Source of the DNA: a virus
Lineage: Duplodnaviria > Caudoviricetes
Virus record (IMG/VR): IMGVR_UViG_3300032216_001431
Span: 1-64,000 of that record
Strand: one strand, 5' to 3'
DNA: 64,000 nt
Position numbers and translations under genes: made by a program
Shown here: piece by piece, positions 1-64,000 of the stretch
Layout of the letters: the number at the start of each line of letters is the position of its first letter
How positions within the stretch are numbered: the stretch's first letter is position 1
Notes under the pieces: generated by a model
The model's database searches: none
Told to the model about the DNA's origin: nothing
The model's input: only the letters and a program-made list of their open reading frames with translations

Positions 1-128
1 AATTGTTTTTCTAATTCATATCGATCGTCTTCTAGTTCATAGATTTTGCGAAGTACATAGTCGCGTTCGCTTGATAGAAAGAAATCGGAATATCCCGGCA
101 CTGCTGCAATACTTTTAATGAAAGACAT
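1..128 (-). CDS. small hypothetical early protein (partial, runs off window; MSFIKSIAAVPGYSDFF...)
   Basis: Hand-read ATG at 128, open to position 1, directly after the stop of the upstream minus-strand gene; not in ORF track. Confidence 0.55.
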   Translation of the reverse strand, partial: MSFIKSIAAVPGYSDFFLSSERDYVLRKIYELEDDRYELEKQ

Positions 129-129
129 T

Positions 130-273
130 TTATTCTCCTTCTCCTTCTGCATCCCACAGTAGTTTAACAAGGTCAACGACCCACTTTGGCCCCATACCGT
201 CATGGTCAAGGCACGAATCAAGCGCAACCAGCATTTCCTCCAGTTGGCGGGTAGTCAGGGTGAGCGTATGCAT
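130..273 (-). CDS. small hypothetical early protein (MHTLTLTT...)
   Basis: ORF track 130..324; start moved to ATG 273, which has a GAGAGGA SD and lies downstream of the promoter motif at 302-323. Confidence 0.7.
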   Translation of the reverse strand: MHTLTLTTRQLEEMLVALDSCLDHDGMGPKWVVDLVKLLWDAEGEGE

Positions 274-301
274 TTCACTATCCTCTCTAGTAGATAAGTC
301 T

Positions 302-323
302 ACGATAGCAGGGGGGTCTGACA
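302..323 (-). promoter_or_regulatory. early promoter motif TGTCAG-N10-TATCGT
   Basis: One of six copies upstream of minus-strand early genes. Confidence 0.7.
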
Positions 324-324
324 A

Positions 325-411
325 CGTAACCCGTAAACCGTAAGAGTTGACAAGATTTTCTACGCGGGGAAGATCTTAGCCGCTTGGCCCCGAAGGGCCA
401 AGGGTTTCCTA
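325..411. repeat. inter-cassette repeat unit 1 (CGTAA repeats, TTGACA..ACGCG..AAGATCTTAGCCG, hairpin CTTGGCCC-CGAA-GGGCCAAG)
   Basis: Near-identical to 735-820 and partly to 1082-1169. Confidence 0.8.
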
Positions 412-651
412 GAAGTCAACCCATTCGCGGGTTTCTTCATACTGATCCATGTATTCATACGGATCGGAATAGTTGAATTCCAGCCACTCCTGACGGTCTG
501 CATAGCAGGGGCTGCAAAGGCCATCGAATTCTGCCATCGCTGCCTCGCAGTTGCACAGGCCCATATCGCCTGCGGGGATGAACATGTCATCTACGATGAC
601 GCCGAACTCTGAGGCGAGGTCGAACAGGTCGGGGGCGGTGTGGTGATTCAT
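409..651 (-). CDS. small acidic Cys-motif hypothetical protein
   Basis: ORF track; GGAGGA SD; CNC...CSPC motif. Confidence 0.75.
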   Translation of the reverse strand: MNHHTAPDLFDLASEFGVIVDDMFIPAGDMGLCNCEAAMAEFDGLCSPCYADRQEWLEFNYSDPYEYMDQYEETREWVDF

Positions 652-678
652 GGTTCCTCCTGATTGGTTGGTAGTCCA

Positions 679-700
679 AGACTAGCAGTAGGCACTGACA
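679..700 (-). promoter_or_regulatory. early promoter motif TGTCAG-N10-TAGTCT (TTTACA -35 at 702-707)
   Basis: Motif copy 2. Confidence 0.7.
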
Positions 701-734
701 GTGTAAATACTTTGACGCAACATTTCTGGTGTGA

Positions 735-820
735 CGTAGACCATACCGTAAACACTTGACAAAGATCTTGACGCGGTTAAGATCTTAGCCGCTTGGCCCC
801 GAAGGGTCAAGCGTTTGCTA
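735..820. repeat. inter-cassette repeat unit 2 with hairpin CGCTTGGCCC-CGAA-GGGTCAAGCG (790-813)
   Basis: AAGATCTTAGCCGCTTGGCCCCGAAGGG shared exactly with unit 1. Confidence 0.8.
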
Positions 821-1015
821 GAAATCCTCAAAGTCGATTACGTCACACATGGCAGCGTGCAGGACAAGGGCTGCGCTGGCTGAGGAAAAGGTGGAGCGCA
901 GTTCCTCTACGCGCTGCATGGGCGGGATGTTGCCGTCAATGACGGACTCCCACTCGTTGCCGTTACGGGTAGCGGTCACAAGGTGACCGGCGACGCGGGT
1001 GGTGATCGTTGGCAT
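818..1015 (-). CDS. small hypothetical early protein (MPTITTRV...)
   Basis: ORF track 818..1054; start moved to ATG 1015 (GAAGGGG SD, downstream of promoter motif). Confidence 0.7.
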   Translation of the reverse strand: MPTITTRVAGHLVTATRNGNEWESVIDGNIPPMQRVEELRSTFSSASAALVLHAAMCDVIDFEDF

Positions 1016-1044
1016 GAGATGCCCCTTCTGTAGTAGGTAAGAAC

Positions 1045-1066
1045 ACCATAACACACACGTCTGACA
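1045..1066 (-). promoter_or_regulatory. early promoter motif TGTCAG-N10-TATGGT (TTGACG -35 at 1069-1074)
   Basis: Motif copy 3. Confidence 0.7.
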
Positions 1067-1081
1067 GTCGTCAACCTTGAA

Positions 1082-1169
1082 CGTAACGTAAACGTAAGAC
1101 GTAAAGACTTGACAATTTTTTCACGCGCCCAAGAGCATTATGACCGCCAGAAACCTCAAGGTTTCCTCA
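1082..1169. repeat. inter-cassette repeat unit 3 (4x CGTAA, CTTGACAA..ACGCG..AAGA, CCTCAAGG direct repeat)
   Basis: Degenerate copy of units 1 and 2. Confidence 0.65.
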
Positions 1170-1256
1170 AGGCCAAGGGTTGAATGATAGGAAACCTATT
1201 AGCATGATAAATGCTAATGCGGCTAATACATTGTTTCCTCTATTTGTTAATTTCAT
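1167..1256 (-). CDS. 29-aa single-pass membrane peptide (MKLTNRGNNVLAALAFIMLIGFLSFNPWP)
   Basis: Hand-translated; ATGA overlap with upstream gene; GAGG SD; hydrophobic core. Confidence 0.6.
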   Translation of the reverse strand: MKLTNRGNNVLAALAFIMLIGFLSFNPWP

Positions 1257-1402
1257 ACCATTACCTCTCTAGTGGGATATACCTCATCGGTGAAACTATT
1301 TACTTCAAGGCCGGTATGAATTGTCAATTCATAGTTATCAATAGTGACATAAGCATGAGGGAATAGATCCCCTACTAGTTTAGTGAATTCATCATAGGTC
1401 AT
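1253..1402 (-). CDS. 49-aa hypothetical protein (MTYDEFTKLVGDLFPHAY...)
   Basis: Hand-translated; GGAGG SD in the end of the previous gene; fills the gap in the operon. Confidence 0.65.
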   Translation of the reverse strand: MTYDEFTKLVGDLFPHAYVTIDNYELTIHTGLEVNSFTDEVYPTREVMV

Positions 1403-1404
1403 GA

Positions 1405-1635
1405 TTATACCTCCGCTTTGTTTGCAGCAATTGCTTTGTTTAGGATTCTTACTAATTCTTCGGCATCGTCCATTGTTAGGACCATACCGGCAGACTTTGT
1501 GTATTCGCCTAGATTCTTATCTTTAGGCCATTTGGCAAAAATATGAATAGCGATATCGGTAGATAGTGGGACGTGGTTTAGATAAACCTCGCCATTTGAA
1601 TTACGGACTAAGCCGGGTGCGAATTGCATTTGCAT
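1405..1635 (-). CDS. hypothetical early protein (MQMQFAPG...)
   Basis: ORF track 1405..1677; start moved to ATG 1635 after GAAGGA. Confidence 0.7.
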   Translation of the reverse strand: MQMQFAPGLVRNSNGEVYLNHVPLSTDIAIHIFAKWPKDKNLGEYTKSAGMVLTMDDAEELVRILNKAIAANKAEV

Positions 1636-1636
1636 T

Positions 1637-1792
1637 TTATTTTCCTTCCCAAAGACGGTTAACGACATATCCCCCACGAATCTCGCAAGGGATGCAGGCT
1701 ACAAAGTTCCAGCCCTCATACGGATCGCCGCAGACGTGGCAGGTGCGCTGGCGCTTGCCCTGTTCGGGGCGGTGGGTGAGAGTGATGATCAT
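1637..1792 (-). CDS. small Zn-ribbon-like protein (CHVC...CIPC)
   Basis: ORF track 1637..1912; start moved to ATG 1792 downstream of promoter motif. Confidence 0.65.
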   Translation of the reverse strand: MIITLTHRPEQGKRQRTCHVCGDPYEGWNFVACIPCEIRGGYVVNRLWEGK

Positions 1793-1826
1793 GACTAGCC
1801 TTTCGTTGTCGTTTGCTTGTGTAGTT

Positions 1827-1849
1827 AGTATACCGGAGGGGGTCTGACA
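1827..1849 (-). promoter_or_regulatory. early promoter motif TGTCAG-N11-TATACT
   Basis: Motif copy 4; leader AACTACACAAGCAAAC nearly identical to that of copy 5. Confidence 0.7.
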
Positions 1850-1850
1850 G

Positions 1851-2045
1851 TCAGTAGAAATAGGGGTAGATCCGCACCCGTTCGGGGTATTCATAGAATG
1901 TCTGGTGACCATCTAGGAAACCTACAAGGATACCTGTACCTAGACGGGGCTGGATCGAAACGATCTCTCCACCGTGATAGCAGACAGTGCCTACGCGGAG
2001 GCTACGCGCAGCGACGCGCTGAGTCTTGTACTTGATAGAGGACAT
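1851..2045 (-). CDS. small beta-rich (SH3-like?) hypothetical protein (MSSIKYK...)
   Basis: ORF track 1851..2087; start moved to ATG 2045 (GGGGAG SD). Confidence 0.65.
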   Translation of the reverse strand: MSSIKYKTQRVAARSLRVGTVCYHGGEIVSIQPRLGTGILVGFLDGHQTFYEYPERVRIYPYFY

Positions 2046-2046
2046 G

Positions 2047-2187
2047 TCACTCCCCCATGCTATCGGCAGCATAGACACACTCGCCACACATAGCAGCGTC
2101 GATGGAGGCTAGGTACTCGCCATCCCAATCGGCGGCAGAGAATGAGCGATCACAACAATCGCATGAGATTTGGCTTAAAACGGACAT
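2047..2187 (-). CDS. 46-aa Zn-ribbon-like protein (MSVLSQISCDCCD...CGEC...)
   Basis: Hand-translated; CxxC..CxxC; lies downstream of promoter motif 2231-2252. Confidence 0.65.
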   Translation of the reverse strand: MSVLSQISCDCCDRSFSAADWDGEYLASIDAAMCGECVYAADSMGE

Positions 2188-2230
2188 TTCAGACTCTCTT
2201 TCTTTTCTTTCCTTGTTTGCTTATGTAGTT

Positions 2231-2252
2231 AGTCTAGCGTATGGGTCTGACA
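2231..2252 (-). promoter_or_regulatory. early promoter motif TGTCAG-N10-TAGACT
   Basis: Motif copy 5. Confidence 0.7.
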
Positions 2253-2291
2253 TTACAAGGGGAAAAGCGCACCATTTTCCTCAAGGTTTGC

Positions 2292-2408
2292 TCAAGCCTG
2301 ATGCTTGCCCTTGATAGGGTCGCATAGGTCACATCCCCATGCATAGGCGGCACAGTTGCAGGTGTCGGGACCAAGCAAGCGATCCATGAGGCGGGAAAGG
2401 AAAGACAT
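2292..2408 (-). CDS. 38-aa Cys-rich protein (MSFLSRL...CNC..CDLC)
   Basis: ORF track 2292..2480; start moved to ATG 2408 (AGGAG SD). Confidence 0.6.
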   Translation of the reverse strand: MSFLSRLMDRLLGPDTCNCAAYAWGCDLCDPIKGKHQA

Positions 2409-2433
2409 GATAACTCCTATTGTTTGATTAACT

Positions 2434-2455
2434 ACAATAAGAATATCGGCAGACA
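2434..2455 (-). promoter_or_regulatory. variant early promoter TGTCTG-N10-TATTGT
   Basis: Motif copy 6, one mismatch. Confidence 0.5.
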
Positions 2456-2595
2456 TAGCACACAACTTAACGCATGTCACCCGTATGGGCGCACTAATTT
2501 TTATTTTCTTACGCGGTTAAGAAGTGTATCGTACAAATAAAAAATTTATTAACATTTTTTGAAAATGAAATGTAACATTTGTGTAACAAAGGGGA

Positions 2596-2805
2596 TTATG
2601 ATAGTGGGTTGTCTATTTCTATTGTCCAAGGTAGGGCGGGAAAGGGTATTGCTGTTGATTTATATGTTCCGTTATCTATTTCGTCTATGATGAGGAATAG
2701 GTCGTCTTCGCCTCTTGGTTCTATGTATGCTCTCATAATGTTGTTATGTAACTGTAATCTTTTCTTTGTTGTGTGTAGGTTACTTCCATATGGCAGTTGA
2801 AGCAT
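2596..2805 (-). CDS. hypothetical protein (true start probably MRAYIEP near 2736)
   Basis: ORF track; overlaps the stop of the HNH gene. Confidence 0.5.
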   Translation of the reverse strand: MLQLPYGSNLHTTKKRLQLHNNIMRAYIEPRGEDDLFLIIDEIDNGTYKSTAIPFPALPWTIEIDNPLS

Positions 2806-3032
2806 AGGATTCTACATTTTTCTATTTCTTTCAAGATGGTGGGCAGGGAGTATCGGTTTCCTTTGATCATATCTGATATGTGTACGAGTTTTCCATTTTT
2901 TGTTCGATATTTTGTACTTGGGTCTAGGTGATCGAAGGTGAGTGCGGCGGGATGTGTTGCATATCCACATATGCTACATCCATTACTCATTTTTAAGTAA
3001 TCTGTGTATTGTCTATGTCTCATACCTATCAT
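2733..3032 (-). CDS. HNH endonuclease
   Basis: CSICG...FDHLDP...CRILCFNCH motif. Confidence 0.85.
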   Translation of the reverse strand: MIGMRHRQYTDYLKMSNGCSICGYATHPAALTFDHLDPSTKYRTKNGKLVHISDMIKGNRYSLPTILKEIEKCRILCFNCHMEVTYTQQRKDYSYITTL

Positions 3033-3250
3033 TACTTTTGTTGCTCATCGTCTAAGCGTAGGCTTGGGTCTGGTCCTAGAGTGTATCCTTGTGTGTGTAA
3101 ATCTGTCAATTCTGTTATGTTCGCACCAAGTTTGTCTGCTATGACACAGAGTACATCATATATTCTTAATGATTGTATGTACATGCCGCCCAAGATTTCT
3201 AACATGGCAGCATTCGTATCAGTTGGGATAGTATAATCATATTCGGACAT
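3032..3250 (-). CDS. hypothetical protein
   Basis: ORF track; translationally coupled to neighbours. Confidence 0.7.
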   Translation of the reverse strand: MSEYDYTIPTDTNAAMLEILGGMYIQSLRIYDVLCVIADKLGANITELTDLHTQGYTLGPDPSLRLDDEQQK

Positions 3251-3251
3251 G

Positions 3252-3494
3252 CTAAAACCTCTTATTTTCCAACAAAAAATCGATGTGTTGTTTAACTTCC
3301 GCGCTCATTTTTTCATATAACTTTAAACCGGGAGTGATTGTGTAATCACAATACGGACAACGTAACCTCATTTTATCTTTCTCATAGTCATAAGACGGGC
3401 GAAGGAGGTCATGGTCTTTATCTACACATAAAACACCCTTGACAACATTGTCCCTCGCTAGAATATAATGATTAAAGAATATATAATTTTCCAT
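3252..3494 (-). CDS. Zn-binding hypothetical protein (C...H...CPYC)
   Basis: ORF track. Confidence 0.7.
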   Translation of the reverse strand: MENYIFFNHYILARDNVVKGVLCVDKDHDLLRPSYDYEKDKMRLRCPYCDYTITPGLKLYEKMSAEVKQHIDFLLENKRF

Positions 3495-3546
3495 ATAGTA
3501 TAATTCTTTCTATAGATAATTTCTATATATATAAAGAAAGTGTAGC

Positions 3547-4581
3547 ATGAAGATACTTTTATCCGGCGGTTTTTGCCACATGGAACTTGATAATGGTTGG
3601 GGCAAAGCGGCTAGGGGAATGTATTATGAACTTAAGAAAACGGGTTTTGATATTCAACTTGTTTCACGATTCGGTGAATATTTTCAAGATTACGATGAAG
3701 ACATAGATATAGAAATTTCATACAAATACCCAAAACATTTTAAATTTTTTAGTGAAACTAGTTATAAGATTGCGATAACTCCTTGGGATTCTTCTGATGT
3801 ACCACAAATTATAAAACAGGAGTTTGCTCAAGCAGATGAGATTTGGGGTTCCTCCTTTTGGACTTCTAGCATTTATGAAAAAAATAATGTTCATAAAAAT
3901 ATTTTTACTTATCGTCACGGCTTAAGTGATTATTACACTCCAAAGAAACATGTTCATAATAATGGCAAACCGTTCACATTTTTGCATATCGGTGAACCTT
4001 CTGCACGAAAAGGAGGTAAATTGGTTGTTGATTGTTTCATTGAATTGTTTGGTAATGATCCCAATTATGAGTTAATTTTGAAATGTTATCAGAATTCAGA
4101 GATTATGGTGTCTGATCCTGATTTTGGTGTGATCTCAGGCCCACCGTATGATTTTTATCAAAACATTAAATATGTTCCTGATGCGGTATCGCTAGAAGAA
4201 TTGATACTTTTTTTCAATCTTGCTGATGTTTTTGTTTATCCAAGTTATGGTGAAGGCTTTGGTTACACCCCATTAGAAGCAATTTGTTTAGGTGTTCCAA
4301 CCATATGTGTCCCTGATTGGGCTGATTATGCAAAATACATAACAGTACCTCTTAAATCTAACCTTGAAGATTCTCCTGATTGGTTCCATCCCGGCAAAGT
4401 ATTCATGCCAGATAAGAACCACTTGAAAGAATTGATGCTTAAAGCAAGAGATGAACATGAAAAATGGGCAGATGTTGCTTTTAAAAACGCTTCCTTGGCC
4501 TATGAAGAATTCAAATGGGAAACTACGACAAAGCCTGCTGTAGAAAGATTAAAAAATATTCAAATTTCTAGAAATTTATAA
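3547..4581 (+). CDS. glycosyltransferase, GT-B fold (GT4 / Glycos_transf_1)
   Basis: RKG motif and ADVFVYPSYGEGFGYTPLEA (E-x7-E) signature. Confidence 0.9.
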   Translation: MKILLSGGFCHMELDNGWGKAARGMYYELKKTGFDIQLVSRFGEYFQDYDEDIDIEISYKYPKHFKFFSETSYKIAITPWDSSDVPQIIKQEFAQADEIWGSSFWTSSIYEKNNVHKNIFTYRHGLSDYYTPKKHVHNNGKPFTFLHIGEPSARKGGKLVVDCFIELFGNDPNYELILKCYQNSEIMVSDPDFGVISGPPYDFYQNIKYVPDAVSLEELILFFNLADVFVYPSYGEGFGYTPLEAICLGVPTICVPDWADYAKYITVPLKSNLEDSPDWFHPGKVFMPDKNHLKELMLKARDEHEKWADVAFKNASLAYEEFKWETTTKPAVERLKNIQISRNL

Positions 4582-4623
4582 TTTGCTATGTTACGATAGA
4601 AACCTAAGATTAAAAACGAAAGA

Positions 4624-6555
4624 GTGAGCAGGATGATTGAAAATCCTTATGAGAATTTTATTGCAATAAGTCGATACGCTAGGTGGATAGAAGAACTGAA
4701 CCGTCGTGAAACATGGGAAGAAACTGTAGATAGATACTTTACATTTATGTTAGATCATTTAAAGACTTTCAACTATTACCCCGACCCCAAACTTGTAGAA
4801 GAATTAAAGCAAAGCGTATCAGATCGTAATGTTATGCCATCTATGCGTGCTGTTATGACTGCTGGTCCCGCATTGGACCGCGACAACGTAGCAGGATACA
4901 ACTGTTCATTTCTCCCAGTAGACTCATTACGTTCCTTTGATGAAGCCATGTACATCCTCATGTGTGGTACAGGCGTTGGTTTTTCTGTAGAAAATGCACA
5001 CATCAATAAACTTCCAATCATCAACGAGCATTTTGAGAAGTCCAGCACAGTCATTCATGTAGATGATTCTAAGGCTGGTTGGGCCAAGGCTCTACGCGAA
5101 CTTCTCGCTATGCTTTGGGTTGGGCAAATCCCATCGTGGGACGTATCTCAAGTACGCCCAGCAGGAGCAAGACTCAAGACCTTTGGGGGACGTGCATCAG
5201 GACCAGATCCTCTCATCAACCTTTTTGAATTTTGTATCCATACAATTAAGAATGCTGCCGGTCGTAGACTTCGTGCTGTAGAAGCACATGATATTATGTG
5301 TAAGATCGGTGAAGTTGTTGTTGTAGGTGGCGTCCGTCGTAGTGCAATGATTTCCCTTTCAGACCTTACTGATACTGAAATGTCCAAAGCCAAGTTTGGA
5401 TCTTGGTGGGCAACTGAACCTCAACGTGCCCTTTCTAATAATTCTGTTGCATACTCTGGACGACCAACTATGTCAGATTTCATGGAAGAATGGAAGAACC
5501 TTTATGATTCACAGTCTGGTGAAAGAGGAATTTATAATGTAAAGGCTGCTCAGGTACAGGCTGCTAAGTATGGACGCCGTGATGCTGATATTCGATACGG
5601 TACCAATCCTTGCAGTGAAATTATTTTGCGTCCATACCAGTTCTGTAATCTTTCAGAAGTTGTTATTAGAGAACAGGACGACGAGAAAACAGTTGCTAGA
5701 AAGGTAGAACTTGCTACCATCCTTGGCACTTGGCAGTCAACTCTTACTAATTTTAAGTATCTTCGTAAGATTTGGAAGCAGAACACTGAAGAAGAAAGAC
5801 TTCTGGGGGTGTCTCTTACAGGACAGTTTGGTAATGAAATTTTTTCAGGAAAGCAAGGTACTGAAAAATTGTCCAAGATTCTTGATAATTTGAGATTACT
5901 TTCTGTTTCTGTAAATGAAAAAGAAGCAGAGAATCTTCATATTAATCCTGCTGCTGCGATCACTTGTGTTAAACCTTCGGGTACAGTTTCTCAGTTAACA
6001 GGTGTTTCATCTGGTATGCACCCTTGGCATAGCGAGTATTATATTCGTACTGTTCGTGGAGATAAGAAAGATCCTCTTACTAAGTTTCTTTATGATTCAA
6101 GTGTTCCTGCAGAAGATGATGTCATGAAGCCAAATGATACTACTGTATTTTCATTTCCTATTAAGGCTCCAAATGGTGCGGTCCTTCGCAATGATTTAAC
6201 TGCAATTGAACATTTAGAAACTTGGCTAGTATATCAACGTCACTGGTGTGAACATAAGCCATCTATTACAGTTTCCGTTAAGGATCATGAGTGGATGGAA
6301 GTTGGTGCTTGGGTCTGGGATCATTTTGACGAGGTTTCTGGAATCTCATTCTTACCACATTCAGATCATACTTATCGTCAGGCTCCATATCAAGAAATAA
6401 CTAAAGAGCAATATGATAAGGCTGTTAAAGAGATGCCAAAGACTATTCAATGGAATCTTCTTCCGATGTATGAAACGGAAGACGGTACTTCTGGAACACA
6501 GTCCCTTGCCTGTGCTGCTGATGGGGCCTGTGAAGTAGTAGATATCTCAGCCTAA
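4624..6555 (+). CDS. nrdJ: class II (adenosylcobalamin-dependent) ribonucleoside-triphosphate reductase
   Basis: RRETWEETVDR, YNCSF, TNPCSEI, CVKPSGT, C-terminal CAADGAC cysteine pair; no small subunit nearby. Confidence 0.92.
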   Translation: MSRMIENPYENFIAISRYARWIEELNRRETWEETVDRYFTFMLDHLKTFNYYPDPKLVEELKQSVSDRNVMPSMRAVMTAGPALDRDNVAGYNCSFLPVDSLRSFDEAMYILMCGTGVGFSVENAHINKLPIINEHFEKSSTVIHVDDSKAGWAKALRELLAMLWVGQIPSWDVSQVRPAGARLKTFGGRASGPDPLINLFEFCIHTIKNAAGRRLRAVEAHDIMCKIGEVVVVGGVRRSAMISLSDLTDTEMSKAKFGSWWATEPQRALSNNSVAYSGRPTMSDFMEEWKNLYDSQSGERGIYNVKAAQVQAAKYGRRDADIRYGTNPCSEIILRPYQFCNLSEVVIREQDDEKTVARKVELATILGTWQSTLTNFKYLRKIWKQNTEEERLLGVSLTGQFGNEIFSGKQGTEKLSKILDNLRLLSVSVNEKEAENLHINPAAAITCVKPSGTVSQLTGVSSGMHPWHSEYYIRTVRGDKKDPLTKFLYDSSVPAEDDVMKPNDTTVFSFPIKAPNGAVLRNDLTAIEHLETWLVYQRHWCEHKPSITVSVKDHEWMEVGAWVWDHFDEVSGISFLPHSDHTYRQAPYQEITKEQYDKAVKEMPKTIQWNLLPMYETEDGTSGTQSLACAADGACEVVDISA

Positions 6556-6556
6556 A

Positions 6557-6565
6557 TGCTATAAT
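6557..6565 (+). promoter_or_regulatory. extended -10 promoter TGCTATAAT
   Basis: One of a family of TGNTAnnnT sites in intergenic gaps. Confidence 0.6.
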
Positions 6566-6586
6566 TGAAAATAAAAGGCAGGCATT

Positions 6587-9043
6587 TTGTCATATTCACT
6601 TTTAGTGCAAGGAGATAGACCATTAGATTACTGGAAACTTAATAGTAATCCTACTGGTGGTAATTTTAGTGGAATAAATTTTGCTTATCAAGCGCCTCCC
6701 CTAACTGCAAATAGCGCCTGCGCTCTTCAATTTACTTATTCAAATAATGCTTCAGTTTCTATTACAAACACTTATGATATTTTTCATAAAAATTACAATA
6801 ATAAAGCGTTTGATATAGAGTTTTGGTTTTCTTTCAATAACATGCTTGATGGTTCTGGTTATTTAAAAAATGCTTCAAGTGCGACTCAATATTTTTCAAA
6901 CAATTCTTTAAAAATAATAAAAATTATAGACGGATCAACTGAAGTCGGTTCAATTAACTATGATTATGATGATAATACTTTTAGGTTTTCTATATATGGA
7001 ACTTCAAATCAAGATGCTTATATACCAGTTAGAAATTTAAATGTTCCATTTTACATAGTTGCTTCGTATCTTAATGGAAAGTTATCTATTTTTGTTAATG
7101 GTGAAACTGGTACTTCAGGTGAAGTTGTAACTTATTCATTTTTATCTAAACCTTCTGGAAGAATTGTTATAGATACAACAAGTCTTACTTCTAATTCTGG
7201 TCCCGGTTTTTTAGTAAGTGACCTTGCTTTTTATGATTATCCATTAAGCATGGAACAGAAAAGAAAAAGGGTTGTGTGGGGATATACAAATGAAAAACCA
7301 ACTTTTCTTACAAGGAACCTTGGATTGTCCTATTTTGATATTTCTGAAAAGAATTATCATACTTTGCATTATGAAATAGTTGAAGGGGGTACTTTTAATA
7401 ATTATTCTTATTTAAATAATCTTATAATTAATGAAGATTTTGGATTGATGCCAAAAAGAATAAAGGATCTTGAATTAAATGATAAATCCTCAGTGTATGC
7501 AAGTGTTTCTTTTTCTTCATCCGGCGCTCGCCTTAATGATTATGGATCAATAGTAGTAAATAATTTTGGTGAGTTAGTTGGAACCAGTTCACCTTTTACC
7601 CTTACCTGTCAAGCAATAAGTAACACTTCTAATGCCACATATTTGTTTTCATTTTTAGATAGTAATACTAATAATTTAATTTATTCATACTATGACAGTA
7701 CAGGGCTTTTTGTAAATTCTTATAATTTTGAAACTTCTGCTTCTACTAATTTAACTTCTTTGCTAGGAGCAACAACATCTACAACAACTTATTACGCTGG
7801 TTTTAATTTTAATAGTTCAAGTTTGACAACCTACTGGGGGTCAGGTGGTGCAACTACTGCATCTTCTGTAGTTTCAGTTTCTCCAATAAAACTAAAAGAT
7901 AGTACACAATTAGAAATAGGAAATTGTTTAATATTAAATTCTGCATCATCAAGTTCACAAATTAAAAATTTTGGTATATCTGATTATTCTGGAAATTTAT
8001 CTTGGAATAATGGTGTAGGGTTTGATTATTCTATAAATCAAAAATTTTTAGCAAGGTTAACCTCTAACTTGACAATATCTCAAATAGGTTCTTGGATTAA
8101 AAAAATTCCAATTTCTTCTTATTCAAATGAAATTATTTCAAGTAAAATTTCTTGGGATTCTATGGATAATTGTTTAATTCAATCGTCTATAGATAGTGGA
8201 AACAATTGGACAACTATAACAAAAGGATCTCAAATACCTGATTTAATTTATGGTGATATCAATAATGATGTTTATTTAAAAATAATTATTCCAACTGAAT
8301 ATACAGTTCAAACAAACACACAATCTTTTAATGGTTTAGAAATAAGTTTATATAACGATTTATCATTTTTTTCAGAAAACAATAAATTTGAATTAATTCC
8401 AAAAACAAGTGTTACTGGAGATCATTCTTTTAATATTCAAAGAATGGATCAACCAATATTTTTTAGAAAAGATAATTTTGGTATAAAATTTAATAAAAAT
8501 TCTTCTGGTTCTGTTCATGGGTATGCACAAATATCACCAACCTCAAGTACTTATAATTTTTATGGAACAGATTTTTGGATGAGATTTAATTCAATTGATT
8601 CTGGAAGAATAAATAATATTTTAACATTAGGTTCTACTGGCCCAACTATTTCAATTGGAACTACAGGTAGTTTAACTTTCAATATTGGGAATTTGTACAT
8701 AAATGGAAATGCGGTAGCAAATAATGGTTTCGTGCCAGTTTCTGGAAGGCATTATCATGTAGTTTACGATTTTGGTGCGGCTTACAATTCAAGTGCAATG
8801 TTTTTAGGAGGTTCAGTCACCAATCAACATATGCATGGATCTCTAGGTTACATATCAATTTGGAGTAGTTCTGTAAATTCAAATACTGCTTCATCAAGAT
8901 ATTTAAATTATGTTGGTAATTATGTTATGCAAATTCCTTCAACAAGTACTCTAACTACATCAGATTCATCTGCAAGTACAAAATGGCAGTCGAATTGGAA
9001 TTTAGATCGCATAACTACTGCTTGCGCGTTCAAACTTGGTTAA
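6587..9043 (+). CDS. LamG/ConA-like domain virion protein
   Basis: D.PL.YW.L start, IEFWF, LSIFVNG, DLAFYDYPLS, second LamG-like unit at C-terminus. Confidence 0.65.
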   Translation: MSYSLLVQGDRPLDYWKLNSNPTGGNFSGINFAYQAPPLTANSACALQFTYSNNASVSITNTYDIFHKNYNNKAFDIEFWFSFNNMLDGSGYLKNASSATQYFSNNSLKIIKIIDGSTEVGSINYDYDDNTFRFSIYGTSNQDAYIPVRNLNVPFYIVASYLNGKLSIFVNGETGTSGEVVTYSFLSKPSGRIVIDTTSLTSNSGPGFLVSDLAFYDYPLSMEQKRKRVVWGYTNEKPTFLTRNLGLSYFDISEKNYHTLHYEIVEGGTFNNYSYLNNLIINEDFGLMPKRIKDLELNDKSSVYASVSFSSSGARLNDYGSIVVNNFGELVGTSSPFTLTCQAISNTSNATYLFSFLDSNTNNLIYSYYDSTGLFVNSYNFETSASTNLTSLLGATTSTTTYYAGFNFNSSSLTTYWGSGGATTASSVVSVSPIKLKDSTQLEIGNCLILNSASSSSQIKNFGISDYSGNLSWNNGVGFDYSINQKFLARLTSNLTISQIGSWIKKIPISSYSNEIISSKISWDSMDNCLIQSSIDSGNNWTTITKGSQIPDLIYGDINNDVYLKIIIPTEYTVQTNTQSFNGLEISLYNDLSFFSENNKFELIPKTSVTGDHSFNIQRMDQPIFFRKDNFGIKFNKNSSGSVHGYAQISPTSSTYNFYGTDFWMRFNSIDSGRINNILTLGSTGPTISIGTTGSLTFNIGNLYINGNAVANNGFVPVSGRHYHVVYDFGAAYNSSAMFLGGSVTNQHMHGSLGYISIWSSSVNSNTASSRYLNYVGNYVMQIPSTSTLTTSDSSASTKWQSNWNLDRITTACAFKLG

Positions 9044-9082
9044 AAATTATCAATTTTGGCATTTTAATGGTAATATTGTGTC

Positions 9083-9427
9083 ATGATTCCAAATAAAACT
9101 AAAATGACTGTAGTTGAAGAAGTTTCCTATGGTCTTTATTTATGGCAAATGCCTGACGGCTCACTTGTAACTGACGAAGATGGTAATCATATGAATATTG
9201 CTGCAATGAAAGGTGATATGCGTAAGATTAATGCTTTAAAGCAATTTGCAAAAGATATGGGTGTTGAAGAGGGTAAGCCTATGTGGATGGGTGGACATCG
9301 ACAAGTTACTTCTGATGAATATGAAGAACAGAAACAAAGGTTAGAATGGGGTCTGATTCCTGATGAGTTAGACGTTCCCGCCATCAAAGAAGACCTTATT
9401 CAGAAAAAGAAAATGGGTATTATATAA
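9083..9427 (+). CDS. conserved phage hypothetical protein upstream of portal (probably leaderless)
   Basis: ORF track; TGGTAATAT at 9068-9076 is 6 nt before the ATG. Confidence 0.75.
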   Translation: MIPNKTKMTVVEEVSYGLYLWQMPDGSLVTDEDGNHMNIAAMKGDMRKINALKQFAKDMGVEEGKPMWMGGHRQVTSDEYEEQKQRLEWGLIPDELDVPAIKEDLIQKKKMGII

Positions 9428-11010
9428 TGTCGTTATTTCCTGTTGATGATTTTGATGATGACGATACTAATTTAATTAAAATTTCTGCTGGCGGGTCTAG
9501 TAAGGATTCATTTATATCTGAAAACTCCTTTGAAGATCCATTTTCTAAAAATTGGGAAGAATTATCAAAAATTGATGGTCTAAGTCCTAATTTTAGAAGA
9601 AAAGCAAATCGTTTAGAGAAAGCCTATACTGGTCGTGGGGATGCGAAATCAAAAAAACTTGATCCGCTTGATCTTACAGGCTACTCACTTTTTCAAATTG
9701 TTCAACCACCATACAATGTCATGTATTTGGCTCAACTTTATGATATTTCTCCATTCCATCATTCTGCTGTTAACGCAAAATGTGCAAATGTTGTAGGATT
9801 AGGTTATCATTTCGAAGAAACTCAAAAAATGTTAGATAAAATTGAAGATGTTCTTGATGATGCTGCTAAATTAGATAAGGTTCGTCGCAGAATTGCTAAA
9901 GCAAAACGTGAATTAACTGATTATTTAGAATCGATGAACTCAGATGACAGTTTTTTGCGTATTATGAAGAAAATTTACACTGATTATGAAGTTACGGGTA
10001 ATGGTTATATGGAAATTGGTCGAACTTCTTCAGGAAAAATTGGTTATATTGGTCATATTCCAACAACTACTATGAGAATTCGTCGTCACAGGGACGGGTT
10101 TGTTCAAGTTGTCTATAACCGTTATACTTTTTTTAGAAATTTTGGTGATATCAACACTGAAGATCAAATTGGTACAGATCCTACGCCAAACGAAGTAATT
10201 CATTTTAAAAAATATACTCCAACAAACACTTACTATGGAGTTCCAGATATTTTATCTGCTAAAAATGCAATTGCAGGTGATGAATTTGCTTCTAGATTTA
10301 ATCTTGATTATTTTGAGAATAAAGCAGTACCTAGATACATTATTACAGTAAAAGGTGCTAAACTAAGTGCTGATTCTGAAAGAAAACTTCTTGAATTTTT
10401 CCAAACTGGGTTAAAAGGAAGAAATCATCGTACCTTGTACATTCCGTTGCCATCAGATGGTGAAAATTCTCGCGTAGAGTTTAAAATGGAGCCAGTTGAA
10501 GCAGGAATTCAAGACTCTTCATTCAAAAATTACACATCTGAGAATCGTGATAGGATTTTGACCGCACACAGTGTTCCTGTAACTAAAATTGGTGGTGTAG
10601 ATGTTGGTGGTTTAGCCGCAGCAGCGGCAGCAGACAAAACTTTCAAAGAACAAGTTACTCGCCCAGCACAGGATGAACTTGAACAAAAAATAAACATGAT
10701 TATTCGTGAATTTACCGATGCTTTTACTCTTCAATTTAATGAACTTACACTTACTGATGAAATAACTCAAAGTAAGATTGATGAAGTGTATCTTCGTATG
10801 CAAGTCATTGCTCCTAACGAGGTTCGTGTTAGAAAGAATCTTCCTCCGCGTGCGGGTGGAGATGAGCCTGTTAAGATTGGTGCTGCGGCAGCAGCAGAAG
10901 AAAATGCACAGGCAGGGCAAACAAGAGTTAGAGATGGTCAGCGTACTGCTAACGCTTCTGATACTCATGGGGATAGAAATCCTAAAGGTGAAGGTAGGAA
11001 AACAACTTAA
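9427..11010 (+). CDS. portal protein
   Basis: GNGYMEI, EVIHFK, YYGVP, FENKAVP, PNEVR motifs; position before protease and capsid. Confidence 0.92.
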   Translation: MSLFPVDDFDDDDTNLIKISAGGSSKDSFISENSFEDPFSKNWEELSKIDGLSPNFRRKANRLEKAYTGRGDAKSKKLDPLDLTGYSLFQIVQPPYNVMYLAQLYDISPFHHSAVNAKCANVVGLGYHFEETQKMLDKIEDVLDDAAKLDKVRRRIAKAKRELTDYLESMNSDDSFLRIMKKIYTDYEVTGNGYMEIGRTSSGKIGYIGHIPTTTMRIRRHRDGFVQVVYNRYTFFRNFGDINTEDQIGTDPTPNEVIHFKKYTPTNTYYGVPDILSAKNAIAGDEFASRFNLDYFENKAVPRYIITVKGAKLSADSERKLLEFFQTGLKGRNHRTLYIPLPSDGENSRVEFKMEPVEAGIQDSSFKNYTSENRDRILTAHSVPVTKIGGVDVGGLAAAAAADKTFKEQVTRPAQDELEQKINMIIREFTDAFTLQFNELTLTDEITQSKIDEVYLRMQVIAPNEVRVRKNLPPRAGGDEPVKIGAAAAAEENAQAGQTRVRDGQRTANASDTHGDRNPKGEGRKTT

Positions 11011-11049
11011 ATTTTGATTTGACAAAATTTAATGTTAACATTTAAACAA

Positions 11050-12669
11050 ATGGAAATTAACAAAGTTTCATGGAACAATAGCGAAAAAAAAGTTAATCTA
11101 GCATTTCCTATCGCTAAAGTCAACAAGGAAAAACGCACTGTTTCGGGGTTTGCGACCCTTGATAATATTGATCGTCATGGAGACATTGTTACACCAGAAG
11201 CCAGCGAGAAGGCTTTCACTCGTTTTCGCGGTAATTTGAGAGAGATGCACCAACCTATTGCTGTAGGGAAGGTGCTTTCTTTTTCTCCAAAAGAATTTTT
11301 AGATCCACAAACTAATAAATCTTATCAAGGTGTTTATGTAAATGCTTATATTTCAAAAGGCGCACAAGATACATGGGAAAAAGTACTTGATGGAACATTG
11401 ACAGGTTTTTCAATTGGTGGAAACATTGTTGAATCATCATATGAACCCGGCGACTCAAAAGAAGATACAAGAATAATTAAAGATTATGAACTTATGGAAC
11501 TTAGCCTAGTTGATAATCCTGCCAACCCACTTGCTAATATTTTTTCTATTCAAAAGAATGTTGATGGAATGGTACTTAAAGGGATGGCGGCAGAAACTGA
11601 AATTGAAAATGTTTTTTGGTGTAATACTGATTTAGTTGCTACAACTTCAACTGCATCTTTCTCTGATTGTATGTCATGTGGTGATTCCATGACTAATGTT
11701 GGTTGGGTTGAAAAATCAGATACAGAAAAAAATGTTTCTATCAAAAAGGCTATAGATACTTATTTTGCTAAAGATGATGCTCCCGGTCCAACACATGAGG
11801 CAACTACTCAAGATGGTGACGCAACTGTAACTAGTCAAAACACAATTAATCTTTATCCAGATCAAGATGCTATCAAAAAGGGTGGTTCTGTTGGCAGTTA
11901 TGTCAAATGGAATTCTAGCGGTGGAACTGCTTATGGTAAAATTATTAGAGTTATTAAAAGTGGTTCTTATAAAGTCCCCGGTACGTCCTTTGAGATTACG
12001 GGAACAAAAGAAGATCCTGCAGCAGCAGTAAGGCTGTATAAAAAAACTGCAAAAGGTTTTGTGGCAACTGAAACAATGGTTGGTCACAAATTAAGCACTC
12101 TGACCCAAGTATCGGTCAAGATTACAAAGAGTGCCGATGAAAAACTTCTACGCAAAGGAGGGAATAAAGAAATGGCAGACGAAATAAACGAAACTTTCTC
12201 AGAAGAAGTTGTCGAAAATGTACCAGAAATTGAAGTTGTTGAAGAGTTTGCTGCTGTGGATTCTGAGGTAGTTGAAGGCGATGTTGAAAAAGCCGCAACC
12301 GTTTCCGAACTTCCAGTAGATGAACTAGACTTTGCAAAGATGGTTGACACTCTCAAGGCAGAAATCACAGAAACAATTACAAAGAATTATGCTGATGCTA
12401 CTAATGCGGCTCAGGACGTTCAGAAATCAGTTGACGATGTTAACTCACACATTCAGAAATCTATCGATGACTTTGGTTCAAAAGTTACCGAACTTTCAAA
12501 CAATGTTGCAGAAGTTACCAAGATGGTTAGCGATTTACAGAAGCGTGTAGACGCATACGAAAGTACAACAGCAATAAAGAAGTCTGGCGATGTGCAAACT
12601 TCACCAGATGAAAATAAAATAACAAAGAGCATTTGGCAAGGGCACTTCCTCGGTGTAAATAACATTTGA
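11050..12669 (+). CDS. prohead (HK97-type) maturation protease fused to a Tudor-like insert and scaffold
   Basis: VSGFAT..DRHGD, REMH, GFSIGG, ELSLVDNPAN; start MEINK (11050) preferred because TGTTAACAT at 11033-11041 covers the ORF-track start 11032. Confidence 0.88.
   Translation: MEINKVSWNNSEKKVNLAFPIAKVNKEKRTVSGFATLDNIDRHGDIVTPEASEKAFTRFRGNLREMHQPIAVGKVLSFSPKEFLDPQTNKSYQGVYVNAYISKGAQDTWEKVLDGTLTGFSIGGNIVESSYEPGDSKEDTRIIKDYELMELSLVDNPANPLANIFSIQKNVDGMVLKGMAAETEIENVFWCNTDLVATTSTASFSDCMSCGDSMTNVGWVEKSDTEKNVSIKKAIDTYFAKDDAPGPTHEATTQDGDATVTSQNTINLYPDQDAIKKGGSVGSYVKWNSSGGTAYGKIIRVIKSGSYKVPGTSFEITGTKEDPAAAVRLYKKTAKGFVATETMVGHKLSTLTQVSVKITKSADEKLLRKGGNKEMADEINETFSEEVVENVPEIEVVEEFAAVDSEVVEGDVEKAATVSELPVDELDFAKMVDTLKAEITETITKNYADATNAAQDVQKSVDDVNSHIQKSIDDFGSKVTELSNNVAEVTKMVSDLQKRVDAYESTTAIKKSGDVQTSPDENKITKSIWQGHFLGVNNI
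12172..12669 (+). CDS. nested in-frame scaffolding protein (MADEINETF...)
   Basis: AAGGAGGG SD at ~12155-12162 before in-frame ATG; acidic then coiled-coil sequence. Confidence 0.6.
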   Translation: MADEINETFSEEVVENVPEIEVVEEFAAVDSEVVEGDVEKAATVSELPVDELDFAKMVDTLKAEITETITKNYADATNAAQDVQKSVDDVNSHIQKSIDDFGSKVTELSNNVAEVTKMVSDLQKRVDAYESTTAIKKSGDVQTSPDENKITKSIWQGHFLGVNNI

Positions 12670-12715
12670 TCTTAAAATATTAAACTTTTTAAAAAAAAGG
12701 TAGGTGAAAAAAAAT

Positions 12716-13888
12716 ATGAGCAACGAACTTTTACAAAAAGTAATCGATACAACTAACCTTGGTAATCCATCCTCGTTTTCAGTAACGGCTGATGGTCAGA
12801 CTGTGAACTCTGGTAATGGTAACCTTTACCCAGATCAGGCTAACCGATTCCTTGACTACATGTGGGATGCAACTATTCTCGCAAAGTCAGCACGCACAAT
12901 TCGTATGCGCTCAAACACAACAGAAATTGATCGTGTTTCAGTAGGGCAGAGAATTATGACCGTGGCACAGGAAGATCGTCCAGTTGACTGGGTGAATAAC
13001 ACCGGCTCCGGTGCGTTCACACCTGCAGGTGCTACATTCTCAAAGATTTCTCTAACAACTCGTAAACTACGTCTTGATTGGGAACTTTCAGCAGAAGCAC
13101 TTGAAGATAACGTCGAAGGACCAGATCTAGAAGATCACATCGCTCGTCTTATGGCTACACAGGCTGGTAATGACGTTGAAGATGTTCTAATTAATGGTGT
13201 TGGTACCGCAACTACAACTGGTTTGATGAGTGCATTTAAGGGTTTCCGTAGTCTTGCTGTTAACAACGCACACGTTGTTGATGCAAATGGCGTCGGACTT
13301 GACAAATCAGTATTCAATGCTGCTATCAAGGCACTTCCCCGTAAATATAAGCAACGCAGAAATCAGTTGAGATTCTTTGCAGGTTCAAACTTGGTACAAG
13401 ATTATCTATATAACCTTACTGCTTCTGGTGGTTCTGTTAATCCATATGATATTGCTTCTGGCATTATCCGTGGTGAAACAGCAGCCAACGATGGCGGTCC
13501 CGGTACAACTACACCATTTGCATTTGGCATCCCAGTCATCAACGTCCCGTTGATGGATGAGACAAGAGATTCAACTGGACTTCAGAGTGGTGAAACAAGT
13601 TATTCTTCTGCAAGTGCTAATTACGGTGATCTTCACCTTACTTTCCCACAAAACTTTATTGTCGGTATTAAGCGTGATGTTGTCGTTTATCGCGTGTTCC
13701 AGCCCAAGAAAGATACAATTGAATACACACTATTCATTCGTGTTGGCTGTGCAATCGAAAACTATGACGCACACGTTATCGTTAAGGGTCTTAGGACTGG
13801 TGCAGCAACTGCAAGCAACTTTAATCAGACTTACACAGTTGATAACAAAGTTAGCCTTACAGGTGGTTCAGGTAGTTTTACTTGGTAA
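12716..13888 (+). CDS. major capsid protein (HK97 fold)
   Basis: Position and size; RLDWELSAEALEDN, GNDVEDVLING; AGGTAGGTG SD before ATG 12716. Confidence 0.92.
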   Translation: MSNELLQKVIDTTNLGNPSSFSVTADGQTVNSGNGNLYPDQANRFLDYMWDATILAKSARTIRMRSNTTEIDRVSVGQRIMTVAQEDRPVDWVNNTGSGAFTPAGATFSKISLTTRKLRLDWELSAEALEDNVEGPDLEDHIARLMATQAGNDVEDVLINGVGTATTTGLMSAFKGFRSLAVNNAHVVDANGVGLDKSVFNAAIKALPRKYKQRRNQLRFFAGSNLVQDYLYNLTASGGSVNPYDIASGIIRGETAANDGGPGTTTPFAFGIPVINVPLMDETRDSTGLQSGETSYSSASANYGDLHLTFPQNFIVGIKRDVVVYRVFQPKKDTIEYTLFIRVGCAIENYDAHVIVKGLRTGAATASNFNQTYTVDNKVSLTGGSGSFTW

Positions 13889-13906
13889 TAATAACCGCTA
13901 TAGATT

Positions 13907-13938
13907 CAAGGGAGGCAAACGCCTCCCTTGTTTCTTTT
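13907..13938 (+). terminator. intrinsic terminator after capsid gene
   Basis: CAAGGGAGGC-AAAC-GCCTCCCTTG followed by TTTCTTTT. Confidence 0.9.
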
Positions 13939-13972
13939 CTGATATAATTTTTATATAAAGAAAGGAAAAAAA

Positions 13973-14365
13973 ATGTCTTTTAATGATTTGAAATTGGCAG
14001 ACCTTAAATTGGTAGCCGAAAATTTTAGTGTAGATTTACCAGAAAAAATTTCTAAAAACGATCTTGTTCTTCTTTTAGAGGAAGAGGGTGTGAGTTATGA
14101 AATGTATGAAAGTTTTAATAATGTAGCAAAAGATGAGGCTACTTTAAATGAAGAAAAGCAACAAAGGGCTGAGGCATTAAAAAATGAACCGGCGCTCTTG
14201 GTCAAAATGGATAGATCTAATTTTTCATATCAGGTTGGTCCGTATACTTTTACTTTAGATCACCCTTTTATTGCAATGCCTGAGTCTCATGCTCAAAAAG
14301 TTTTTGATACGGAACAGGGATTTAGACCAGCCACTCCTAGAGAGGTTCAGGATTTTTATTCCTAA
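13973..14365 (+). CDS. hypothetical protein with N-terminal Rho-N/SAP-like helix pair
   Basis: LKLADLK..A...I.K.DL pattern; TGATATAAT at 13940-13948. Confidence 0.7.
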   Translation: MSFNDLKLADLKLVAENFSVDLPEKISKNDLVLLLEEEGVSYEMYESFNNVAKDEATLNEEKQQRAEALKNEPALLVKMDRSNFSYQVGPYTFTLDHPFIAMPESHAQKVFDTEQGFRPATPREVQDFYS

Positions 14366-14380
14366 ATGGAGGTAATTTAA

Positions 14381-15331
14381 TTGCAAGAGATTCATAATGG
14401 ATCTACTCAAACACTGCAAATTACTATTCTTAAAAATGGTGTTGAAAGTGCAGCAGATGGAGCGGTTTCTGTTTCAATTTACGATGTTTCTAGTGTTAAT
14501 GCTAGTTCGTCTGCCCTTGTTACAGGAACCGCCTCTGCAACAGGCTCTCAAGGGGTATATGAATATTCAATAACCCCAACATTAACATCTTTAAATAGGG
14601 TTATAAGAACAGATTATTCTTATACATTGGGTGGAATAGCAACTAAACAGTCAACATATAATGAAATTGTAACTCCTTATGCTACAACATCTGATTTGAT
14701 TGATTATTACAATTTAGGAACAAGCCCTAATGATTTAAATTATAAATCAGCAGAAGTTCTTCAGCAATTGGAAAAAATTGCTAGAACGCTTATTCATGGT
14801 TACTCTGGTCAAACATTTGGCAGGCGTTACTGGTTTCAAGAACAATTTGGTTCAGGTTCCGATGCCCTCTGGTTAACAGAAAGAATGATTTCAATTGATC
14901 AAATGTATGAAAATGGAGTTTTAATTTATGATACAACTGTAAGTCCATCCGTAAATTATTTTGGATTTCCTATTGAATTAACTCCAACTGGTAAATCAAT
15001 TAGAGTTGTAAATGCTGGTTGGGATGTTAGGTACGATAATCAAGTAGACCCAACTGTTATAAATTATGGAAGATTTAGAGAATCTACTAGATATAAAGTT
15101 TTTGGAACTGTTGGGTGGGATTATATTCCTATAGATATTAAATTATGTGCAATCCTTCTGGTGGGTGATCTGATGGCAAATGATGCTGCTTGGAGAATCA
15201 AATATTTAAGTGAAGTAAGTATGAGTGACACTTCATTTAAAATGGCTGGGGGAGCCTTTAACGGAACAGGCAACCTGATTGTAGATAACATCCTTGATCA
15301 ATATCGTAATGTTGGAATGACAATTATCTAA
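14381..15331 (+). CDS. head-to-tail adaptor
   Basis: PYAT.., AR.LI.GYSGQ.F, GWDYIP.DI, V..IL..YR pattern; TTG start with GGAGG SD. Confidence 0.8.
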   Translation: MQEIHNGSTQTLQITILKNGVESAADGAVSVSIYDVSSVNASSSALVTGTASATGSQGVYEYSITPTLTSLNRVIRTDYSYTLGGIATKQSTYNEIVTPYATTSDLIDYYNLGTSPNDLNYKSAEVLQQLEKIARTLIHGYSGQTFGRRYWFQEQFGSGSDALWLTERMISIDQMYENGVLIYDTTVSPSVNYFGFPIELTPTGKSIRVVNAGWDVRYDNQVDPTVINYGRFRESTRYKVFGTVGWDYIPIDIKLCAILLVGDLMANDAAWRIKYLSEVSMSDTSFKMAGGAFNGTGNLIVDNILDQYRNVGMTII

Positions 15332-15774
15332 TGATTAATTCCTATATTGGTAGCATTATGAATATGACTGTTGATGTTTATAGTCAACAAAATTCTCAAA
15401 CCAATAGTGGTGCTATTAGTAGAAGTTGGGTTTATGATAAAACAATTGATTGTAAAGTGGAACCTTTAAAAAGTACTACTAGTAGTCATGGGGAAGCAAA
15501 AGAGTTTAAAACAAATAATCAAAATATGTATTTTGAAAATGTAGAATTAAAAATTAAATGTGCTGTACCATTAAGTAAAAGAAATAGAATTACATCAGTG
15601 AAATCTTCAGATGGTCAAGTTGTATATAATGAAATAGATAAATATAATAGTCCAGCCACCGTCTTTGAAGTAATTTCGTTACACGCGGTACTTGATCCGT
15701 TAGGAAAAATAAATTTTTATGAAGGACTTTTAAGAAGAGTTCAGGTGCAAGATAATGATACAAGTTTTAATTAA
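15331..15774 (+). CDS. head-to-tail stopper / head closure protein
   Basis: Size and synteny. Confidence 0.7.
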   Translation: MINSYIGSIMNMTVDVYSQQNSQTNSGAISRSWVYDKTIDCKVEPLKSTTSSHGEAKEFKTNNQNMYFENVELKIKCAVPLSKRNRITSVKSSDGQVVYNEIDKYNSPATVFEVISLHAVLDPLGKINFYEGLLRRVQVQDNDTSFN

Positions 15775-16483
15775 TCCATCAGATATTAATAATGTTGTAA
15801 AAAAAATAGAACAAAAAGTACAACAAGCAGAAGCAACTGTTTCTCCTATGGCTTTAACAGAAATTGGTAAAGCAGTTTTTACAATTACAACTAAGGCTTT
15901 TATTAGAGATTTATCTTTAGCAGCAAAAACTGATCCTAAAAAGTATCATCATTTATATGAATGGAATGAAATTGGTAGACCTTCAAGTAAACTTTTTCTT
16001 ATAAAAAGAACAAATGTTCAATATGGAAAATTAAAAATTACCTTTATACCTATAAAATCAAGCAAACCAGTTCCAATAAAATCTAAATTACTTGAACCGG
16101 GAACTACTGGAAAATCTGTAAACTCTCATTATATTTTTAAAAATAAAATGGAAATTATGGAAAGTGATACGCCAATTCATATAGTTACTAAGAATACTAT
16201 TATTTTTTTGAATAAAGAAAATGGATTAGTTTTTGTACCTAAGAATAAAATAATAAATATTCTTCATCCCGGCGGTCAGGCAACAACTAATTCTTTAAGA
16301 AATTTCTCAGAAATTTGGTACAACACTAGGTCAGAAACTGTTATTAATAATTCAAGAATTATTAAAGAAATAGAGAATTGTGTTGCTACTGTTTTAAATC
16401 GTCCTAATTCTAGTAAAATAGAAGTAATTAATTCTATTAAACAAACATCAGAAAAATATTCTTTAGGGATTGATACATTCTAA
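15755..16483 (+). CDS. neck / tail completion protein
   Basis: Synteny; HHLYEW motif. Confidence 0.6.
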   Translation: MIQVLINPSDINNVVKKIEQKVQQAEATVSPMALTEIGKAVFTITTKAFIRDLSLAAKTDPKKYHHLYEWNEIGRPSSKLFLIKRTNVQYGKLKITFIPIKSSKPVPIKSKLLEPGTTGKSVNSHYIFKNKMEIMESDTPIHIVTKNTIIFLNKENGLVFVPKNKIINILHPGGQATTNSLRNFSEIWYNTRSETVINNSRIIKEIENCVATVLNRPNSSKIEVINSIKQTSEKYSLGIDTF

Positions 16484-16989
16484 TGGCAGATTATTATTCA
16501 TTAGCAATAAATGAAATTAGACTTTATTTATGGGATCAGTTAAAAAATGCGGGTATTCTAAAAGAATCTAACTATTATGCAGATGGCTTTGACACAGCAA
16601 TAATCCCAATTATTCCAGAACAACAAGTTCCTGAATTCAATAATCTACTTAGTGGTCAAACTTATATTGTTTATCAGTGTGAAACATTACCAACAGATAC
16701 TCAATGGTGGATTTCTCATGAATTAATTAATTTTATGGTTTATTCTCCACGATATGATGAAGCAGCAGCAATTGTTAATTTTATGACAGACCTTTTTAGA
16801 AGATATGATGATTCAGCAAAAGATATTAAAACATTTAATATTGCTTCAACTAATTATTTATATTATTATTCAGCAATTCAAAGTATAAAATCTCCCCTTC
16901 CCTCAGAATACGAAGGCGGCCTTAAAACAGGTTATATCGATGTGCTATTTTGCTACAGCAGAATAACAGATCCAAACGGTCGTTTCTAG
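16483..16989 (+). CDS. tail terminator
   Basis: Synteny just before major tail protein; YIVY motif. Confidence 0.7.
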   Translation: MADYYSLAINEIRLYLWDQLKNAGILKESNYYADGFDTAIIPIIPEQQVPEFNNLLSGQTYIVYQCETLPTDTQWWISHELINFMVYSPRYDEAAAIVNFMTDLFRRYDDSAKDIKTFNIASTNYLYYYSAIQSIKSPLPSEYEGGLKTGYIDVLFCYSRITDPNGRF

Positions 16990-17062
16990 AATTAATTATG
17001 CTATCATAGTATTGAGGAAGTGAAATTGCCAGTTCTTTGGCAAAAGGTAGGTGAAATAAAAA

Positions 17063-17872
17063 ATGGCTAACGCAAAAAATATTCTAGTTGGCGCAGCCCG
17101 TGTACTTGTATCTAATGGTTCAGGTGCCGGTCGCCCCAACCTTGGAACAACAAACTTTCCATATCAGATCGCTGATGGTGTAGGTACAATCTTAGGATCG
17201 GCCTCATCCACTAGTGTTTACAACTTCATGACAGGTACAGCATCCCCATTTTGGCGTGATATTGGTTACACTAGCAATGGTGTAGAAATCTCATATGAAC
17301 CCGGTTACTCAGATGTCATGGTTGATCAGTTGATGGATGCTGCTCGTTTGTTCAAGCAGTCAGTTAAAGTAACTCTTCGTACCGAATTTGATGAAGGAAC
17401 CCTTGAAAACATCCATGTCATCTTTGGTCAGGCAGAGCAGTTCTTGAACTCTTCTGGAGCAGCAACGGATACTTTTCAAGGCGCTTCGGTAACAAACAGC
17501 ACTTCAGCACAGCACCTTAACCTTTCAGCAGGTGCAATTGGTGATGCCCCCGTAGAAAGAACTGTTGTTCTTGTTGGTAATGCTCCAGCACTTCTCGGTG
17601 AAACTTACAATACTCCTGTTCTAACTGGTACAGGATCTGCTGGTGGTGGTACAAGGTATGATTCTTCAGGTATTATCAAGAAGGAGCGTGTCTATGTTGC
17701 TCGTCGTGCAGTTCAGACTGAAACAGTAACACATTCACTAAAGCGTGATGGTGCAACTGTTTACCCAGTTTCCTTCCGTTGTCTTCCAGAAGACGGCGGC
17801 GGTTATGGTACAGCAGGTTCCTCCACTACTGGCTCCGAATACGGTATCATTCTTGACCGTGTTTACAGTTAA
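17063..17872 (+). CDS. major tail (tube) protein
   Basis: NILVGAA, DIGYTSNG, VDQL, PVSFRCLP; strong SD; terminator follows. Confidence 0.88.
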   Translation: MANAKNILVGAARVLVSNGSGAGRPNLGTTNFPYQIADGVGTILGSASSTSVYNFMTGTASPFWRDIGYTSNGVEISYEPGYSDVMVDQLMDAARLFKQSVKVTLRTEFDEGTLENIHVIFGQAEQFLNSSGAATDTFQGASVTNSTSAQHLNLSAGAIGDAPVERTVVLVGNAPALLGETYNTPVLTGTGSAGGGTRYDSSGIIKKERVYVARRAVQTETVTHSLKRDGATVYPVSFRCLPEDGGGYGTAGSSTTGSEYGIILDRVYS

Positions 17873-17894
17873 TCTATAATTTAATAAAGTTATG

Positions 17895-17930
17895 CATAAA
17901 TACCTCGCTTCGGCGGGGTATTTATGTTTT
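17895..17930 (+). terminator. intrinsic terminator with cUUCGg loop
   Basis: CATAAATACCTCGC-TTCG-GCGGGGTATTTATG-TTTT. Confidence 0.9.
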
Positions 17931-17975
17931 ATGTATAATTGTTGATATAATCAAATAGAAAAACTGGAGGATTGC

Positions 17976-18314
17976 ATGGCTAATACAGTCTATGAAGTTG
18001 TAGATATTCAACTTTCTAATGGTGAAGATATTTCCATTAGACCGCTCACAATTAAAAATTTAAAAAAGTTTACTGAAGTTGTTAAAAAATTAGATGACCC
18101 AAAGGTCACAACTGAAGAACAGGCGATGGAAATCTTTATTGAAGCAGCGATGGTCTGCATGAGACAGTTCAAACCTGAACTTTCAGAAGATAAAGAATTA
18201 TTTGAAGACATTATTGAAGTTCCTACGCTCATGAAGATTCTTGAAGTTGCTGGAGGGTTAAACATTAATGACCCAAACCCTCCACAGGCAGCGGATCTTC
18301 TTGGGATGAACTAG
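17976..18314 (+). CDS. tail assembly chaperone (gpG-like)
   Basis: Between major tail protein and tape measure; I.PLTIK motif. Confidence 0.85.
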   Translation: MANTVYEVVDIQLSNGEDISIRPLTIKNLKKFTEVVKKLDDPKVTTEEQAMEIFIEAAMVCMRQFKPELSEDKELFEDIIEVPTLMKILEVAGGLNINDPNPPQAADLLGMN

Positions 18315-18595
18315 ATCTTGTTGCATTAGAAAGCGAGGTTTTCTTATTGGGAAAATGGATAAACTACGACGAACTGGAATCAACCATGTGCGTCGAAGAG
18401 TTGATTGTAACCGTTAACGCAATAAGAGAAAAGGAAAGTCGGGATCGAAAATTCTCTGCTGCTCTGCAAGGGATTGATCTTGATGAGGAAGAAGAATTAA
18501 ATGATATTACAGATTTGAAGGGACTTTCTGCAGCACAAGAGGGATTCGGTATTGGAATGGGACTTGGCTACATGGAGATTGATGAAACCTCATGA
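17976..18595 (+). CDS. tail assembly chaperone gpGT-like fusion via -1 frameshift at CCCAAAC (18272-18278)
   Basis: In-phase C-CCA-AAC slippery heptamer; the -1 frame is open from there into ORF 18347..18595. Confidence 0.8.
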
Positions 18596-21500
18596 CCCAA
18601 AATATTAACCTTAACATAGTTGGTACCGCTAACTTTCTTCCAGCCATTTCGGAAATAAAGAAACTTAAAACTGCTATGTCCGATTTGCAGAATACGCAAA
18701 TTGGTAAAGGTTTAAATAATCAATTAAATGCTCAACTTAAAAGTTATGAGCAAGATTTTCTTAAAGTAATTCAAACAACAAAAGGTTTTAATGTTGAGCA
18801 AGTTAAACTTGCTGATGCTACTGATCATTTAACAACTAAATTGTCTAGAGGTCAATTTAGTTTAGGTGAATATTATTCAATGTTTAAGCGTAGCAGAACG
18901 GGTGTTGTTGAGGAACTTAATCAAATTGCTCAGGCTCAAGCAAAAGTTGCTAAATCATTTGTTATTCCATCTCAAAAAGGTGGGTATGCTCAAGTAATCA
19001 CTGATATGTCTGGTGTTGCAGACAAGATGAAGACTGCTGAGATTTATCAAAAAGCATTAAATACGGCTATGATGGATGGCACTACTAAACTTATTAATTT
19101 TGGTAAGAATACTCAGTGGGCCGGTCGTCAGTTAACAGTTGGTCTTACAGTTCCGCTTATGGCAGCAGGTGGAGCAATGGCAGCCATGTTCTATCAAGTA
19201 GATCAAAATTTGCGTAAAATGCAATCCGTTTATGGTGTTGGTGGTAAGGCCGGTGGAGCATTTTCATCAATTCTTCCTTCACAACAAGAAATTGCTAGTA
19301 TTCGTAGTCAAGTTGTTCAACTTAGTCAGGAAATGGCTAGAACGTATGGACAAACTGCACAGGAAACTGCTGGTGTAGCCGCAGACCTTGCTGCGGCGGG
19401 ATACACAGGAAATCAACTACTTGGCCTTACAAAAACAGTAACTAAGGCTATGGTTCTTGGTGAATCTGATAGACAAACAGCAATGAAGGCAACAATTGCT
19501 CTTCAAAGTGCTTATAAATTAAGTACAGATGAGACTGCAACTGCACTTAATTTCTTTAGCGCAGCGCAGGCTGCTACTAGCACAACTATGAGGGATCTGA
19601 TTGATGCTATTCCTCGCGTTGGTCCAGTTGTAAGAAACCTTGGTGGTTCATATAAAGATACTGTAGCAATGCTTGTAGCCATGAAAGAGGGTGGTGTAGC
19701 AGCAGGTGAAGGTGCTAACGCACTTAAGAACTCTCTTGGTAGATTAATTTCTCCTACTAAAACAGCGGTAGATTCACTTAAAGTTTTTGGCGTAGATATT
19801 CTTGGAATTGTTAATAAAAATTCTGGCAATGTTGTGGGTATGATTGAATCATTGCAGCAAGCACTTTCTACATTGACGCCATTGGCTAGGCAGCAAGCGA
19901 TTACTGATATTTTTGGTAAATTCCAAATGTCTCGTATGACAGCGTTATTGGATAACTTTAATCAATCTGGCACACAGTCTGCAAAAGTTATGCAGATGAT
20001 GGGTCTTAGTGCTAAGCAACTTTCTGACATTGCAGCAAATCAGACAAAAACTCTTCAAGAATCAACTTCTGGTCAATTTAAAATTGCAATTGAAACATTA
20101 AAAGCAGATTTAATGCCAATTGGAGAAACATTCCTTCAAGTTGCTACAGTTCTTGTTAAAGCAGTTGATTTTATTGTTAAAGGATTTGACAAATTAGGAC
20201 CAATAAAATATGTTTTAGGTGGAATTTTAGGTGGAGCAGCAGTGCTTGGCCCCGTCATCATGTTCTCTGGTCTTATGGCTAACTTAGTTGGTCAAGTATT
20301 TAAACTTGTACAATTATTTAGAATGTTTAGAGGCGGCTTTGCAGAAAGCGGCGGTTGGACATCTCCAATTAAATCATTAACTAATGCATTTGCTGGTTTA
20401 AGTAATTATTTCCAAGAAGTAGATAAGGCTATGGTTGCATCTGAAGCATTATCTAAAGATCTTAATGCAACAATGATGAAACAAGAAGAATCATTAAATA
20501 TTCTTACTGCTGCTTTAACTAGATACACAAATGCTGTTGCGCGTGCTGCTGAGATAAATGGTGTTAGTGGTGGAGGAATTGTTCCTCCACCTAATGGGCC
20601 GTCTGGTGGTCCTGTGAGGCCGGGAGGGATGCCATTTGCGCCCACTGGTGGACCAACTTCACCAATAGGAATTATTGGTAATGCTACTAGGCCAACTCCA
20701 CCAGTACTAAACAATATGAGTGTAAATAAATCAGGGGCAGGGGAAGATGTAGGAAGAACTGGATTTGTTTATGAGACTCCTTCTGGAAATAAGGTTAAAG
20801 GTAATGAATTTATCCATCTTGTTACAGATAAAGCAACTCAAAATGTTTTAGGGAATCTTGCAGTTGTTCCCGGTTATTTTGATGTTCCGAATTCACCGGG
20901 TGTGGCATTAAATAGAAACTTAAAAGAAAACCCCATGCCAATTGTTCCACCATCTATGATGCAGGATGAAGAAATTGTTAAAAGAGTTTTGCGGGATCTT
21001 AAATTGTCCACGGCTGCTTGGTCTGTAGAAGCACATGCTCCAGCGATGAGCCTTGAAAATATTACAAGTTCTGAATCAAGTAAAATTGCTATGCTCCGCG
21101 CTATGCAACAGATGGGTCCATCTGTTCTACCACAATTAACGGCGTTGCATCAAAATGGGGCCACTGGTGAAGATGTCCATAATTTCTTTGCTAATGCTAT
21201 GGGTCCAGAGCAATGGCAGGCTATGCGTAAGCAAGCAGTTCAAGATGTTTTGGCTGCGTATGAGGCAGCCCAAAAATCTGTTCATGAACAACTTCTTTCA
21301 AGTGGCAGAGGGGCGCAAATTGGAACTACAGCAGGTCTACAATCTGTTACCTCACAGTTCGGTTCAGAGTTATTAAAAGAATATAAAGTAATTATTGATA
21401 ATATGGATCAACAAATAGTTACTGCATTAAGTGTTGAATCTGAAAAAACAGGACAAGGACTTTCTACTGCAATTAGAGAGGGTATGCGTAGAAATGCTGC

Positions 21501-24500
21501 TCCAGCATTAATTAACCTTGGTGCTACTGCTGCTACTCATGGAGATATGGTTGTCAAGGAATTTGAGAATTTGATTCATATTGCTCAACAGGCAATGGCA
21601 AAGATTGCAAGTCAAGTTGGATCTACTGCAGTTGAAATTTCTGCAATGTCTGGAGTTGGAACTGTTCCTGTTATTAATCAGGCTGCAGCAAGAGTTTCTA
21701 GAATTGAACAGATTGCAAAGGGGGGCTTAGGTGCAGTTAAATTAGCAACTGGTGGTAAAGTTCAAGGACCGGGTGGACCTAGAGATGATGTTATTCCCGC
21801 CATGCTTTCAGATGGTGAATATGTTGTCAATGCTAATGCTGTAGGACATTATGGGACTGGTTTCTTAGATGCCGTTAATAGTAAAAAATTAGCAGGTGGT
21901 GGTCCAGCAGGGTCGTCCCGCCTTGCAGGTATTATGGATAGCCTGTTTGGGCGAGAAAAAATGCAATCTTCTTCTCAAATACAAAACTATTTAACTTCTC
22001 CAAATAGTGCATATGCTGGGCACAACATTCAAGACTTCTTTGCCTCACGCAATAATGCAAAAAATGTGGATTTGAAGCATATTGAAGATTTGATTTCTAA
22101 TCATCAGGCTCTGGGCACGCTTGAAGAACAACAATTGATGAAAGCATTGGAAGAACATGCTTCAGGTGATTGGGGGAATAAGGGTCCATTGGCAGCCCTT
22201 GATCCTAGAATTGTTGATGCTGGTCGTGCATCATTAAATACTAGATTAAGCCAAATGCCCGGTGATACTGTAAGGCTTTATCGAGCAATTAGAACTACTC
22301 CAGAAACTGGTAAAACTGCTCCCGGTCATTATGGTTATATTCCTGCAGGTCAAGCAATTGAAGCACATCAGCCATACACTTCATATTCTTCCAATATTGA
22401 AAAGGCAATGACTTTTGTAGGAAATGATCAAATTGCTAATGCAAGAATTATTGAAGTTGACGTTCCTAAAAGTGCTATTGTCGGAATTCAAAATGCTAAC
22501 TATACTGGTAAACCGGGAGAGGGAGAATTTGTTGTTAGAACTTCTGATATTCCCGGCGGTTCAAGGTATGTAACTTTCACTGGTCTTTCTACTAAGAGAA
22601 AAAATTCTGATGATCCTCTGCTCAAATTCCTTGGTAAACCGGGTCCAGAATCTAAGGGTATGTTGCTTACAGATATTGCTAGAAGGTACACTCAGATGCC
22701 TTCACCAGAAGCATCTTCTAAAGTACCGGGTTTTTGGGATGAAAGTCAAAGGCAGTATGCTGAAACTCGCGCAGGTAATTTTAATTTCGGTCCTAGATAC
22801 AGCCCAGAACATCAATTAGAATTTTTTGGTATTACCCCAGAAGAAGTTCAAATTGCTCGCCAGCACTTGGAAGAAAAATATGGGATGCAAGTTAAAGAAC
22901 TTGCAAAACAGAAGAATAAAAAAATTATTGGTAAGAATTATGAAGATCAAACTCTTTTAAGATTGGCTTCTGATAAAGAGTTTATTCCTGCTGAATCCCC
23001 CGGTACTATGTCCACTATTTGGTCACCTAATTATATTAATCGTGCTAAGGGTGGTGGTGTTGGTCAATTCCATCATAATAGATTTTACAAATATCATGAT
23101 CGCAAATTTAAATATGAAAAAGGTGGGGAGGTTTTTGCCCACGCAGTAAACCCTATTCATTCGGGAAATTTAAAAGCATATTTACCAATAGGCTTTAAAA
23201 CAACAGAAGAAATTAATCAAGCATTAAACAATAGTAATATTGAAAACGGCGCAAATGTTCAAGAACTTATAGATCAAATATCTAAAGACAATTCAACTGA
23301 TGAAATGATTTCTCAGTTAAAAAATGCTGGATATACCGATACCGCCGCAAAAAAATATGCCAAAAAAATAAAAAATCATACTTTAGAGCAATTGAAAAAA
23401 TTTGAAGGTAAAAAAATAAATGATAGTACTTTATATAATTTAGTAGAACAATCAAAAGAAGTAGAATCAATAAAAGAAAAATTAATTAATGACGAAAATT
23501 GGATAAAATCAACTGCTGAAACAAGAATTAGTCCAAGTCTCAGAAAACTAGGTGAGGCTGGAGCAACGGTAACACTTCCAGAAGAAACAGTTAAATTAAA
23601 CGATAGATTATTAACCAGTAAAATAATTAATTCTGGCAACATGAGTTATGGCTATGATCATAAAAAAGAACAAGTTTATCGTGAATTTAATTTCAATAGC
23701 AATGGTGAAACATATAAAGCAAGGCAAGCACTTAAAGAAATTCCAAAAGCATTTACAATACCAAATAATCCAAATAGAACAAGCATAAGCGAATTAACGG
23801 CTGAAGAAGTACAGCATTTATTCACTGGAGAAAATATAAAGGGCCGAGGGTTTAGGTATTACAATTCTAATAATCGCTTTGTCGCCAGTAGCAAGGGGAT
23901 TAGGGGTATCCTTTCTAATTTAGAAGAAAACCTTCTAATTAAAACTCTAATCCGTCCACGCGCTAATGGCGGTTTTGTCAGACTTGCTGATGGTGGTATC
24001 CCAGCAATGGTTTCAAATGGTGAGTATTTCTTTGGACCAGATACCGTTAAGCATTATGGTAAAGGTTTTATGGATAATCTTAATGCTGGTAAATTTGCTA
24101 TGGGTGGTAAGATTGTTGGCCCCGGCGGTCCTAAAGACGATTTAATTCCAATGACATTACCAGAGCATTCTTATATTATTAATGCTGCTGCTACTCAAAA
24201 AATTGGTATACCAACTCTTGACGCAATTAATTCTAAGAGATTTAGTAAAGGCGGCATTCTTGGTTTTCCGACAGGAGGCGAAGCAACTGCTGAAGAAGAG
24301 CAAAGTCTTATGCAAGTTAGAGCAAGGTTGGCAAGAAAAGCGTTGAAAGCACAACAACGTGCTGAAGAAGAGAATGAAGTAAATAGGCAAGAGCATGAGG
24401 CGTTTGAGGCAAGAAAACGGGCGGCTAAAGCACAATTGCAAGCCGCAGAACAAGAATTAAAGAATGTAAGAAATAATCCCAATTCTACAGGAAAAATTAT

Positions 24501-27500
24501 AGAAGAATCACGAAGAGCAGTTCGTGAAGCCAATCAAGTGCTTCAACCTATGAGGCAAGCAGGAAGACCAATTCGTGAAGCCTATAATGCTTCTCAAGCA
24601 ACACTTCAGCGTGCGACAGAAAGATTCAATGTTCAAAGTGCTGGTATTCCCATGCATATGATTGACCCTGATGCTCCTAGAGAAAGAGGATCACTTGGTC
24701 AAAGGATCAGAGAAAGGTACAGGCCCACTCAAGGTCAGCCGCGACGAGGTTTTAGTTCAGGTATGGGTTCTATGATGGGTGGGACCGCTTTGCAGATGGC
24801 AGGATCTATGGCTGGTGGTGCTTTAGAAGCAAATGCTGGTGGTGCTACTATGGCAAGTTCAGCCTTATCCGGTGCTGGAACTGGTGCAATGATGGGTTCA
24901 ATGCTTGGCCCAGAGGGGATGCTTGCGGGTGCTGCCATCGGTGGAATTATCGGTGGAATTATGGGCCACATGGAAGAAGAACAAAGAAACCTTACAAAGG
25001 CTATTAGTGAAGCCCACCAAAAGAATATGGGATTAGTTTCAAGTATGAGTACGTCTTCTGACATATTAGCGCAACTTGGAATTAAGGTTAAATCTATTTC
25101 TGATATTAAACTTGGAGATAATGCTAAGCAGGCAGAGGCTTATTCTAGTGCAATTAATCAAGTTGCTGATGCGATGGCAAACGGTTCAGAAGCAACAAAA
25201 TCTATGATTAATTATATTAAGACTGCTACTTCTGAAGATCAAAGGAAAGCATTGGGTCAACAATTCTCAGGCGTACTTGCAGCAGGGGGAAGTGTTGAGC
25301 AAGCAACTGTTACTGCAGGAGGGGCTGCAAAGGCAGCCGGATTAAGTGGTTTGATGTCTTCAATTGCAATTAATCAATTGAAATCAGAGGCTCAAAAGGC
25401 TGCAGCATCAGGAAAATCACTTCAACTGTTTGGTGCAGAAAAGCAATTTGCTGGCGCTCAAGCGATGTTAAATAATAATGGTGGCCTTGATTTGAGTAAG
25501 TTATCAAAACAAAACTTTTCTTATTCTACTCCCAATACCGCTTCTCTTGGTGGTAGGTATGGAAGTATGGGCATGAAAAAAGTAAATGCTAATCTGGCGG
25601 GTACCTTGGGTTATTCTGGTCAAACTTTACCTGAAGGATTTATGCTTTCTTCATTAAGAGAAATTAAAGGTAAAACTGCTGAAGATATTAATGCAAAAGG
25701 TCTTGGCGGCGCTGCGGCTCTTGGAAGCAATGATGCAAATATTGCAGCAGTAGCAAAACTTTCTAAAATTACAGAAAACATGAAGCCAGAAGAAGTTGAA
25801 TCAAAAATTAACGCTTACTTGTTAAATTTAAAGAAAATACCTGATGAAGCATTTAAAGATGCTCAGAATTTACAAGATGCTTATGATCAAATTAATATTG
25901 GATTTACTAAACCAATGGAAGATGCAATTGTTAATATGAGTTCTTCTGATTTTAAACAATATATTAATGAATTTTCTACTGGAATGGGTACTGCTTCTGA
26001 TGTTATGAAAGTTGTTGCTGATAAGGTTGCTTCTGAACTTAGTCCTGAAATGCAAGCCTTGGAAGGCTCACTTGGTAACTCAACGGCTGCGTTGAGCAGG
26101 TTCTTGACAGCAGTTAATGCAATTTCTGGTATTAAATTTGATAGCGCACAAGCGCAAGAACGTGCTGCTGCTGCGATTACGGATAATCCTTCATTAGCAG
26201 CAGCAGCAGAAAAACAAACGGCCTTTGAAAAACAAGCCTCATCTATTGGCGATAAAGAATCAAAAAATATTGATGGTAGCAATAGGGTAGGCTCTTTACA
26301 AACTGCTTCTAAAAAATCTTCTGATAAGTTCGTAGCAGATCAAAAGGCTGCTCAAAAAGCATATCAACAGGAACAAGAAAGTATTCAGAATACTATTAAA
26401 GCAAAAAGTAAATATATTGATTCTATTCGTAAAGAAATGGATGCTCGTCAAAAACTTTATGATAAGAAACAACAAGGAATTGAACAAGATCTTACTTTAC
26501 AGAATTTGCAGAATGATGTTTATAGGGCGCGTACGACGGGAAGTTTGCTTGATCAGGCCGCTGCTCAAAGTGCTTATAATGCTGAATTAAATAAGCAGGC
26601 TGACCTTAAGGCTAAGCAGGCTGCTGATGAAAAAGATCAATCTAAAATTGATAAAACTGATACGCAAATTAGTACTTTGCAAGATACGCTTGATAAAATT
26701 TCTAAAAATTATGATAAAGCACAGCAAAAAGCACAAGACACTCAGGATGCAATTCAGGTTAGTTATGGAAAACAAATAGAACAAGCAAAAAAACTTGGTG
26801 ATACAACTGGCGCACAACAAGCAGCATGGTCAGATGGTTGGCAGAAACTTGTGACTGCTGCTGAGCAAGGTAAGGGTGCAACTTCTCAAGAAGTTATTGA
26901 TCTTATTGATGGGCTTACTAAATCAAGTGGTGTTGCTAAAACACAAATTATACAAGATTTTACAGAAATGCAAACAAATTTCAATAAAACTGTTGGTAAA
27001 GATGGACTTATTTTTAATGCTAACGGTACAATGACAAAACTTGGAATTCCAAATGGACAAATTTATGCTGATGAAAATGGTAATCTAACTTGGAAAGAGG
27101 CTGGTGGCAAGCCAAGGTTCGTGGACCTTGGTGGAGGTGTTGTTGTTTCAAACGCAAGTAAGCCAAAGCCACAACGAATTGGATCAGGCCCACTTGCAAA
27201 TAAACCATTACCAGCACCAGCAGCAGAAGGTGGTTATATTTCTGGACCGGGAACTGCAACTTCTGATTCCATTCCCGCTAGACTTTCAAATGGAGAGTAT
27301 GTAGTTCGTGCAAAAGCAGTAAATCATTATGGTTCAGGTATGATGGATGCTATTAATGAAAGAAGGTTTGCAGAAGGCGGTCTTGTCGGTCCAGATAATG
27401 TAAGTAGTATGCAAGATGGTAGTGGCAAACTTCCTAAAATTAACTTTGGTTATTCTGTTCCTTTTGCACGCGGCGGCGCTGTGTCGCCTAATGAAGGTGG

Positions 27501-29625
27501 GCCGGGTCCAAGGTATACCCCACCCGATCCACCGTCCACGTCCAGTACCGGACCTAGTGAAAATTCTGGAGGTAACGGTTCTCCTTCTGCACCTAGACCA
27601 CTTTGGTATCCTCCAGTAGGTGCAGATACTGTTATTAATGGTAGATATTATTTGAAGAGTGGAAGGTTACATGCAGAGTCATGGAATACGGGTGCTGCAG
27701 GTAGTGGTGTGAATGATATTCCAGCGTCGCTTGGAACTTATTTTTATTCCCTACTTGATGGTATTGTTTCTTATGTTGGAAAAGCACCATATTCTCCGTT
27801 TTATCTTCCCGGCTATGTAAAAGTTAAAAATAATATAGGTGGAGAGATTAGATATGCTCATATGAATCCAATGGTTTCAAGTGGGCAAAAAGTAAGGGCA
27901 GGGGACGCTCTTGGTGTGGCGGCAATACAGTCAAGTCCCGTACTAGGAAGGACAATGACTGCCCCTCATCTACATTTTGCTTGGCATGATATGAATAGTC
28001 TTATTCAAAGGGGTGCGGGTGGTAGAGTTCCTTGGCTAGATAAAAATGGAAAGTCAGTTTTTGGGGAAGGTTCCCCTAGTGAGAATGCTGGAAATGGTCA
28101 AGGTGCAGTAGGTTCAATTAATTATTCACAAGTTCAATTGGTTAAATTGCTTCAAAAAGCAGGTTTTCATGATGTAGGTCTTAGGATGGCGTGGGCAATT
28201 GCTATGCGTGAATCTGGGGGTAACGCATCTGCACGTTCACCTAAGAAAGGCACTTATCCTAATGGTACTTATGATGCTGGGCTTTATCAATTAAATTCTT
28301 CTAATTATAAAGGTTGGAAGATAGATACTAAAAAACTTTATGACGGAATGTATCAGGCAAAGTTTGTTTATGATAAAACAAAAAATATGTCTAAGGATAC
28401 ATTGGCGTGGGGTCTTAATCCAGATGGAACAACTAATGCTGTTTATTATGGTCATTGGTCAAAAGAAATGATTAGTAATTATATAACTAAACCGTTCAAA
28501 AAATATTGGGAAATGTTCCCAGCAGTTCTTAATATGGCTGGAGGTGCAATACCACCTACTTCTAACCCTAAGAATCCTAATTCTTTAAGTTCTTCTTCAG
28601 GTACAGGTTCAAGTGGATCGGGTACAGGTTCAAGTGCAACAAGTGCATCTTTTAGCAATAAACCAAAGCCACCTCCAGAAGAAATAGTAGATTATCATTT
28701 CTCAGTTCCAGAAACTTCCGGTGGAACTAATTCTAACGCTAATTATAATGCGTTAATTAAAAGAACACAGTTGAAAACTCCTGCTCCTTGGTATAAGAAA
28801 ATGGCAAATGAGGCTTCTTCTTATGTAGGAAAAGTTGATTATTCTGGTCCTGCTGGAAGCAGTACAACTCATCGACGTAAGGGCAAGACTGCAGATTCTT
28901 CTGCTGTTCCCGGCGATTCAGATACTTATCATTATTTAAAATCAAAGTACAGTGGTAAAAAAGATTCTCATAAAAATAAAATCTATATTGATGGCGTCGG
29001 TGGTTGGAATGCTCCAGAGTTTACTTGGAGAATGTTAAGTAAGTACGGTAAGATGAAAAAGTTTGCTGGTCAGGATGCTCAGAGTTCAATGGGAAGCCCT
29101 GTTAAGAAGGGTAAGGAGAGGCTTGGAGATTTAATTTTTAAGGATGAGGGCAATTACAACCGTGTTGGAATATATGTAGGAGATGGCAAATATGTGTTTG
29201 CAGATTCAGTATTATCAGGTACTGTAAAACGTCCCTCTAAAAATTATTTTAGAGCGAGAAGATTCTTTGCTGATGGTGGTCCAGTGTCTGGACCGGGTGG
29301 TGCTAAAGATGATAAGATTCCGGCAATGCTTTCTAATGGAGAGTATGTAATTAAAGCAGATTCCGTAACTTCAAAAACAAAACCATTTTTAGATATGGTT
29401 AATGCTGGATCATTTAATCCTAAGTTTAATTCTCCAACGTCAAGAATTTCAACTCCAACTGGGTTGGCTGATACTGCAAGTGCGGGTGCGTCAACTAACA
29501 ATGTAGAGTATAATTTAACTGTAACAGTAGAAAAAACTAATGCTTCTCCAGAAGACATTGCAAATGTTGTTATTCAAACTCTTAAGAGAAAAGAAAAAAC
29601 TAATAAAACACATAGGATTCTTTAA
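18592..29625 (+). CDS. tape measure protein, multi-domain (TMP core, ART-like, glycine zipper, M23, SLT, degenerate NlpC/P60)
   Basis: Follows chaperones; N-terminal TP901-like helical core (GKNTQWAGRQLTVGLTVP, EGANALK); motifs listed under findings. Confidence 0.93.
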   Translation: MTQNINLNIVGTANFLPAISEIKKLKTAMSDLQNTQIGKGLNNQLNAQLKSYEQDFLKVIQTTKGFNVEQVKLADATDHLTTKLSRGQFSLGEYYSMFKRSRTGVVEELNQIAQAQAKVAKSFVIPSQKGGYAQVITDMSGVADKMKTAEIYQKALNTAMMDGTTKLINFGKNTQWAGRQLTVGLTVPLMAAGGAMAAMFYQVDQNLRKMQSVYGVGGKAGGAFSSILPSQQEIASIRSQVVQLSQEMARTYGQTAQETAGVAADLAAAGYTGNQLLGLTKTVTKAMVLGESDRQTAMKATIALQSAYKLSTDETATALNFFSAAQAATSTTMRDLIDAIPRVGPVVRNLGGSYKDTVAMLVAMKEGGVAAGEGANALKNSLGRLISPTKTAVDSLKVFGVDILGIVNKNSGNVVGMIESLQQALSTLTPLARQQAITDIFGKFQMSRMTALLDNFNQSGTQSAKVMQMMGLSAKQLSDIAANQTKTLQESTSGQFKIAIETLKADLMPIGETFLQVATVLVKAVDFIVKGFDKLGPIKYVLGGILGGAAVLGPVIMFSGLMANLVGQVFKLVQLFRMFRGGFAESGGWTSPIKSLTNAFAGLSNYFQEVDKAMVASEALSKDLNATMMKQEESLNILTAALTRYTNAVARAAEINGVSGGGIVPPPNGPSGGPVRPGGMPFAPTGGPTSPIGIIGNATRPTPPVLNNMSVNKSGAGEDVGRTGFVYETPSGNKVKGNEFIHLVTDKATQNVLGNLAVVPGYFDVPNSPGVALNRNLKENPMPIVPPSMMQDEEIVKRVLRDLKLSTAAWSVEAHAPAMSLENITSSESSKIAMLRAMQQMGPSVLPQLTALHQNGATGEDVHNFFANAMGPEQWQAMRKQAVQDVLAAYEAAQKSVHEQLLSSGRGAQIGTTAGLQSVTSQFGSELLKEYKVIIDNMDQQIVTALSVESEKTGQGLSTAIREGMRRNAAPALINLGATAATHGDMVVKEFENLIHIAQQAMAKIASQVGSTAVEISAMSGVGTVPVINQAAARVSRIEQIAKGGLGAVKLATGGKVQGPGGPRDDVIPAMLSDGEYVVNANAVGHYGTGFLDAVNSKKLAGGGPAGSSRLAGIMDSLFGREKMQSSSQIQNYLTSPNSAYAGHNIQDFFASRNNAKNVDLKHIEDLISNHQALGTLEEQQLMKALEEHASGDWGNKGPLAALDPRIVDAGRASLNTRLSQMPGDTVRLYRAIRTTPETGKTAPGHYGYIPAGQAIEAHQPYTSYSSNIEKAMTFVGNDQIANARIIEVDVPKSAIVGIQNANYTGKPGEGEFVVRTSDIPGGSRYVTFTGLSTKRKNSDDPLLKFLGKPGPESKGMLLTDIARRYTQMPSPEASSKVPGFWDESQRQYAETRAGNFNFGPRYSPEHQLEFFGITPEEVQIARQHLEEKYGMQVKELAKQKNKKIIGKNYEDQTLLRLASDKEFIPAESPGTMSTIWSPNYINRAKGGGVGQFHHNRFYKYHDRKFKYEKGGEVFAHAVNPIHSGNLKAYLPIGFKTTEEINQALNNSNIENGANVQELIDQISKDNSTDEMISQLKNAGYTDTAAKKYAKKIKNHTLEQLKKFEGKKINDSTLYNLVEQSKEVESIKEKLINDENWIKSTAETRISPSLRKLGEAGATVTLPEETVKLNDRLLTSKIINSGNMSYGYDHKKEQVYREFNFNSNGETYKARQALKEIPKAFTIPNNPNRTSISELTAEEVQHLFTGENIKGRGFRYYNSNNRFVASSKGIRGILSNLEENLLIKTLIRPRANGGFVRLADGGIPAMVSNGEYFFGPDTVKHYGKGFMDNLNAGKFAMGGKIVGPGGPKDDLIPMTLPEHSYIINAAATQKIGIPTLDAINSKRFSKGGILGFPTGGEATAEEEQSLMQVRARLARKALKAQQRAEEENEVNRQEHEAFEARKRAAKAQLQAAEQELKNVRNNPNSTGKIIEESRRAVREANQVLQPMRQAGRPIREAYNASQATLQRATERFNVQSAGIPMHMIDPDAPRERGSLGQRIRERYRPTQGQPRRGFSSGMGSMMGGTALQMAGSMAGGALEANAGGATMASSALSGAGTGAMMGSMLGPEGMLAGAAIGGIIGGIMGHMEEEQRNLTKAISEAHQKNMGLVSSMSTSSDILAQLGIKVKSISDIKLGDNAKQAEAYSSAINQVADAMANGSEATKSMINYIKTATSEDQRKALGQQFSGVLAAGGSVEQATVTAGGAAKAAGLSGLMSSIAINQLKSEAQKAAASGKSLQLFGAEKQFAGAQAMLNNNGGLDLSKLSKQNFSYSTPNTASLGGRYGSMGMKKVNANLAGTLGYSGQTLPEGFMLSSLREIKGKTAEDINAKGLGGAAALGSNDANIAAVAKLSKITENMKPEEVESKINAYLLNLKKIPDEAFKDAQNLQDAYDQINIGFTKPMEDAIVNMSSSDFKQYINEFSTGMGTASDVMKVVADKVASELSPEMQALEGSLGNSTAALSRFLTAVNAISGIKFDSAQAQERAAAAITDNPSLAAAAEKQTAFEKQASSIGDKESKNIDGSNRVGSLQTASKKSSDKFVADQKAAQKAYQQEQESIQNTIKAKSKYIDSIRKEMDARQKLYDKKQQGIEQDLTLQNLQNDVYRARTTGSLLDQAAAQSAYNAELNKQADLKAKQAADEKDQSKIDKTDTQISTLQDTLDKISKNYDKAQQKAQDTQDAIQVSYGKQIEQAKKLGDTTGAQQAAWSDGWQKLVTAAEQGKGATSQEVIDLIDGLTKSSGVAKTQIIQDFTEMQTNFNKTVGKDGLIFNANGTMTKLGIPNGQIYADENGNLTWKEAGGKPRFVDLGGGVVVSNASKPKPQRIGSGPLANKPLPAPAAEGGYISGPGTATSDSIPARLSNGEYVVRAKAVNHYGSGMMDAINERRFAEGGLVGPDNVSSMQDGSGKLPKINFGYSVPFARGGAVSPNEGGPGPRYTPPDPPSTSSTGPSENSGGNGSPSAPRPLWYPPVGADTVINGRYYLKSGRLHAESWNTGAAGSGVNDIPASLGTYFYSLLDGIVSYVGKAPYSPFYLPGYVKVKNNIGGEIRYAHMNPMVSSGQKVRAGDALGVAAIQSSPVLGRTMTAPHLHFAWHDMNSLIQRGAGGRVPWLDKNGKSVFGEGSPSENAGNGQGAVGSINYSQVQLVKLLQKAGFHDVGLRMAWAIAMRESGGNASARSPKKGTYPNGTYDAGLYQLNSSNYKGWKIDTKKLYDGMYQAKFVYDKTKNMSKDTLAWGLNPDGTTNAVYYGHWSKEMISNYITKPFKKYWEMFPAVLNMAGGAIPPTSNPKNPNSLSSSSGTGSSGSGTGSSATSASFSNKPKPPPEEIVDYHFSVPETSGGTNSNANYNALIKRTQLKTPAPWYKKMANEASSYVGKVDYSGPAGSSTTHRRKGKTADSSAVPGDSDTYHYLKSKYSGKKDSHKNKIYIDGVGGWNAPEFTWRMLSKYGKMKKFAGQDAQSSMGSPVKKGKERLGDLIFKDEGNYNRVGIYVGDGKYVFADSVLSGTVKRPSKNYFRARRFFADGGPVSGPGGAKDDKIPAMLSNGEYVIKADSVTSKTKPFLDMVNAGSFNPKFNSPTSRISTPTGLADTASAGASTNNVEYNLTVTVEKTNASPEDIANVVIQTLKRKEKTNKTHRIL
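21742..29412 (+). repeat. dispersed protein repeat AxGG.V.GPG...D.IPA.LS.GEY.. in the TMP (21742-21888, 23983-24093 partial, 24094-24240, 27220-27366, 29266-29412)
   Basis: Five copies seen in the translation. Confidence 0.9.
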
Positions 29626-30677
29626 TGGCATTCGGTAAACCAGTATTACAAATTTATACCAGCGATCCAACTATAATTGGTTCAAACCCTATTGGTTATA
29701 CTTTAACTGATCATAATCGTCAACCCCTGCAGGTTGCTTATGAAACAATTGAAAATTCTGCTCGTATGGCTAATGGAACGCTTCGTAGATATATTACTGC
29801 TAATAAAAAGAAAATTGGTATTTCTTGGGATATGGTTCCAGCGGCAGGTGGGTATAATTTTACTGCTGACTCGAACCTTGGTGCTGCTTGGCTTAAATCA
29901 TTTTATGAAGAAAATATTTATAAGCCAGTATGGATTAAACTAACATACGCAGAAGAAGGATGGAGGTTTTCTAACAATCAAACAGCAACTACTAAATTTA
30001 TGTCTACAAATTCAACATTTAATAATTCAAATGATAATAGTCTAATTACGTCAACACCATTTTATATTTCTGCTTTCGCATTTTCTAGTTTTACAAGTGG
30101 TTCTGGTACAGCAAGTATAACAACAACTATTAATCATAATATTTCTGCTAATTCAGAAGTTTATGTTACTGGAGTAAATCAATTATTTAATGGAACTTGG
30201 ATCGTTTCTTCTTCTGCCGCACCAAATGTATTCACTTTTAATTTTAGAGGAAACGGAAATGCTTCTGCAACATTTAAAATAAATTCTTATAATCAGTCTG
30301 GCAATACTGCTTCATTTAATGTTGATAACAATGCTTTTGTAAACAGTGGTGCAACAATTTCAATTACAAATTCTCAACCTATTTTAGGTTCTAGTATTAA
30401 TGGAACATGGACGGTAACTGGTAATAAAACTGGTCAAACTTATTTTACCGCTTCATCAACTACAAGTCAGACTGCTAAGGGGCAATATGGAGATGCAACT
30501 ATAATTACTTCTAGTTCTTATTCAGGATCACCAAGCACATTATCACTAGCCCAAACGGGACTGGCAGTTAGCACAGATGTACTTAAAGTTTTTATGACAA
30601 GTTTTAACTATGATATAGTTAATCGATTATCAGTGACAGATATTGTCAACATGAATATTGAATTTACGGAGATATAA
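29625..30677 (+). CDS. distal tail (Dit-like) protein with inserted beta domains
   Basis: First gene after TMP; RMANGTLRRY; two NGTW.V repeats; ends with EFTEI. Confidence 0.7.
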   Translation: MAFGKPVLQIYTSDPTIIGSNPIGYTLTDHNRQPLQVAYETIENSARMANGTLRRYITANKKKIGISWDMVPAAGGYNFTADSNLGAAWLKSFYEENIYKPVWIKLTYAEEGWRFSNNQTATTKFMSTNSTFNNSNDNSLITSTPFYISAFAFSSFTSGSGTASITTTINHNISANSEVYVTGVNQLFNGTWIVSSSAAPNVFTFNFRGNGNASATFKINSYNQSGNTASFNVDNNAFVNSGATISITNSQPILGSSINGTWTVTGNKTGQTYFTASSTTSQTAKGQYGDATIITSSSYSGSPSTLSLAQTGLAVSTDVLKVFMTSFNYDIVNRLSVTDIVNMNIEFTEI

Positions 30678-33600
30678 TGCTTTCTCTTTCAGGAAATTCA
30701 GAAACAGCATTTGCTGCATTAAATTCACTTAATGTAAACCCGCTTGTGTATGCTGAATGGAATTATAATAATATTGTAAAGCCATATACAGTTCATTCTT
30801 CTAATACTTCATCTCTTAATGCTGCAAGTGGTTTAAATATTTCCGCATCTTGGTCTAGGCGTAATAGTGGAACTGTAAGCCTTCTTTCAAACGGTGGCGA
30901 GATTAATGAAATTAATACTTCTGGAAGTTGCCTTAAACTTTCAACTAATTCTAAGTCAGACAATGATACTTTTTCATCGAGTATAACTTTGCCATCAGGA
31001 TCTGGATATTATAAAATAATTCTTTATTTAAAAAGTTATATGAAAAATGTTTATGGAGAAAATGCACCAATAAAAAATATATCTATTCAAAATGCGGGCG
31101 CCGGTTCATTTACTGGGAGTGTTAGGTACAATATTATACCTGTAAATAATAATGCTAAAAGACCTATGCTAGATTATAATAATTCAATTAGTGGGTCTTC
31201 TACTCTTACTTCTGCTTCTGGTGCAAACATATCATGGTCTGCTTCTATTCAAAGCGCAGTGGCGTTTGACATTTATAGATCTAAAAATAATACATCGCTT
31301 ATGCCATATTTAACAACAATCCCAGCAATTGCTGAAAATATTTCTAGTAGTTCTTATACATATAATGACGATTTTTCACAAAATCCCACAACTATAAAAT
31401 ATAATCCAACGCAAAATATGAAAATTTTTGTTAACCCAACAGCAAGAGTTCTTAATTCTTCAAGTCCTGTAGAAAATCTTCAACATTACACAAGAATTGT
31501 TTCAGAGCAAACCGGGACAATTGAAAAAATTTCTAATTCTATTGAATTGGATGGGTCCAAGTACTATCGTGTAGAAGTTTTTGTTGGAAGTACTTCTACA
31601 TTTACGCAAATAGTTTTAGATATTTCTACCCAATGTCCTTTTATTAATGGTAGTTTATTGTTGTGTAATGCAGAAATGTTTAAAATAGATGGTTGGAATT
31701 TTTCTACATCAGATTATTATCCAATAGAATCAGTTTTTGATTCCTACAGGCCGGGAGAAGCATTACTTCATCCATACCTTCAAACAAATGATAGGTATGT
31801 GAATTATGGACAGAATAATCAAAGTTTAAAACCTGTATCTTCAATATTTTTTAGTAACGATGAATTTTTTGATGGTGCTTATCCATACAAACAAGCACAC
31901 AATTCAATTTTTAATAGATTTAAATATTATGTTTCTCCAAACGATCTTGATACCTCCACTGTAACTGTAAGGGCGCAGTATAAAAAATATTTAGATATAA
32001 ATAAAATTGTTATTAAAACATCTAATGCAATTGAAGATATGACAAATGTTTCTGGTAGTATACAAATTCTGGGTCCAAATTATTCAGTTTTATCTACAAT
32101 TGTGCTTCCAGCAGGGACGTTTGATCAGAGTGGTATAGCGGTAGCATATTTTAATGGTATAACTTGGTCTGCTTCAAGTGCTGAGTCTGGTAGAGGTTCT
32201 TGGGTTCCACCTACGCTAACTAATTCTGGAATTTTTCAAGATGTAACTTCAAGTGTTACGGGGATTTCTTATATTACCAATCAACCTAAAGCATCAAGTC
32301 AAAGGTTAAAGAATACTAATCCTAAAACGACTGCCCTTGATAGGGTTCATGTTATAGAAATTTCCCCAAGACTTGAATTGGATATATCAGATATTGTTCA
32401 AGATTTTTCTGTAAATAAAATGATGGATGATTCAGAATCTGAAGCGGCTTTTCCAATAGGATATATGAATGGTAATCAAGGATCAATAAATATTAGTAAT
32501 ATTCCTGTGTATAAAAATAATTTTCCTTTTACAATATTTGATAATTTATCATCTGCTGCAACAATTTCTGATATTATTCGTGAAAATGTAAAATTTACAG
32601 TTGGTCTGATTTCTCCAACAAATGATTTTACAGACTATGTTCCATTTATGACTATGTATTCAGATTCTTGGTCGATAAAAGATTTAGATACAATAACTGT
32701 TGATCTTTATGATCCAGCAAAATATTTAATGAGTTATGATGCACCAGATTATTTTTGTCAATCAGAAGAAATTTTTACAACAATAACAAACTTATTTGAT
32801 ATATGTGGGTTTAGTGATTATGATTATAATGGTCTTAATCAAATTTTAAAACAAAAAAATATAAAAATTAATGCATTTTATTGTGATAGAAAACAAACAA
32901 TAATTGAAGTACTTAGATCGTTCTTTGTGGCACATCAAATAGCAGCAGCCTTTGACGAATATGGAATACTTAGATTTAAAGATCTTGAAGATTATTTGTA
33001 TCAATATACAAGTAATAATTTTAGTCCAGATTTTTCAGTTAGCGACATCCCCTTGGTAATAAATAAATCATCTGGTTCTGTTTATTATGAAGCAAATTTA
33101 ATAAAAGATTCTTATAGTTCAAATGTAGAACAAAAAAAAGGAAAAATTACAATAAATTTTACAGAACCTGTAAGAAATTTTACTGATAGTAAGCCTGTTG
33201 CTAATTCTATAAATGCTAGAAGAACTTCTACTTCTACAAATCAAGTTTTTACAGAATCTAATCAATCAGCATTAGTAAGAAGTTATTCGTCAAAATCTAT
33301 TAAGGGTGCTGAAAATTATTTTTATGTTGATCCAAAAATTCTTACAAGCCAGACACACGTTGGAAGTCTTCTTACAGAATCTGGAATGGCTTTTCTTCAA
33401 GGAGAATTGATTTCATGGGCGGGGCTTGAGTATAATTTTAGTGGTTCTTCTGGGGCTAAACCTGTACAATCAATAAACAAATTAATTTATAGTTATGATG
33501 AATGTTTTAGAACTTCTGATGAAATGATTTCTACGCATCCTTCTTTAACTAATGTTGAGTGGCACCCAACAGGCAAAGTTGTTGGAGTTCAAAGAGGTTT

Positions 33601-35227
33601 AAAAAATACTAAACCAAGAAATCACATTATATTTGATGATAGTACAAATAAAACAAATAGTGCTTTAAGTCCATCTAATAATTTTTCTTCTATTATTATA
33701 TATAATAATTCAAATGGAAATTATGCTTCTGGAACACCGGCAGCAAAAGCATCATATGGAGATTCTGCTGTAACTTTTAAAGATAATATTGCAAAATTTA
33801 TGGTACACAAACCAAAAACTGGTAAAAAACATGTATTAGCATTAACACCTAAATATAATTCATTGCAAGGTGAGTATGCCGCCCCAGTTTCTGCAAGTAA
33901 TTTTGATTTTTTTCAATTTGTTTTTACTGGTCCAAATTTAACTAATCAAAAATTTGCTGCAAATGGGGACGAATCTATTGTAGAAATAGGTTTTTATATA
34001 AATCATCTAACTAGCCCCCTATTGTTTGGTATAAGAAATGTAAAAAATAAATCAGTTTTGGCTGTTAATGAATTTTCTGTTTCAGGTGTAAAACCTAAGA
34101 CATCAAGCAATCAGAATCATCAATCTCATAGTTCCCCATTTCAAACATTAGGAAAAAATGTTTTCGATGGATTACCACATAGAATTGGTTTATGGATAAA
34201 TTACGAAAACTCTACTTTTTATGTATATGTAAATCAACATCAATATGGCCCATATCCACTTATTGGAAGCCGTAACAGTGGGATTGCAAAATCAAAAACT
34301 TCTACTTGGGGGGTGTATGTTGAAAACCTTGAAAAAACATTTATGAATACTCAACACGATGAAAAAACTTTGAGCCTTTTTGTTCATGAAATGTATGCTT
34401 ATGATTATAAAAGTTTAGGCGAAATGCAATATGGTCATACCAATCTATATCCACCAGCAATAACAGATTACAATTTTCATTGGCAGAGTAAAAACTATTT
34501 AAATGAAATAATAAAAAATAATCCCAATTGTGAACCTAAGTATTATTTTTGGGGTCCGTTGGATTTGTTTGGAGTTAAAATTTATGATAACGTGGTCTTT
34601 GGTACGAGTCCAGTTTTTCAAAATACTTTGAATATAGAAAAAATTGGTTATTCAGGTGATTGGCCGGGTCCAAATGGTGTTTTTAAAAAAACAACAATTA
34701 AAGATATTGCTATGTCAAGTATATTTTCAACACCTTTTAGATTTTCAATGATGCTTGTAAATAATAATAAAAACAACCAACTTGTTTGGTTATGTAAAAC
34801 TAACACAGTAAAAGGCGAACCAGATGTAACTCCATTTACCTTAGAAGCAAATTTTATGAAACAAACAGACGAAATTACAGTTGAAAAAATTATTAATCCA
34901 ACCAACAAAGATGGTGGTGTAATGTTAAATACATTGTGGATTCAATCAAAAGAAGAAGCAGAAAACCTTTTATCAAAATCTGTCCATTTTGCTAATTCTT
35001 TTAATACAACTGTTAACCTGCAAATTTTTGGAAACCCGCTGGTTCAAGTTGGTGACATTTGTAAATTTGTTTATACTGCTAAAAGGATTGGTTATGATCC
35101 AGAAAGTTTAAACCCTAATCCCGTTTATTTTTTAGTTAAACAAGTTAATCAAGATTTCACAGGCGGTTTGACAACAGGCTTAACTTTAAAACCTTTATTT
35201 AATACAAATTCAATAAGCATAGCATGA
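30677..35227 (+). CDS. large minor tail / baseplate hub protein
   Basis: Synteny; FDEYG.LRF and GNPLVQVGD motifs. Confidence 0.75.
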   Translation: MLSLSGNSETAFAALNSLNVNPLVYAEWNYNNIVKPYTVHSSNTSSLNAASGLNISASWSRRNSGTVSLLSNGGEINEINTSGSCLKLSTNSKSDNDTFSSSITLPSGSGYYKIILYLKSYMKNVYGENAPIKNISIQNAGAGSFTGSVRYNIIPVNNNAKRPMLDYNNSISGSSTLTSASGANISWSASIQSAVAFDIYRSKNNTSLMPYLTTIPAIAENISSSSYTYNDDFSQNPTTIKYNPTQNMKIFVNPTARVLNSSSPVENLQHYTRIVSEQTGTIEKISNSIELDGSKYYRVEVFVGSTSTFTQIVLDISTQCPFINGSLLLCNAEMFKIDGWNFSTSDYYPIESVFDSYRPGEALLHPYLQTNDRYVNYGQNNQSLKPVSSIFFSNDEFFDGAYPYKQAHNSIFNRFKYYVSPNDLDTSTVTVRAQYKKYLDINKIVIKTSNAIEDMTNVSGSIQILGPNYSVLSTIVLPAGTFDQSGIAVAYFNGITWSASSAESGRGSWVPPTLTNSGIFQDVTSSVTGISYITNQPKASSQRLKNTNPKTTALDRVHVIEISPRLELDISDIVQDFSVNKMMDDSESEAAFPIGYMNGNQGSINISNIPVYKNNFPFTIFDNLSSAATISDIIRENVKFTVGLISPTNDFTDYVPFMTMYSDSWSIKDLDTITVDLYDPAKYLMSYDAPDYFCQSEEIFTTITNLFDICGFSDYDYNGLNQILKQKNIKINAFYCDRKQTIIEVLRSFFVAHQIAAAFDEYGILRFKDLEDYLYQYTSNNFSPDFSVSDIPLVINKSSGSVYYEANLIKDSYSSNVEQKKGKITINFTEPVRNFTDSKPVANSINARRTSTSTNQVFTESNQSALVRSYSSKSIKGAENYFYVDPKILTSQTHVGSLLTESGMAFLQGELISWAGLEYNFSGSSGAKPVQSINKLIYSYDECFRTSDEMISTHPSLTNVEWHPTGKVVGVQRGLKNTKPRNHIIFDDSTNKTNSALSPSNNFSSIIIYNNSNGNYASGTPAAKASYGDSAVTFKDNIAKFMVHKPKTGKKHVLALTPKYNSLQGEYAAPVSASNFDFFQFVFTGPNLTNQKFAANGDESIVEIGFYINHLTSPLLFGIRNVKNKSVLAVNEFSVSGVKPKTSSNQNHQSHSSPFQTLGKNVFDGLPHRIGLWINYENSTFYVYVNQHQYGPYPLIGSRNSGIAKSKTSTWGVYVENLEKTFMNTQHDEKTLSLFVHEMYAYDYKSLGEMQYGHTNLYPPAITDYNFHWQSKNYLNEIIKNNPNCEPKYYFWGPLDLFGVKIYDNVVFGTSPVFQNTLNIEKIGYSGDWPGPNGVFKKTTIKDIAMSSIFSTPFRFSMMLVNNNKNNQLVWLCKTNTVKGEPDVTPFTLEANFMKQTDEITVEKIINPTNKDGGVMLNTLWIQSKEEAENLLSKSVHFANSFNTTVNLQIFGNPLVQVGDICKFVYTAKRIGYDPESLNPNPVYFLVKQVNQDFTGGLTTGLTLKPLFNTNSISIA

Positions 35228-35248
35228 TAAAATTATAATGGAGGTTTT

Positions 35249-35893
35249 ATGAATACATCAGGGTCAAGAGAACAAAAAGCATCAAATTCACACCATCAAC
35301 CTATAACTATTTATCAAGATGATCATAGGAATACTCATGATTTTTTATCAAAACATCCCGGCACCGTAGTCCTTCCTTCTAAAACTCCAAAAAAAACAAA
35401 ACCCCCTCATCATCAACATCCTGCAAAAAAACACGATCCAAAATCAAAAACAAGAGTTATTCACCCATCTACTAGGACAAATTCTCCATCTCATCCAGCA
35501 CAAAATCAAACCTCTATACATACAGTTGATAGTGATGAGAGTAATGAATTAGAGGATATGAGGTATGATACTGAAAGTGATAATGAAAGTCATACTTCAT
35601 ATGATAGTGAAGTTCAAAATTCTTTTACATTTCATGAGATGACAGCGGAACATTATGATCCAGAACAAGATTATCTGACTCAACCGGAAACTGAAAGAAT
35701 AGAAGTTCGTCCCGGGGCTACTAATACTTTAGAGACAAACGCACCACCGATAGACGATATCGTTGTTGATCCAAACTCTTTTGTTCTGCAAACAGACGCT
35801 GAAGATGGAAGTGTAACCTTTAAAGCCAGTGTGATCTTTGGGGGAGAATATAATTTAGATGATTACGAAGTTATAGTCACTCATATAGGTTAA
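35249..35893 (+). CDS. His/Pro/Lys-rich then acidic protein in tail module
   Basis: ORF track; GGAGG SD. Confidence 0.65.
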   Translation: MNTSGSREQKASNSHHQPITIYQDDHRNTHDFLSKHPGTVVLPSKTPKKTKPPHHQHPAKKHDPKSKTRVIHPSTRTNSPSHPAQNQTSIHTVDSDESNELEDMRYDTESDNESHTSYDSEVQNSFTFHEMTAEHYDPEQDYLTQPETERIEVRPGATNTLETNAPPIDDIVVDPNSFVLQTDAEDGSVTFKASVIFGGEYNLDDYEVIVTHIG

Positions 35894-35938
35894 GCAAGGA
35901 ATGATATAATTATAGTAATCAAATATTAGGATAAGTAT

Positions 35939-36847
35939 ATGAATTTAACTGGGACGTATCGAGTTACCTCGTCTGGCTTTTTAATTGGTGAATACCAGAA
36001 CATGATAACCACAAATGGTTTATTGGCAATTAATCAATATCTTGCAGGTCTTATTCCTAGTTGGGCTGGTTCCATTGCTGTCGGTAGTTTGGTTACAAAC
36101 AATACAGATCCATCTACAACTGAACTTGATTATGAATTAAAAAGATATCCAGTAACACTTAAGTCTTATAGAACGGTATCAAGTTCTGTTCATCAAATTT
36201 CTTTAAAAGCAACAATTGATCCAGAATCAACATTTAAAATTTATGAATTGGGTGTTTTTCCAGCAGTAATTAATGATGCAACAAACACGAATCATTATCC
36301 ATTTTCAGATTTTTCAGAAAAATTGAGTGGTTCTAGTGCATGGTATATTTCTGGTATTCCAGCAACAACATCCCTTGTTGCGAGAGCGGGAATTTCTTCA
36401 GTAACACTTACCACTCCTTCAACTGCAAGCAGTACAGTTAACATAAATACTACAAACTATACAGAAATAGACTCATTAAAAATTTTATTTTATCCAAACA
36501 ATGCAATTTCTTCTGGTTCTTTTACTGTAACACTAGGTGATGATGCCTTAGTAACAAATTATTGGACAGCATCTGGATCATTTTTGTCAGCAGCATCTGG
36601 TGTCTATACCAGTGCAAGCCTTGGATTTGTTTCAAAACCCTCATCTTTTTCAAATTCTGTGAGTTCTGCTTCAATAAATTATACAGGAACCGGATCGATC
36701 CTCCTTGACTATATTAAATGGGTGACTGGAGATATAAAAACAACAGATTTTAAATTAGTTAGTAGAACAACATCTTCAGCCACACCATTGTTTACAAAAA
36801 CATACGGACAACCTATGGAAATTGAGTATTACGTTGAGGTTACATAA
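35939..36847 (+). CDS. minor tail / baseplate protein
   Basis: N.ITTNG...YLAG, IYELG.F motifs; TGATATAAT at 35902-35910. Confidence 0.7.
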   Translation: MNLTGTYRVTSSGFLIGEYQNMITTNGLLAINQYLAGLIPSWAGSIAVGSLVTNNTDPSTTELDYELKRYPVTLKSYRTVSSSVHQISLKATIDPESTFKIYELGVFPAVINDATNTNHYPFSDFSEKLSGSSAWYISGIPATTSLVARAGISSVTLTTPSTASSTVNINTTNYTEIDSLKILFYPNNAISSGSFTVTLGDDALVTNYWTASGSFLSAASGVYTSASLGFVSKPSSFSNSVSSASINYTGTGSILLDYIKWVTGDIKTTDFKLVSRTTSSATPLFTKTYGQPMEIEYYVEVT

Positions 36848-39800
36848 TGACTAATTCAAAGGACATTTTTAAACTTCAACCGGGTGCCACATATGCTGTT
36901 AAAATTGTTCCAAAAGGTGCTGCGACAGGAGATCCTAGCACGGTAAACTCGTTTGCCACAACCTTTACTGTTCCTACAACTAATCCTGATGGAACTACTA
37001 TTAATGCTGTCAACTCTACGGTCATTCAGCAATTAATTGGTGGTCAAATAATTTTAGGTGATCCTTTAGTTGGTTCTGTACCAGAATCAGGCCCATATGT
37101 TTTCCTATCTAAAGATGGCATTCAAGTTGGCTCAGGGGATGCTATAACATTTTTTCTTTCTTCAGGATCTGGTCAATCTCGATTATCGGGTTTTAATGTT
37201 CAGCAAACTGGTTTAGTTGTTCCAACAACATTTACTGCATCAAATGTAAATTTAATTAGTAATACTGCAAATTATTCTCTTACTTTAAAACCTTCATATA
37301 CAGGTTCTGTTTCACAAGGAATGTATGTTTCAAGTAGCCCATCTAGAATACAATCAAATACTTATGTGAGATCTTTTAGGTCTGCTTCCGGTGCTGGTGG
37401 GGCGAGTGTTGTTGTTTATTTATCTTCATCAGTTACTTCAACAGGAATTAGCAATGTAACTTTTCGCGCACAAGATGCAAGCATAAAAATTGGTACAAGT
37501 TCTGCTAATGCTATTACAATTCAAGGACCAAACGCAGGCGGCATTTTTGATGTACCTGCTAAAATATTTACAACTTTAGATGGAATATCAACTACTGCAA
37601 GTTCTGGTGCAGGTTTCTATATAGATGAAAATGGAAATTTTAGGGTTGCTGGGTCAACGGGAGCAGTTACTGTAGATGGATCAGGAAACCTTTCAGTTTC
37701 AGGTTCTATTGTTGCAACTGCTGGAAACATTGGTGGACTTACCCTTGCGGCTGACAAGTTAAGTGCATCTTCACCGGGATCTTATGTTGGTGTTTCTGGA
37801 AGTGGAAATTATGCATTTTGGGCCGGTAGTGCAAATCCTGCTTTAGCACCATTCTCTGTAACGAATACGGGTATTGTCACAGCAAGTAATTTAGTTATAA
37901 CAAATAGTGTAACTGTGGGAAATCTTACTGGATCGTGGTCTGGTATTACCCCAAGTTCTTCAATGGCAATATTCGCAGGGGCGACAGCAAGCACTGGGGC
38001 AGGAGCCAGATTTTGGGTAACCAATACTGGTAGCGTTTTTTCAACAGGTGGAGCATCTTTTCAAGGACCAATATTTAGTAGTGGAAGTTTAACTGGAACA
38101 TCGTTGGCAGGAACTTCTACTAACAGCGGGAGCCTTGTAGGTGGAGCAATATATGTTCCATCTATTGGAGCAGCAAAATTTTATGTAGATTCTAGCGGCA
38201 ACATGACAGCATCTAATGCCTATCTTACGGGGTCTATTGTTTCTACTTCTGGAAGCATTGGTGGTTGGTTAATTAATACTGGTTCTCTTACTTCTGGTAC
38301 TGGTGCTAGTGCTGTTGGTTTGAGTACGGGTAATTATGCAATCTATGCCGGTAGCGCAGTGCCTTCAAATGCTCCGTTCAGCGTAACAAATACTGGTAAC
38401 CTTTATGCTCAAAATGCTAATATTACGGGAACAATTTCCTCCACGATTGGAAACATTGGTGGTATTTATATTAATTCAGATTCTATATCTGCTGCTAGTT
38501 CTTCAATATATACATCACAAATTTTAAGTGCTAGTCCATCAGTATTTTTACAATTTGAGACTAATCCCCCTATTGATTCTTCCAGTAACAATTATCCAAC
38601 AATTATTGGTGGAACGGGTATTCTTTATCCTACTGCTGGATTTAATGGAACTGGAAGAACACTATACTCACCAACCAATGCTGCCTATACACAGATTACA
38701 AATGGAAATTATGCTGGTGCCTCTGCCAATGTTTCAGTAGAATTTTGGATAAGTGGCTCTAATACTATCTCTTACAATGGAGTTGTAGGTAAAACAGCAA
38801 ATCTTTTAACTAATGGTGGCTGGGGAATTCAAGTTGGTGCGCTTAATAATGATAAGTATATTTATTTAAGAATAGATACTGATGCGGCTGCTAACCAAAC
38901 AGGACTTTCTATTCCAGTATTTAATGATAATAAATGGCATCATGTTGTTTATGCAATTGGAAGTGGTACAGCATCAGCATTCTTAGATGGGGCTTTCTAT
39001 CCAGTTGGTGCGAGCGGGTATCTCCCCTTTTCCTTGGGTGCAAGTGGTATTTCTTCAACTGCCGCATTAACTATATATAACTCTATTAGTTCTGGATATA
39101 AAGATCAAGTTGCAATTTACAATAGACTGCTTACGCCAACAGAAATTTTAAATAATTATAATGCTGGTCTGGCAGCCAGAGGTTTTAGCATATTCAATAA
39201 TGGACAAGTAAACATAAATAATGCTAATGTTTCTGGAAATATAAATGCAACATCTGGGTCTATTGGTGGATTTAGTATTAATGGAAGCACCCTGTATGGA
39301 GGAACATCAGGTTCTATAGTTGGTTTAAACCCAACTAGTGGATCTTCAGTAATTTTCGCGGGTGCAACTTCAAGTGCAGGCACAGGAGCGACGTTCTGGG
39401 TTTCAGGAAATGGTAATGTTTATTCTACAGGTGGAGCATCATTTACTGGACCTATTTTTTCAGCCGCATCTGTTATTTCACCAATAATTTCTGGATCAAT
39501 TATTGCAAGTAGCGGTAGTATTATCGGACCTGCAATTTTTGTACCAAATACTGCTAGTCCAACTTTTAGAGTAGATTCTTCTGGAAACATGCTCGCATCA
39601 AGTGCTTCAATTAGCGGTTCAATAACTTCAACTGCCGGGAACATTGGTGGCTGGGCTATTACCTCTGGAAACCTTACGTCTGGGACGAGTGGTAGTACTG
39701 TTGGATTAACTACAGGATATTATGCTATTTATGCTGGTAGTGCTACTCCTGCAACTGCACCTTTCAGTGTTACAAATACTGGAAATCTTACAGCAACTAA

Positions 39801-42800
39801 TGCAATTATATCTGGAAGTATTAGTGCTGCGTCTGGTACTATTGGTGGATTCAGTATCGCTTCTTCATCTTTAACTGCAACAAATATTTCTTTAACTTCT
39901 AATAACGGAATAGCATTAGGTACACTAGCATCTCCAGCATTTACAGTAAATACTTTAGGGCAGTTAACAGCAACAAATGCAACAATTACGGGTGCAATTA
40001 ACGCAAACTCAGGATCAATTAATGGAATATTAAATATTTCTTCTTCTGGCAAGTTAATAGCAGGATCACTTAGTAATAATTTTGTTACAGTGTCTGGCGC
40101 GGGAATAACTGGGGCAAGTGCTGGCATTCCAGTATTTACATTACCTACAGATGGAAGTCCACCAACAATTGGTCAGTTTAAAATAGTTCAAACTGGTCTG
40201 CAAGGATTGGGTCAAGTAAATGCAACAGGTGCTTCAACAACTCTTTCTTCTTCTATCGTATTATTTCCACCAACAGTTGCAAGTACTCTATGGGCTGGGA
40301 TGTCCTTGTATGGAGGCGGCATTGTTCCAAATTCTGTTATCACCACTATAGCGGGAGCAAGCGTTTACGTTTCACTTTCTGCAAGTGCTACTACTAATAA
40401 TTTCACGGCATCTGGAATTCCTAATGCAAATATGGTAGTTGGAACTGATTTAAGTAATAATATAACTATTCGTGGGCAAAATGCTCCCGGCGTACCGGGA
40501 GCAATCTTTACTACAATTGCCGGTAACTCTACGACAAACAGTACTGGTAACGGTTTTTATCTTGATAATACTGGAGCCATGAATGTTGGTGGAGCATTAA
40601 TTTGGAATCCATCAACATCTCTTCTAACAGTTAAGGGTTCTGGATCTTTTACGGGGTCTGTTGTTGCTTCAATTGGTAATATCGGCGGCTGGAACATTAG
40701 TAGTAGTTCAATTTCAAGTGGATCAATAAACCTTGTGAGTGGTGCTGCGCCAAAGATTTACATTGGTTCTGGTCTTTACAGTTCATCAACTACCCCATTC
40801 TATGTTGATAGTAGTGGAAGTTTGAGCATTGGTAATAAACTTACATGGAATGGTTCTAGGCTTTTACTAGGAGATCAAACGGGTGGTGCTGTCGGTTTCC
40901 AAGCACCGGCTAATCCTTCTGCTAGTGATATTGCAATTTATGCTGGAGCATCGTCATTGACGGGTGCCTCTGCTGCACCATTTAGGGTAACTTATGATGG
41001 AAAAGTTTATGCAACTGGAGCATCTATTTCTGGACAAGTAATTGCAACTTCTGGACAAATTGGTTCTAATTCCCAATATTGGTATATTGGTAATGGATTT
41101 GATAATTATGGAGCAATTCAAAACTTTCCTTTGAGTTCTTCTGTCGTTTCTGTTCCCGTAAATGCGGGATATCAAGACATTTATTCAGATACTTATAACC
41201 AAGAGCCTCAATCATCCATTCAAATACATTCTAGTGGAAAAATTTATATTAAAAATTCTAATCAAAAAGGTGTAATTTTTGATGTAAATAATACAAATCA
41301 AACAGTTTGGTGGGGCAGTGGTACAGAAACAATAAATGATTTTGACATATCTCAAAACAATCCTACTGTACCATTTTTTATAAATGCTTCTGGAACAATT
41401 TATTCTAGGGATTTAAATAGCAATACGTTAGAAACAAATAACATTACAACAAACAATATTATTTCTGATAGTTTTCAACAAAATTTAAATTCTGTAACTG
41501 GTACCTTTGGAGTATCTTCAATAATTTCAGATGGTCTTGGTAATGTTACTTATTATATTAATGATAATTTATCTCTTAAAGAGTTGGGTCTTTTAATTGG
41601 AGAGAATCTTTATATATATAATTCAGGTTCCACTTTATATGATATTACAATCGCAGGTACTCCAATTCAATTGTTTAATTATTATGAGTCTGGAAATACT
41701 AAATATATTTCAATATTTAATTCAAATGCGGTTGGCACAGTAGAAACCTATACTCCACAAGCAACTTGTTATGGGATCACAGATCAACTAATTGTTACTC
41801 CTAATGTTGACGGCACGTTTGATATTAGTGCTAAACCTAACATTCAAGTATCCCTTGATGGATCTGTTCCTAAAGGAATGCAATCAACTGATATATATTT
41901 GGATTTAACAAAATATGGTCCATATCCATCATTTAATAGGTTTATATCAACGCAGGCTTACTATGCCGTTACTGGTTCTGCGGCAGGGGTTCCGTATTCT
42001 CCAATTTCAAATCTTTCATCCGTTTATATAGATATTCCAATAGATGGAGTTCTTAAAGTAACATTCGATGGTATTGCTAGAAATCCAACGTCAGGGTTTA
42101 ATCCACAAATAATTGGATATATAGTTGCTTCTATAGTTCCAGATGTTTTTACTGGAAGTTTTAGTAATAATTCAAGTATTCTTTATACAGCATATGATTT
42201 AAGTAATACAGCAATATTAGGAACAAATTCAATTATTCAGTCCACTGCATTAAATAATATTACGACTTCAATTGTTTCAACAACATATGGACAACCACAA
42301 ATAGGAATAAACTTAATCCCCACAAAAAACATGAATTCGTCATCTACAATTTTTGCAACAACAATTAATAATTTAAATCAAGGTGTCGTATCTAATATGG
42401 CAATTAATTCTTCTAATATAACTGGATCAATTGGTTACATAAATAGCGTAACATCGGGGGCATCCGTCGCAGTTACAACAATAAATGTTTTAAGTTCCTC
42501 TGTTCTTGTATTAAATTACGCAACAAATACAGATTATAATAATGTTTTTCCCGGTATGATTATAAGGGATAATGCTGCTAACTTTTTTATGATTAAATCT
42601 ATTTCAAATTCTTTAAACTTTTTAAATAGTAGTGTTATCTATACACCTGCATCAACTTCATTTTATTCTCCATCTTCAGGTGCCGCCGCATCAGTATTAA
42701 ATGCAATTTCTTTAACTACAACAGCAAGTTCAAATACAGTTACTTCTGCTTCAATTTACAATACAATTAATATGCTGGGAACTGCGTCAACTCAAGGATT

Positions 42801-43113
42801 TTTTAGTGCATCTACAAGTTTTAGCGGTGTCTCAGATTTGACTCATCGTTCGTGGTGGTGGGCAATGCTCTCTGCCTCTAGTACTACTCCTACTGGCACT
42901 AACAACACAACGGGTGCAGATGTTCATGCACAAGAAATGTATAGTTTTACTAATGTGCCAAAAAATGGTAAAGTTACATTAAATATCGATACTTGGGCAG
43001 GATATTTTCCCGGTCCTGCTGCTGGTGGTGTATCCTCGGCAAGCATTGGGTATCCTGTTTACACTATAGAATTTTATCCATATTCACAATATAATGTTCA
43101 GACTTATGGTTAG
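36847..43113 (+). CDS. long tail fibre/spike with G.IGG[WF] beta repeats and an internal LamG domain
   Basis: Repeated APFSVTNTG.L.A.NA.I.G.I...G.IGG; SVEFWI...KWHHVV..DQVAIYNRLLT. Confidence 0.8.
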   Translation: MTNSKDIFKLQPGATYAVKIVPKGAATGDPSTVNSFATTFTVPTTNPDGTTINAVNSTVIQQLIGGQIILGDPLVGSVPESGPYVFLSKDGIQVGSGDAITFFLSSGSGQSRLSGFNVQQTGLVVPTTFTASNVNLISNTANYSLTLKPSYTGSVSQGMYVSSSPSRIQSNTYVRSFRSASGAGGASVVVYLSSSVTSTGISNVTFRAQDASIKIGTSSANAITIQGPNAGGIFDVPAKIFTTLDGISTTASSGAGFYIDENGNFRVAGSTGAVTVDGSGNLSVSGSIVATAGNIGGLTLAADKLSASSPGSYVGVSGSGNYAFWAGSANPALAPFSVTNTGIVTASNLVITNSVTVGNLTGSWSGITPSSSMAIFAGATASTGAGARFWVTNTGSVFSTGGASFQGPIFSSGSLTGTSLAGTSTNSGSLVGGAIYVPSIGAAKFYVDSSGNMTASNAYLTGSIVSTSGSIGGWLINTGSLTSGTGASAVGLSTGNYAIYAGSAVPSNAPFSVTNTGNLYAQNANITGTISSTIGNIGGIYINSDSISAASSSIYTSQILSASPSVFLQFETNPPIDSSSNNYPTIIGGTGILYPTAGFNGTGRTLYSPTNAAYTQITNGNYAGASANVSVEFWISGSNTISYNGVVGKTANLLTNGGWGIQVGALNNDKYIYLRIDTDAAANQTGLSIPVFNDNKWHHVVYAIGSGTASAFLDGAFYPVGASGYLPFSLGASGISSTAALTIYNSISSGYKDQVAIYNRLLTPTEILNNYNAGLAARGFSIFNNGQVNINNANVSGNINATSGSIGGFSINGSTLYGGTSGSIVGLNPTSGSSVIFAGATSSAGTGATFWVSGNGNVYSTGGASFTGPIFSAASVISPIISGSIIASSGSIIGPAIFVPNTASPTFRVDSSGNMLASSASISGSITSTAGNIGGWAITSGNLTSGTSGSTVGLTTGYYAIYAGSATPATAPFSVTNTGNLTATNAIISGSISAASGTIGGFSIASSSLTATNISLTSNNGIALGTLASPAFTVNTLGQLTATNATITGAINANSGSINGILNISSSGKLIAGSLSNNFVTVSGAGITGASAGIPVFTLPTDGSPPTIGQFKIVQTGLQGLGQVNATGASTTLSSSIVLFPPTVASTLWAGMSLYGGGIVPNSVITTIAGASVYVSLSASATTNNFTASGIPNANMVVGTDLSNNITIRGQNAPGVPGAIFTTIAGNSTTNSTGNGFYLDNTGAMNVGGALIWNPSTSLLTVKGSGSFTGSVVASIGNIGGWNISSSSISSGSINLVSGAAPKIYIGSGLYSSSTTPFYVDSSGSLSIGNKLTWNGSRLLLGDQTGGAVGFQAPANPSASDIAIYAGASSLTGASAAPFRVTYDGKVYATGASISGQVIATSGQIGSNSQYWYIGNGFDNYGAIQNFPLSSSVVSVPVNAGYQDIYSDTYNQEPQSSIQIHSSGKIYIKNSNQKGVIFDVNNTNQTVWWGSGTETINDFDISQNNPTVPFFINASGTIYSRDLNSNTLETNNITTNNIISDSFQQNLNSVTGTFGVSSIISDGLGNVTYYINDNLSLKELGLLIGENLYIYNSGSTLYDITIAGTPIQLFNYYESGNTKYISIFNSNAVGTVETYTPQATCYGITDQLIVTPNVDGTFDISAKPNIQVSLDGSVPKGMQSTDIYLDLTKYGPYPSFNRFISTQAYYAVTGSAAGVPYSPISNLSSVYIDIPIDGVLKVTFDGIARNPTSGFNPQIIGYIVASIVPDVFTGSFSNNSSILYTAYDLSNTAILGTNSIIQSTALNNITTSIVSTTYGQPQIGINLIPTKNMNSSSTIFATTINNLNQGVVSNMAINSSNITGSIGYINSVTSGASVAVTTINVLSSSVLVLNYATNTDYNNVFPGMIIRDNAANFFMIKSISNSLNFLNSSVIYTPASTSFYSPSSGAAASVLNAISLTTTASSNTVTSASIYNTINMLGTASTQGFFSASTSFSGVSDLTHRSWWWAMLSASSTTPTGTNNTTGADVHAQEMYSFTNVPKNGKVTLNIDTWAGYFPGPAAGGVSSASIGYPVYTIEFYPYSQYNVQTYG

Positions 43114-43122
43114 GAGTTAATA

Positions 43123-44169
43123 ATGCCAGATTATGTTTATATTTTTAATGGACAAAAATATACTGCAAATGCTATAAACATTAACAGTTATCAGAATATA
43201 GGTACCCTGACAACTGTAACTTTAGCAAATTTATCACAAGTTAATTACAATACATCTTTTACCCTCACCGCTACAATAAATTCAACCACTACAGTAGCAG
43301 CAGGTGGAACTTTAACGCTTCAAAAACTTTCGGGCACATCATGGGTAACTGTTGCAACATCAACACTCTCTTTTGCGGGAGGTAGTACGCCTTGGTCAAG
43401 TACAGCATCATTTACGGGGTTAAAACAAACTACTGTAACAACTTATAGGGTTTTATATGGTGGTGATTCTAGTTATAGAAATGCTACTTCTAATAGCGTT
43501 ACGGTAAAATGTTGGGGTTCAAAAACAACAACTAAAACTTTTTCATGTTATGCAGCCAGAAGTCATTATAATGTGGGATCAAATACCTATAGCAGCCTTA
43601 TTCGATCAGGAACAGACCTGTATCAGGGGTACGAATCTTCTTATGGTAAAGAGGTTAGTCAAGTACTTTTTGATAACGGTAGCGCAGTTCCATATTACCT
43701 TAACGCAGAAGGTGGGGGAGGAAGCACTTCTACTATTTTAGGTTATTTTAATAGTTTAAGTAAGGTAACAATATCAAAAGTTGAATTATATTTAAATTGT
43801 AAGTCTTGGTCAGTATCAAGTGGGGGCACAGCATACATTTTTCCAGATGGGTCGTACATTCTACAACCATCCGGTGGGATAGATTTTACTTATTATTCAG
43901 GAGTTGCAACGGCTACCTCAGCCTCTTGGTCAACTGTTTCTGGTGCAAAATGGATTGATATATCTTCCTTAACTTATTACGGTTTTCCTGCTATTGGATT
44001 GTGGGACTTCAATAATGGGGGGCAACAGTCTCTTTGGAGTTTTACCAATGGCATCAATCTTGCAAGAAATAGTACTTCCAATATTTATGCTGGGCATTTT
44101 ACTGGAAATGATAATACTACTTCAGAGCCACAACTTAGATTTACTTTTACCTATTACACTTATCTTTAA
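43123..44169 (+). CDS. putative receptor-binding / Ig-like minor tail protein
   Basis: Ser/Thr-rich; Y.GD..Y..ATS Ig-like end; P.L.FT C-terminus. Confidence 0.6.
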   Translation: MPDYVYIFNGQKYTANAININSYQNIGTLTTVTLANLSQVNYNTSFTLTATINSTTTVAAGGTLTLQKLSGTSWVTVATSTLSFAGGSTPWSSTASFTGLKQTTVTTYRVLYGGDSSYRNATSNSVTVKCWGSKTTTKTFSCYAARSHYNVGSNTYSSLIRSGTDLYQGYESSYGKEVSQVLFDNGSAVPYYLNAEGGGGSTSTILGYFNSLSKVTISKVELYLNCKSWSVSSGGTAYIFPDGSYILQPSGGIDFTYYSGVATATSASWSTVSGAKWIDISSLTYYGFPAIGLWDFNNGGQQSLWSFTNGINLARNSTSNIYAGHFTGNDNTTSEPQLRFTFTYYTYL

Positions 44170-44207
44170 AATGTTGGTATAATAAAAGAAAAATATGCGG
44201 AGCAATT

Positions 44208-44564
44208 GTGAAAGAAGTTAATTATAATATTATTCAAGGGGACAGTTTTCAATTAGCCCTGACTTATACCGACTCTCTTGGTTCTCCGATTAATTTAACA
44301 GGTGCCTCAGCATATTTTGAGGTTAGAGATAAGCCGGGTGGTAGTATTTTGTCTGCTACTGCTTCTGGCGCTCCCGGCATTACAGGAGATGGTATTACGT
44401 TTACTGCCTCTGCTGGTTTAATAAATTTAAACATAAATCCTTCTAAGACTAAACTTTTTAATTATCCAAAATCTGCTTATCAGTTACAATTAACATCTTC
44501 TGGCGGGATTAAAACAACTCTCCTTCAAGGATGGTTCCTTGTTAATGCAGGGGTTATTAATTAA
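44208..44564 (+). CDS. minor tail protein (BppU-N-like adaptor)
   Basis: I.QGDSF...PINLTG...YQLQL...LLQG pattern; TGGTATAAT at 44175-44183. Confidence 0.65.
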
Positions 44565-44986
44565 TGACAAAAAACATTATAATAGAACAGACAAGTGTTC
44601 ATAATGTAGAAACAGAAAAAGTTGTCAATCAAGTTGTTATGGTTGAACATTCTAACATTCTTGCTGTTTCTGATGTTGGGGTTCAAGGTCCACCGGGTTC
44701 TACTGGTCCACAGGGTTCAACTGGGCCTCAAGGGGCAACAGGACCGCAAGGTCCAACTGGTCCACAGGGTCCGGTAGGAGATGCGACAGCAATATTAAGT
44801 TATAGGTTTGAGCAACAAAGTTTAGCAACAACATGGAATGTCACCCATAATCTTGGATATCGTCCAGCAGTAACAGTTCAGGATTATGGACAAAATACAA
44901 TAGAAGGGGATGTGCGACACACGTCAGTTAATAGTTTAACAATAACTTTTTCAACTGGACTTTCAGGGTACGCATATCTTTCATAG
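44564..44986 (+). CDS. collagen-like minor tail protein
   Basis: (G-x-y) run [31 protein letters not shown]; W.VTHNLG.RP. Confidence 0.85.
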
Positions 44987-44996
44987 GAGATAGTAA

Positions 44997-47144
44997 ATGG
45001 CTAAAAAGTTTCTAGTTAATATTGATTTGGGTGGGAATCAACTTTTAAATGCTTTAGCACACCCACAGTCAGGATCACCAACTGCTTATGGAAAAGGGCA
45101 GTTATGGTTCGATACAAGTAATAATCAGTTAAATGTTTACAATGGTACAACCTTCGTACCCTTGACCACTGGTGGAACTTCTGTTACATCTCTTAATGGT
45201 TATACAGGTGGCGTTACCCTTTATGGCACTGCAAGTCAAGTTACAGTAACAAATACTGGTACCGGATCGATTACTTTCTCCCTACCTTCTACAGTTTCTT
45301 TAACAACTGCATGTGCAACTAATTTTTACGGTGCATTTAATGGTACTGCTACAAACTCTACCCAATTAAATAATCAAAATGCTTCATACTACGCTCCAAT
45401 TGCTAGTCCAAACTTTACTACTGGAGCATCGGTAGCGGGTAATAGAATTATTACCATAGCGGATAAGTTTACTGCTGCAGGTGCCGCAGTGTCTTCATCA
45501 GAACTTGCTGGCGTTATGTCTGATGAGACAGGTACCGGAAACCTAGTATTTAATAATGCGCCGACGTTTGCTGGAACTGTAAATCTTGGAACATCTGTTG
45601 CTTCAGGTTCTGTAACAACAGCACTTAATTCAGCAAGTTTTGGTAGTCAGCCCATCTCGTACTTTGCCCCAATTACTAATCCTAATTTTACAACTGGTGC
45701 ATCTGTCGGTGGAAATAGAATTACAACTATTGCAGATAAATTTACTGCTCTCACTGCTGCAGTATCGTCATCTGAATTAGCCGGTATTATTTCTGATGAA
45801 ACTGGTACTGGCGCACTTGTATTTAATAACTCACCATCGTTTGTTACACCAAATATTGGTACTGCTACTGGTTCTGTAACATATGCAACAAATGCGGGGA
45901 ATGCTAACACAGTAACAAATGGTGTTTACACTACTGATACTGGAACAGTCACATCAACAATGATTTTGAACGGAACCATTCTTGATACTGATATTAATGC
46001 TGCTGCCGGGATTGCTGTAAGCAAATTATCAGCAAGTCAAGTAACTATTGGTTCAACAGCAATTGGTTTAGGAACTACTGCAAATTCAATTGTTGGTTTA
46101 ACAACTGCATGTGCGACAAATTTCTATGGAGCGTTTAGCGGGAATGCTACGACAGCGACAACTGCAACTAACCTTTCTGGCGGTACAGTCAATGCTACAA
46201 CAGGATCATTCTCAAGCACTCTTAATGTTACTGGCACATCAACTCTAGGAACAGCAAATACTGGTGCCTTAACAGCAACAACAGGATCTTTTTCAAGTAC
46301 TCTTAACGTCACAGGTACATCAACTTTAGGTGCAACAAATGTTGGTGCTTTAACCGCAACTAGTGGTACTATCGGTGGAAATACAATTGCTACAAGTGCA
46401 AATAATTTAGGATTTTTTGCAACGGGCGGGAATATAAATCCTGCGACCATAACAACAACAGGCGATGTAACTATTGGTGGGACACTCTACCTTTCAGGAT
46501 CTTCTACATATGTTTCAAGTAGTATTACAGTAATTCAAGATCCAATGATATACCTTGGTCATGATAATCCAACAAACATTTGGGATCTTGGTTTTGTTGC
46601 TTCATTTACTTCACCACAGTATCAACATACGGGCCTTGTCAGAGATCATAATCTTACAAACACATGGAGACTTTTTTCTGGTGCCGCTGAGCCTGCTAAT
46701 GCAAGCGTAAACTTTGCCGGTGCTAGTGTTATTCACGATACACTTGCATTGGGTTCATGGCAAGTTATGTCAGGTTCAGGAACTGGAACGGTAACCGCAT
46801 CTATCACAAATGCTGGTTTCTTAACTGCCCCAAGTGCCAACTTTACGAGTGCCCTACAATTTAATGGTGCAGCAGTAGCGACTCAAGCATACGTTGCTGC
46901 TAATGCTCCTGCAAAATATACTGGAACCATTACAGGAACGGGATCTCTAAACTCATTCACCATTACTCACAACCTTGGAACAAGAAATGTCATTGTTCAA
47001 GTTTATCAAACATCTGCTACTCCAGATACTCAGTATTCAGAAGTAGAAGTTGATATTGTGAGGACTAGCACTACAGCCGTTACCGTGAACTTTGCAAGTA
47101 ATGTTGCAAATGGCGACACTTATAACGTAATTGTTCTAGGGTAA
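44997..47144 (+). CDS. tail fibre protein
   Basis: Two SDETGTG.LVF repeats; C-terminal ITHNLGTR..IVQVY. Confidence 0.8.
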   Translation: MAKKFLVNIDLGGNQLLNALAHPQSGSPTAYGKGQLWFDTSNNQLNVYNGTTFVPLTTGGTSVTSLNGYTGGVTLYGTASQVTVTNTGTGSITFSLPSTVSLTTACATNFYGAFNGTATNSTQLNNQNASYYAPIASPNFTTGASVAGNRIITIADKFTAAGAAVSSSELAGVMSDETGTGNLVFNNAPTFAGTVNLGTSVASGSVTTALNSASFGSQPISYFAPITNPNFTTGASVGGNRITTIADKFTALTAAVSSSELAGIISDETGTGALVFNNSPSFVTPNIGTATGSVTYATNAGNANTVTNGVYTTDTGTVTSTMILNGTILDTDINAAAGIAVSKLSASQVTIGSTAIGLGTTANSIVGLTTACATNFYGAFSGNATTATTATNLSGGTVNATTGSFSSTLNVTGTSTLGTANTGALTATTGSFSSTLNVTGTSTLGATNVGALTATSGTIGGNTIATSANNLGFFATGGNINPATITTTGDVTIGGTLYLSGSSTYVSSSITVIQDPMIYLGHDNPTNIWDLGFVASFTSPQYQHTGLVRDHNLTNTWRLFSGAAEPANASVNFAGASVIHDTLALGSWQVMSGSGTGTVTASITNAGFLTAPSANFTSALQFNGAAVATQAYVAANAPAKYTGTITGTGSLNSFTITHNLGTRNVIVQVYQTSATPDTQYSEVEVDIVRTSTTAVTVNFASNVANGDTYNVIVLG

Positions 47145-47146
47145 CA

Positions 47147-48400
47147 ATGACAAAACAGTTTAAAACTGGAATAAATGTTACTGGTGCTAGTGTTAGTGGA
47201 TCAACTATAGCCACTCAAGCATGGGTACAATCACAAGGGTACGGTTCCAGTTCCGGTGGTGGTATTCCAACTAATATTGCTGCTTCTACAGGAACCATTG
47301 CTTCTTTTACTATTTCTCCAAGTGCTATACAATTTTATGATAATTATGTTTCTTTTTATTCTGGAATAAAATCTTCTGATGAACAATCTTCGGGTGGTGG
47401 CGGTGCTTTTCTTTATGCAGGAACGCCAGATCCTACTGATATATTTGGTGCAAATACAGCGAGCAATCTTGCAGGAACTCTATTGCAATCTAATGGTTTC
47501 TTTTATTCAGGCAGTGCTTATTTTGATGCTCCACAAATGCAAAATGCTACAATAAGTGGTGTTTCCATTTCTGGTGGTTCTTTTCAAGGACTAGTGGAGT
47601 GTTACCCATTTGGTTTTGGTGAGCCTGTAACAAAAGATTGGCTAAACAACAGCGCCATTACTGTTTATAATTCCAATCGGCTTGGTAATGTTCTTGCCGC
47701 TTCTTATGCACAACTTGCATCTGCTAATTTTACTGCCGCCAGTGTTGGCGGTAATAAAATTACAACTATTGCAGATAAATTTACTGCTCATACCGGAGTA
47801 GTTACATCATCAGAATTAATTAACCTCGTATCTGATGAAACTGGATCGGGGAATATTGTATTCAACACCTCCCCGTCTTTTGTGACTCCTAATATTGGTA
47901 ATGCGACTGGTTCAGTCTCTTATGCAAGTAACTCAGCCTCTTTAAACAATATTGCTGGATCATCTTATGCACAATTATCTTCTGCTAATTTTACATCAGC
48001 CAGCGTTGGGTCTAATCCAATATACACTAAGTCTACCGCACCCTATCAACCACAAACATTTTTTTACACAGGTTCTGTTGCAGTTTATACATCTTCTTCA
48101 AGATTTTATAATGATACAGGTGGAACAAGATCAATTATTTCTGTAAGGGCAAGCGTAGGTTCAGCACCAACTGGATCTGCCATGCTTATTGATGTGAGAA
48201 AAAATGGAACATCTGCTTCAAATACTATTTTTACAGGCAGTTCAATATCTATTCCTGCAACATCATTTACTTCTGGAGCATCTACATCATTTAATTCTGG
48301 AAGTTCTTTGGCCCCCAATGATTATTTAACTGTTGCTATTTCTCAAGTAGGGTCAACCGCAGCAGGCTCTGATTTAACAGTACAGGTTAATTGGAGTTAA
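47147..48400 (+). CDS. tail fibre protein with C-terminal adaptor domain (copy 1)
   Basis: SDETGSG repeat; C-terminal ~100 aa paralogous to 49356..50765. Confidence 0.75.
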   Translation: MTKQFKTGINVTGASVSGSTIATQAWVQSQGYGSSSGGGIPTNIAASTGTIASFTISPSAIQFYDNYVSFYSGIKSSDEQSSGGGGAFLYAGTPDPTDIFGANTASNLAGTLLQSNGFFYSGSAYFDAPQMQNATISGVSISGGSFQGLVECYPFGFGEPVTKDWLNNSAITVYNSNRLGNVLAASYAQLASANFTAASVGGNKITTIADKFTAHTGVVTSSELINLVSDETGSGNIVFNTSPSFVTPNIGNATGSVSYASNSASLNNIAGSSYAQLSSANFTSASVGSNPIYTKSTAPYQPQTFFYTGSVAVYTSSSRFYNDTGGTRSIISVRASVGSAPTGSAMLIDVRKNGTSASNTIFTGSSISIPATSFTSGASTSFNSGSSLAPNDYLTVAISQVGSTAAGSDLTVQVNWS

Positions 48401-48401
48401 T

Positions 48402-49148
48402 ATGGCTGTCGCAGTTAGAAGTATAAGCGGAAGTACTACAAATGCGGTAACTACTGGAACTAATTCTTTGGCTACGGCAGCGCCTTCTGGAAAATCCACT
48501 GGCGATCTTCTGGTTTTAATTGTTTCTAACAGGGGTAATAGTGGTCTTGGTGTACCGGCACTTGGCACTGGATCGGCAGGATGGAGTGCGGCATCACCTT
48601 TTTCTTCTGCATCGGTAACTGCAGGTGGCGCTAACGGTATTTCAACTAAATGGTGGTGGCGAGTTGCAGACGGAACTGCAAACGATACTCCGACAGTAAC
48701 AGGTTCTTTTACAAACGGGAATGACGGTAATATTTCTTATTCCCTACTTGCTTTGACGGGTGCTTTAAATAGTGGACCGGGTGATGTTGGAGCAGCATCC
48801 ACGGCTTCATCTGGAGCGAATGTTCTTCCAACAATTACAACTACTCAGGCAGCAGATTTACAAATTGGCTGCTGGGGAAGTTATGACAGTACGGGAAATA
48901 ATCTAGCAACCTTTGGCGCAGTTCCATCGGGTTGGACTTTTTTCGGTTCGACAGCAAACGCGACGCTTGGTAATATTAATGGTGGTCAGTATGTTGCGTA
49001 TAGAACAATTGCTTCTGCAAGTACGGCAGTAGGGGCTTCAGTTTCACATTCTACGGTTACTCAACAAACAATGACAACTGTAGCAATTAAAATTGCAGTC
49101 ACTTCTGTTATAACTAATAGAATTGGTTGGGGTAGGTCAATAATATGA
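48402..49148 (+). CDS. putative fibre-tip adhesin (copy 1)
   Basis: Beta-rich, GDLLVL; ends IGWGRSII. Confidence 0.65.
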   Translation: MAVAVRSISGSTTNAVTTGTNSLATAAPSGKSTGDLLVLIVSNRGNSGLGVPALGTGSAGWSAASPFSSASVTAGGANGISTKWWWRVADGTANDTPTVTGSFTNGNDGNISYSLLALTGALNSGPGDVGAASTASSGANVLPTITTTQAADLQIGCWGSYDSTGNNLATFGAVPSGWTFFGSTANATLGNINGGQYVAYRTIASASTAVGASVSHSTVTQQTMTTVAIKIAVTSVITNRIGWGRSII

Positions 49149-49179
49149 AATTTGGTAAAATATTATATGGGTGTAAATA

Positions 49180-49359
49180 ATGTCGGGAATTGATGATGTA
49201 GAAGAAGTAACAATATCTCAAACTATTAATCAAATAGTTATTTCCGCAGTTGGTACTCAGGGACCGCCGGGAACATTTATTAATAATATTGATGGTGGTA
49301 CTCCTTCATCAATATATGGAGGAAATATCATTATAGATTCAGGTGGGGTAGTTCAGTGA
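49180..49359 (+). CDS. 59-aa small tail protein (MSGIDDVEEV...VGTQGPPG...IDGG)
   Basis: Hand-translated, below ORF-track cutoff; GTGA overlap with next gene; resembles the N-terminal part of 44564..44986. Confidence 0.7.
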   Translation: MSGIDDVEEVTISQTINQIVISAVGTQGPPGTFINNIDGGTPSSIYGGNIIIDSGGVVQ

Positions 49360-50765
49360 CAGTTCAAATTCAATTTAGGCGTGGTACTGCTGCTCAGTGG
49401 ACTAGTGTTAATCCATTACTCTCTGAGGGAGAAATGGGTTTAGAGTTAGATACTGGAAAGTTTAAGGTTGGTAATGGTTCTACATATTGGAATTCTTTGC
49501 CTTATTCTTCTGGTACTACTGGCGCTACTGGACCGCAGGGTGCAACTGGTTCTCAAGGTGCGACGGGTGCAACTGGAGTGCAGGGACCATCTGGAGCAAT
49601 TTCTGTATCTTCCCCTATTGTAAATTCTGGAACATCAACTTCAGCATCTCTTTCTTTTAATGGATCTGTTGCTTCTGTAGCATATGCAACTAATTCAGGT
49701 TCTTCTACTTATTCTTCAAGTGCTGGCGCTGCCCCAATTCCCGCAAGTGTTTCCTATTCTGCATCTAGCGGATTAGCAAGTAATTCAACAAATTTTGCGG
49801 GACAAGCACAATCATATTATGCTCCGATTAGTTCACCTAATCTTACAGGAACCCCATTAGCCCCTACTGCTGCATCTGCTACAAACACTACACAGATCGC
49901 AACTACGGCCTTTGTTCGGGGAGAGATTACAAATCTTGTTAATTCTGCCCCAACAACTTTAGATACGTTAAATGAATTGGCGGCGGCTTTAGGAAATGAT
50001 CCTAATTTTGCTACAACAACTGCTTCTACAATTGGACTTAAAGCACCTATTGCTAATCCAACTTTTACCGGAACTGTGAATCTTGGTTCTAATGTGGCAA
50101 CTGGATCAGTTTCTAGTGCTTTAAATTCAGCATCTTTGGCTGGGCAGCCGGGATCATATTATTATCCTGCATCTTCAATTACCGCTGCTTCTGTAGCCTA
50201 TTCTACAAATGCTGGTAATGCTACAACTTTGGGTGGACAATCTTCAGCATACTATTATCCTTCCGCTTCAATTACTACTGCATCAGTTGCTTATTCAACA
50301 AATGCCGGTAATTCAGCATCAACATCTCAAACTAATTTCAATGCTTTAACAATTTCTGGTTCAAGCGTAGCAACTCAAAATTATGTTAATAATAAGTTTT
50401 TCTATGAAACAATTCCTTTTACGGTAACAGGATCTGTGTCTACTGCTAGAGCATGGGATTACAGGTTTTATAATGATACAGGCGGGACAAGATCAATTAA
50501 TGGAGTTAGGGCAAGTTTAGGTTCCGCTCCTTCAGGATCTGCTATGAACATAGATATTAGAAAGAATGGTATTACTGGAGCAAATAGTATTTTTACAGCA
50601 TCTGGATTTTCTATTCTTTCCGGTTCGATTACTTCTGGATTAATATCTTCTGGTTTTAACAGTGGATCAAGTGTGGCTTCTGGTGATTATCTGACTGTGG
50701 CGGTAACTCAAGTTGGTTCGGCAAGTGCCGGGTCAGATTTAGTCGTTCAAGTTATGTGGAGTTAA
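49356..50765 (+). CDS. tail fibre with Mtd-N/hyaluronidase-like N-terminus, collagen stretch and adaptor domain (copy 2)
   Basis: IQFRRGTAAQW...GEMGLELDT.KFKVG.G; LDTLNELAAALG.DPNF. Confidence 0.85.
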   Translation: MTVQIQFRRGTAAQWTSVNPLLSEGEMGLELDTGKFKVGNGSTYWNSLPYSSGTTGATGPQGATGSQGATGATGVQGPSGAISVSSPIVNSGTSTSASLSFNGSVASVAYATNSGSSTYSSSAGAAPIPASVSYSASSGLASNSTNFAGQAQSYYAPISSPNLTGTPLAPTAASATNTTQIATTAFVRGEITNLVNSAPTTLDTLNELAAALGNDPNFATTTASTIGLKAPIANPTFTGTVNLGSNVATGSVSSALNSASLAGQPGSYYYPASSITAASVAYSTNAGNATTLGGQSSAYYYPSASITTASVAYSTNAGNSASTSQTNFNALTISGSSVATQNYVNNKFFYETIPFTVTGSVSTARAWDYRFYNDTGGTRSINGVRASLGSAPSGSAMNIDIRKNGITGANSIFTASGFSILSGSITSGLISSGFNSGSSVASGDYLTVAVTQVGSASAGSDLVVQVMWS

Positions 50766-50766
50766 T

Positions 50767-51402
50767 ATGGCAGTTACTTCAATTTATTCTAAAAATAATG
50801 ATTTTTATTTAGAAGCAGATAGTTTTGATGATGGTGGTGCTGGAATTTGGTTTGGCGGCTACTCTCAGCAGCCTGTTTTTTATGCAAGTGCTGGTCAGAC
50901 TATCGGTTCCATGTTTACATTCAGTAGTAGAGATTTTGATACTGGGGTTGTTACTTACGTTGGCTGTCAGTATTTTGCTGAATTTGATTTAACTGGTATT
51001 ACGGGTACAGTTACATCAGCACGATTTAGAGTTGCTACCAATCAGGCTACACCTAGTTATAAATTCATTTCTAATACAACTATGTCTGGGTGGTCTTCAT
51101 GGCTAACTCCACCTCAAATTGCTTCAGCGACAGTATACGCAACTCCCACATCGGTGCCATATAATACTGGTACTTATTATAATGCCACGCCAGCATTCAC
51201 AAGCGCATTACAGTCTAAACTTGGCACTTCCATTAGTGTATGTGGAGTGGGTCTTGTATGGTTTAATGCAACTTATACAGAAAGCGGCATCCCTACTTTA
51301 TATACTTCAGCCGGTCCTTCTAATGTTCGTCTCTTGCTTGAAATAACTACAAGCGACGGGCCTTTAACAACTTCAGGTATTGGCTGGGGTTTTATAGTCT
51401 AG
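50767..51402 (+). CDS. putative fibre-tip adhesin (copy 2)
   Basis: FDLTGI.GTVTSA motif; ends IGWGFIV. Confidence 0.65.
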   Translation: MAVTSIYSKNNDFYLEADSFDDGGAGIWFGGYSQQPVFYASAGQTIGSMFTFSSRDFDTGVVTYVGCQYFAEFDLTGITGTVTSARFRVATNQATPSYKFISNTTMSGWSSWLTPPQIASATVYATPTSVPYNTGTYYNATPAFTSALQSKLGTSISVCGVGLVWFNATYTESGIPTLYTSAGPSNVRLLLEITTSDGPLTTSGIGWGFIV

Positions 51403-51453
51403 CCTATAAATAAAAATATTGTTATACTATACAAGACACGAAAGGAATATAAA

Positions 51454-51675
51454 ATGTCAGAACAACTTATGGAACAACCACAGTCACCTCAGCAGGTGAT
51501 TGAACTTGTGGTTCAGGAACTTCAGAATCGTATTGGTCAGGTAACGACTCAGTACGAAACAAATATGGCTGTGCTTAAAGCACAGGCTACTCAGGAAATT
51601 CAGAGCCGCGATAAGCGTATTGAGGAACTTTCAAGGGCGTTAGCAAATGCTGCGTCGAAGAACTCAAGCAACTAA
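51454..51675 (+). CDS. small coiled-coil protein
   Basis: ORF track; AAGGA SD; TGTTATACT at 51420-51428. Confidence 0.75.
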   Translation: MSEQLMEQPQSPQQVIELVVQELQNRIGQVTTQYETNMAVLKAQATQEIQSRDKRIEELSRALANAASKNSSN

Positions 51676-52036
51676 TAATACAAGAGTCCCCGGTGGGTTG
51701 ATTGCAAGCACTGAAAAGGGAGACTACCTTGTAAAAGGTGTAAAACGATTCAGGTTTGTATCATCAAGAGCCAGAGATTCTTGGAATTTGAGAATAGTTA
51801 AGACTACAGAGTTTGCAATGTCTGCTTATAAAGTGGCGGGAATTGTTGGTTTTCGTGATGGTACTTTAATTAGGGATATATCTACTCATAAGATATACTT
51901 AATATCAGATTACAAAAAACGTCATATTGTTACTCCTGATATTTTTAAAAATTTGGGTTACAGTATGCGGGATGTGTTACTTGTTTCTTCTAAAGAGGCG
52001 GTAGTTCATCAAGAAGGGGAGCCTTTAAATGGCTAA
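51647..52036 (+). CDS. hypothetical protein
   Basis: ORF track; DGTLI...IYLI...KRHI. Confidence 0.7.
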   Translation: MLRRRTQATNNTRVPGGLIASTEKGDYLVKGVKRFRFVSSRARDSWNLRIVKTTEFAMSAYKVAGIVGFRDGTLIRDISTHKIYLISDYKKRHIVTPDIFKNLGYSMRDVLLVSSKEAVVHQEGEPLNG

Positions 52037-52436
52037 TAATATTATTGTTGATGTTAGTCAAATTAATAACGCTATTCAAGAGGTAGCGCACCTTAAAGCA
52101 GATATTAACAGAGAAAATGTTATTATTGATGGCATTACAAAAACTTTAAAAGATGGTAAGCATTTTAGTAAAACATATCCGTTAAAAGGAAATAATTGGA
52201 CACAAACAACAGTCAGCGGAAAACATCAAAGAAGTTTAACCATAAAATATAGTGGTGTGCATTTTGTAATACCGCCAATTGTTAATGTGACAATTGAAGG
52301 TAATCATTCTGGTTTAACTGTTAGTATTAATCATAACGGTCATGATGGTTGTCATGTTAATGTTCAAAAAAGTTCAGGTAAGTTTACTACTGCAGACTTA
52401 GCCCACAAGATTCATTTAATTGCTATCGGTTATTAA
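52029..52436 (+). CDS. hypothetical protein, H-type lectin-like C-terminus
   Basis: F..PP.V.V ... I..IAIG. Confidence 0.55.
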   Translation: MANNIIVDVSQINNAIQEVAHLKADINRENVIIDGITKTLKDGKHFSKTYPLKGNNWTQTTVSGKHQRSLTIKYSGVHFVIPPIVNVTIEGNHSGLTVSINHNGHDGCHVNVQKSSGKFTTADLAHKIHLIAIGY

Positions 52437-52693
52437 TGTATAATCCCATTAGTTCATGGGGCAAAAAAGAGAAGCGTTATTATGATGGTTATATTATAAT
52501 AAAAATACCAGAACATCCTAAGTCATTCAATAGTTGGTACTATGAGCATAGACTTGTAGTTGAAGCCAGCCTTGACAGAATTCTTGAAGACTGGGAAACT
52601 GTTCATCATATAAACGAAAACAAGGAAGATAACAGATTAATTAATTTGTTTCTTTGTACAAGAGCGCAACATAATAAAGCGCACAAAAATTAA
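52436..52693 (+). CDS. HNH endonuclease-like protein
   Basis: YEHRLV...VHHINENKEDNR..NL....H. Confidence 0.85.
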   Translation: MYNPISSWGKKEKRYYDGYIIIKIPEHPKSFNSWYYEHRLVVEASLDRILEDWETVHHINENKEDNRLINLFLCTRAQHNKAHKN

Positions 52694-52701
52694 GGATATA
52701 C

Positions 52702-53457
52702 ATGACAAACGATCTTAAATGGATGATGGTTTCGGACGTTCATTTCCCTCGCCATGATCCACGAAAGGTAGAGTTGTTTTTAAAGGTTATGAAGGCTTTT
52801 AAGCCGGACGCAGTGGACCTCCTTGGAGACATTGATGATGCTGATTCAACTTCACGTTGGGCAGCAGATAAGCCTTTAGAAATGTCTGTTTCTATTTATG
52901 ATGGTGGAGTTAGTGGAACTAGAGATTTTCTAGCAGAAATTAATAAAATTGTTCCAAAGGCAGACAAGCATTTTCATGATGGAAATCATGGATGGACAAG
53001 GCATGGGGATTACCTTGCAAAGAAGGCTCCCCAGTTCTTAGAGTTACTTACACCTGATATTCTTTATGAATACAGTAAGAGTGGCTTTGATTGGCATTAT
53101 TATGATGCACCTCCTGTTAGACGTTTTGGAGATATCTATGGTCATCATGGAGAATCTATTTCAAAACATTCTGGGGAGTCAGTTCGTAATGATGTAAACA
53201 ATTGGGGTATATCCCTAGTGCGTGGGCATTCTCATAGGATGGGTGCGTATTTCCAGACGTATAATTTGTCTGGTCAAGAGTTGCGTGGATATGAAATTGG
53301 GCATCTTTGTGATGAAGATCAAATGGACTATTCCATTCAGAAAAATTGGCAGGCGGGATTCGCTGTAGCCCATGTGGTTAATGATTATCCACATATTCAG
53401 TTAATACAAATACACGATTATACATGCGTAGTAGACGGTAAAGTCTTTACAGCATAA
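52702..53457 (+). CDS. calcineurin-like metallophosphoesterase
   Basis: DVH, GDIDD, GNH, HG, GHSH motifs. Confidence 0.9.
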   Translation: MTNDLKWMMVSDVHFPRHDPRKVELFLKVMKAFKPDAVDLLGDIDDADSTSRWAADKPLEMSVSIYDGGVSGTRDFLAEINKIVPKADKHFHDGNHGWTRHGDYLAKKAPQFLELLTPDILYEYSKSGFDWHYYDAPPVRRFGDIYGHHGESISKHSGESVRNDVNNWGISLVRGHSHRMGAYFQTYNLSGQELRGYEIGHLCDEDQMDYSIQKNWQAGFAVAHVVNDYPHIQLIQIHDYTCVVDGKVFTA

Positions 53458-53468
53458 AAGGAGAAAAC

Positions 53469-53798
53469 ATGTACGGATGGTTGGTATTCGGTCTTGCAAT
53501 TGCAGTTGTACTTCTAACTTCAGTTTTTAAGACCATTGACGTAAATTCAAAGATTAAGGCACTTATCGCAGTTGTCCTTTCAATTGTTGCTGGCGCAGTA
53601 ACAGTGTGGGTAACTCAGGATGGTGACTTCTCTAGCATTAATATTACACAGGCAATTGCTCTAGTTTATGCAGCCTCACAGGTTGTATATGATTTTATTT
53701 TCAAGGGCACTTCTGTAGATCAGGCACTAACTTCTCTTACACCTTTCGGTGGAGGAAGTTCAAGCCCAGTAGACGAACAGCCACCAGCAGGGGCGTAA
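53469..53798 (+). CDS. holin-like membrane protein
   Basis: Two to three hydrophobic helices; AAGGAG SD. Confidence 0.6.
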   Translation: MYGWLVFGLAIAVVLLTSVFKTIDVNSKIKALIAVVLSIVAGAVTVWVTQDGDFSSINITQAIALVYAASQVVYDFIFKGTSVDQALTSLTPFGGGSSSPVDEQPPAGA

Positions 53799-53989
53799 TG
53801 TACTGCCGTAAATGTAGCGGCAGAGTTTTTGTTGATAGAGTGTTTAGTTCTTCTCTAAGAACTGAGTTGTTCTGCATAATGTGCGGAAGACGATGGTTTA
53901 TTAAAAATGGAAGTAATGGGTTTTCACAATGGTTAAAAACAAGAGAACAAAAAGTGGCGTTGGCGAACGCTGGACCTACTTCTATTTGA
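53798..53989 (+). CDS. Zn-ribbon protein
   Basis: CRKC...CIMCG. Confidence 0.75.
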   Translation: MYCRKCSGRVFVDRVFSSSLRTELFCIMCGRRWFIKNGSNGFSQWLKTREQKVALANAGPTSI

Positions 53990-54450
53990 ATGAAAAGTTA
54001 CATAAAACAATCTCTGTAAACAGGTCAGATAACTTGCTGGTTGCATGGGATTATAAAGAAGGTAAGCGCGTTGCCTATGTTTTGTCAGATGCATATAGAC
54101 ATAGGCAACGCGCTTATACCACTACACAGGTAGCACAAATGCTGGACCGCCATTATGACACAATAATTCGTCATATTGATGCCGGAAGCATTCCATATCC
54201 TCAACATGCTTATTCTTTAAATGGTAAAAGAAGAATCATTAGATATTTATTCAGTGAAAATGATATTAGACAAATTCATGATTTCTTAAAAACTGTACAT
54301 ATTGGTAGACCTAGACATGATGAAAAAATTACAAATAGCAATATGATCAGTAATGCTGAACTAGAAGCCTTGCTAAGAAACTCTACTGTACTATACACTA
54401 AGACAGGTGACGGGGAATTCGTTCCTGTCTGGAAGCAACCGGAGTGGTGA
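53929..54450 (+). CDS. MerR/HTH-type DNA-binding protein
   Basis: YTTTQVAQML.RH..TI...I..G.IP.P ... F...DI. Confidence 0.75.
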   Translation: MVKNKRTKSGVGERWTYFYLNEKLHKTISVNRSDNLLVAWDYKEGKRVAYVLSDAYRHRQRAYTTTQVAQMLDRHYDTIIRHIDAGSIPYPQHAYSLNGKRRIIRYLFSENDIRQIHDFLKTVHIGRPRHDEKITNSNMISNAELEALLRNSTVLYTKTGDGEFVPVWKQPEW

Positions 54451-54662
54451 TGGAAGAATCAAAGAAGTCAACATATGTTAATGCTGAGTTGTCATACACA
54501 CGAAACCTTGGTAATTATGAAAACATTAAGATTAATTTAGGTGTACAAGATTATGTGCGTGATGGTGAAAACGTCAATGCAGCAATGGATAGAGTCTACG
54601 CATTTGTAGAAGATAAACTTATAACCAAGATGGAAGAAATCGAAAAAGAACTTAAGGGGTAA
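54444..54662 (+). CDS. hypothetical protein
   Basis: TRNLGNYEN motif. Confidence 0.75.
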   Translation: MVMEESKKSTYVNAELSYTRNLGNYENIKINLGVQDYVRDGENVNAAMDRVYAFVEDKLITKMEEIEKELKG

Positions 54663-54664
54663 TT

Positions 54665-54988
54665 ATGACAAAGGACGATGCAAAGTTTGCACATTCCCTC
54701 CTAACCCTTTACTCTAATCTTTATTTAGATAAATATTCAAAAGCAGTAACTGTTAATCGCCATAGAGAAAAGTGGGCAATGGTTGACGTTATTGATAGTA
54801 TCGGTTACGAGCGTGCTAAAACTCTTCTGCTCTATTATTTTCAATGTAACAAGCCCGGTCATCCTCTTCAATGGTTTTATTTTAATTTTGACAAGTTAGA
54901 TGAAATGTTGAAAAAGATTGAAGAAGATAAAGATAAACGTGCTAGGATGAGAGCGGCAACAAAGATGATGATGGAGGGTAAAGCATGA
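54665..54988 (+). CDS. hypothetical protein upstream of helicase (possible loader/initiator)
   Basis: ORF track, synteny. Confidence 0.65.
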   Translation: MTKDDAKFAHSLLTLYSNLYLDKYSKAVTVNRHREKWAMVDVIDSIGYERAKTLLLYYFQCNKPGHPLQWFYFNFDKLDEMLKKIEEDKDKRARMRAATKMMMEGKA

Positions 54989-56208
54989 GTACAGAGTCGG
55001 CAGTCATTACGGCTGTCTGCAAGAATAAAGATATTTCAGTTCTTCTACAAGACAATGTAGATGATTTTTTTATTTCACACAGAGATGTGTGGGATGGGCT
55101 AAAGTCTTATTACTATAAGTTTAAATCAGTCCCAGATGTTGAAGTTCTAGTAGATCGGTTTAATAACTTTGATCCTGCTAAGGTAACAGCAGAAACTGGT
55201 TACTACCTTGATCAACTTAAAGATGAGTATCTTAGTTCTAAGATTCGTAACATGCTTCTTAAGGCTGGTGGCGATTTAAAGGGTAATGCTGCTGCGCGTG
55301 TTCTTACAGATATGCAGTCTGAGATTGCCAGTCTTTCACGGCTTACCTCTACAGTACGAGATTTGGATGTTACAGATTATGAAAATGCTAGTAAGCACAT
55401 CGAGAATCTACGCGCTCGCTCAGAAGCGATGGGTGGATCACCGGGAATTCCCACAGGGTTCAAGGCTATGGATCTTGCGTATCCTACGGGAATGGCACCG
55501 GGACATTTGATTGTTGCAATTGGTTGGCCCGGTAAGGGTAAGACATGGTTCACCTCGTATCTTGCATGTAAGGCGTGGGAACAAGGCTTTAAGCCAATGA
55601 TTGTGTCCCTTGAAATGTCTCCTGAGAATATGCGTGACCGTATTTATACCATGCTTGGTAGCGGAATTTTTCGTGCCAGCGATTTCTCACGCGGTAATAT
55701 TAATCTAGATGATTTTAATTCATGGGGTAAGAAGAATTTCACAGACAAGCGTGGCTTCGTCCTTGTTTCTAATGAAGGTATGGCTGATGTTACTCCACAA
55801 ACAGTTCAGGGTAAGATTGATCAGCATCGTCCAGATCTAGTAATCTGTGACTATCATCAATTATTTAATGATTCAAAGAAGTCTAACAGTGAAGTAGAAC
55901 GTAATCGTAATATTTCGCGGGAGTTCAAACTACTTGCTGTTAGGAATAACATTCCTGTAGTAGACATTACTGCTGCTACTGCTGACGACGTTTCTGATCA
56001 TAACGATCCTCCCATGCTTAATCAGGTTGCATGGTCTAAGGCTATTGAGTATGATGCAGATCACGCTTTTGCAGTACACAGGACTCCTGATACTAATATT
56101 ATTGAAATTGTTAATAGAAAGAATCGTCACGGCACAGAATATGATTTCTACCTTGACTGGGATATTGATCGTGGTGTCGTTAAAGAAATATATGGTGACC
56201 TGCAGTAA
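54985..56208 (+). CDS. dnaB: replicative DNA helicase
   Basis: GIPTGF, Walker A GWPGKGKT, SLEM, DY.QL, IEYDAD, KNRHG. Confidence 0.93.
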   Translation: MSTESAVITAVCKNKDISVLLQDNVDDFFISHRDVWDGLKSYYYKFKSVPDVEVLVDRFNNFDPAKVTAETGYYLDQLKDEYLSSKIRNMLLKAGGDLKGNAAARVLTDMQSEIASLSRLTSTVRDLDVTDYENASKHIENLRARSEAMGGSPGIPTGFKAMDLAYPTGMAPGHLIVAIGWPGKGKTWFTSYLACKAWEQGFKPMIVSLEMSPENMRDRIYTMLGSGIFRASDFSRGNINLDDFNSWGKKNFTDKRGFVLVSNEGMADVTPQTVQGKIDQHRPDLVICDYHQLFNDSKKSNSEVERNRNISREFKLLAVRNNIPVVDITAATADDVSDHNDPPMLNQVAWSKAIEYDADHAFAVHRTPDTNIIEIVNRKNRHGTEYDFYLDWDIDRGVVKEIYGDLQ

Positions 56209-56239
56209 TATCCTGATATAATTTAATCAGGAGAAATAT

Positions 56240-56515
56240 ATGCCAAAACAAATACATAACTTTACTATTAGTGGAGTTATTGGAGATGATTCACATATCG
56301 TCAAGGCAAGAGAGAATTACGAGAAAATTCTTATTCAGCAGATGAGAGACAAAGGGTATGTCCCTGTCTTAGACATGCTACCTCAATTTAAAATTTCATA
56401 TATCGAAGCAAAAAATCAGTATGGATTTATTCTGACCTTGTATGGTATATTTATTGGCAAGTCAAAAGTAAACGATTTTATCGGTTTCTCCGGTCAAGAC
56501 TTCATTCCTAGATAG
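56240..56515 (+). CDS. hypothetical protein
   Basis: GYVPVLD; AGGAG SD; TGATATAAT at 56214-56222. Confidence 0.75.
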   Translation: MPKQIHNFTISGVIGDDSHIVKARENYEKILIQQMRDKGYVPVLDMLPQFKISYIEAKNQYGFILTLYGIFIGKSKVNDFIGFSGQDFIPR

Positions 56516-56522
56516 GAAAATA

Positions 56523-57563
56523 ATGTTGACAGACACATACAGTCAGGCCCACGTTAGAGCAATCATTAACGGTTTGGGTCTAAAAATCTTTTCTGAAACG
56601 TATAATGATTTCTTATGCCTATGTCCTTTTCATGGGAATAGGCATACGCCTTCTTTTTCAATAAGTCATACGAAGGGTTTGTATCTATGCTTTAATCCTT
56701 CATGTGATGCATCGGGAACTATTTTAGATTTAGTTAAGCAGGTTTCTCACAGAAATGATTACGAGTCTTTAAGGTTTATTCAGTCTGTAAAAGAAGATTC
56801 AGATATTAACTTTGAAGATGAGTTGGCTTCGTTGTTAGAAGACAAGCCAGAGTTTATTCCATTTCCGTTGGAAAAGTTAAAAGAAATGCATCAGGATCTA
56901 CTAAAAGAAAATAACTATGCTGCATATGATTATTTGCTGAAGCGCGGAATCAGTGGTAACTCAATTGATTATTTTGGATTAGGGTATTCGTCTAAGCAAG
57001 ATATGATTATTGTTCCAGTGCATAGCCCAGATGGGATTCCCGTTGGTTTAGTTGGAAGAGGTATTAGTGAAAAGAAGTTTAAGAACTCAAACAATTTGCC
57101 AAGGTCGAAGACGATGTTTAACTTGCATCGCGCTAAAAAATTTGGCGGTACAGTCATCGTTTGCGAGTCAAGTTTCGATGCTATTAGAATTCATGGTGCG
57201 GGATTCCCAAACGTCATAGCCACTCTTGGTGGATATATCTCAAAGGACAATCTATCCAATTTGAATAGATATTTCTCAAAAATAATTATCATGACAGATT
57301 TTGATAATAAGGAAGAATACGTTGTAAGTAATTGTAGGAAGTGCTATCCTCAAGAATGTAAAGGTCACAATCCCGGCAGGGATCTTGGTGTGACGATTGC
57401 TAAGTCTTTGTTGAATAAAGATGTTCAATGGGCTTTGCATGATAGTAAGAATGTTTACCCAGACGGATGTAAAGATGCTGGGGACATGACAGATGATCAG
57501 ATCAAGCATTGTATAAAAAACGCTATAACAAACGTAGAATACTCTTCCCTAGATCTGTACTAA
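56523..57563 (+). CDS. dnaG: DNA primase (CHC2 Zn finger + TOPRIM)
   Basis: CPFH...PSF...CF..C; CESSFDA; MTDFD; KDAGD. Confidence 0.9.
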   Translation: MLTDTYSQAHVRAIINGLGLKIFSETYNDFLCLCPFHGNRHTPSFSISHTKGLYLCFNPSCDASGTILDLVKQVSHRNDYESLRFIQSVKEDSDINFEDELASLLEDKPEFIPFPLEKLKEMHQDLLKENNYAAYDYLLKRGISGNSIDYFGLGYSSKQDMIIVPVHSPDGIPVGLVGRGISEKKFKNSNNLPRSKTMFNLHRAKKFGGTVIVCESSFDAIRIHGAGFPNVIATLGGYISKDNLSNLNRYFSKIIIMTDFDNKEEYVVSNCRKCYPQECKGHNPGRDLGVTIAKSLLNKDVQWALHDSKNVYPDGCKDAGDMTDDQIKHCIKNAITNVEYSSLDLY

Positions 57564-57622
57564 ATGATATAATATTAATAAGGACAAACTACAAAGTCCA
57601 TTACACATTAGGAGAATACATT

Positions 57623-58276
57623 ATGGGTTTAGTTAAAGGCTTAAAGGCCATGAACAGTACACTAGATAGGCCGTCAGGCGGCGACGGACAGAAGGGCCGC
57701 TGGCTAAAGTTAGCCGACAATCAGAGCGTAAAAATTACATTTCTTCAGGAACTAGATCCTGATTCACCAACATACGATGAAAGCCGTGGGGCTGGGTTCA
57801 TTGCTATGGAACATACTAATCCAAAGGATTACCGTCGCAAGGCGCTATGTAGCATTGACGATCAGGGTCGTTGTTATGGTTGCGAGCAGCATCGTAAAGA
57901 TCCAAAGGCTGGCTGGAAGAGCCGTAGCCGACTTTATATTAATGTTCTAGTTGCAGATGGGACAGAAGATCCATACGTTGCTATCATGTCTCAGGGTTCT
58001 GGCCCTAAGTCAGCGACACCAGAAATTATTCAGTATGCTGGCGAGACAGGTAGTATTACAAATGTTACTTGGCGTTTGAAGCGTGTTGGTCAGGGAACAG
58101 AAACAAGTTACAGTATTATCCCTCTCCCAATTACAGATCAGCCAAAGGGCGACTTTGAACTGTTCGATCTTGAGAAGATTGCTGTTCGTGATGTTCCTTA
58201 TTCAGATCAGGCATCCTTCTACGATGGTCCAGATGCACCTTCGTCAGAATCATCGTCCACTTCGGATATTTGGTAA
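57623..58276 (+). CDS. single-stranded DNA-binding protein (gp32-like, Zn-binding)
   Basis: Start moved to ATG 57623 (AGGAG SD; TGATATAAT 57565-57573); H..C..CxxC; R.G.GT.T.Y; acidic tail ending in W. Confidence 0.75.
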   Translation: MGLVKGLKAMNSTLDRPSGGDGQKGRWLKLADNQSVKITFLQELDPDSPTYDESRGAGFIAMEHTNPKDYRRKALCSIDDQGRCYGCEQHRKDPKAGWKSRSRLYINVLVADGTEDPYVAIMSQGSGPKSATPEIIQYAGETGSITNVTWRLKRVGQGTETSYSIIPLPITDQPKGDFELFDLEKIAVRDVPYSDQASFYDGPDAPSSESSSTSDIW

Positions 58277-58294
58277 ATATAACTATGTGCTAGA

Positions 58295-58330
58295 GTGGGG
58301 TGGGTCAATAGATCCACCCCACACATATTT
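58295..58330 (+). terminator. hairpin / putative attenuating terminator between SSB and dnaE
   Basis: GTGGGGTGGGTC-AATA-GATCCACCCCAC then ACATATTT. Confidence 0.6.
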
Positions 58331-58341
58331 TAGGAGAAGCC

Positions 58342-61300
58342 TTGTCAGATTTTGTACACTTGCACGTCCATTCACATTATTCTTTGATGGATGGGCTTTG
58401 CTCTGCTGAAGAATTGCTTGGTGCTGCAAAGGATCTTGGTCAAAATTCGATTGCTATTACAGATCATGGAACTCTTTCTGGGCATCGTGAAATGCAGGCG
58501 GCAGCAAAGACTGCTGGGATGAAGCCTATTCTTGGAGTAGAAGCGTACATTTCTGAGACAGACAGATTTGATAAGCGTGACATTAAGAATCGTGATGATA
58601 ACACTCAAGTGTTTAATCATATTATTTTATTGGCGCGTGATCAGGAGGGGCTTAAGAATCTTCAGCATTTGTCAGAGTTGGCTTGGACGGAAGGATTTTA
58701 CAGGAAGCCTCGCATTGATTTAGAGATCTTGGGTGATTATGGCAATGGTATTACTGTTCTTTCTGGATGTATGAATGGTCTTATATCTAAGGCTATTGCA
58801 AAAGATAATCTTGATCGTGCAGAACAATTAACTCGCTGGTTTCGGGACCGCTTTGAGAATAATTTTTACATGGAGATTCAGCCGCACAATCCTGCGTCGT
58901 TGAATCATGAATTACTTAGGCTTGCAGATAAGTATGGTGTTGCCCCGATTGTTACATCAGATTGTCATTTTGCTACTCCAGATCAACGGGGCACAGAAGA
59001 GGCTTTGCTTATTCTGTCAACTAAGCCTTCTTATAACAAAGAAGCAGATTTTAGTCAGTCTCGTAAGATGGATTTGTTTGAAAGGTTTAATTATCTTTAT
59101 CCAGATCGTCCGATTAGTTTCCAAGACATTGATGTTTATGTTCAAGACAAGATGGGTATTTCAGATACGCTAAAGGCTCAGGGTATTGATCGTAATGATA
59201 TTTATGAGAACACTCTTGCAGTAGCGGATTCTGTTGGAGATTATGATTACATTGTTGGGAAGAATCTTCTTCCTGTTCCCAAGCGTAATGCTCATGACAA
59301 GTTGCGTGAAAAGTGTCTTGAGGGTTTAATTAATCGAGGTATCATTGATGATAGTGTTTACAATGATAGGCTTGACATGGAATTATCAGTAATCAAGAAA
59401 AAGGATTTTTCCGCTTACTTCTTAGTTGTTGAAGATATGATTACATGGTCAAAGTCTCAGGGAATTCTTGTGGGGCCGGGACGTGGTTCAGCAGCAGGCT
59501 CCTTGGTTTGTTATCTACTTGGCATTACAGAAGTAGATCCAATTAAATATGGATTGCTGTTTGGTCGATTTATTAATGAAGAACGAAACGATTTTCCTGA
59601 TATTGATACAGACTTTGAAGATGTTAAGCGTAGTGATATTAAAGAGTATCTTCGTAAGAAGTTTAAGCATGTGGCATCTATTTCAACTTATCAGTATTTT
59701 AAGGATAAGGGTGTCATTCGTGATGCTTCCCGCGTTTTTATGACTCCTTTGATTGAAGTTGATCGCGCAATGAAGACCGTAGACACCTTTGAGGATTTTG
59801 AAAAATCTCCAAACACACAAGAGTTCAGGCAGAAATATCCAGAGGTTCTGGACCTTGCTAGGAAACTTCGTGGACGCATTCGTGGTACAGGTGTTCACGC
59901 ATCAGGCGTCATCGTTTCTAATGTACCTATTGATAGGTATGCTCCTGTAGAGACTCGTAAAGATCCCGGTGATTCTGTTTCTGGTAGGATTCCAGTTATT
60001 GCATATGATATGGATCAGGCAGCAGATATTGGATTTATTAAACTAGATGTTTTGGGTCTTAAAACTCTGTCAGTCATTTCTGATACAGTTAAGATGATTG
60101 AGCAGAGGTACGGAAAAGTAATTGATCCAGTTAGCATTCCGTTAGATGATAAAAATGTTTATCACATGCTGTCTGTTGGTTTTACCAAAGGTGTTTTTCA
60201 GGCAGAGGCAACTCCTTACACTAATCTTCTTATGAAGATGGGTGTAGATAATTTTGAAGATCTAGTTGCTTCTAATGCTCTTGTAAGGCCCGGTGCTATG
60301 AATACTGTTGGTGCAACTTATGTTGCTCGTAAGCAGGGCAGGGAGCAAGTCAAGTATGTTCATGAAATCATGGAACCATTTCTTAAACAAACTTATGGTG
60401 TTGTAATTTATCAGGAACAGGTTATGCAAGCATGTGTGTATCTTGCTGGCATGTCTTGGGCAGATGCAGATAAGATTCGTAAGATTATTGGAAAGAAGAA
60501 GGATGTACATGAGTTTGATATATTCAAGGAACAGTTCGTTATGGGGTCAGCGGAACACATTGATAAGGAAGCCGCTGAGCAACTATGGCACGACTTTGAG
60601 GCGCACGCCGGATATTCGTTTAATCGTTCTCATGCCGTGGCATATTCCATGCTCTCATATAGAACCGCATGGCTTAAATACCACTACCCACTTGAATTCA
60701 TGTTCGCTCTGTTAAAGAATGAAAAAGACAATGATGCTAGAACAGATTATTTACTTGAGGCTAAGCGTCTGGGCTTGAAGATTATGCTTCCGCATGTCAA
60801 CAGGTCTGAGATTGACTTTTCTATTCAAGAGGACGGGATCAGGTTTGGATTAGCCAATATTAAGTTTATTTCAGATAATATTGGTAATAAGATTATTGAT
60901 GCTAGGCCGTTTAAAACGTATAGCGAGTTGCTTGAGTTTTCTCAAAAGCGTGGCAGTGGAATTAATTCTCGCGCTATTGGGGCATTGAATGCAATTGGTG
61001 GAGCGCACTTTGATGATAATCCTAAGACTGGTAGTGAGTCAGACAATCTTTATGAGTATCTTAATATCCCAAAGTTTGATCTTAGTAAGATTACTCCAGA
61101 GATAAAGGCTCAGATCACTCCGTTGGATGATTTTGAGGAACAGGGATGTTTTATTGTTATGGGTATGGTTAAGTCAATTAAGCGTGGTACAGGTTGGTCG
61201 CGGGTAGAGTTGGTGGATGATACTGGTTCTATTGGTATTTTCCATAATGAAAACACTCAGATAGAAACAAATACTATGTACATGTTCCTTGTAGGTGACA

Positions 61301-61617
61301 ATAGAATTCATCGATATGTTACTATTGATGATGTTGTAGAGAAAACGGACGATGTGTTTGTTCGTTATCTTAAAGCAGAAAAGATTCCTGCAAAGGATGG
61401 TGAGTACGCGGTAATTGATTTTACTCCGTATCGAACAAAAGCAAACAAGATGATGGGACACGTTATTCTTTCTAGCGGAGATAAACAGTTACGCAGAGTA
61501 ATCGTGTTTCCTAAAAATTATTCGTTAGCCCTTGGTAAGATGAAGCCGGGGGTAATCTGTGATCCGATTATTAATCGTATGGATGACGGAACCGTATTTG
61601 TAAAGGATATTAAATAA
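58342..61617 (+). CDS. dnaE: DNA polymerase III alpha subunit (family C)
   Basis: PHP HLHVHSHYS/TDHG, GRGSAAG, PDIDTDF, KLDVLGL, YSFNRSHA; TTG start with AGGAG. Confidence 0.96.
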   Translation: MSDFVHLHVHSHYSLMDGLCSAEELLGAAKDLGQNSIAITDHGTLSGHREMQAAAKTAGMKPILGVEAYISETDRFDKRDIKNRDDNTQVFNHIILLARDQEGLKNLQHLSELAWTEGFYRKPRIDLEILGDYGNGITVLSGCMNGLISKAIAKDNLDRAEQLTRWFRDRFENNFYMEIQPHNPASLNHELLRLADKYGVAPIVTSDCHFATPDQRGTEEALLILSTKPSYNKEADFSQSRKMDLFERFNYLYPDRPISFQDIDVYVQDKMGISDTLKAQGIDRNDIYENTLAVADSVGDYDYIVGKNLLPVPKRNAHDKLREKCLEGLINRGIIDDSVYNDRLDMELSVIKKKDFSAYFLVVEDMITWSKSQGILVGPGRGSAAGSLVCYLLGITEVDPIKYGLLFGRFINEERNDFPDIDTDFEDVKRSDIKEYLRKKFKHVASISTYQYFKDKGVIRDASRVFMTPLIEVDRAMKTVDTFEDFEKSPNTQEFRQKYPEVLDLARKLRGRIRGTGVHASGVIVSNVPIDRYAPVETRKDPGDSVSGRIPVIAYDMDQAADIGFIKLDVLGLKTLSVISDTVKMIEQRYGKVIDPVSIPLDDKNVYHMLSVGFTKGVFQAEATPYTNLLMKMGVDNFEDLVASNALVRPGAMNTVGATYVARKQGREQVKYVHEIMEPFLKQTYGVVIYQEQVMQACVYLAGMSWADADKIRKIIGKKKDVHEFDIFKEQFVMGSAEHIDKEAAEQLWHDFEAHAGYSFNRSHAVAYSMLSYRTAWLKYHYPLEFMFALLKNEKDNDARTDYLLEAKRLGLKIMLPHVNRSEIDFSIQEDGIRFGLANIKFISDNIGNKIIDARPFKTYSELLEFSQKRGSGINSRAIGALNAIGGAHFDDNPKTGSESDNLYEYLNIPKFDLSKITPEIKAQITPLDDFEEQGCFIVMGMVKSIKRGTGWSRVELVDDTGSIGIFHNENTQIETNTMYMFLVGDNRIHRYVTIDDVVEKTDDVFVRYLKAEKIPAKDGEYAVIDFTPYRTKANKMMGHVILSSGDKQLRRVIVFPKNYSLALGKMKPGVICDPIINRMDDGTVFVKDIK

Positions 61618-61820
61618 TGACTGAAACAGTAAATGAAGAAGATTATGTACCAGTATCTGCTGAATTAATTTTGGCAGCAGTTTTGAAGACATTGGGAACA
61701 GTTTCTGTTCCTACAGAAGCGTTAATGCAGACTTATGATCAGTATCAGATTAAGGTAGATCAAGAAGTTGAAGATGAAATTACTCTACAGTTGGTTGAGG
61801 TTTCAGATGACGAATCTTGA
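61617..61820 (+). CDS. small acidic hypothetical protein
   Basis: ORF track, coupled to dnaE. Confidence 0.7.
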   Translation: MTETVNEEDYVPVSAELILAAVLKTLGTVSVPTEALMQTYDQYQIKVDQEVEDEITLQLVEVSDDES

Positions 61821-62136
61821 TGAACTTTCGCTAGAACTTAATGATCTTGCTACACAAAAAGGTTTTTGGACACATGAGCCTGATATTAATTTTATGCTTG
61901 CCAAATTAGCCCTTATTCACTCAGAGGTAAGTGAAACTCTTGAAGCCTTAAGAAAGCAGAAAGGGCAAGATGCGGTAGAAGAAGAACTGGCAGATATTTT
62001 AATTAGGTTGCTTGATTTTGTGGGTGGGGCTAAAAAGTCTGGGTGGATTAGTCCTGCGTCTTCTTTTGAGCGAGTTGTTTTTGATAAAATTGAAATTAAC
62101 CGGGGCCGTCCTAAAAAGCATGGAAACCTGATCTAG
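61807..62136 (+). CDS. MazG-like nucleotide pyrophosphohydrolase
   Basis: LIHSEVSE.LEA.R...EELAD..IR..D; start moved to ATG 61807. Confidence 0.88.
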   Translation: MTNLDELSLELNDLATQKGFWTHEPDINFMLAKLALIHSEVSETLEALRKQKGQDAVEEELADILIRLLDFVGGAKKSGWISPASSFERVVFDKIEINRGRPKKHGNLI

Positions 62137-62165
62137 TAATCCGTATTCCTGTATAATAGAATCAA

Positions 62166-62450
62166 ATGACTGATTCCTACATCCTAGAGGGAATTGAAAG
62201 TGAATACCTTCTGGTTGTTAAAACTGAAGATGTAAATACAATATTGGCGATTATAGATCGCTTAGGTACAAGTCGCCTTAAATATATAAAAGACTTAGCC
62301 GCAGAATTAGAGAAGAGTTTACATGACGATGGTAGCAGAAGAAATTCTAGCAAGACTGGACCCAAAGACAAGGCAAAGAGTACAACTAGCAACAAAGGTA
62401 GACGCACAAAAGCAGCAAACCCCAAGTATCGGTCTAAACCTCGCTCTTAA
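62166..62450 (+). CDS. hypothetical protein overlapping recA
   Basis: TATAAT at 62152-62157 just upstream; basic tail encoded in the recA overlap. Confidence 0.55.
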   Translation: MTDSYILEGIESEYLLVVKTEDVNTILAIIDRLGTSRLKYIKDLAAELEKSLHDDGSRRNSSKTGPKDKAKSTTSNKGRRTKAANPKYRSKPRS

Positions 62451-63327
62451 GGGCGGTCTTGGTTATGGTCGTCAGGTTCTAATTTGGGGGAATAAGTCTG
62501 CTGGTAAGTCCTCGTTTTGCCTACAAATGATCGCTAAGGCTCAGCAAGAAGGTAAAACATGTGCGTGGATTGATGCAGAGAATTCTTATTCTGCTGAGTG
62601 GGCTGCCAAACTTGGTGTTGATTCAGAGAAATTAATTTATTCATCTGCTAAAACTATTAATGATATGGTTGATGTTGGTGTTCAGTTAATGGGAGCCGGT
62701 ATTGATATAATAGTAGTAGACTCTATCTCTGCCCTCCTGCCTGCCATTTATTTTGAGAAAGATGGAGAAGAGTTAAAAAATCTTCAGGACACTAAGCAAA
62801 TTGGTGCTGAAGCAAAGGACATGACTCATGCCGTTAAGATGCTCAATTACGCGAATAAGGATACGTTACTCGTTCTTATTTCTCAACAGAGAAATCAATT
62901 TGGGTCTATGCACGCATCACATATCCCAACCGGAGGTATGGCGGTTAAATTCTTTTCCAGTACTGTCGTTAAACTCTGGTCATCCGAAGCCGAAGCGAAT
63001 GCTATCAAAAATGGAATTCTTGTTGGTGACAAAATTATTGAGCAGAAGGTCGGACGACCAGTTAACTGGATTGTTGACTACAACAAACTTGGACCTCCCA
63101 ATCTCAGTGGACAGTATGATTTTTACTACCAAGGAAACGCAATCGGCGTTGATGGAGTTGGTGAAACGCTGGACGTTGCGGAAATGATGGGTATTGTTCA
63201 GCGCGGTGGTGCTTGGTATACAGTTGGAGAAGAGCGGTTGCAAGGTCGTGCAAAGGCTGTTGATTATCTCAGAAACAACCTAGACGTAGTTAAAAAATTA
63301 CAGGAGGAAATCTATGCCAGATCTTAA
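62323..63327 (+). CDS. recA: RecA/UvsX-like recombinase
   Basis: GNKSAGKS Walker A, IDAE, VVDSI, GG..VKF.S, GAWY. Confidence 0.93.
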   Translation: MTMVAEEILARLDPKTRQRVQLATKVDAQKQQTPSIGLNLALKGGLGYGRQVLIWGNKSAGKSSFCLQMIAKAQQEGKTCAWIDAENSYSAEWAAKLGVDSEKLIYSSAKTINDMVDVGVQLMGAGIDIIVVDSISALLPAIYFEKDGEELKNLQDTKQIGAEAKDMTHAVKMLNYANKDTLLVLISQQRNQFGSMHASHIPTGGMAVKFFSSTVVKLWSSEAEANAIKNGILVGDKIIEQKVGRPVNWIVDYNKLGPPNLSGQYDFYYQGNAIGVDGVGETLDVAEMMGIVQRGGAWYTVGEERLQGRAKAVDYLRNNLDVVKKLQEEIYARS

Positions 63328-63499
63328 AAGTTTTCTTGGTAAAGAGCCTGCTAATAACTATGAGGGTTGGGAAGAAGTCATGGGTGAGTATGGTTGCTCA
63401 ACTTGTGATGAATCTAGTAATGTTGCTTATTTTAACGAAATTCTTGGCAAGATGGTTTGGATTTGTCCAAATAAGCATGAAACAAGTTTTAAACTATGA
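63314..63499 (+). CDS. Zn-binding hypothetical protein
   Basis: CSTC...C...H. Confidence 0.7.
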   Translation: MPDLKSFLGKEPANNYEGWEEVMGEYGCSTCDESSNVAYFNEILGKMVWICPNKHETSFKL

Positions 63500-63810
63500 G
63501 TGAAAGATCAGAGATTAAACGCGATGGTGCTAAGGCACAAAAAAACTCTGGACGGGGGCAGTATCAAAAAGGTGATGCTCGTTGGAGAAACTTTGTTGTA
63601 GATTACAAAGAATATTCTAAATCGTTCTCTTTGAATAAATCTTCATGGGGTAAAATCTGTACAGATACTTTTAAGGTTAGTAGAGATTCATTTCCAGTTC
63701 TGAAGGTAATCTTGGGTGATGGAAACGAAAAAACAAGGCTGGCAGTAATTGAGTGGGCTTTGCTAGAAGACTTATTGGATTGTTGGGAGTTTAATAATGA
63801 CAGTGATTGA
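63496..63810 (+). CDS. Holliday junction resolvase-like PD-(D/E)xK nuclease
   Basis: E...NSG....KGD.....DYKE; position after recA. Confidence 0.75.
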   Translation: MSERSEIKRDGAKAQKNSGRGQYQKGDARWRNFVVDYKEYSKSFSLNKSSWGKICTDTFKVSRDSFPVLKVILGDGNEKTRLAVIEWALLEDLLDCWEFNNDSD

Positions 63811-64000
63811 TCAGGTGAGTGAACTTACTGAGTTTAATGAATTGAAAGAATTTATGAATGATCCCGACCTTGATGAGGCTTTGGATCTAATCGTTAAATT
63901 AATCTCTAAGCCTGATGTTCCTTCAATGAAAGCATTAGAGTTAATTGTTAAACTTCAGGCTTTGAGTGCAAAGTTTGCGATGCTTGCTAGGTACTATACC
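63797..64000 (+). CDS. hypothetical protein (partial; MTVIDQVSELTEF...)
   Basis: Hand-read ORF open to the window end. Confidence 0.65.
   Translation, partial: MTVIDQVSELTEFNELKEFMNDPDLDEALDLIVKLISKPDVPSMKALELIVKLQALSAKFAMLARYYT

Follow-up and report, generated by a model that had tools for sequence, protein, structure and literature searches.

In phage T5, cleavage of the tape measure protein (TMP) pb2 after R1127 releases the muralytic fragment pb2C, and the C-terminal 42 residues of pb2* dock between subunits of the hub protein pb3 (PMC10038345). The lambda TMP, gpH, matures into gpH* and gpHC with the removal of about 14 kDa in a glycine-rich region (PMC12617516). In JBD30 gp46, residues 1022-1066 are predicted to form a "hook", a beta-hairpin and two helices, which the authors compare to the end of T5 pb2* that docks between hub subunits once the tube opens (PMC11445458). 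The C-terminal 33-42 residues of TMPs have been resolved in the hubs of JBD30, Douge and T5 (PMC11445458, PDB 8ZDO, PMC10038345). Enzymatic modules inside the ruler are described for mycobacteriophages, as in TM4 gp17, where the embedded host-like motifs include the Rpf-like motif 1 and the peptidoglycan hydrolase motif 3 (PMC1796659). Host modifiers delivered by the virion include the fusions of MuF to VIP2-type ADP-ribosyltransferases (ARTs) (PMC7302621) and the polyvalent proteins of phages and conjugative elements, whose description does not mention tape measure proteins (PMC5512222). Our search of the literature on ARTs in TMPs and on virion proteomics returned nothing relevant. In the gp38 adhesins of T-even phages, glycine-rich motifs delimit hypervariable segments and are recombination borders between phages.

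Here we present a TMP from an uncultured 95-kb phage, encoded in a window of 64,000 nts (the whole stretch of DNA analyzed, positions 1 to 64,000 of IMG/VR record IMGVR_UViG_3300032216_001431). Our main reading, to which we give a probability of about 0.7, is that a siphophage TMP has grown into a mosaic carrier with variable slots fenced by one conserved unit. JBD30 gp46 and Douge gp16 have direct sequence homology to this unit, with a single copy about 90 residues from the C-terminus in JBD30 and two copies in the cultured phage Douge. Those one or two copies come without ART or orphan cargo, whereas the window TMP has five; neither the JBD30 nor the Douge structure resolves the unit, whose role in those phages is therefore predicted. 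The order of elements in T5 pb2 parallels that of the window TMP: a helical body and a hydrophobic segment precede a hook-like end, after which come the cut, the hydrolase and the C-terminal plug. T5 pb2 has one joint, one cargo and no detectable sequence homology to the unit. In lambda gpH, a degenerate unit adjoins the glycine-rich cleavage region; it is one weak copy with no enzymatic cargo. The mycobacteriophage motifs, enzymatic modules inside the ruler like those predicted in the window TMP, aid infection, but they are small and wall-acting, and neither a delimiting repeat nor a cytoplasm-type enzyme such as an ART has been described for them. T4 Alt, the MuF-VIP2 fusions and the polyvalent proteins bring in ready-made enzymes, mostly ARTs, within large multi-domain virion proteins that enter together with the DNA. 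These are packaged in the head, whereas the window TMP is predicted to travel in the tail lumen. The ARTs of polyvalent proteins are of the H-Y-D type, in contrast to the R / S-x-S / E-x-E set found here, and Pfam finds in the window TMP no zincin MPTase, a processing peptidase that often accompanies polyvalent proteins, which are packaged in the head or moved by conjugation. The window TMP would resemble a polyvalent protein in its workings and is not a member of that group. The joints of gp38 are similarly rich in glycine, but the segments between them are much shorter, act in receptor recognition and include no cargo.

The tape measure gene and its conserved core

The TMP gene (18592..29625, + strand, as are all features below) is an uninterrupted ORF of 3677 aa. 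Its identification as a TMP in the earlier note is confirmed by the open ORF and by matches to PF10145 (aa 246-442, 111.5 bits for a cut-off of 33.2, E-value 6.6e-32) and TIGR01760 (106.5 bits for a cut-off of 28.8, E-value 1.4e-30). The core is in addition matched by 11 PHROG TMP families. On the same strand, it is preceded by genes for the portal, protease, capsid and an Ig-domain tube-like protein and by two small ORFs, and followed by an ORF of 350 aa (29625-30677) and the gene for a 1516-aa minor tail protein (30677-35227), the presumed trimeric hub, such that the TMP has tail tube and chaperone-sized genes on one side and minor tail genes on the other. The product of the ORF is a bona fide TMP of the siphophage kind, with a TP901-type core. 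If entirely extended as a helix at 0.15 nm per residue, its 3677 residues correspond to a tail of about 550 nm; the core together with module B would give about 300 nm, and the core by itself about 155 nm. It has no cysteine, where 33 would be expected.

The conserved core (aa 1-1040, 18592..21711), delimited by identity with relatives and by the PHROG families, includes two hydrophobic segments by hydropathy (aa 181-201 and 507-573) and is 42-95% identical to the relatives compared. The match to relative L008 extends over aa 5-1106 with 43% identity, and that to L007 (50%) is confined to aa 1-691. At the other end, the C-terminal tail (aa 3615-3677, 29434..29622) is kept throughout the complete members of the family, among them the 1996-aa TMP of L007; aa 3557-3675 are 42% identical to the C-terminus of L007 and about 32% to that of L008. 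By its position, we take the tail to be the hub-plug segment. A megablast search of the TMP gene against 50,697 phage records produced no match, and the nearest cultured TMP cores, in Streptomyces phages, are about 30% identical. A scan of genome contigs turned up a single distant relative. Its 110-kb contig had been binned with an uncultured cyanobacterium, too weak a link to name a host. An assembly chimera is ruled out, as independent contigs repeat the TMP architecture.

A conserved unit repeated five times

Compared with itself by BLASTP, segment by segment, the TMP shows five units that are related to one another (aa 1048-1106, 1785-1839, 1833-1890, 2874-2932 and 3554-3614), with pairwise E-values of 1e-7 to 5e-19. 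The five copies and their nucleotide positions are as the earlier note gave them, but the units are 55-60 aa long instead of about 49. A pentapeptide of a hydrophobic residue followed by A-x-G-G opens each unit and usually also closes it, and the complete pattern is [hydrophobic-A-x-GG] x3 GPGG x3 D x IPAMLSxGEYVV ... YG..F.D..N ... [hydrophobic-A-x-GG]. Repeat 1 (21733..21909, HMM score 96.7) is included in alignments A1 and A4. Repeats 2 and 3 are in tandem (23944..24261, HMM scores 67.0 and 86.4); the GPGG segment is missing from repeat 2, and the GEY core of repeat 3 is degenerate. Repeat 4 is at 27211..27387 (98.3). Repeat 5 (29251..29433, 95.3) is the terminal copy, orthologous in the family alignment. 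It is followed by FNPKF in place of the closing pentapeptide, as in most relatives, and its end is 63 aa from the C-terminus of the protein. The copies are only 61-72% identical in DNA over 94 nts and are therefore old and maintained by selection, with no recent duplication.

The motif [FLYMW]A.GG occurs nine times in the TMP for 0.7 expected, a count reached by none of 1000 shuffles, and the edges of the long units account for six of the nine. The short motifs that had been listed separately from the repeats divide into two sets. Four stand alone outside the units, RAKGG (23041), YEKGG (23113), FPTGG (24265) and FARGG (27463), and the other four, LAGGG (21889), RANGG (23959), FSKGG (24241) and FAEGG (27367), are edges of the repeats themselves. 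Alignment A4 comprises 32 copies (P0005 is absent from it and from alignment A2), and 14 positions are conserved at 90% or more: A10, G12, G13, G17, G19, D24, I26, A28, S31, G33, E34, Y35, G46 and N54. The unit is conserved far better than the sequence between copies. Modeled as a monomer with AF2, it adopts a beta-hairpin and two helices with low confidence (pLDDT 56), and the fold search with this low-confidence model returned no structural match at Z of 2 or above. Single repeats as queries against Pfam and NCBIfam gave nothing usable, and the unit is in neither collection.

The unit in other phages

A profile of the unit matches two stretches of mycobacteriophage Douge gp16 (964-1015 and 1412-1466, E-value 1.3e-27) and residues 1019-1065 of JBD30 gp46 (E-value 1e-7). 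Several units are also present in other cultured phages, namely Gordonia phage GAL1 and phages of cluster L such as LeBron. Once iterated, the profile reaches lambda gpH at residues 748-784, with 15.6 bits and an E-value of 3e-6 in a set of five sequences; the degenerate lambda unit, at 732-793, reads FATGG (734-738) ... HRGEFVF ... YATGG (779-783). In T5 pb2 the profile detects nothing, including after iteration on 325 copies. Cultured-phage records matched solely via the unit number 174, and in all of them the match is inside a TMP gene; actinophage TMPs are amongst the carriers. At least 4273 protein clusters include the unit, and the best 119 of them have 2-6 copies each. Amongst the best-scoring proteins listed, the last unit is mostly 50-75 aa before the C-terminus. 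Judged from these matches, the unit is a near-C-terminal element of ordinary TMPs, and it is ancient, very widespread and commonly multi-copy. The statement that other TMPs have single copies was thus an understatement, as multi-copy arrays are common.

These observations bear on the possibility that the units are purely architectural, either setting the register of the three or six TMP chains or docking to tube or hub, with the modules remaining tethered and the swaps at the units reflecting no more than the tolerance of linkers for junctions. Conservation that spans the whole 55-aa unit, beyond any short site, is consistent with such a role, as are the hook analogy with the hub docking of T5 pb2*, the fixed distance of the terminal copy from the C-terminus, and the failure of the unit to fold with confidence alone, as expected of a partner-dependent element. 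However, a hub docks one set of hooks and this TMP has five per chain, and the clustering of variable modules between units is left unexplained. We hold this reading tentatively, at clearly less than even odds; it is compatible with the mosaic carrier and does not exclude it.

Modules between the units

Four modules are found between the core and the terminal unit. The earlier note had described them as ART-like, AT-rich, glycine zipper and wall hydrolase; the first three descriptions hold in our analysis and the last one in part.

Module A1 (aa 1110-1512, 21919..23127) is an ADP-ribosyltransferase-like domain with a helical tail, and it ends in a linker rich in His, Tyr and Lys followed by the YEKGG joint (23113-23127). 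Its AF2 model has medium confidence (pLDDT 62). A VIA-align search with the model gives Z-scores of 6.4 for C3bot2 (rmsd 3.7, 147 aligned), 6.2 for Vis, 6.0 for the iota-like CPILE-a and 5.8 for Certhrax, and ARTs fill about 40 of the first 50 rows; the best Foldseek rows are the cholera, LT and pertussis toxins with E-values of 8e-3 to 1e-1. Residues R1228/R1231, S1264-x-S1266 and E1310-x-E1312 are invariant in eight homologous modules from six proteins. The ART, as aligned, keeps in order the full catalytic set R / S-x-S / E-x-E of the R-S-E clade (C3, VIP2/iota/C2-I, Vis and cholera-toxin-like enzymes), and its activity is a prediction. Homologues of the module form seven clusters among 1.84e9 proteins, every one of them TMP-like. 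Neither Pfam nor NCBIfam matches the module even at E-values of 1-10, and because no curated model matches, we go no further than the label ART-like. Module A1 looks like a divergent new ART family, outside any named one, as far as the medium-confidence model indicates.

Module A2 (aa 1513-1784, 23128..23943) is an AT-rich orphan cassette with a GC content of 0.305. An exhaustive search of 1.84e9 proteins and searches of Pfam and NCBIfam identified no homologue, and the ESM Atlas returned no usable match. In P0002 and P0004, the same position is occupied by unrelated cassettes.

Module B (aa 1891-2873, 24262..27210) consists of a long helical body, in which hydropathy and PF13488 (E-value 4.9e-6) identify a glycine zipper and hydrophobic segment (aa 2092-2131, 24865-24984). 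It is 28-49% identical to modules of P0002, P0003, P0005, P0006, P0008 and L008, and has a weak 178-aa match in L007.

Module C (aa 2933-3553, 27388..29250) is a block of wall hydrolases by Pfam, arranged as an M23-like domain (aa 3042-3134), an SLT_3 lysozyme-like domain (aa 3187-3267), a Ser/Gly-rich linker and an NlpC/P60-like domain (approximately aa 3494-3554). The first two score above their Pfam cut-offs (35-38 bits for 28.7 and 35-37 bits for 27), and the third is under it (17.7-20 bits for 23). In the M23-like domain, the HxH (PHLHF), Asp and mid-domain His Zn ligands align, but the first His of HxxxD is replaced (GSGVNDI here for HNGI-DI in 9gy1_A). The E-S pair of SLT_3 (MRESGG) is present. 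The NlpC/P60-like domain has Ala for the catalytic Cys and Arg for the His found in L008 and P0003, and is by these residues dead or degenerate. Two of the three hydrolase domains thus look impaired, judging from the residues at their active sites. Self-processing by the M23 domain at Gly-Gly is ruled out, as L008, P0002 and P0003 have units and no M23 domain.

The cargo of relatives differs: an HAD phosphatase and ARTs in tandem occur, and the SLT, NlpC/P60 and M23 domains come in differing order. The unit often co-occurs with peptidoglycan hydrolase domains, and in more distant TMP-like carriers a LysM domain directly follows a unit. One could then consider the units themselves as LysM-like beta-alpha-alpha elements that bind wall or membrane and target neighboring hydrolases to peptidoglycan. 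The frequent position next to hydrolases fits, and so do the strand-helix-helix order and the YG...L...N pattern, which as read from sequence recall LysM. However, the units have no match to the LysM model of Pfam up to an E-value of 10, the LysM of related proteins is a separate domain just behind the unit, and units also border the ART, the HAD phosphatase and the helical body. We regard this alternative as very improbable.

Exchange of modules at the joints

The relatives have between one and six copies of the unit. The closest complete one (L017/P0002) is 93.6% identical in nucleotides as far as aa 1511, and the identity breaks exactly at YEKGG. Repeats 2 and 3 then form an island of nucleotide identity, 88% to L017 and 85% to L015, between flanks that are diverged or unalignable; for L017/P0002 it is the left side that is unalignable. 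Further blocks of homology with this relative stop where repeat 4 ends or begin at repeat 5, and homology blocks with L008 and P0002 stop at repeat 4. The alignment of related TMPs, which had been suggested as a check of cargo exchange, identifies one slot with YEKGG as its left border and the opening xAxGG of repeat 2 as its right border, in which the window TMP and its close relatives P0002 and P0004 have three mutually unrelated cassettes. The DNA breaks at YEKGG, repeats 2 and 3, repeat 4 and repeat 5 support the proposal that the motifs are module borders and recombination joints. In a swap of M23 for SLT, by contrast, the right border does not coincide with any repeat. Across 15 pairs from six family members, 66 of the 192 internal homology-block ends are within a repeat ± 15 aa for 20 expected, a comparison in which the pairs are phylogenetically dependent, so that the P value is inflated, and HSP ends favor conserved islands for technical reasons alone. 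From these alignments, the xAxGG edges of the unit appear as the points where related phages gain, lose and replace whole modules.

A different origin for the internal copies would be serial gene fusion, in which former TMP C-termini joined end to end would have left scars that now have no function. The near-C-terminal position of the unit in ordinary TMPs would agree with such an origin, as would the resemblance of module B, which brings a hydrophobic segment of its own, to a second TMP body. However, the internal copies are conserved like the terminal one (HMM scores of 86-98, with 67 for the truncated repeat 2), repeats 2 and 3 show, beyond the core, the highest DNA conservation between diverged phages, and the C-terminal tail of the terminal copy is absent behind every internal one. 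We find functionless scars very improbable.

Possible cleavage at the joints

Another reading takes the TMP as a processed polyprotein, cleaved at the xAxGG edge of each unit into hook-ended virion fragments, with free cargo released into the envelope or cytoplasm. TMP processing is described in the literature as common, and three cases are suggestive. In T5 pb2 (1219 aa), cleavage falls between R1127 and AEGG, and the protein has only one other A.GG. The lambda gpH cut is in a glycine-rich region (approximately 690-730) immediately ahead of the degenerate unit at 732-793, and for JBD30 the authors propose a cut directly behind the unit (PMC11445458). Within the pentapeptide, the A and both Gs are also invariant or nearly so in the 32 copies. 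However, as T5 pb2 has no detectable homology to the unit, the cleavage parallel is one of pattern and post hoc, the protease is not known for T5 or lambda and the lambda site is not mapped, and the residue ahead of the pentapeptide Ala is variable (F, L, Y, R, K, A). We regard processing at every unit as a tentative reading, well short of an even chance, and cleavage at one or more joints as a possibility that comes somewhat nearer to even. A broader version, which we consider doubtful, has the unit as a plug-and-play interface common to siphophage tails that is cut at its trailing xAxGG, such that stored hook-tagged proteins would exit in a fixed order and be swapped as cassettes. Wall enzymes would leave first, a membrane channel second and cytoplasmic effectors, the ART among them, third, all ahead of the DNA.

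Discussion

In the mosaic carrier that we propose, variable slots, every one of them bounded by the 55-60-aa unit, would alternate with the ruler core (aa 1-1040) and with module B, a second helical body that is active on membranes. One module looks like an ART, so enzymes are probably brought into the host, ready-made, by the tail. Because TMP ejection is established in other phages, we infer that cargo delivery precedes gene expression. TMPs leave the tail with the C-terminus leading, and given this direction the order of the polypeptide from its C-terminus would match the order of the host barriers. The plug and the wall hydrolases would exit first, followed by the glycine-zipper and helical body into membranes, the orphan cassette and the ART, the core, and the DNA. 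Folded 40-kDa domains do not fit the tail lumen, so that refolding after ejection must be assumed; the absence of cysteine would fit extended storage in a narrow tube and refolding outside. The ART would be a ready-made host modifier present in a few copies per virion, akin to T4 Alt or the MuF-fused VIP2 toxins. Because it requires NAD+, it would have to enter the cytoplasm, and to our knowledge arrival in the cytoplasm has been demonstrated for no TMP segment.

TMPs are usually seen as rulers with an occasional small wall-hydrolase motif, and the TMP in the window goes beyond that. A common unit that is in no curated collection marks the borders of module exchange, which makes it a simple sequence criterion for spotting tail-delivered cargo in metagenomes. 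The unit is at or beside the cleavage regions of T5 pb2, where the parallel is at the level of pattern, and lambda gpH, and offers a concrete candidate cleavage site for these proteins, for which the protease and the exact lambda site are decades-old open questions. The joints also suggest insertion points for foreign modules in phage engineering. An ART with an intact catalytic set in a TMP, if true, would extend injected host-takeover enzymes from the head to the tail lumen.

The tape measure protein and its setting

The window covers the initial 64 kb of a phage genome, a single contig of 95,487 bp. The gene at 18592-29625 (+ strand) is open over 3,677 codons. The N-terminal third of its product matches PF10145 (E 6.6e-32), TIGR01760 (E 1.4e-30) and eleven PHROG tape-measure families; upstream are a portal, a head protease, a capsid, an Ig-domain tube-like protein and two small chaperone-sized ORFs, and downstream a 350-aa ORF and a 1516-aa minor tail protein. 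Family matches and neighbourhood together identify the product as a tape measure protein (TMP), belonging to a tail of siphovirus type. There is no close cultured phage, since megablast of the gene against 50,697 phage records gave no match and the best-matching TMP cores among cultured phages, those of Streptomyces phages, are only ~30% identical. The tail region after the TMP encodes very large proteins of 1516 aa (30677-35227) and 2088 aa (36847-43113), whose only matches are to PHROG families of "minor tail" and of no assigned function.

Five copies of a conserved unit

Comparing 80-aa windows with the whole protein by BLASTP, we found five related units (E 1e-7 to 5e-19) at aa 1048-1106, 1785-1839, 1833-1890, 2874-2932 and 3554-3614 (repeats 1 to 5). 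These are the positions given in an earlier note, which had put the repeat at ~49 aa; the unit spans 55-60 aa. Its first residues, and usually its last as well, are hydrophobic-A-x-G-G. The GPGG stretch is missing from repeat 2, which is joined head-to-tail to repeat 3. The copies are 61-72% identical in DNA, and are old ones kept by selection on the protein. There are 9 occurrences of the pattern [FLYMW]A.GG, where 0.7 would be expected, and six of these sites coincide with edges of the long units. Of the short xAxGG-like motifs in the earlier note, half turn out to be trailing edges of repeats; the others, RAKGG, YEKGG, FPTGG and FARGG, lie apart from them. A second, small linker element, GG-x5-HHxRFYKYHxRKxKY-x-GG, closes module A1 (window 23047-23127). 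Because it is duplicated in tandem in one related TMP (P0003) and lies upstream of the ADP-ribosyltransferase (ART) module in another (P0005), it behaves like a mobile spacer with GG at either end.

No Pfam or NCBIfam entry matched the unit; among PHROG TMP profiles, matches to it lie close to the C-terminal end of the profile. Built from the five copies, a profile matches two sites in mycobacteriophage Douge gp16 (964-1015 and 1412-1466; E 1.3e-27) and one in Pseudomonas phage JBD30 gp46 (1019-1065; E 1e-7). Both proteins have solved structures, in which the unit-bearing part is not resolved. Residues 1022-1066 of JBD30 gp46 are a predicted "hook" of two helices and a beta-hairpin, which its authors likened to the last 42 residues of T5 pb2*, proposing a cut just C-terminal to the hook (PMC11445458). 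Those T5 residues insert between hub subunits once the tube opens (PMC10038345). Our AF2 model of the unit alone is a beta-hairpin with two helices, at low confidence (pLDDT 56). TBLASTN matches 174 records of cultured phages through the unit and nothing else of the window TMP; every match falls in a TMP gene, and the hosts include Gordonia, Mycobacterium, Corynebacterium, Paracoccus, Morganella, Stenotrophomonas, Ralstonia and Vibrio. When 8000 candidates were scored with a 32-copy profile, at least 4273 protein clusters matched; the best 119 carry 2-6 copies each, the last usually 50-75 aa ahead of the C-terminus. An iterated profile finds one degenerate unit in lambda gpH (732-793; FATGG ... 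HRGEFVF ... YATGG; 15.6 bits), against five in the window TMP. Profile search detects no homologue of the unit in T5 pb2 (L012 12122-15781), whose hook, upstream of the mapped cleavage site, contains S-G-E-L-S-Y-L, a stretch that loosely recalls the unit core S-x-G-E-Y-V-V without profile support.

Modules between the units

Module A1 (aa 1110-1512) has homologues in only seven clusters among 1.84 billion proteins, all TMP-like. R1228/R1231, S1264-x-S1266 and E1310-x-E1312 are invariant in eight aligned A1-type modules. The AF2 model is of medium confidence (pLDDT 62), and its structural matches are almost exclusively ADP-ribosyltransferases: VIA-align gives C3bot2 (Z 6.4), Vis (6.2) and iota-like toxin (6.0), then Certhrax, HopU1, ART2.2, C2-I and VIP2, and the weak top rows of Foldseek are cholera, LT and pertussis toxins. 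Curated HMMs (Pfam, NCBIfam) gave no ART match. From model and residue pattern, we call A1 a putative divergent ART of the R-S-E type. Between its first two repeats, the related TMP P0006 (L013 6001-20916, 4971 aa) has a HAD-type acid-phosphatase-like domain and three tandem ART-like modules, all three with R, SxS and ExE.

Module A2 (aa 1513-1784, window 23128-23943) is an AT-rich orphan (GC 0.305), with no homologue in an exhaustive search of 1.84 billion proteins or in the ESM Atlas. Module B (aa 1891-2873), a long helical body containing a glycine zipper and a hydrophobic segment, is kept in multi-repeat relatives, and we read it as part of the machine, not cargo. Module C (aa 2933-3553) comprises an M23-like domain, an SLT_3 domain scoring above cut-off and an NlpC/P60-like remnant. 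The M23-like domain (window 27715-27993) keeps HxH (PHLHF) and the Asp, and the first zinc-ligand His of HxxxD is not aligned (GSGVNDI); the domain may be non-canonical or inactive, as P0006 has the same SGVNDI. The NlpC/P60-like domain (window 29071-29253) has Ala in place of the catalytic Cys (GGWNAPEF) and Arg in place of the His (NRVGIYVG), which makes it a dead copy; L008 and P0003 retain Cys and His, and the terminal copy in P0002 has Asp at the Cys position. The window TMP has no cysteine in 3677 aa against 33 expected from the 0.9% Cys in other long + strand ORFs of this phage (Poisson ~4e-15). Relatives have TMP cysteines only in or beside NlpC/P60-type domains, and in L008 and P0003 these align as the catalytic Cys.

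Module exchange among relatives

Relatives gathered from IMG/VR, by exhaustive HMMER search and by contig look-ups have TMP cores that are 42-95% identical. They carry one unit (L007, 1996 aa), four (P0005, 3411 aa; P0008 on L014, truncated, 3519 aa), five (L008, 3727 aa; P0003 on L015, 4018 aa; P0006) or six (P0002 on L017, 3816 aa). The core, module B and the terminal repeat with its tail are common to the family; the intervals from repeat 1 to repeats 2/3 and from repeat 4 to the last repeat are variable.

Against L017, the TMP DNA is a clear mosaic. Identity is 93.6% over gene nt 1-4535, stopping at the YEKGG codons; some 285 codons without alignable DNA follow, then an island of 88% that coincides exactly with repeats 2+3, 73% from there to the end of repeat 4, an M23 module without alignable DNA, and 82% over repeat 5 and the rest of the coding sequence. 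The window TMP, P0002 and P0004 each fill one and the same slot with a cassette of 250-320 aa, no two of the three being related: similarity ends after ...KYE[KD]GG on the left and returns at the x-A-x-GG of repeat 2 on the right. The cassettes at window 23128-23943 and L017 7534-8397, unrelated in sequence, are both AT-rich (GC 0.305 and 0.303, against 0.37-0.40 in the rest of gene and genome). For long blocks in six proteins, 66 of 192 internal homology-block ends lie within a repeat +/- 15 aa against 20 expected. Shared ancestry inflates the P value, as does the way alignments tend to stop at conserved islands; the three-cassette slot is independent of it. One swap is an exception: an SLT domain replaces the M23 domain in L008, and the right border of that swap is away from any repeat. 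In the window TMP, exchangeable modules, one of them ART-like, are fenced by a conserved ancient unit.

The only relative among 185,579 species genomes (L019) is a 1773-aa TMP with 35% core identity and one full and one degenerate unit, on a 110-kb contig binned with an uncultured cyanobacterium MAG. That contig may itself be phage; its binning is a weak hint of a cyanobacterial host group.

Proposed working and relation to known systems

TMPs occupy the tail lumen, the C-terminus lying in the hub, and are ejected ahead of the DNA (PMC11445458, PMC10038345). Leaving C-terminus first, the window TMP would present a plug, wall enzymes, a membrane-active body, the orphan cassette with the ART, and the core, which would be the sequence in which host barriers are met. 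Zero cysteine would fit extended storage and refolding outside. The putative ART might be a pre-made host modifier, as T4 Alt and MuF-VIP2 fusions are (PMC7302621).

Processing near the C-terminal end is already known for T5 pb2 (PMC10038345) and lambda gpH (PMC12617516). The T5 cut maps after R1127 (PMC10038345), directly before an A-E-G-G reminiscent of the A-x-G-G edge of the unit, and pb2 has just one other A.GG among its 1219 residues; the lambda cut falls within a glycine-rich stretch (PMC12617516) that lies just before the degenerate unit. These parallels are post hoc, and T5 pb2 shows no detectable homology to the unit. We hold cleavage at one or more joints, as the earlier note proposed, to be possible at somewhat under even odds.

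Wall-hydrolase motifs embedded in TMPs are already known, as are head-packaged ARTs and polyvalent proteins (PMC5512222). In the searchable literature, we did not find the unit described as a family, a multi-copy unit serving as module border, or an ART within a TMP. Module exchange fenced by the unit seems to be a general phenomenon, one that cultured phages would allow to be tested directly.

Follow-up and report, generated by a model that had tools for sequence, protein, structure and literature searches.

Phage particles are known to carry ADP-ribosyltransferases (ARTs), either as T4 Alt or fused to MuF proteins of the head. Tape measure proteins (TMPs) can also harbour enzymes, which to our knowledge are only cell-wall hydrolases. 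Phage T4 encodes the R-S-ExE ARTs Alt, ModA and ModB; Alt travels in the virion and, according to the T4 annotation, acts on host proteins as infection begins. In Microbacterium phages Percival, Goodman and Johann, MuF–VIP2 fusions join an R-S-E ART to a virion protein and are expected in the particle, and such virion-borne ARTs occur in actinophages (PMC7302621). TMP enzymes are exemplified by the peptidoglycan hydrolase motifs of the mycobacteriophage TM4 TMP (cited in PMC13277306), which lie in frame and are presumed to be expelled with the TMP. Here we describe a domain, inside the TMP of an uncultured siphovirus, that very probably has the ART fold with intact R-S-ExE motifs, as judged from its sequence and its predicted structure. 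As a proposed virion-carried ART it resembles Alt, and as an R-S-E ART built into a virion protein it resembles the MuF fusions, but its carrier differs from both: Alt is a separate head-packaged protein that enters with the DNA, and the MuF ARTs are C-terminal in a head protein and match PF03496, whereas the TMP domain is internal to a tail protein, matches no Pfam family and has its own helical partner. It also resembles the TM4 motifs, and the M23 and SLT domains of its own TMP, as an in-frame TMP enzyme; the known TMP-embedded enzymes, however, have their substrate in the cell wall, on the outer side of the membrane, whereas an ART needs NAD+ and must reach the cytoplasm. The C3 exoenzymes, Vis and the VIP2/iota/C2-I/Certhrax catalytic domains, which make up the C3-like structural group of ARTC enzymes, share 8–15% identity with the ART core at an rmsd of about 4 Å and have no sequence match to it; they are secreted bacterial toxins, whereas the TMP ART belongs to a tail protein of a phage. 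TreX, TreTu and Tre1 are antibacterial ARTs delivered by the T6SS as the C-terminal tips of Rhs/VgrG-linked proteins and are encoded with immunity genes, whereas no ARH (PF03747) or Macro (PF01661) gene was found in the 95-kb record that contains the TMP (estimated to be 76% complete). Full-text literature searches found no description of a TMP-embedded ART and returned only MuF–ART fusions and TMP wall hydrolases. What is new here is the carrier, the position and the sequence family; the ART fold, its chemistry and the delivery of ARTs by virions are already known.

The window, that is, the whole 64-kb stretch of DNA analysed, is the first part of a 95.5-kb IMG/VR record with a completeness estimate of 76%, and the phage and its host are both uncultured. 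The genome is of the siphovirus type: genes for the portal, prohead protease/scaffold, capsid and tail tube are followed by two small ORFs and then by the TMP ORF, large distal tail genes lie downstream, and the phage also encodes its own DnaB, primase, DnaE, RecA and class II RNR. The actinobacterial host assumed in the original prediction is unsupported, as the GC content of the window is about 40% and the sole host probe, a search of 185,579 species genomes with the phage DnaE, yielded no more than an uninformative match to a Vibrio at 30%. The TMP gene (18592..29625, + strand) is a single uninterrupted ORF of 3677 aa that comes after the tail tube gene (Phage_TTP_17) and two small chaperone-like ORFs. 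PhageMin_Tail (PF10145) matches aa 246–442 (E 6.6e-32), TIGR01760 (tape_meas_TP901) matches with an E value of 1.4e-30, and PHROG TMP families match with E values down to 7e-108; family membership, gene position and length all identify the ORF as a TMP, and its layout is shared with relatives. M23, SLT_3 and a weak, sub-threshold NlpC/P60 match are found at the C terminus. Strongly hydrophobic segments are confined to aa 181–201 and 514–573, and a glycine zipper lies at aa 2092–2131.

The ART signature had been recognized in a single sequence, and the residues named there lie where they were placed. The second Arg of VRLYRAI (22282–22284) is R1231, the candidate NAD-binding Arg on strand β1, within an R-L-Y-R motif at aa 1228–1231 (22273..22284, + strand). 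The counterpart of the S-T-S motif is S-Y-S at aa 1264–1266 (22381..22389, + strand), which contributes S1264 and S1266 and opens the SYSS stretch at 22381–22392. Further downstream (22498..22527, + strand), an ARTT-like loop containing N-Y (aa 1303–1304) is followed by E-G-E (aa 1310–1312; 22519–22527), which supplies E1310 and E1312 and opens the next strand. We aligned 12 core copies taken from 9 TMPs, 29–80% identical to the window copy, and found 25 invariant positions out of 225 in this alignment (A2). The named Arg, both Ser and both Glu are all among them; by our own arithmetic, with an invariant share of 11%, the chance that five pre-named positions are all invariant is about 1e-5. 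In the 12 copies, the first Arg, the Leu and the second Arg of R-L-[YW]-R do not vary, and the third position is Y or W. Both Ser of S-x-S are likewise invariant, with Y, M or F in the middle in place of T, as are the N-Y of the loop and both Glu of E-x-E, which reads EQE, EKE, ERE or EDE in relatives. EQEV is the wording of the acidic motif in cholera toxin. One relative (P0007, from locus L004) contains three tandem paralogous ART copies, about 29–37% identical to that of the window, and each of them has the full motif set, which argues for selection on catalysis.

Structure prediction points the same way. With the full 384 aa as input, AF2 gave a mediocre model (pLDDT 65) that had weaker fold matches; it was replaced by a core-only model which, built with alignment A2, reached a pLDDT of 87.5 and a pTM of 0.87. 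This model runs from N-terminal helices through the Arg strand, a strand that ends in S-x-S and leads into a helix, two further strands and the ARTT-like loop to the E-x-E strand and a final strand, so that the predicted core has the canonical R-S-E ART topology. In model numbering, strand 102–109 carries R-L-Y-R, strand 138–142 ends in S-Y-S and is followed by helix 145–150, and loop 177–187 precedes strand 188–192, which E-G-E opens. The secondary structure that the original prediction had guessed from the letters agrees with DSSP on the AF2 models: the Arg is in a strand, the NIEKAM helix comes after the end of the S-x-S strand, RIIEVDVP forms a strand, and the E-x-E strand comes after a loop. 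The fold and sequence features expected of an R-S-E (ARTC) enzyme were found, namely the ART fold, an aromatic residue and Arg on β1, S-x-S at a strand end with a helix after it, and [QE]-x-E after the ARTT loop.

When the core model was compared with 48,161 representative chains using VIA-align, nearly all of the 50 matches listed were ART-fold proteins. They were led by C3bot2 (score 6.6, 151 aligned residues, 4.0 Å), Vis (6.3, 150, 4.6 Å), TreX (6.2, 93, 2.8 Å), C3stau2 (6.0, 153, 4.1 Å), HopU1 (5.9, 143, 3.8 Å) and C2-I (5.8, 146, 3.9 Å), and lower rows contained Certhrax, ART2.2, VIP2, Tre1, diphtheria toxin, PARPs, SpvB, ExoS, LT, pertussis S1 and ParT; a second VIA-align search, against PDB chains, again gave almost only ARTs. 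The same was true of the Foldseek comparison that had been proposed as a check, which we ran on the core model and in which the best PDB match was cholera toxin (E 2.9e-3, prob 0.95). CNFy was present in both the Foldseek PDB and the VIA-align lists. From the starts of the aligned ranges (model residue 101 on residue 1, 104 on 4 and 99 on 1, respectively), R1231, which is model residue 107, would be placed on R7 of cholera toxin A1, R7 of LT and R9 of pertussis S1, and from the end of the C3bot1 range E1312 would fall within one residue of C3 E214. Among the predicted viral structures of BFVD, eight matched with E<=1e-3, the best with 3.3e-7. The BFVD matches included proteins annotated as 'phage head morphogenesis domain-containing' or 'minor capsid' (E 3.5e-6 to 6e-3), and several annotated phage ARTs were present in weaker rows.

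The ART core is a new, previously unnamed sequence family within the ART fold. Pfam hmmscan of the module and nine homologous modules at E<=10 returned no ART family (ADPrib_exo_Tox PF03496, ART PF01129, Enterotoxin_a, Pertussis_S1, DRAT or Mod_ADP_RT), NCBIfam gave no ART match for the module, searches of the PDB by phmmer and two profiles found no ART, and a six-frame search of the record with PF03496 returned nothing. The only PHROGs match to the module was a family of unknown function (E 0.015). The likeness to T4 Alt drawn in the original prediction holds only as an analogy between virion-carried R-S-ExE ARTs; hhalign of the A2 profile against Alt, a weak test with a single sequence as the target, gave a probability of 0.2%. 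The language-model neighbours of the ART core were DUF4765 clusters (0.90), ADPrib_exo_Tox, DRAT and Mod_ADP_RT (weak, 0.83), and we treat them as leads only; the DUF4765 model (PF15962) does not match the module, and the R/E/H residues of DUF4765 are not those found here.

The region first delineated (21889..23040, + strand; TMP aa 1100–1483), which lies in frame inside the 3677-aa ORF, had been described as a single 384-aa module. It is indeed embedded in the TMP, but it really comprises two units: the catalytic core with the ART fold (aa 1125–1349; 21964..22638, + strand), consisting of N-terminal helices and a split β-sandwich, and a conserved helical subdomain (aa 1350–1483; 22639..23040, + strand). 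A separate HMM for this subdomain finds it directly after every ART copy, 15 of 15 in 13 proteins (14 complete and one cut at a contig end). The subdomain is about 130 aa long and helical, with a pLDDT of 45–79 in the full-module AF2 model, and it has no family match and no convincing fold match. NF-E2/Nrf2 matches on this subdomain (E>=0.05), the sole rows from the PDB sequence searches, were judged to be chance.

The borders marked by LAGGG (starting at 21889) and RAKGG (23041..23055, + strand) proved to be real and to recur in relatives. A repeat of about 51 aa just upstream of the module ends in LAGGG, which has the general form LA[GSF]GG; the first copy of this repeat (REP1, aa 1054–1104; 21751..21903, + strand), detected with a repeat HMM, forms the upstream border; the ART core of the window starts 20 aa past it. 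On the downstream side, linkers of the R-x-x-GG or FAxGG type follow the module in most relatives. The repeat occurs five times in the window TMP (aa 1054–1104, 1793–1840, 1838–1889, 2880–2930 and, near the C terminus, 3562–3613), with DNA copies that are 61–72% identical, and the HMM built from these five copies also matches every related TMP. In every TMP with its N terminus on the contig, the ART and helical unit lies between repeat copies 1 and 2. Nothing pointed to the module being expressed separately: promoter and terminator signals inside the gene stayed below the shuffled expectation.

The family is rare and, as far as our searches reached, confined to giant TMPs. Only 8 proteins were matched when the 384 aa were searched with phmmer against 1.84 billion cluster representatives; seven relatives from this search are 3411–4971 aa long, and matches of 907 and 1799 aa, which start at or beside a contig end, are probably fragments. 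A few further matches, of 2752–3999 aa, came from a search restricted to the region at 90% clustering. Where the DNA of a relative could be recovered, the gene occupied the place of a TMP, downstream of genes for a tail tube and chaperone-like proteins, and PhageMin_Tail was found in those with a whole N terminus. Profile searches detected no stand-alone relative at 210–751 aa and only an already known fragment at 752–2145 aa. No copy was found in the cultured phages of INPHARED (blastn and tblastn, 50,697 phage records), and a scan of viral contigs returned only two near-identical loci. A homologous TMP of 2300 aa (locus L016) is 42% identical in its N-terminal part and keeps three repeats but has neither the ART nor the helical unit, which indicates that the module is optional cargo and not part of the ruler.

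On balance we favour the reading that TMP aa 1125–1349 are a catalytically intact R-S-ExE mono-ART of the cholera toxin/C3/VIP2-like class which, together with its helical partner, is optional cargo spliced between two 51-aa repeats, and which would be ejected with the TMP and modify host proteins. The parts of this reading differ in strength. Prediction and comparison support a domain that lies within one ORF, has conserved catalytic residues and an ART fold, is restricted to TMPs and is optional there. That the domain is enzymatically active is probable, whereas its delivery to the cytoplasm with the ejected TMP has somewhat less than an even chance. In the mechanism that we envisage, the tail tube holds the TMP until infection, when the protein would be expelled. 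The wall hydrolases at its C terminus would act first, its hydrophobic and glycine-zipper segments would engage the membrane, and the ART module would enter the cytoplasm, where NAD is available, before the DNA or together with it. In the cytoplasm it may modify one or more host proteins, and the ExE motif makes arginine the most likely acceptor; the modification would serve to take over the host or to counter its defences. Ejected TMPs and TMP-derived CIS effectors provide a precedent (PMC13277306), as do TreX and Tre1, ARTs that are T6SS cargo and are among the fold matches. The release of the ART from the TMP, its topology after ejection and its target are parts of the scheme that we infer, and a folded 25-kDa domain in triplicate would be hard to fit in the lumen of the tail tube.

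An active ART might alternatively work late in the producing cell, on host or phage proteins (possibly the TMP, tail proteins or chaperones), and be in the virion as a passenger only. In favour of this possibility, the TMP is made in an NAD-rich cytoplasm, and no ARH or Macro immunity gene was found in the 95-kb record. We nevertheless consider it unlikely, because a late-acting enzyme needs no fusion into a structural protein, because the family is found only in TMPs, with no stand-alone form at 210–751 aa and nothing new at 752–2145 aa, and because T4 Alt (T4 annotation) and the MuF–ART fusions (PMC7302621) are precedents for packaging in the virion and early action. The domain could also use NAD+ without modifying protein arginines, either as an NAD+ glycohydrolase that depletes or alters the NAD pool or as an ART on DNA, RNA or a small molecule. 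This is quite unlikely in view of the best fold matches, which are the protein-modifying enzymes C3, Vis, HopU1, C2-I, Certhrax, VIP2, ART2.2 and TreX, and of the catalytic residues. DNA-targeting ARTs carry QxE, whereas a strictly kept ExE together with an aromatic residue that does not vary in the ARTT-like loop, as found here, is the pattern generally known as arginine-specific.

Two further readings deny catalysis altogether. An ART-like fold may be inactive, and the domain might serve the TMP for spacing or for binding without being catalytic, as domain D4 of CNFy, a protein that is in our fold lists, may illustrate. No NAD binding was detected for this ART-like domain, to which DUF4765 corresponds (PMC7883292), and the DUF4765 clusters (0.90) are the closest language-model neighbours of the core. 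DUF4765, however, has R/E/H where R-S-ExE is found here (PMC7883292), and the module is not matched by the Pfam model of DUF4765. The invariance of the catalytic positions at about 30% identity, including in three paralogues, is also difficult to account for unless catalysis is under selection; we therefore regard a non-catalytic role as very unlikely. The order of R, S and ExE could, finally, be a chance pattern in a low-information segment of the TMP, given that short motifs are frequent by chance in a protein of 3677 aa and that the region is unnamed in sequence databases. Against this, the pre-named residues are among the 25 of 225 invariant positions, the AF2 model is confident and nearly all of the 50 listed rows from 48,161 chains have the ART fold. 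Conservation, the core model and the VIA-align and BFVD searches together refute this reading, to which we assign a negligible probability.

If the domain is the active cargo that we favour, its location has a use beyond the enzyme itself. A NAD-dependent enzyme in a TMP is useful only if that segment reaches the cytoplasm, and the module is for this reason a built-in reporter of the fate of the TMP after ejection. That the module is bounded by repeats, can be absent and is sometimes present three times suggests that giant TMPs have a general system for swapping cargo. Extending this, it is possible, although doubtful, that the giant TMP is a polyprotein-like vehicle for cytoplasmic effectors, in which cargo set between 51-aa repeats and x-x-GG linkers would be threaded unfolded and refolded in the host cytoplasm, possibly after cleavage of the linkers, and would disable the transcription or the defences of the host ahead of the arrival of the DNA. 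Were this so, relatives with three divergent tandem ARTs would strike several targets, and siphophages would have a protein-injection route that is absent from the papers searched, with direct evidence of internal TMP segments entering the cytoplasm. For a sequence-orphan family such as this, the targets may show by what means these large siphophages, freshwater or environmental, overcome the defences of their hosts or take them over.

In base composition, the ART region (GC about 0.40) equals the remainder of the TMP gene. The GC content of the module that follows the ART (23100–23999) falls to 0.29–0.33.

A repeat of about 51 aa, with the consensus GG-x3-GPGG-x2-DD-x-IPAMLS-x-GEYV...FxDxxN...FxxGG, occurs in five copies within the tape measure protein (TMP) of the window, at window positions 21751-21903 (TMP aa 1054-1104), 23968-24111 (aa 1793-1840), 24103-24258 (aa 1838-1889), 27229-27381 (aa 2880-2930) and 29275-29430 (aa 3562-3613), which share 61-72% identity at the DNA level. 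The repeat was found in all related TMPs, with one copy always close to the C terminus, and the cargo modules, that is, the optional modules set in the TMP, lie between its copies. It could act as an anchor or joint, or mark a site of processing.

The TMP of one relative (P0007; 4971 aa) carries three tandem units of the ADP-ribosyltransferase (ART) core and helical subdomain (L004:5675-9715; aa 1559-2903), each with intact R, SxS and ExE motifs. Another homologous TMP (L016:4162-11061; 2300 aa), with 42% identity in its N-terminal part, has three copies of the repeat and neither an ART nor a helical unit, and is a natural control without the ART module.

Directly after the ART module of the window TMP, the GC content falls to 0.29-0.33 (window 23100-23999); the encoded segment is rich in Lys and Asn, had no family match and could represent a second cargo that was gained more recently. 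Further along, a sub-threshold NlpC/P60 match (window 29071-29256; TMP aa 3494-3554; 17.7 bits versus the Pfam cut-off of 23) may mark a degenerate third wall-hydrolase domain, unlike the M23 and SLT_3 matches in the TMP, which exceed their cut-offs.

Elsewhere in the window, the Peptidase_S78 prohead protease ORF (11032-12669) has an additional Hva1_TUDOR domain (just above the cut-off at E 3e-5), followed by a scaffold-like coiled-coil tail. A glycosyltransferase (3547-4581; GT4-conflict, PF20706, E 1.7e-6) adjoins a class II ribonucleotide reductase and may be a counter-defence gene that modifies DNA or the surface. Finally, a fibre-like protein (49356-50765) combines an N-terminal Mtd_N (major tropism determinant) domain (E 6e-14) with a collagen repeat, a pairing that hints at a target of a diversity-generating retroelement.
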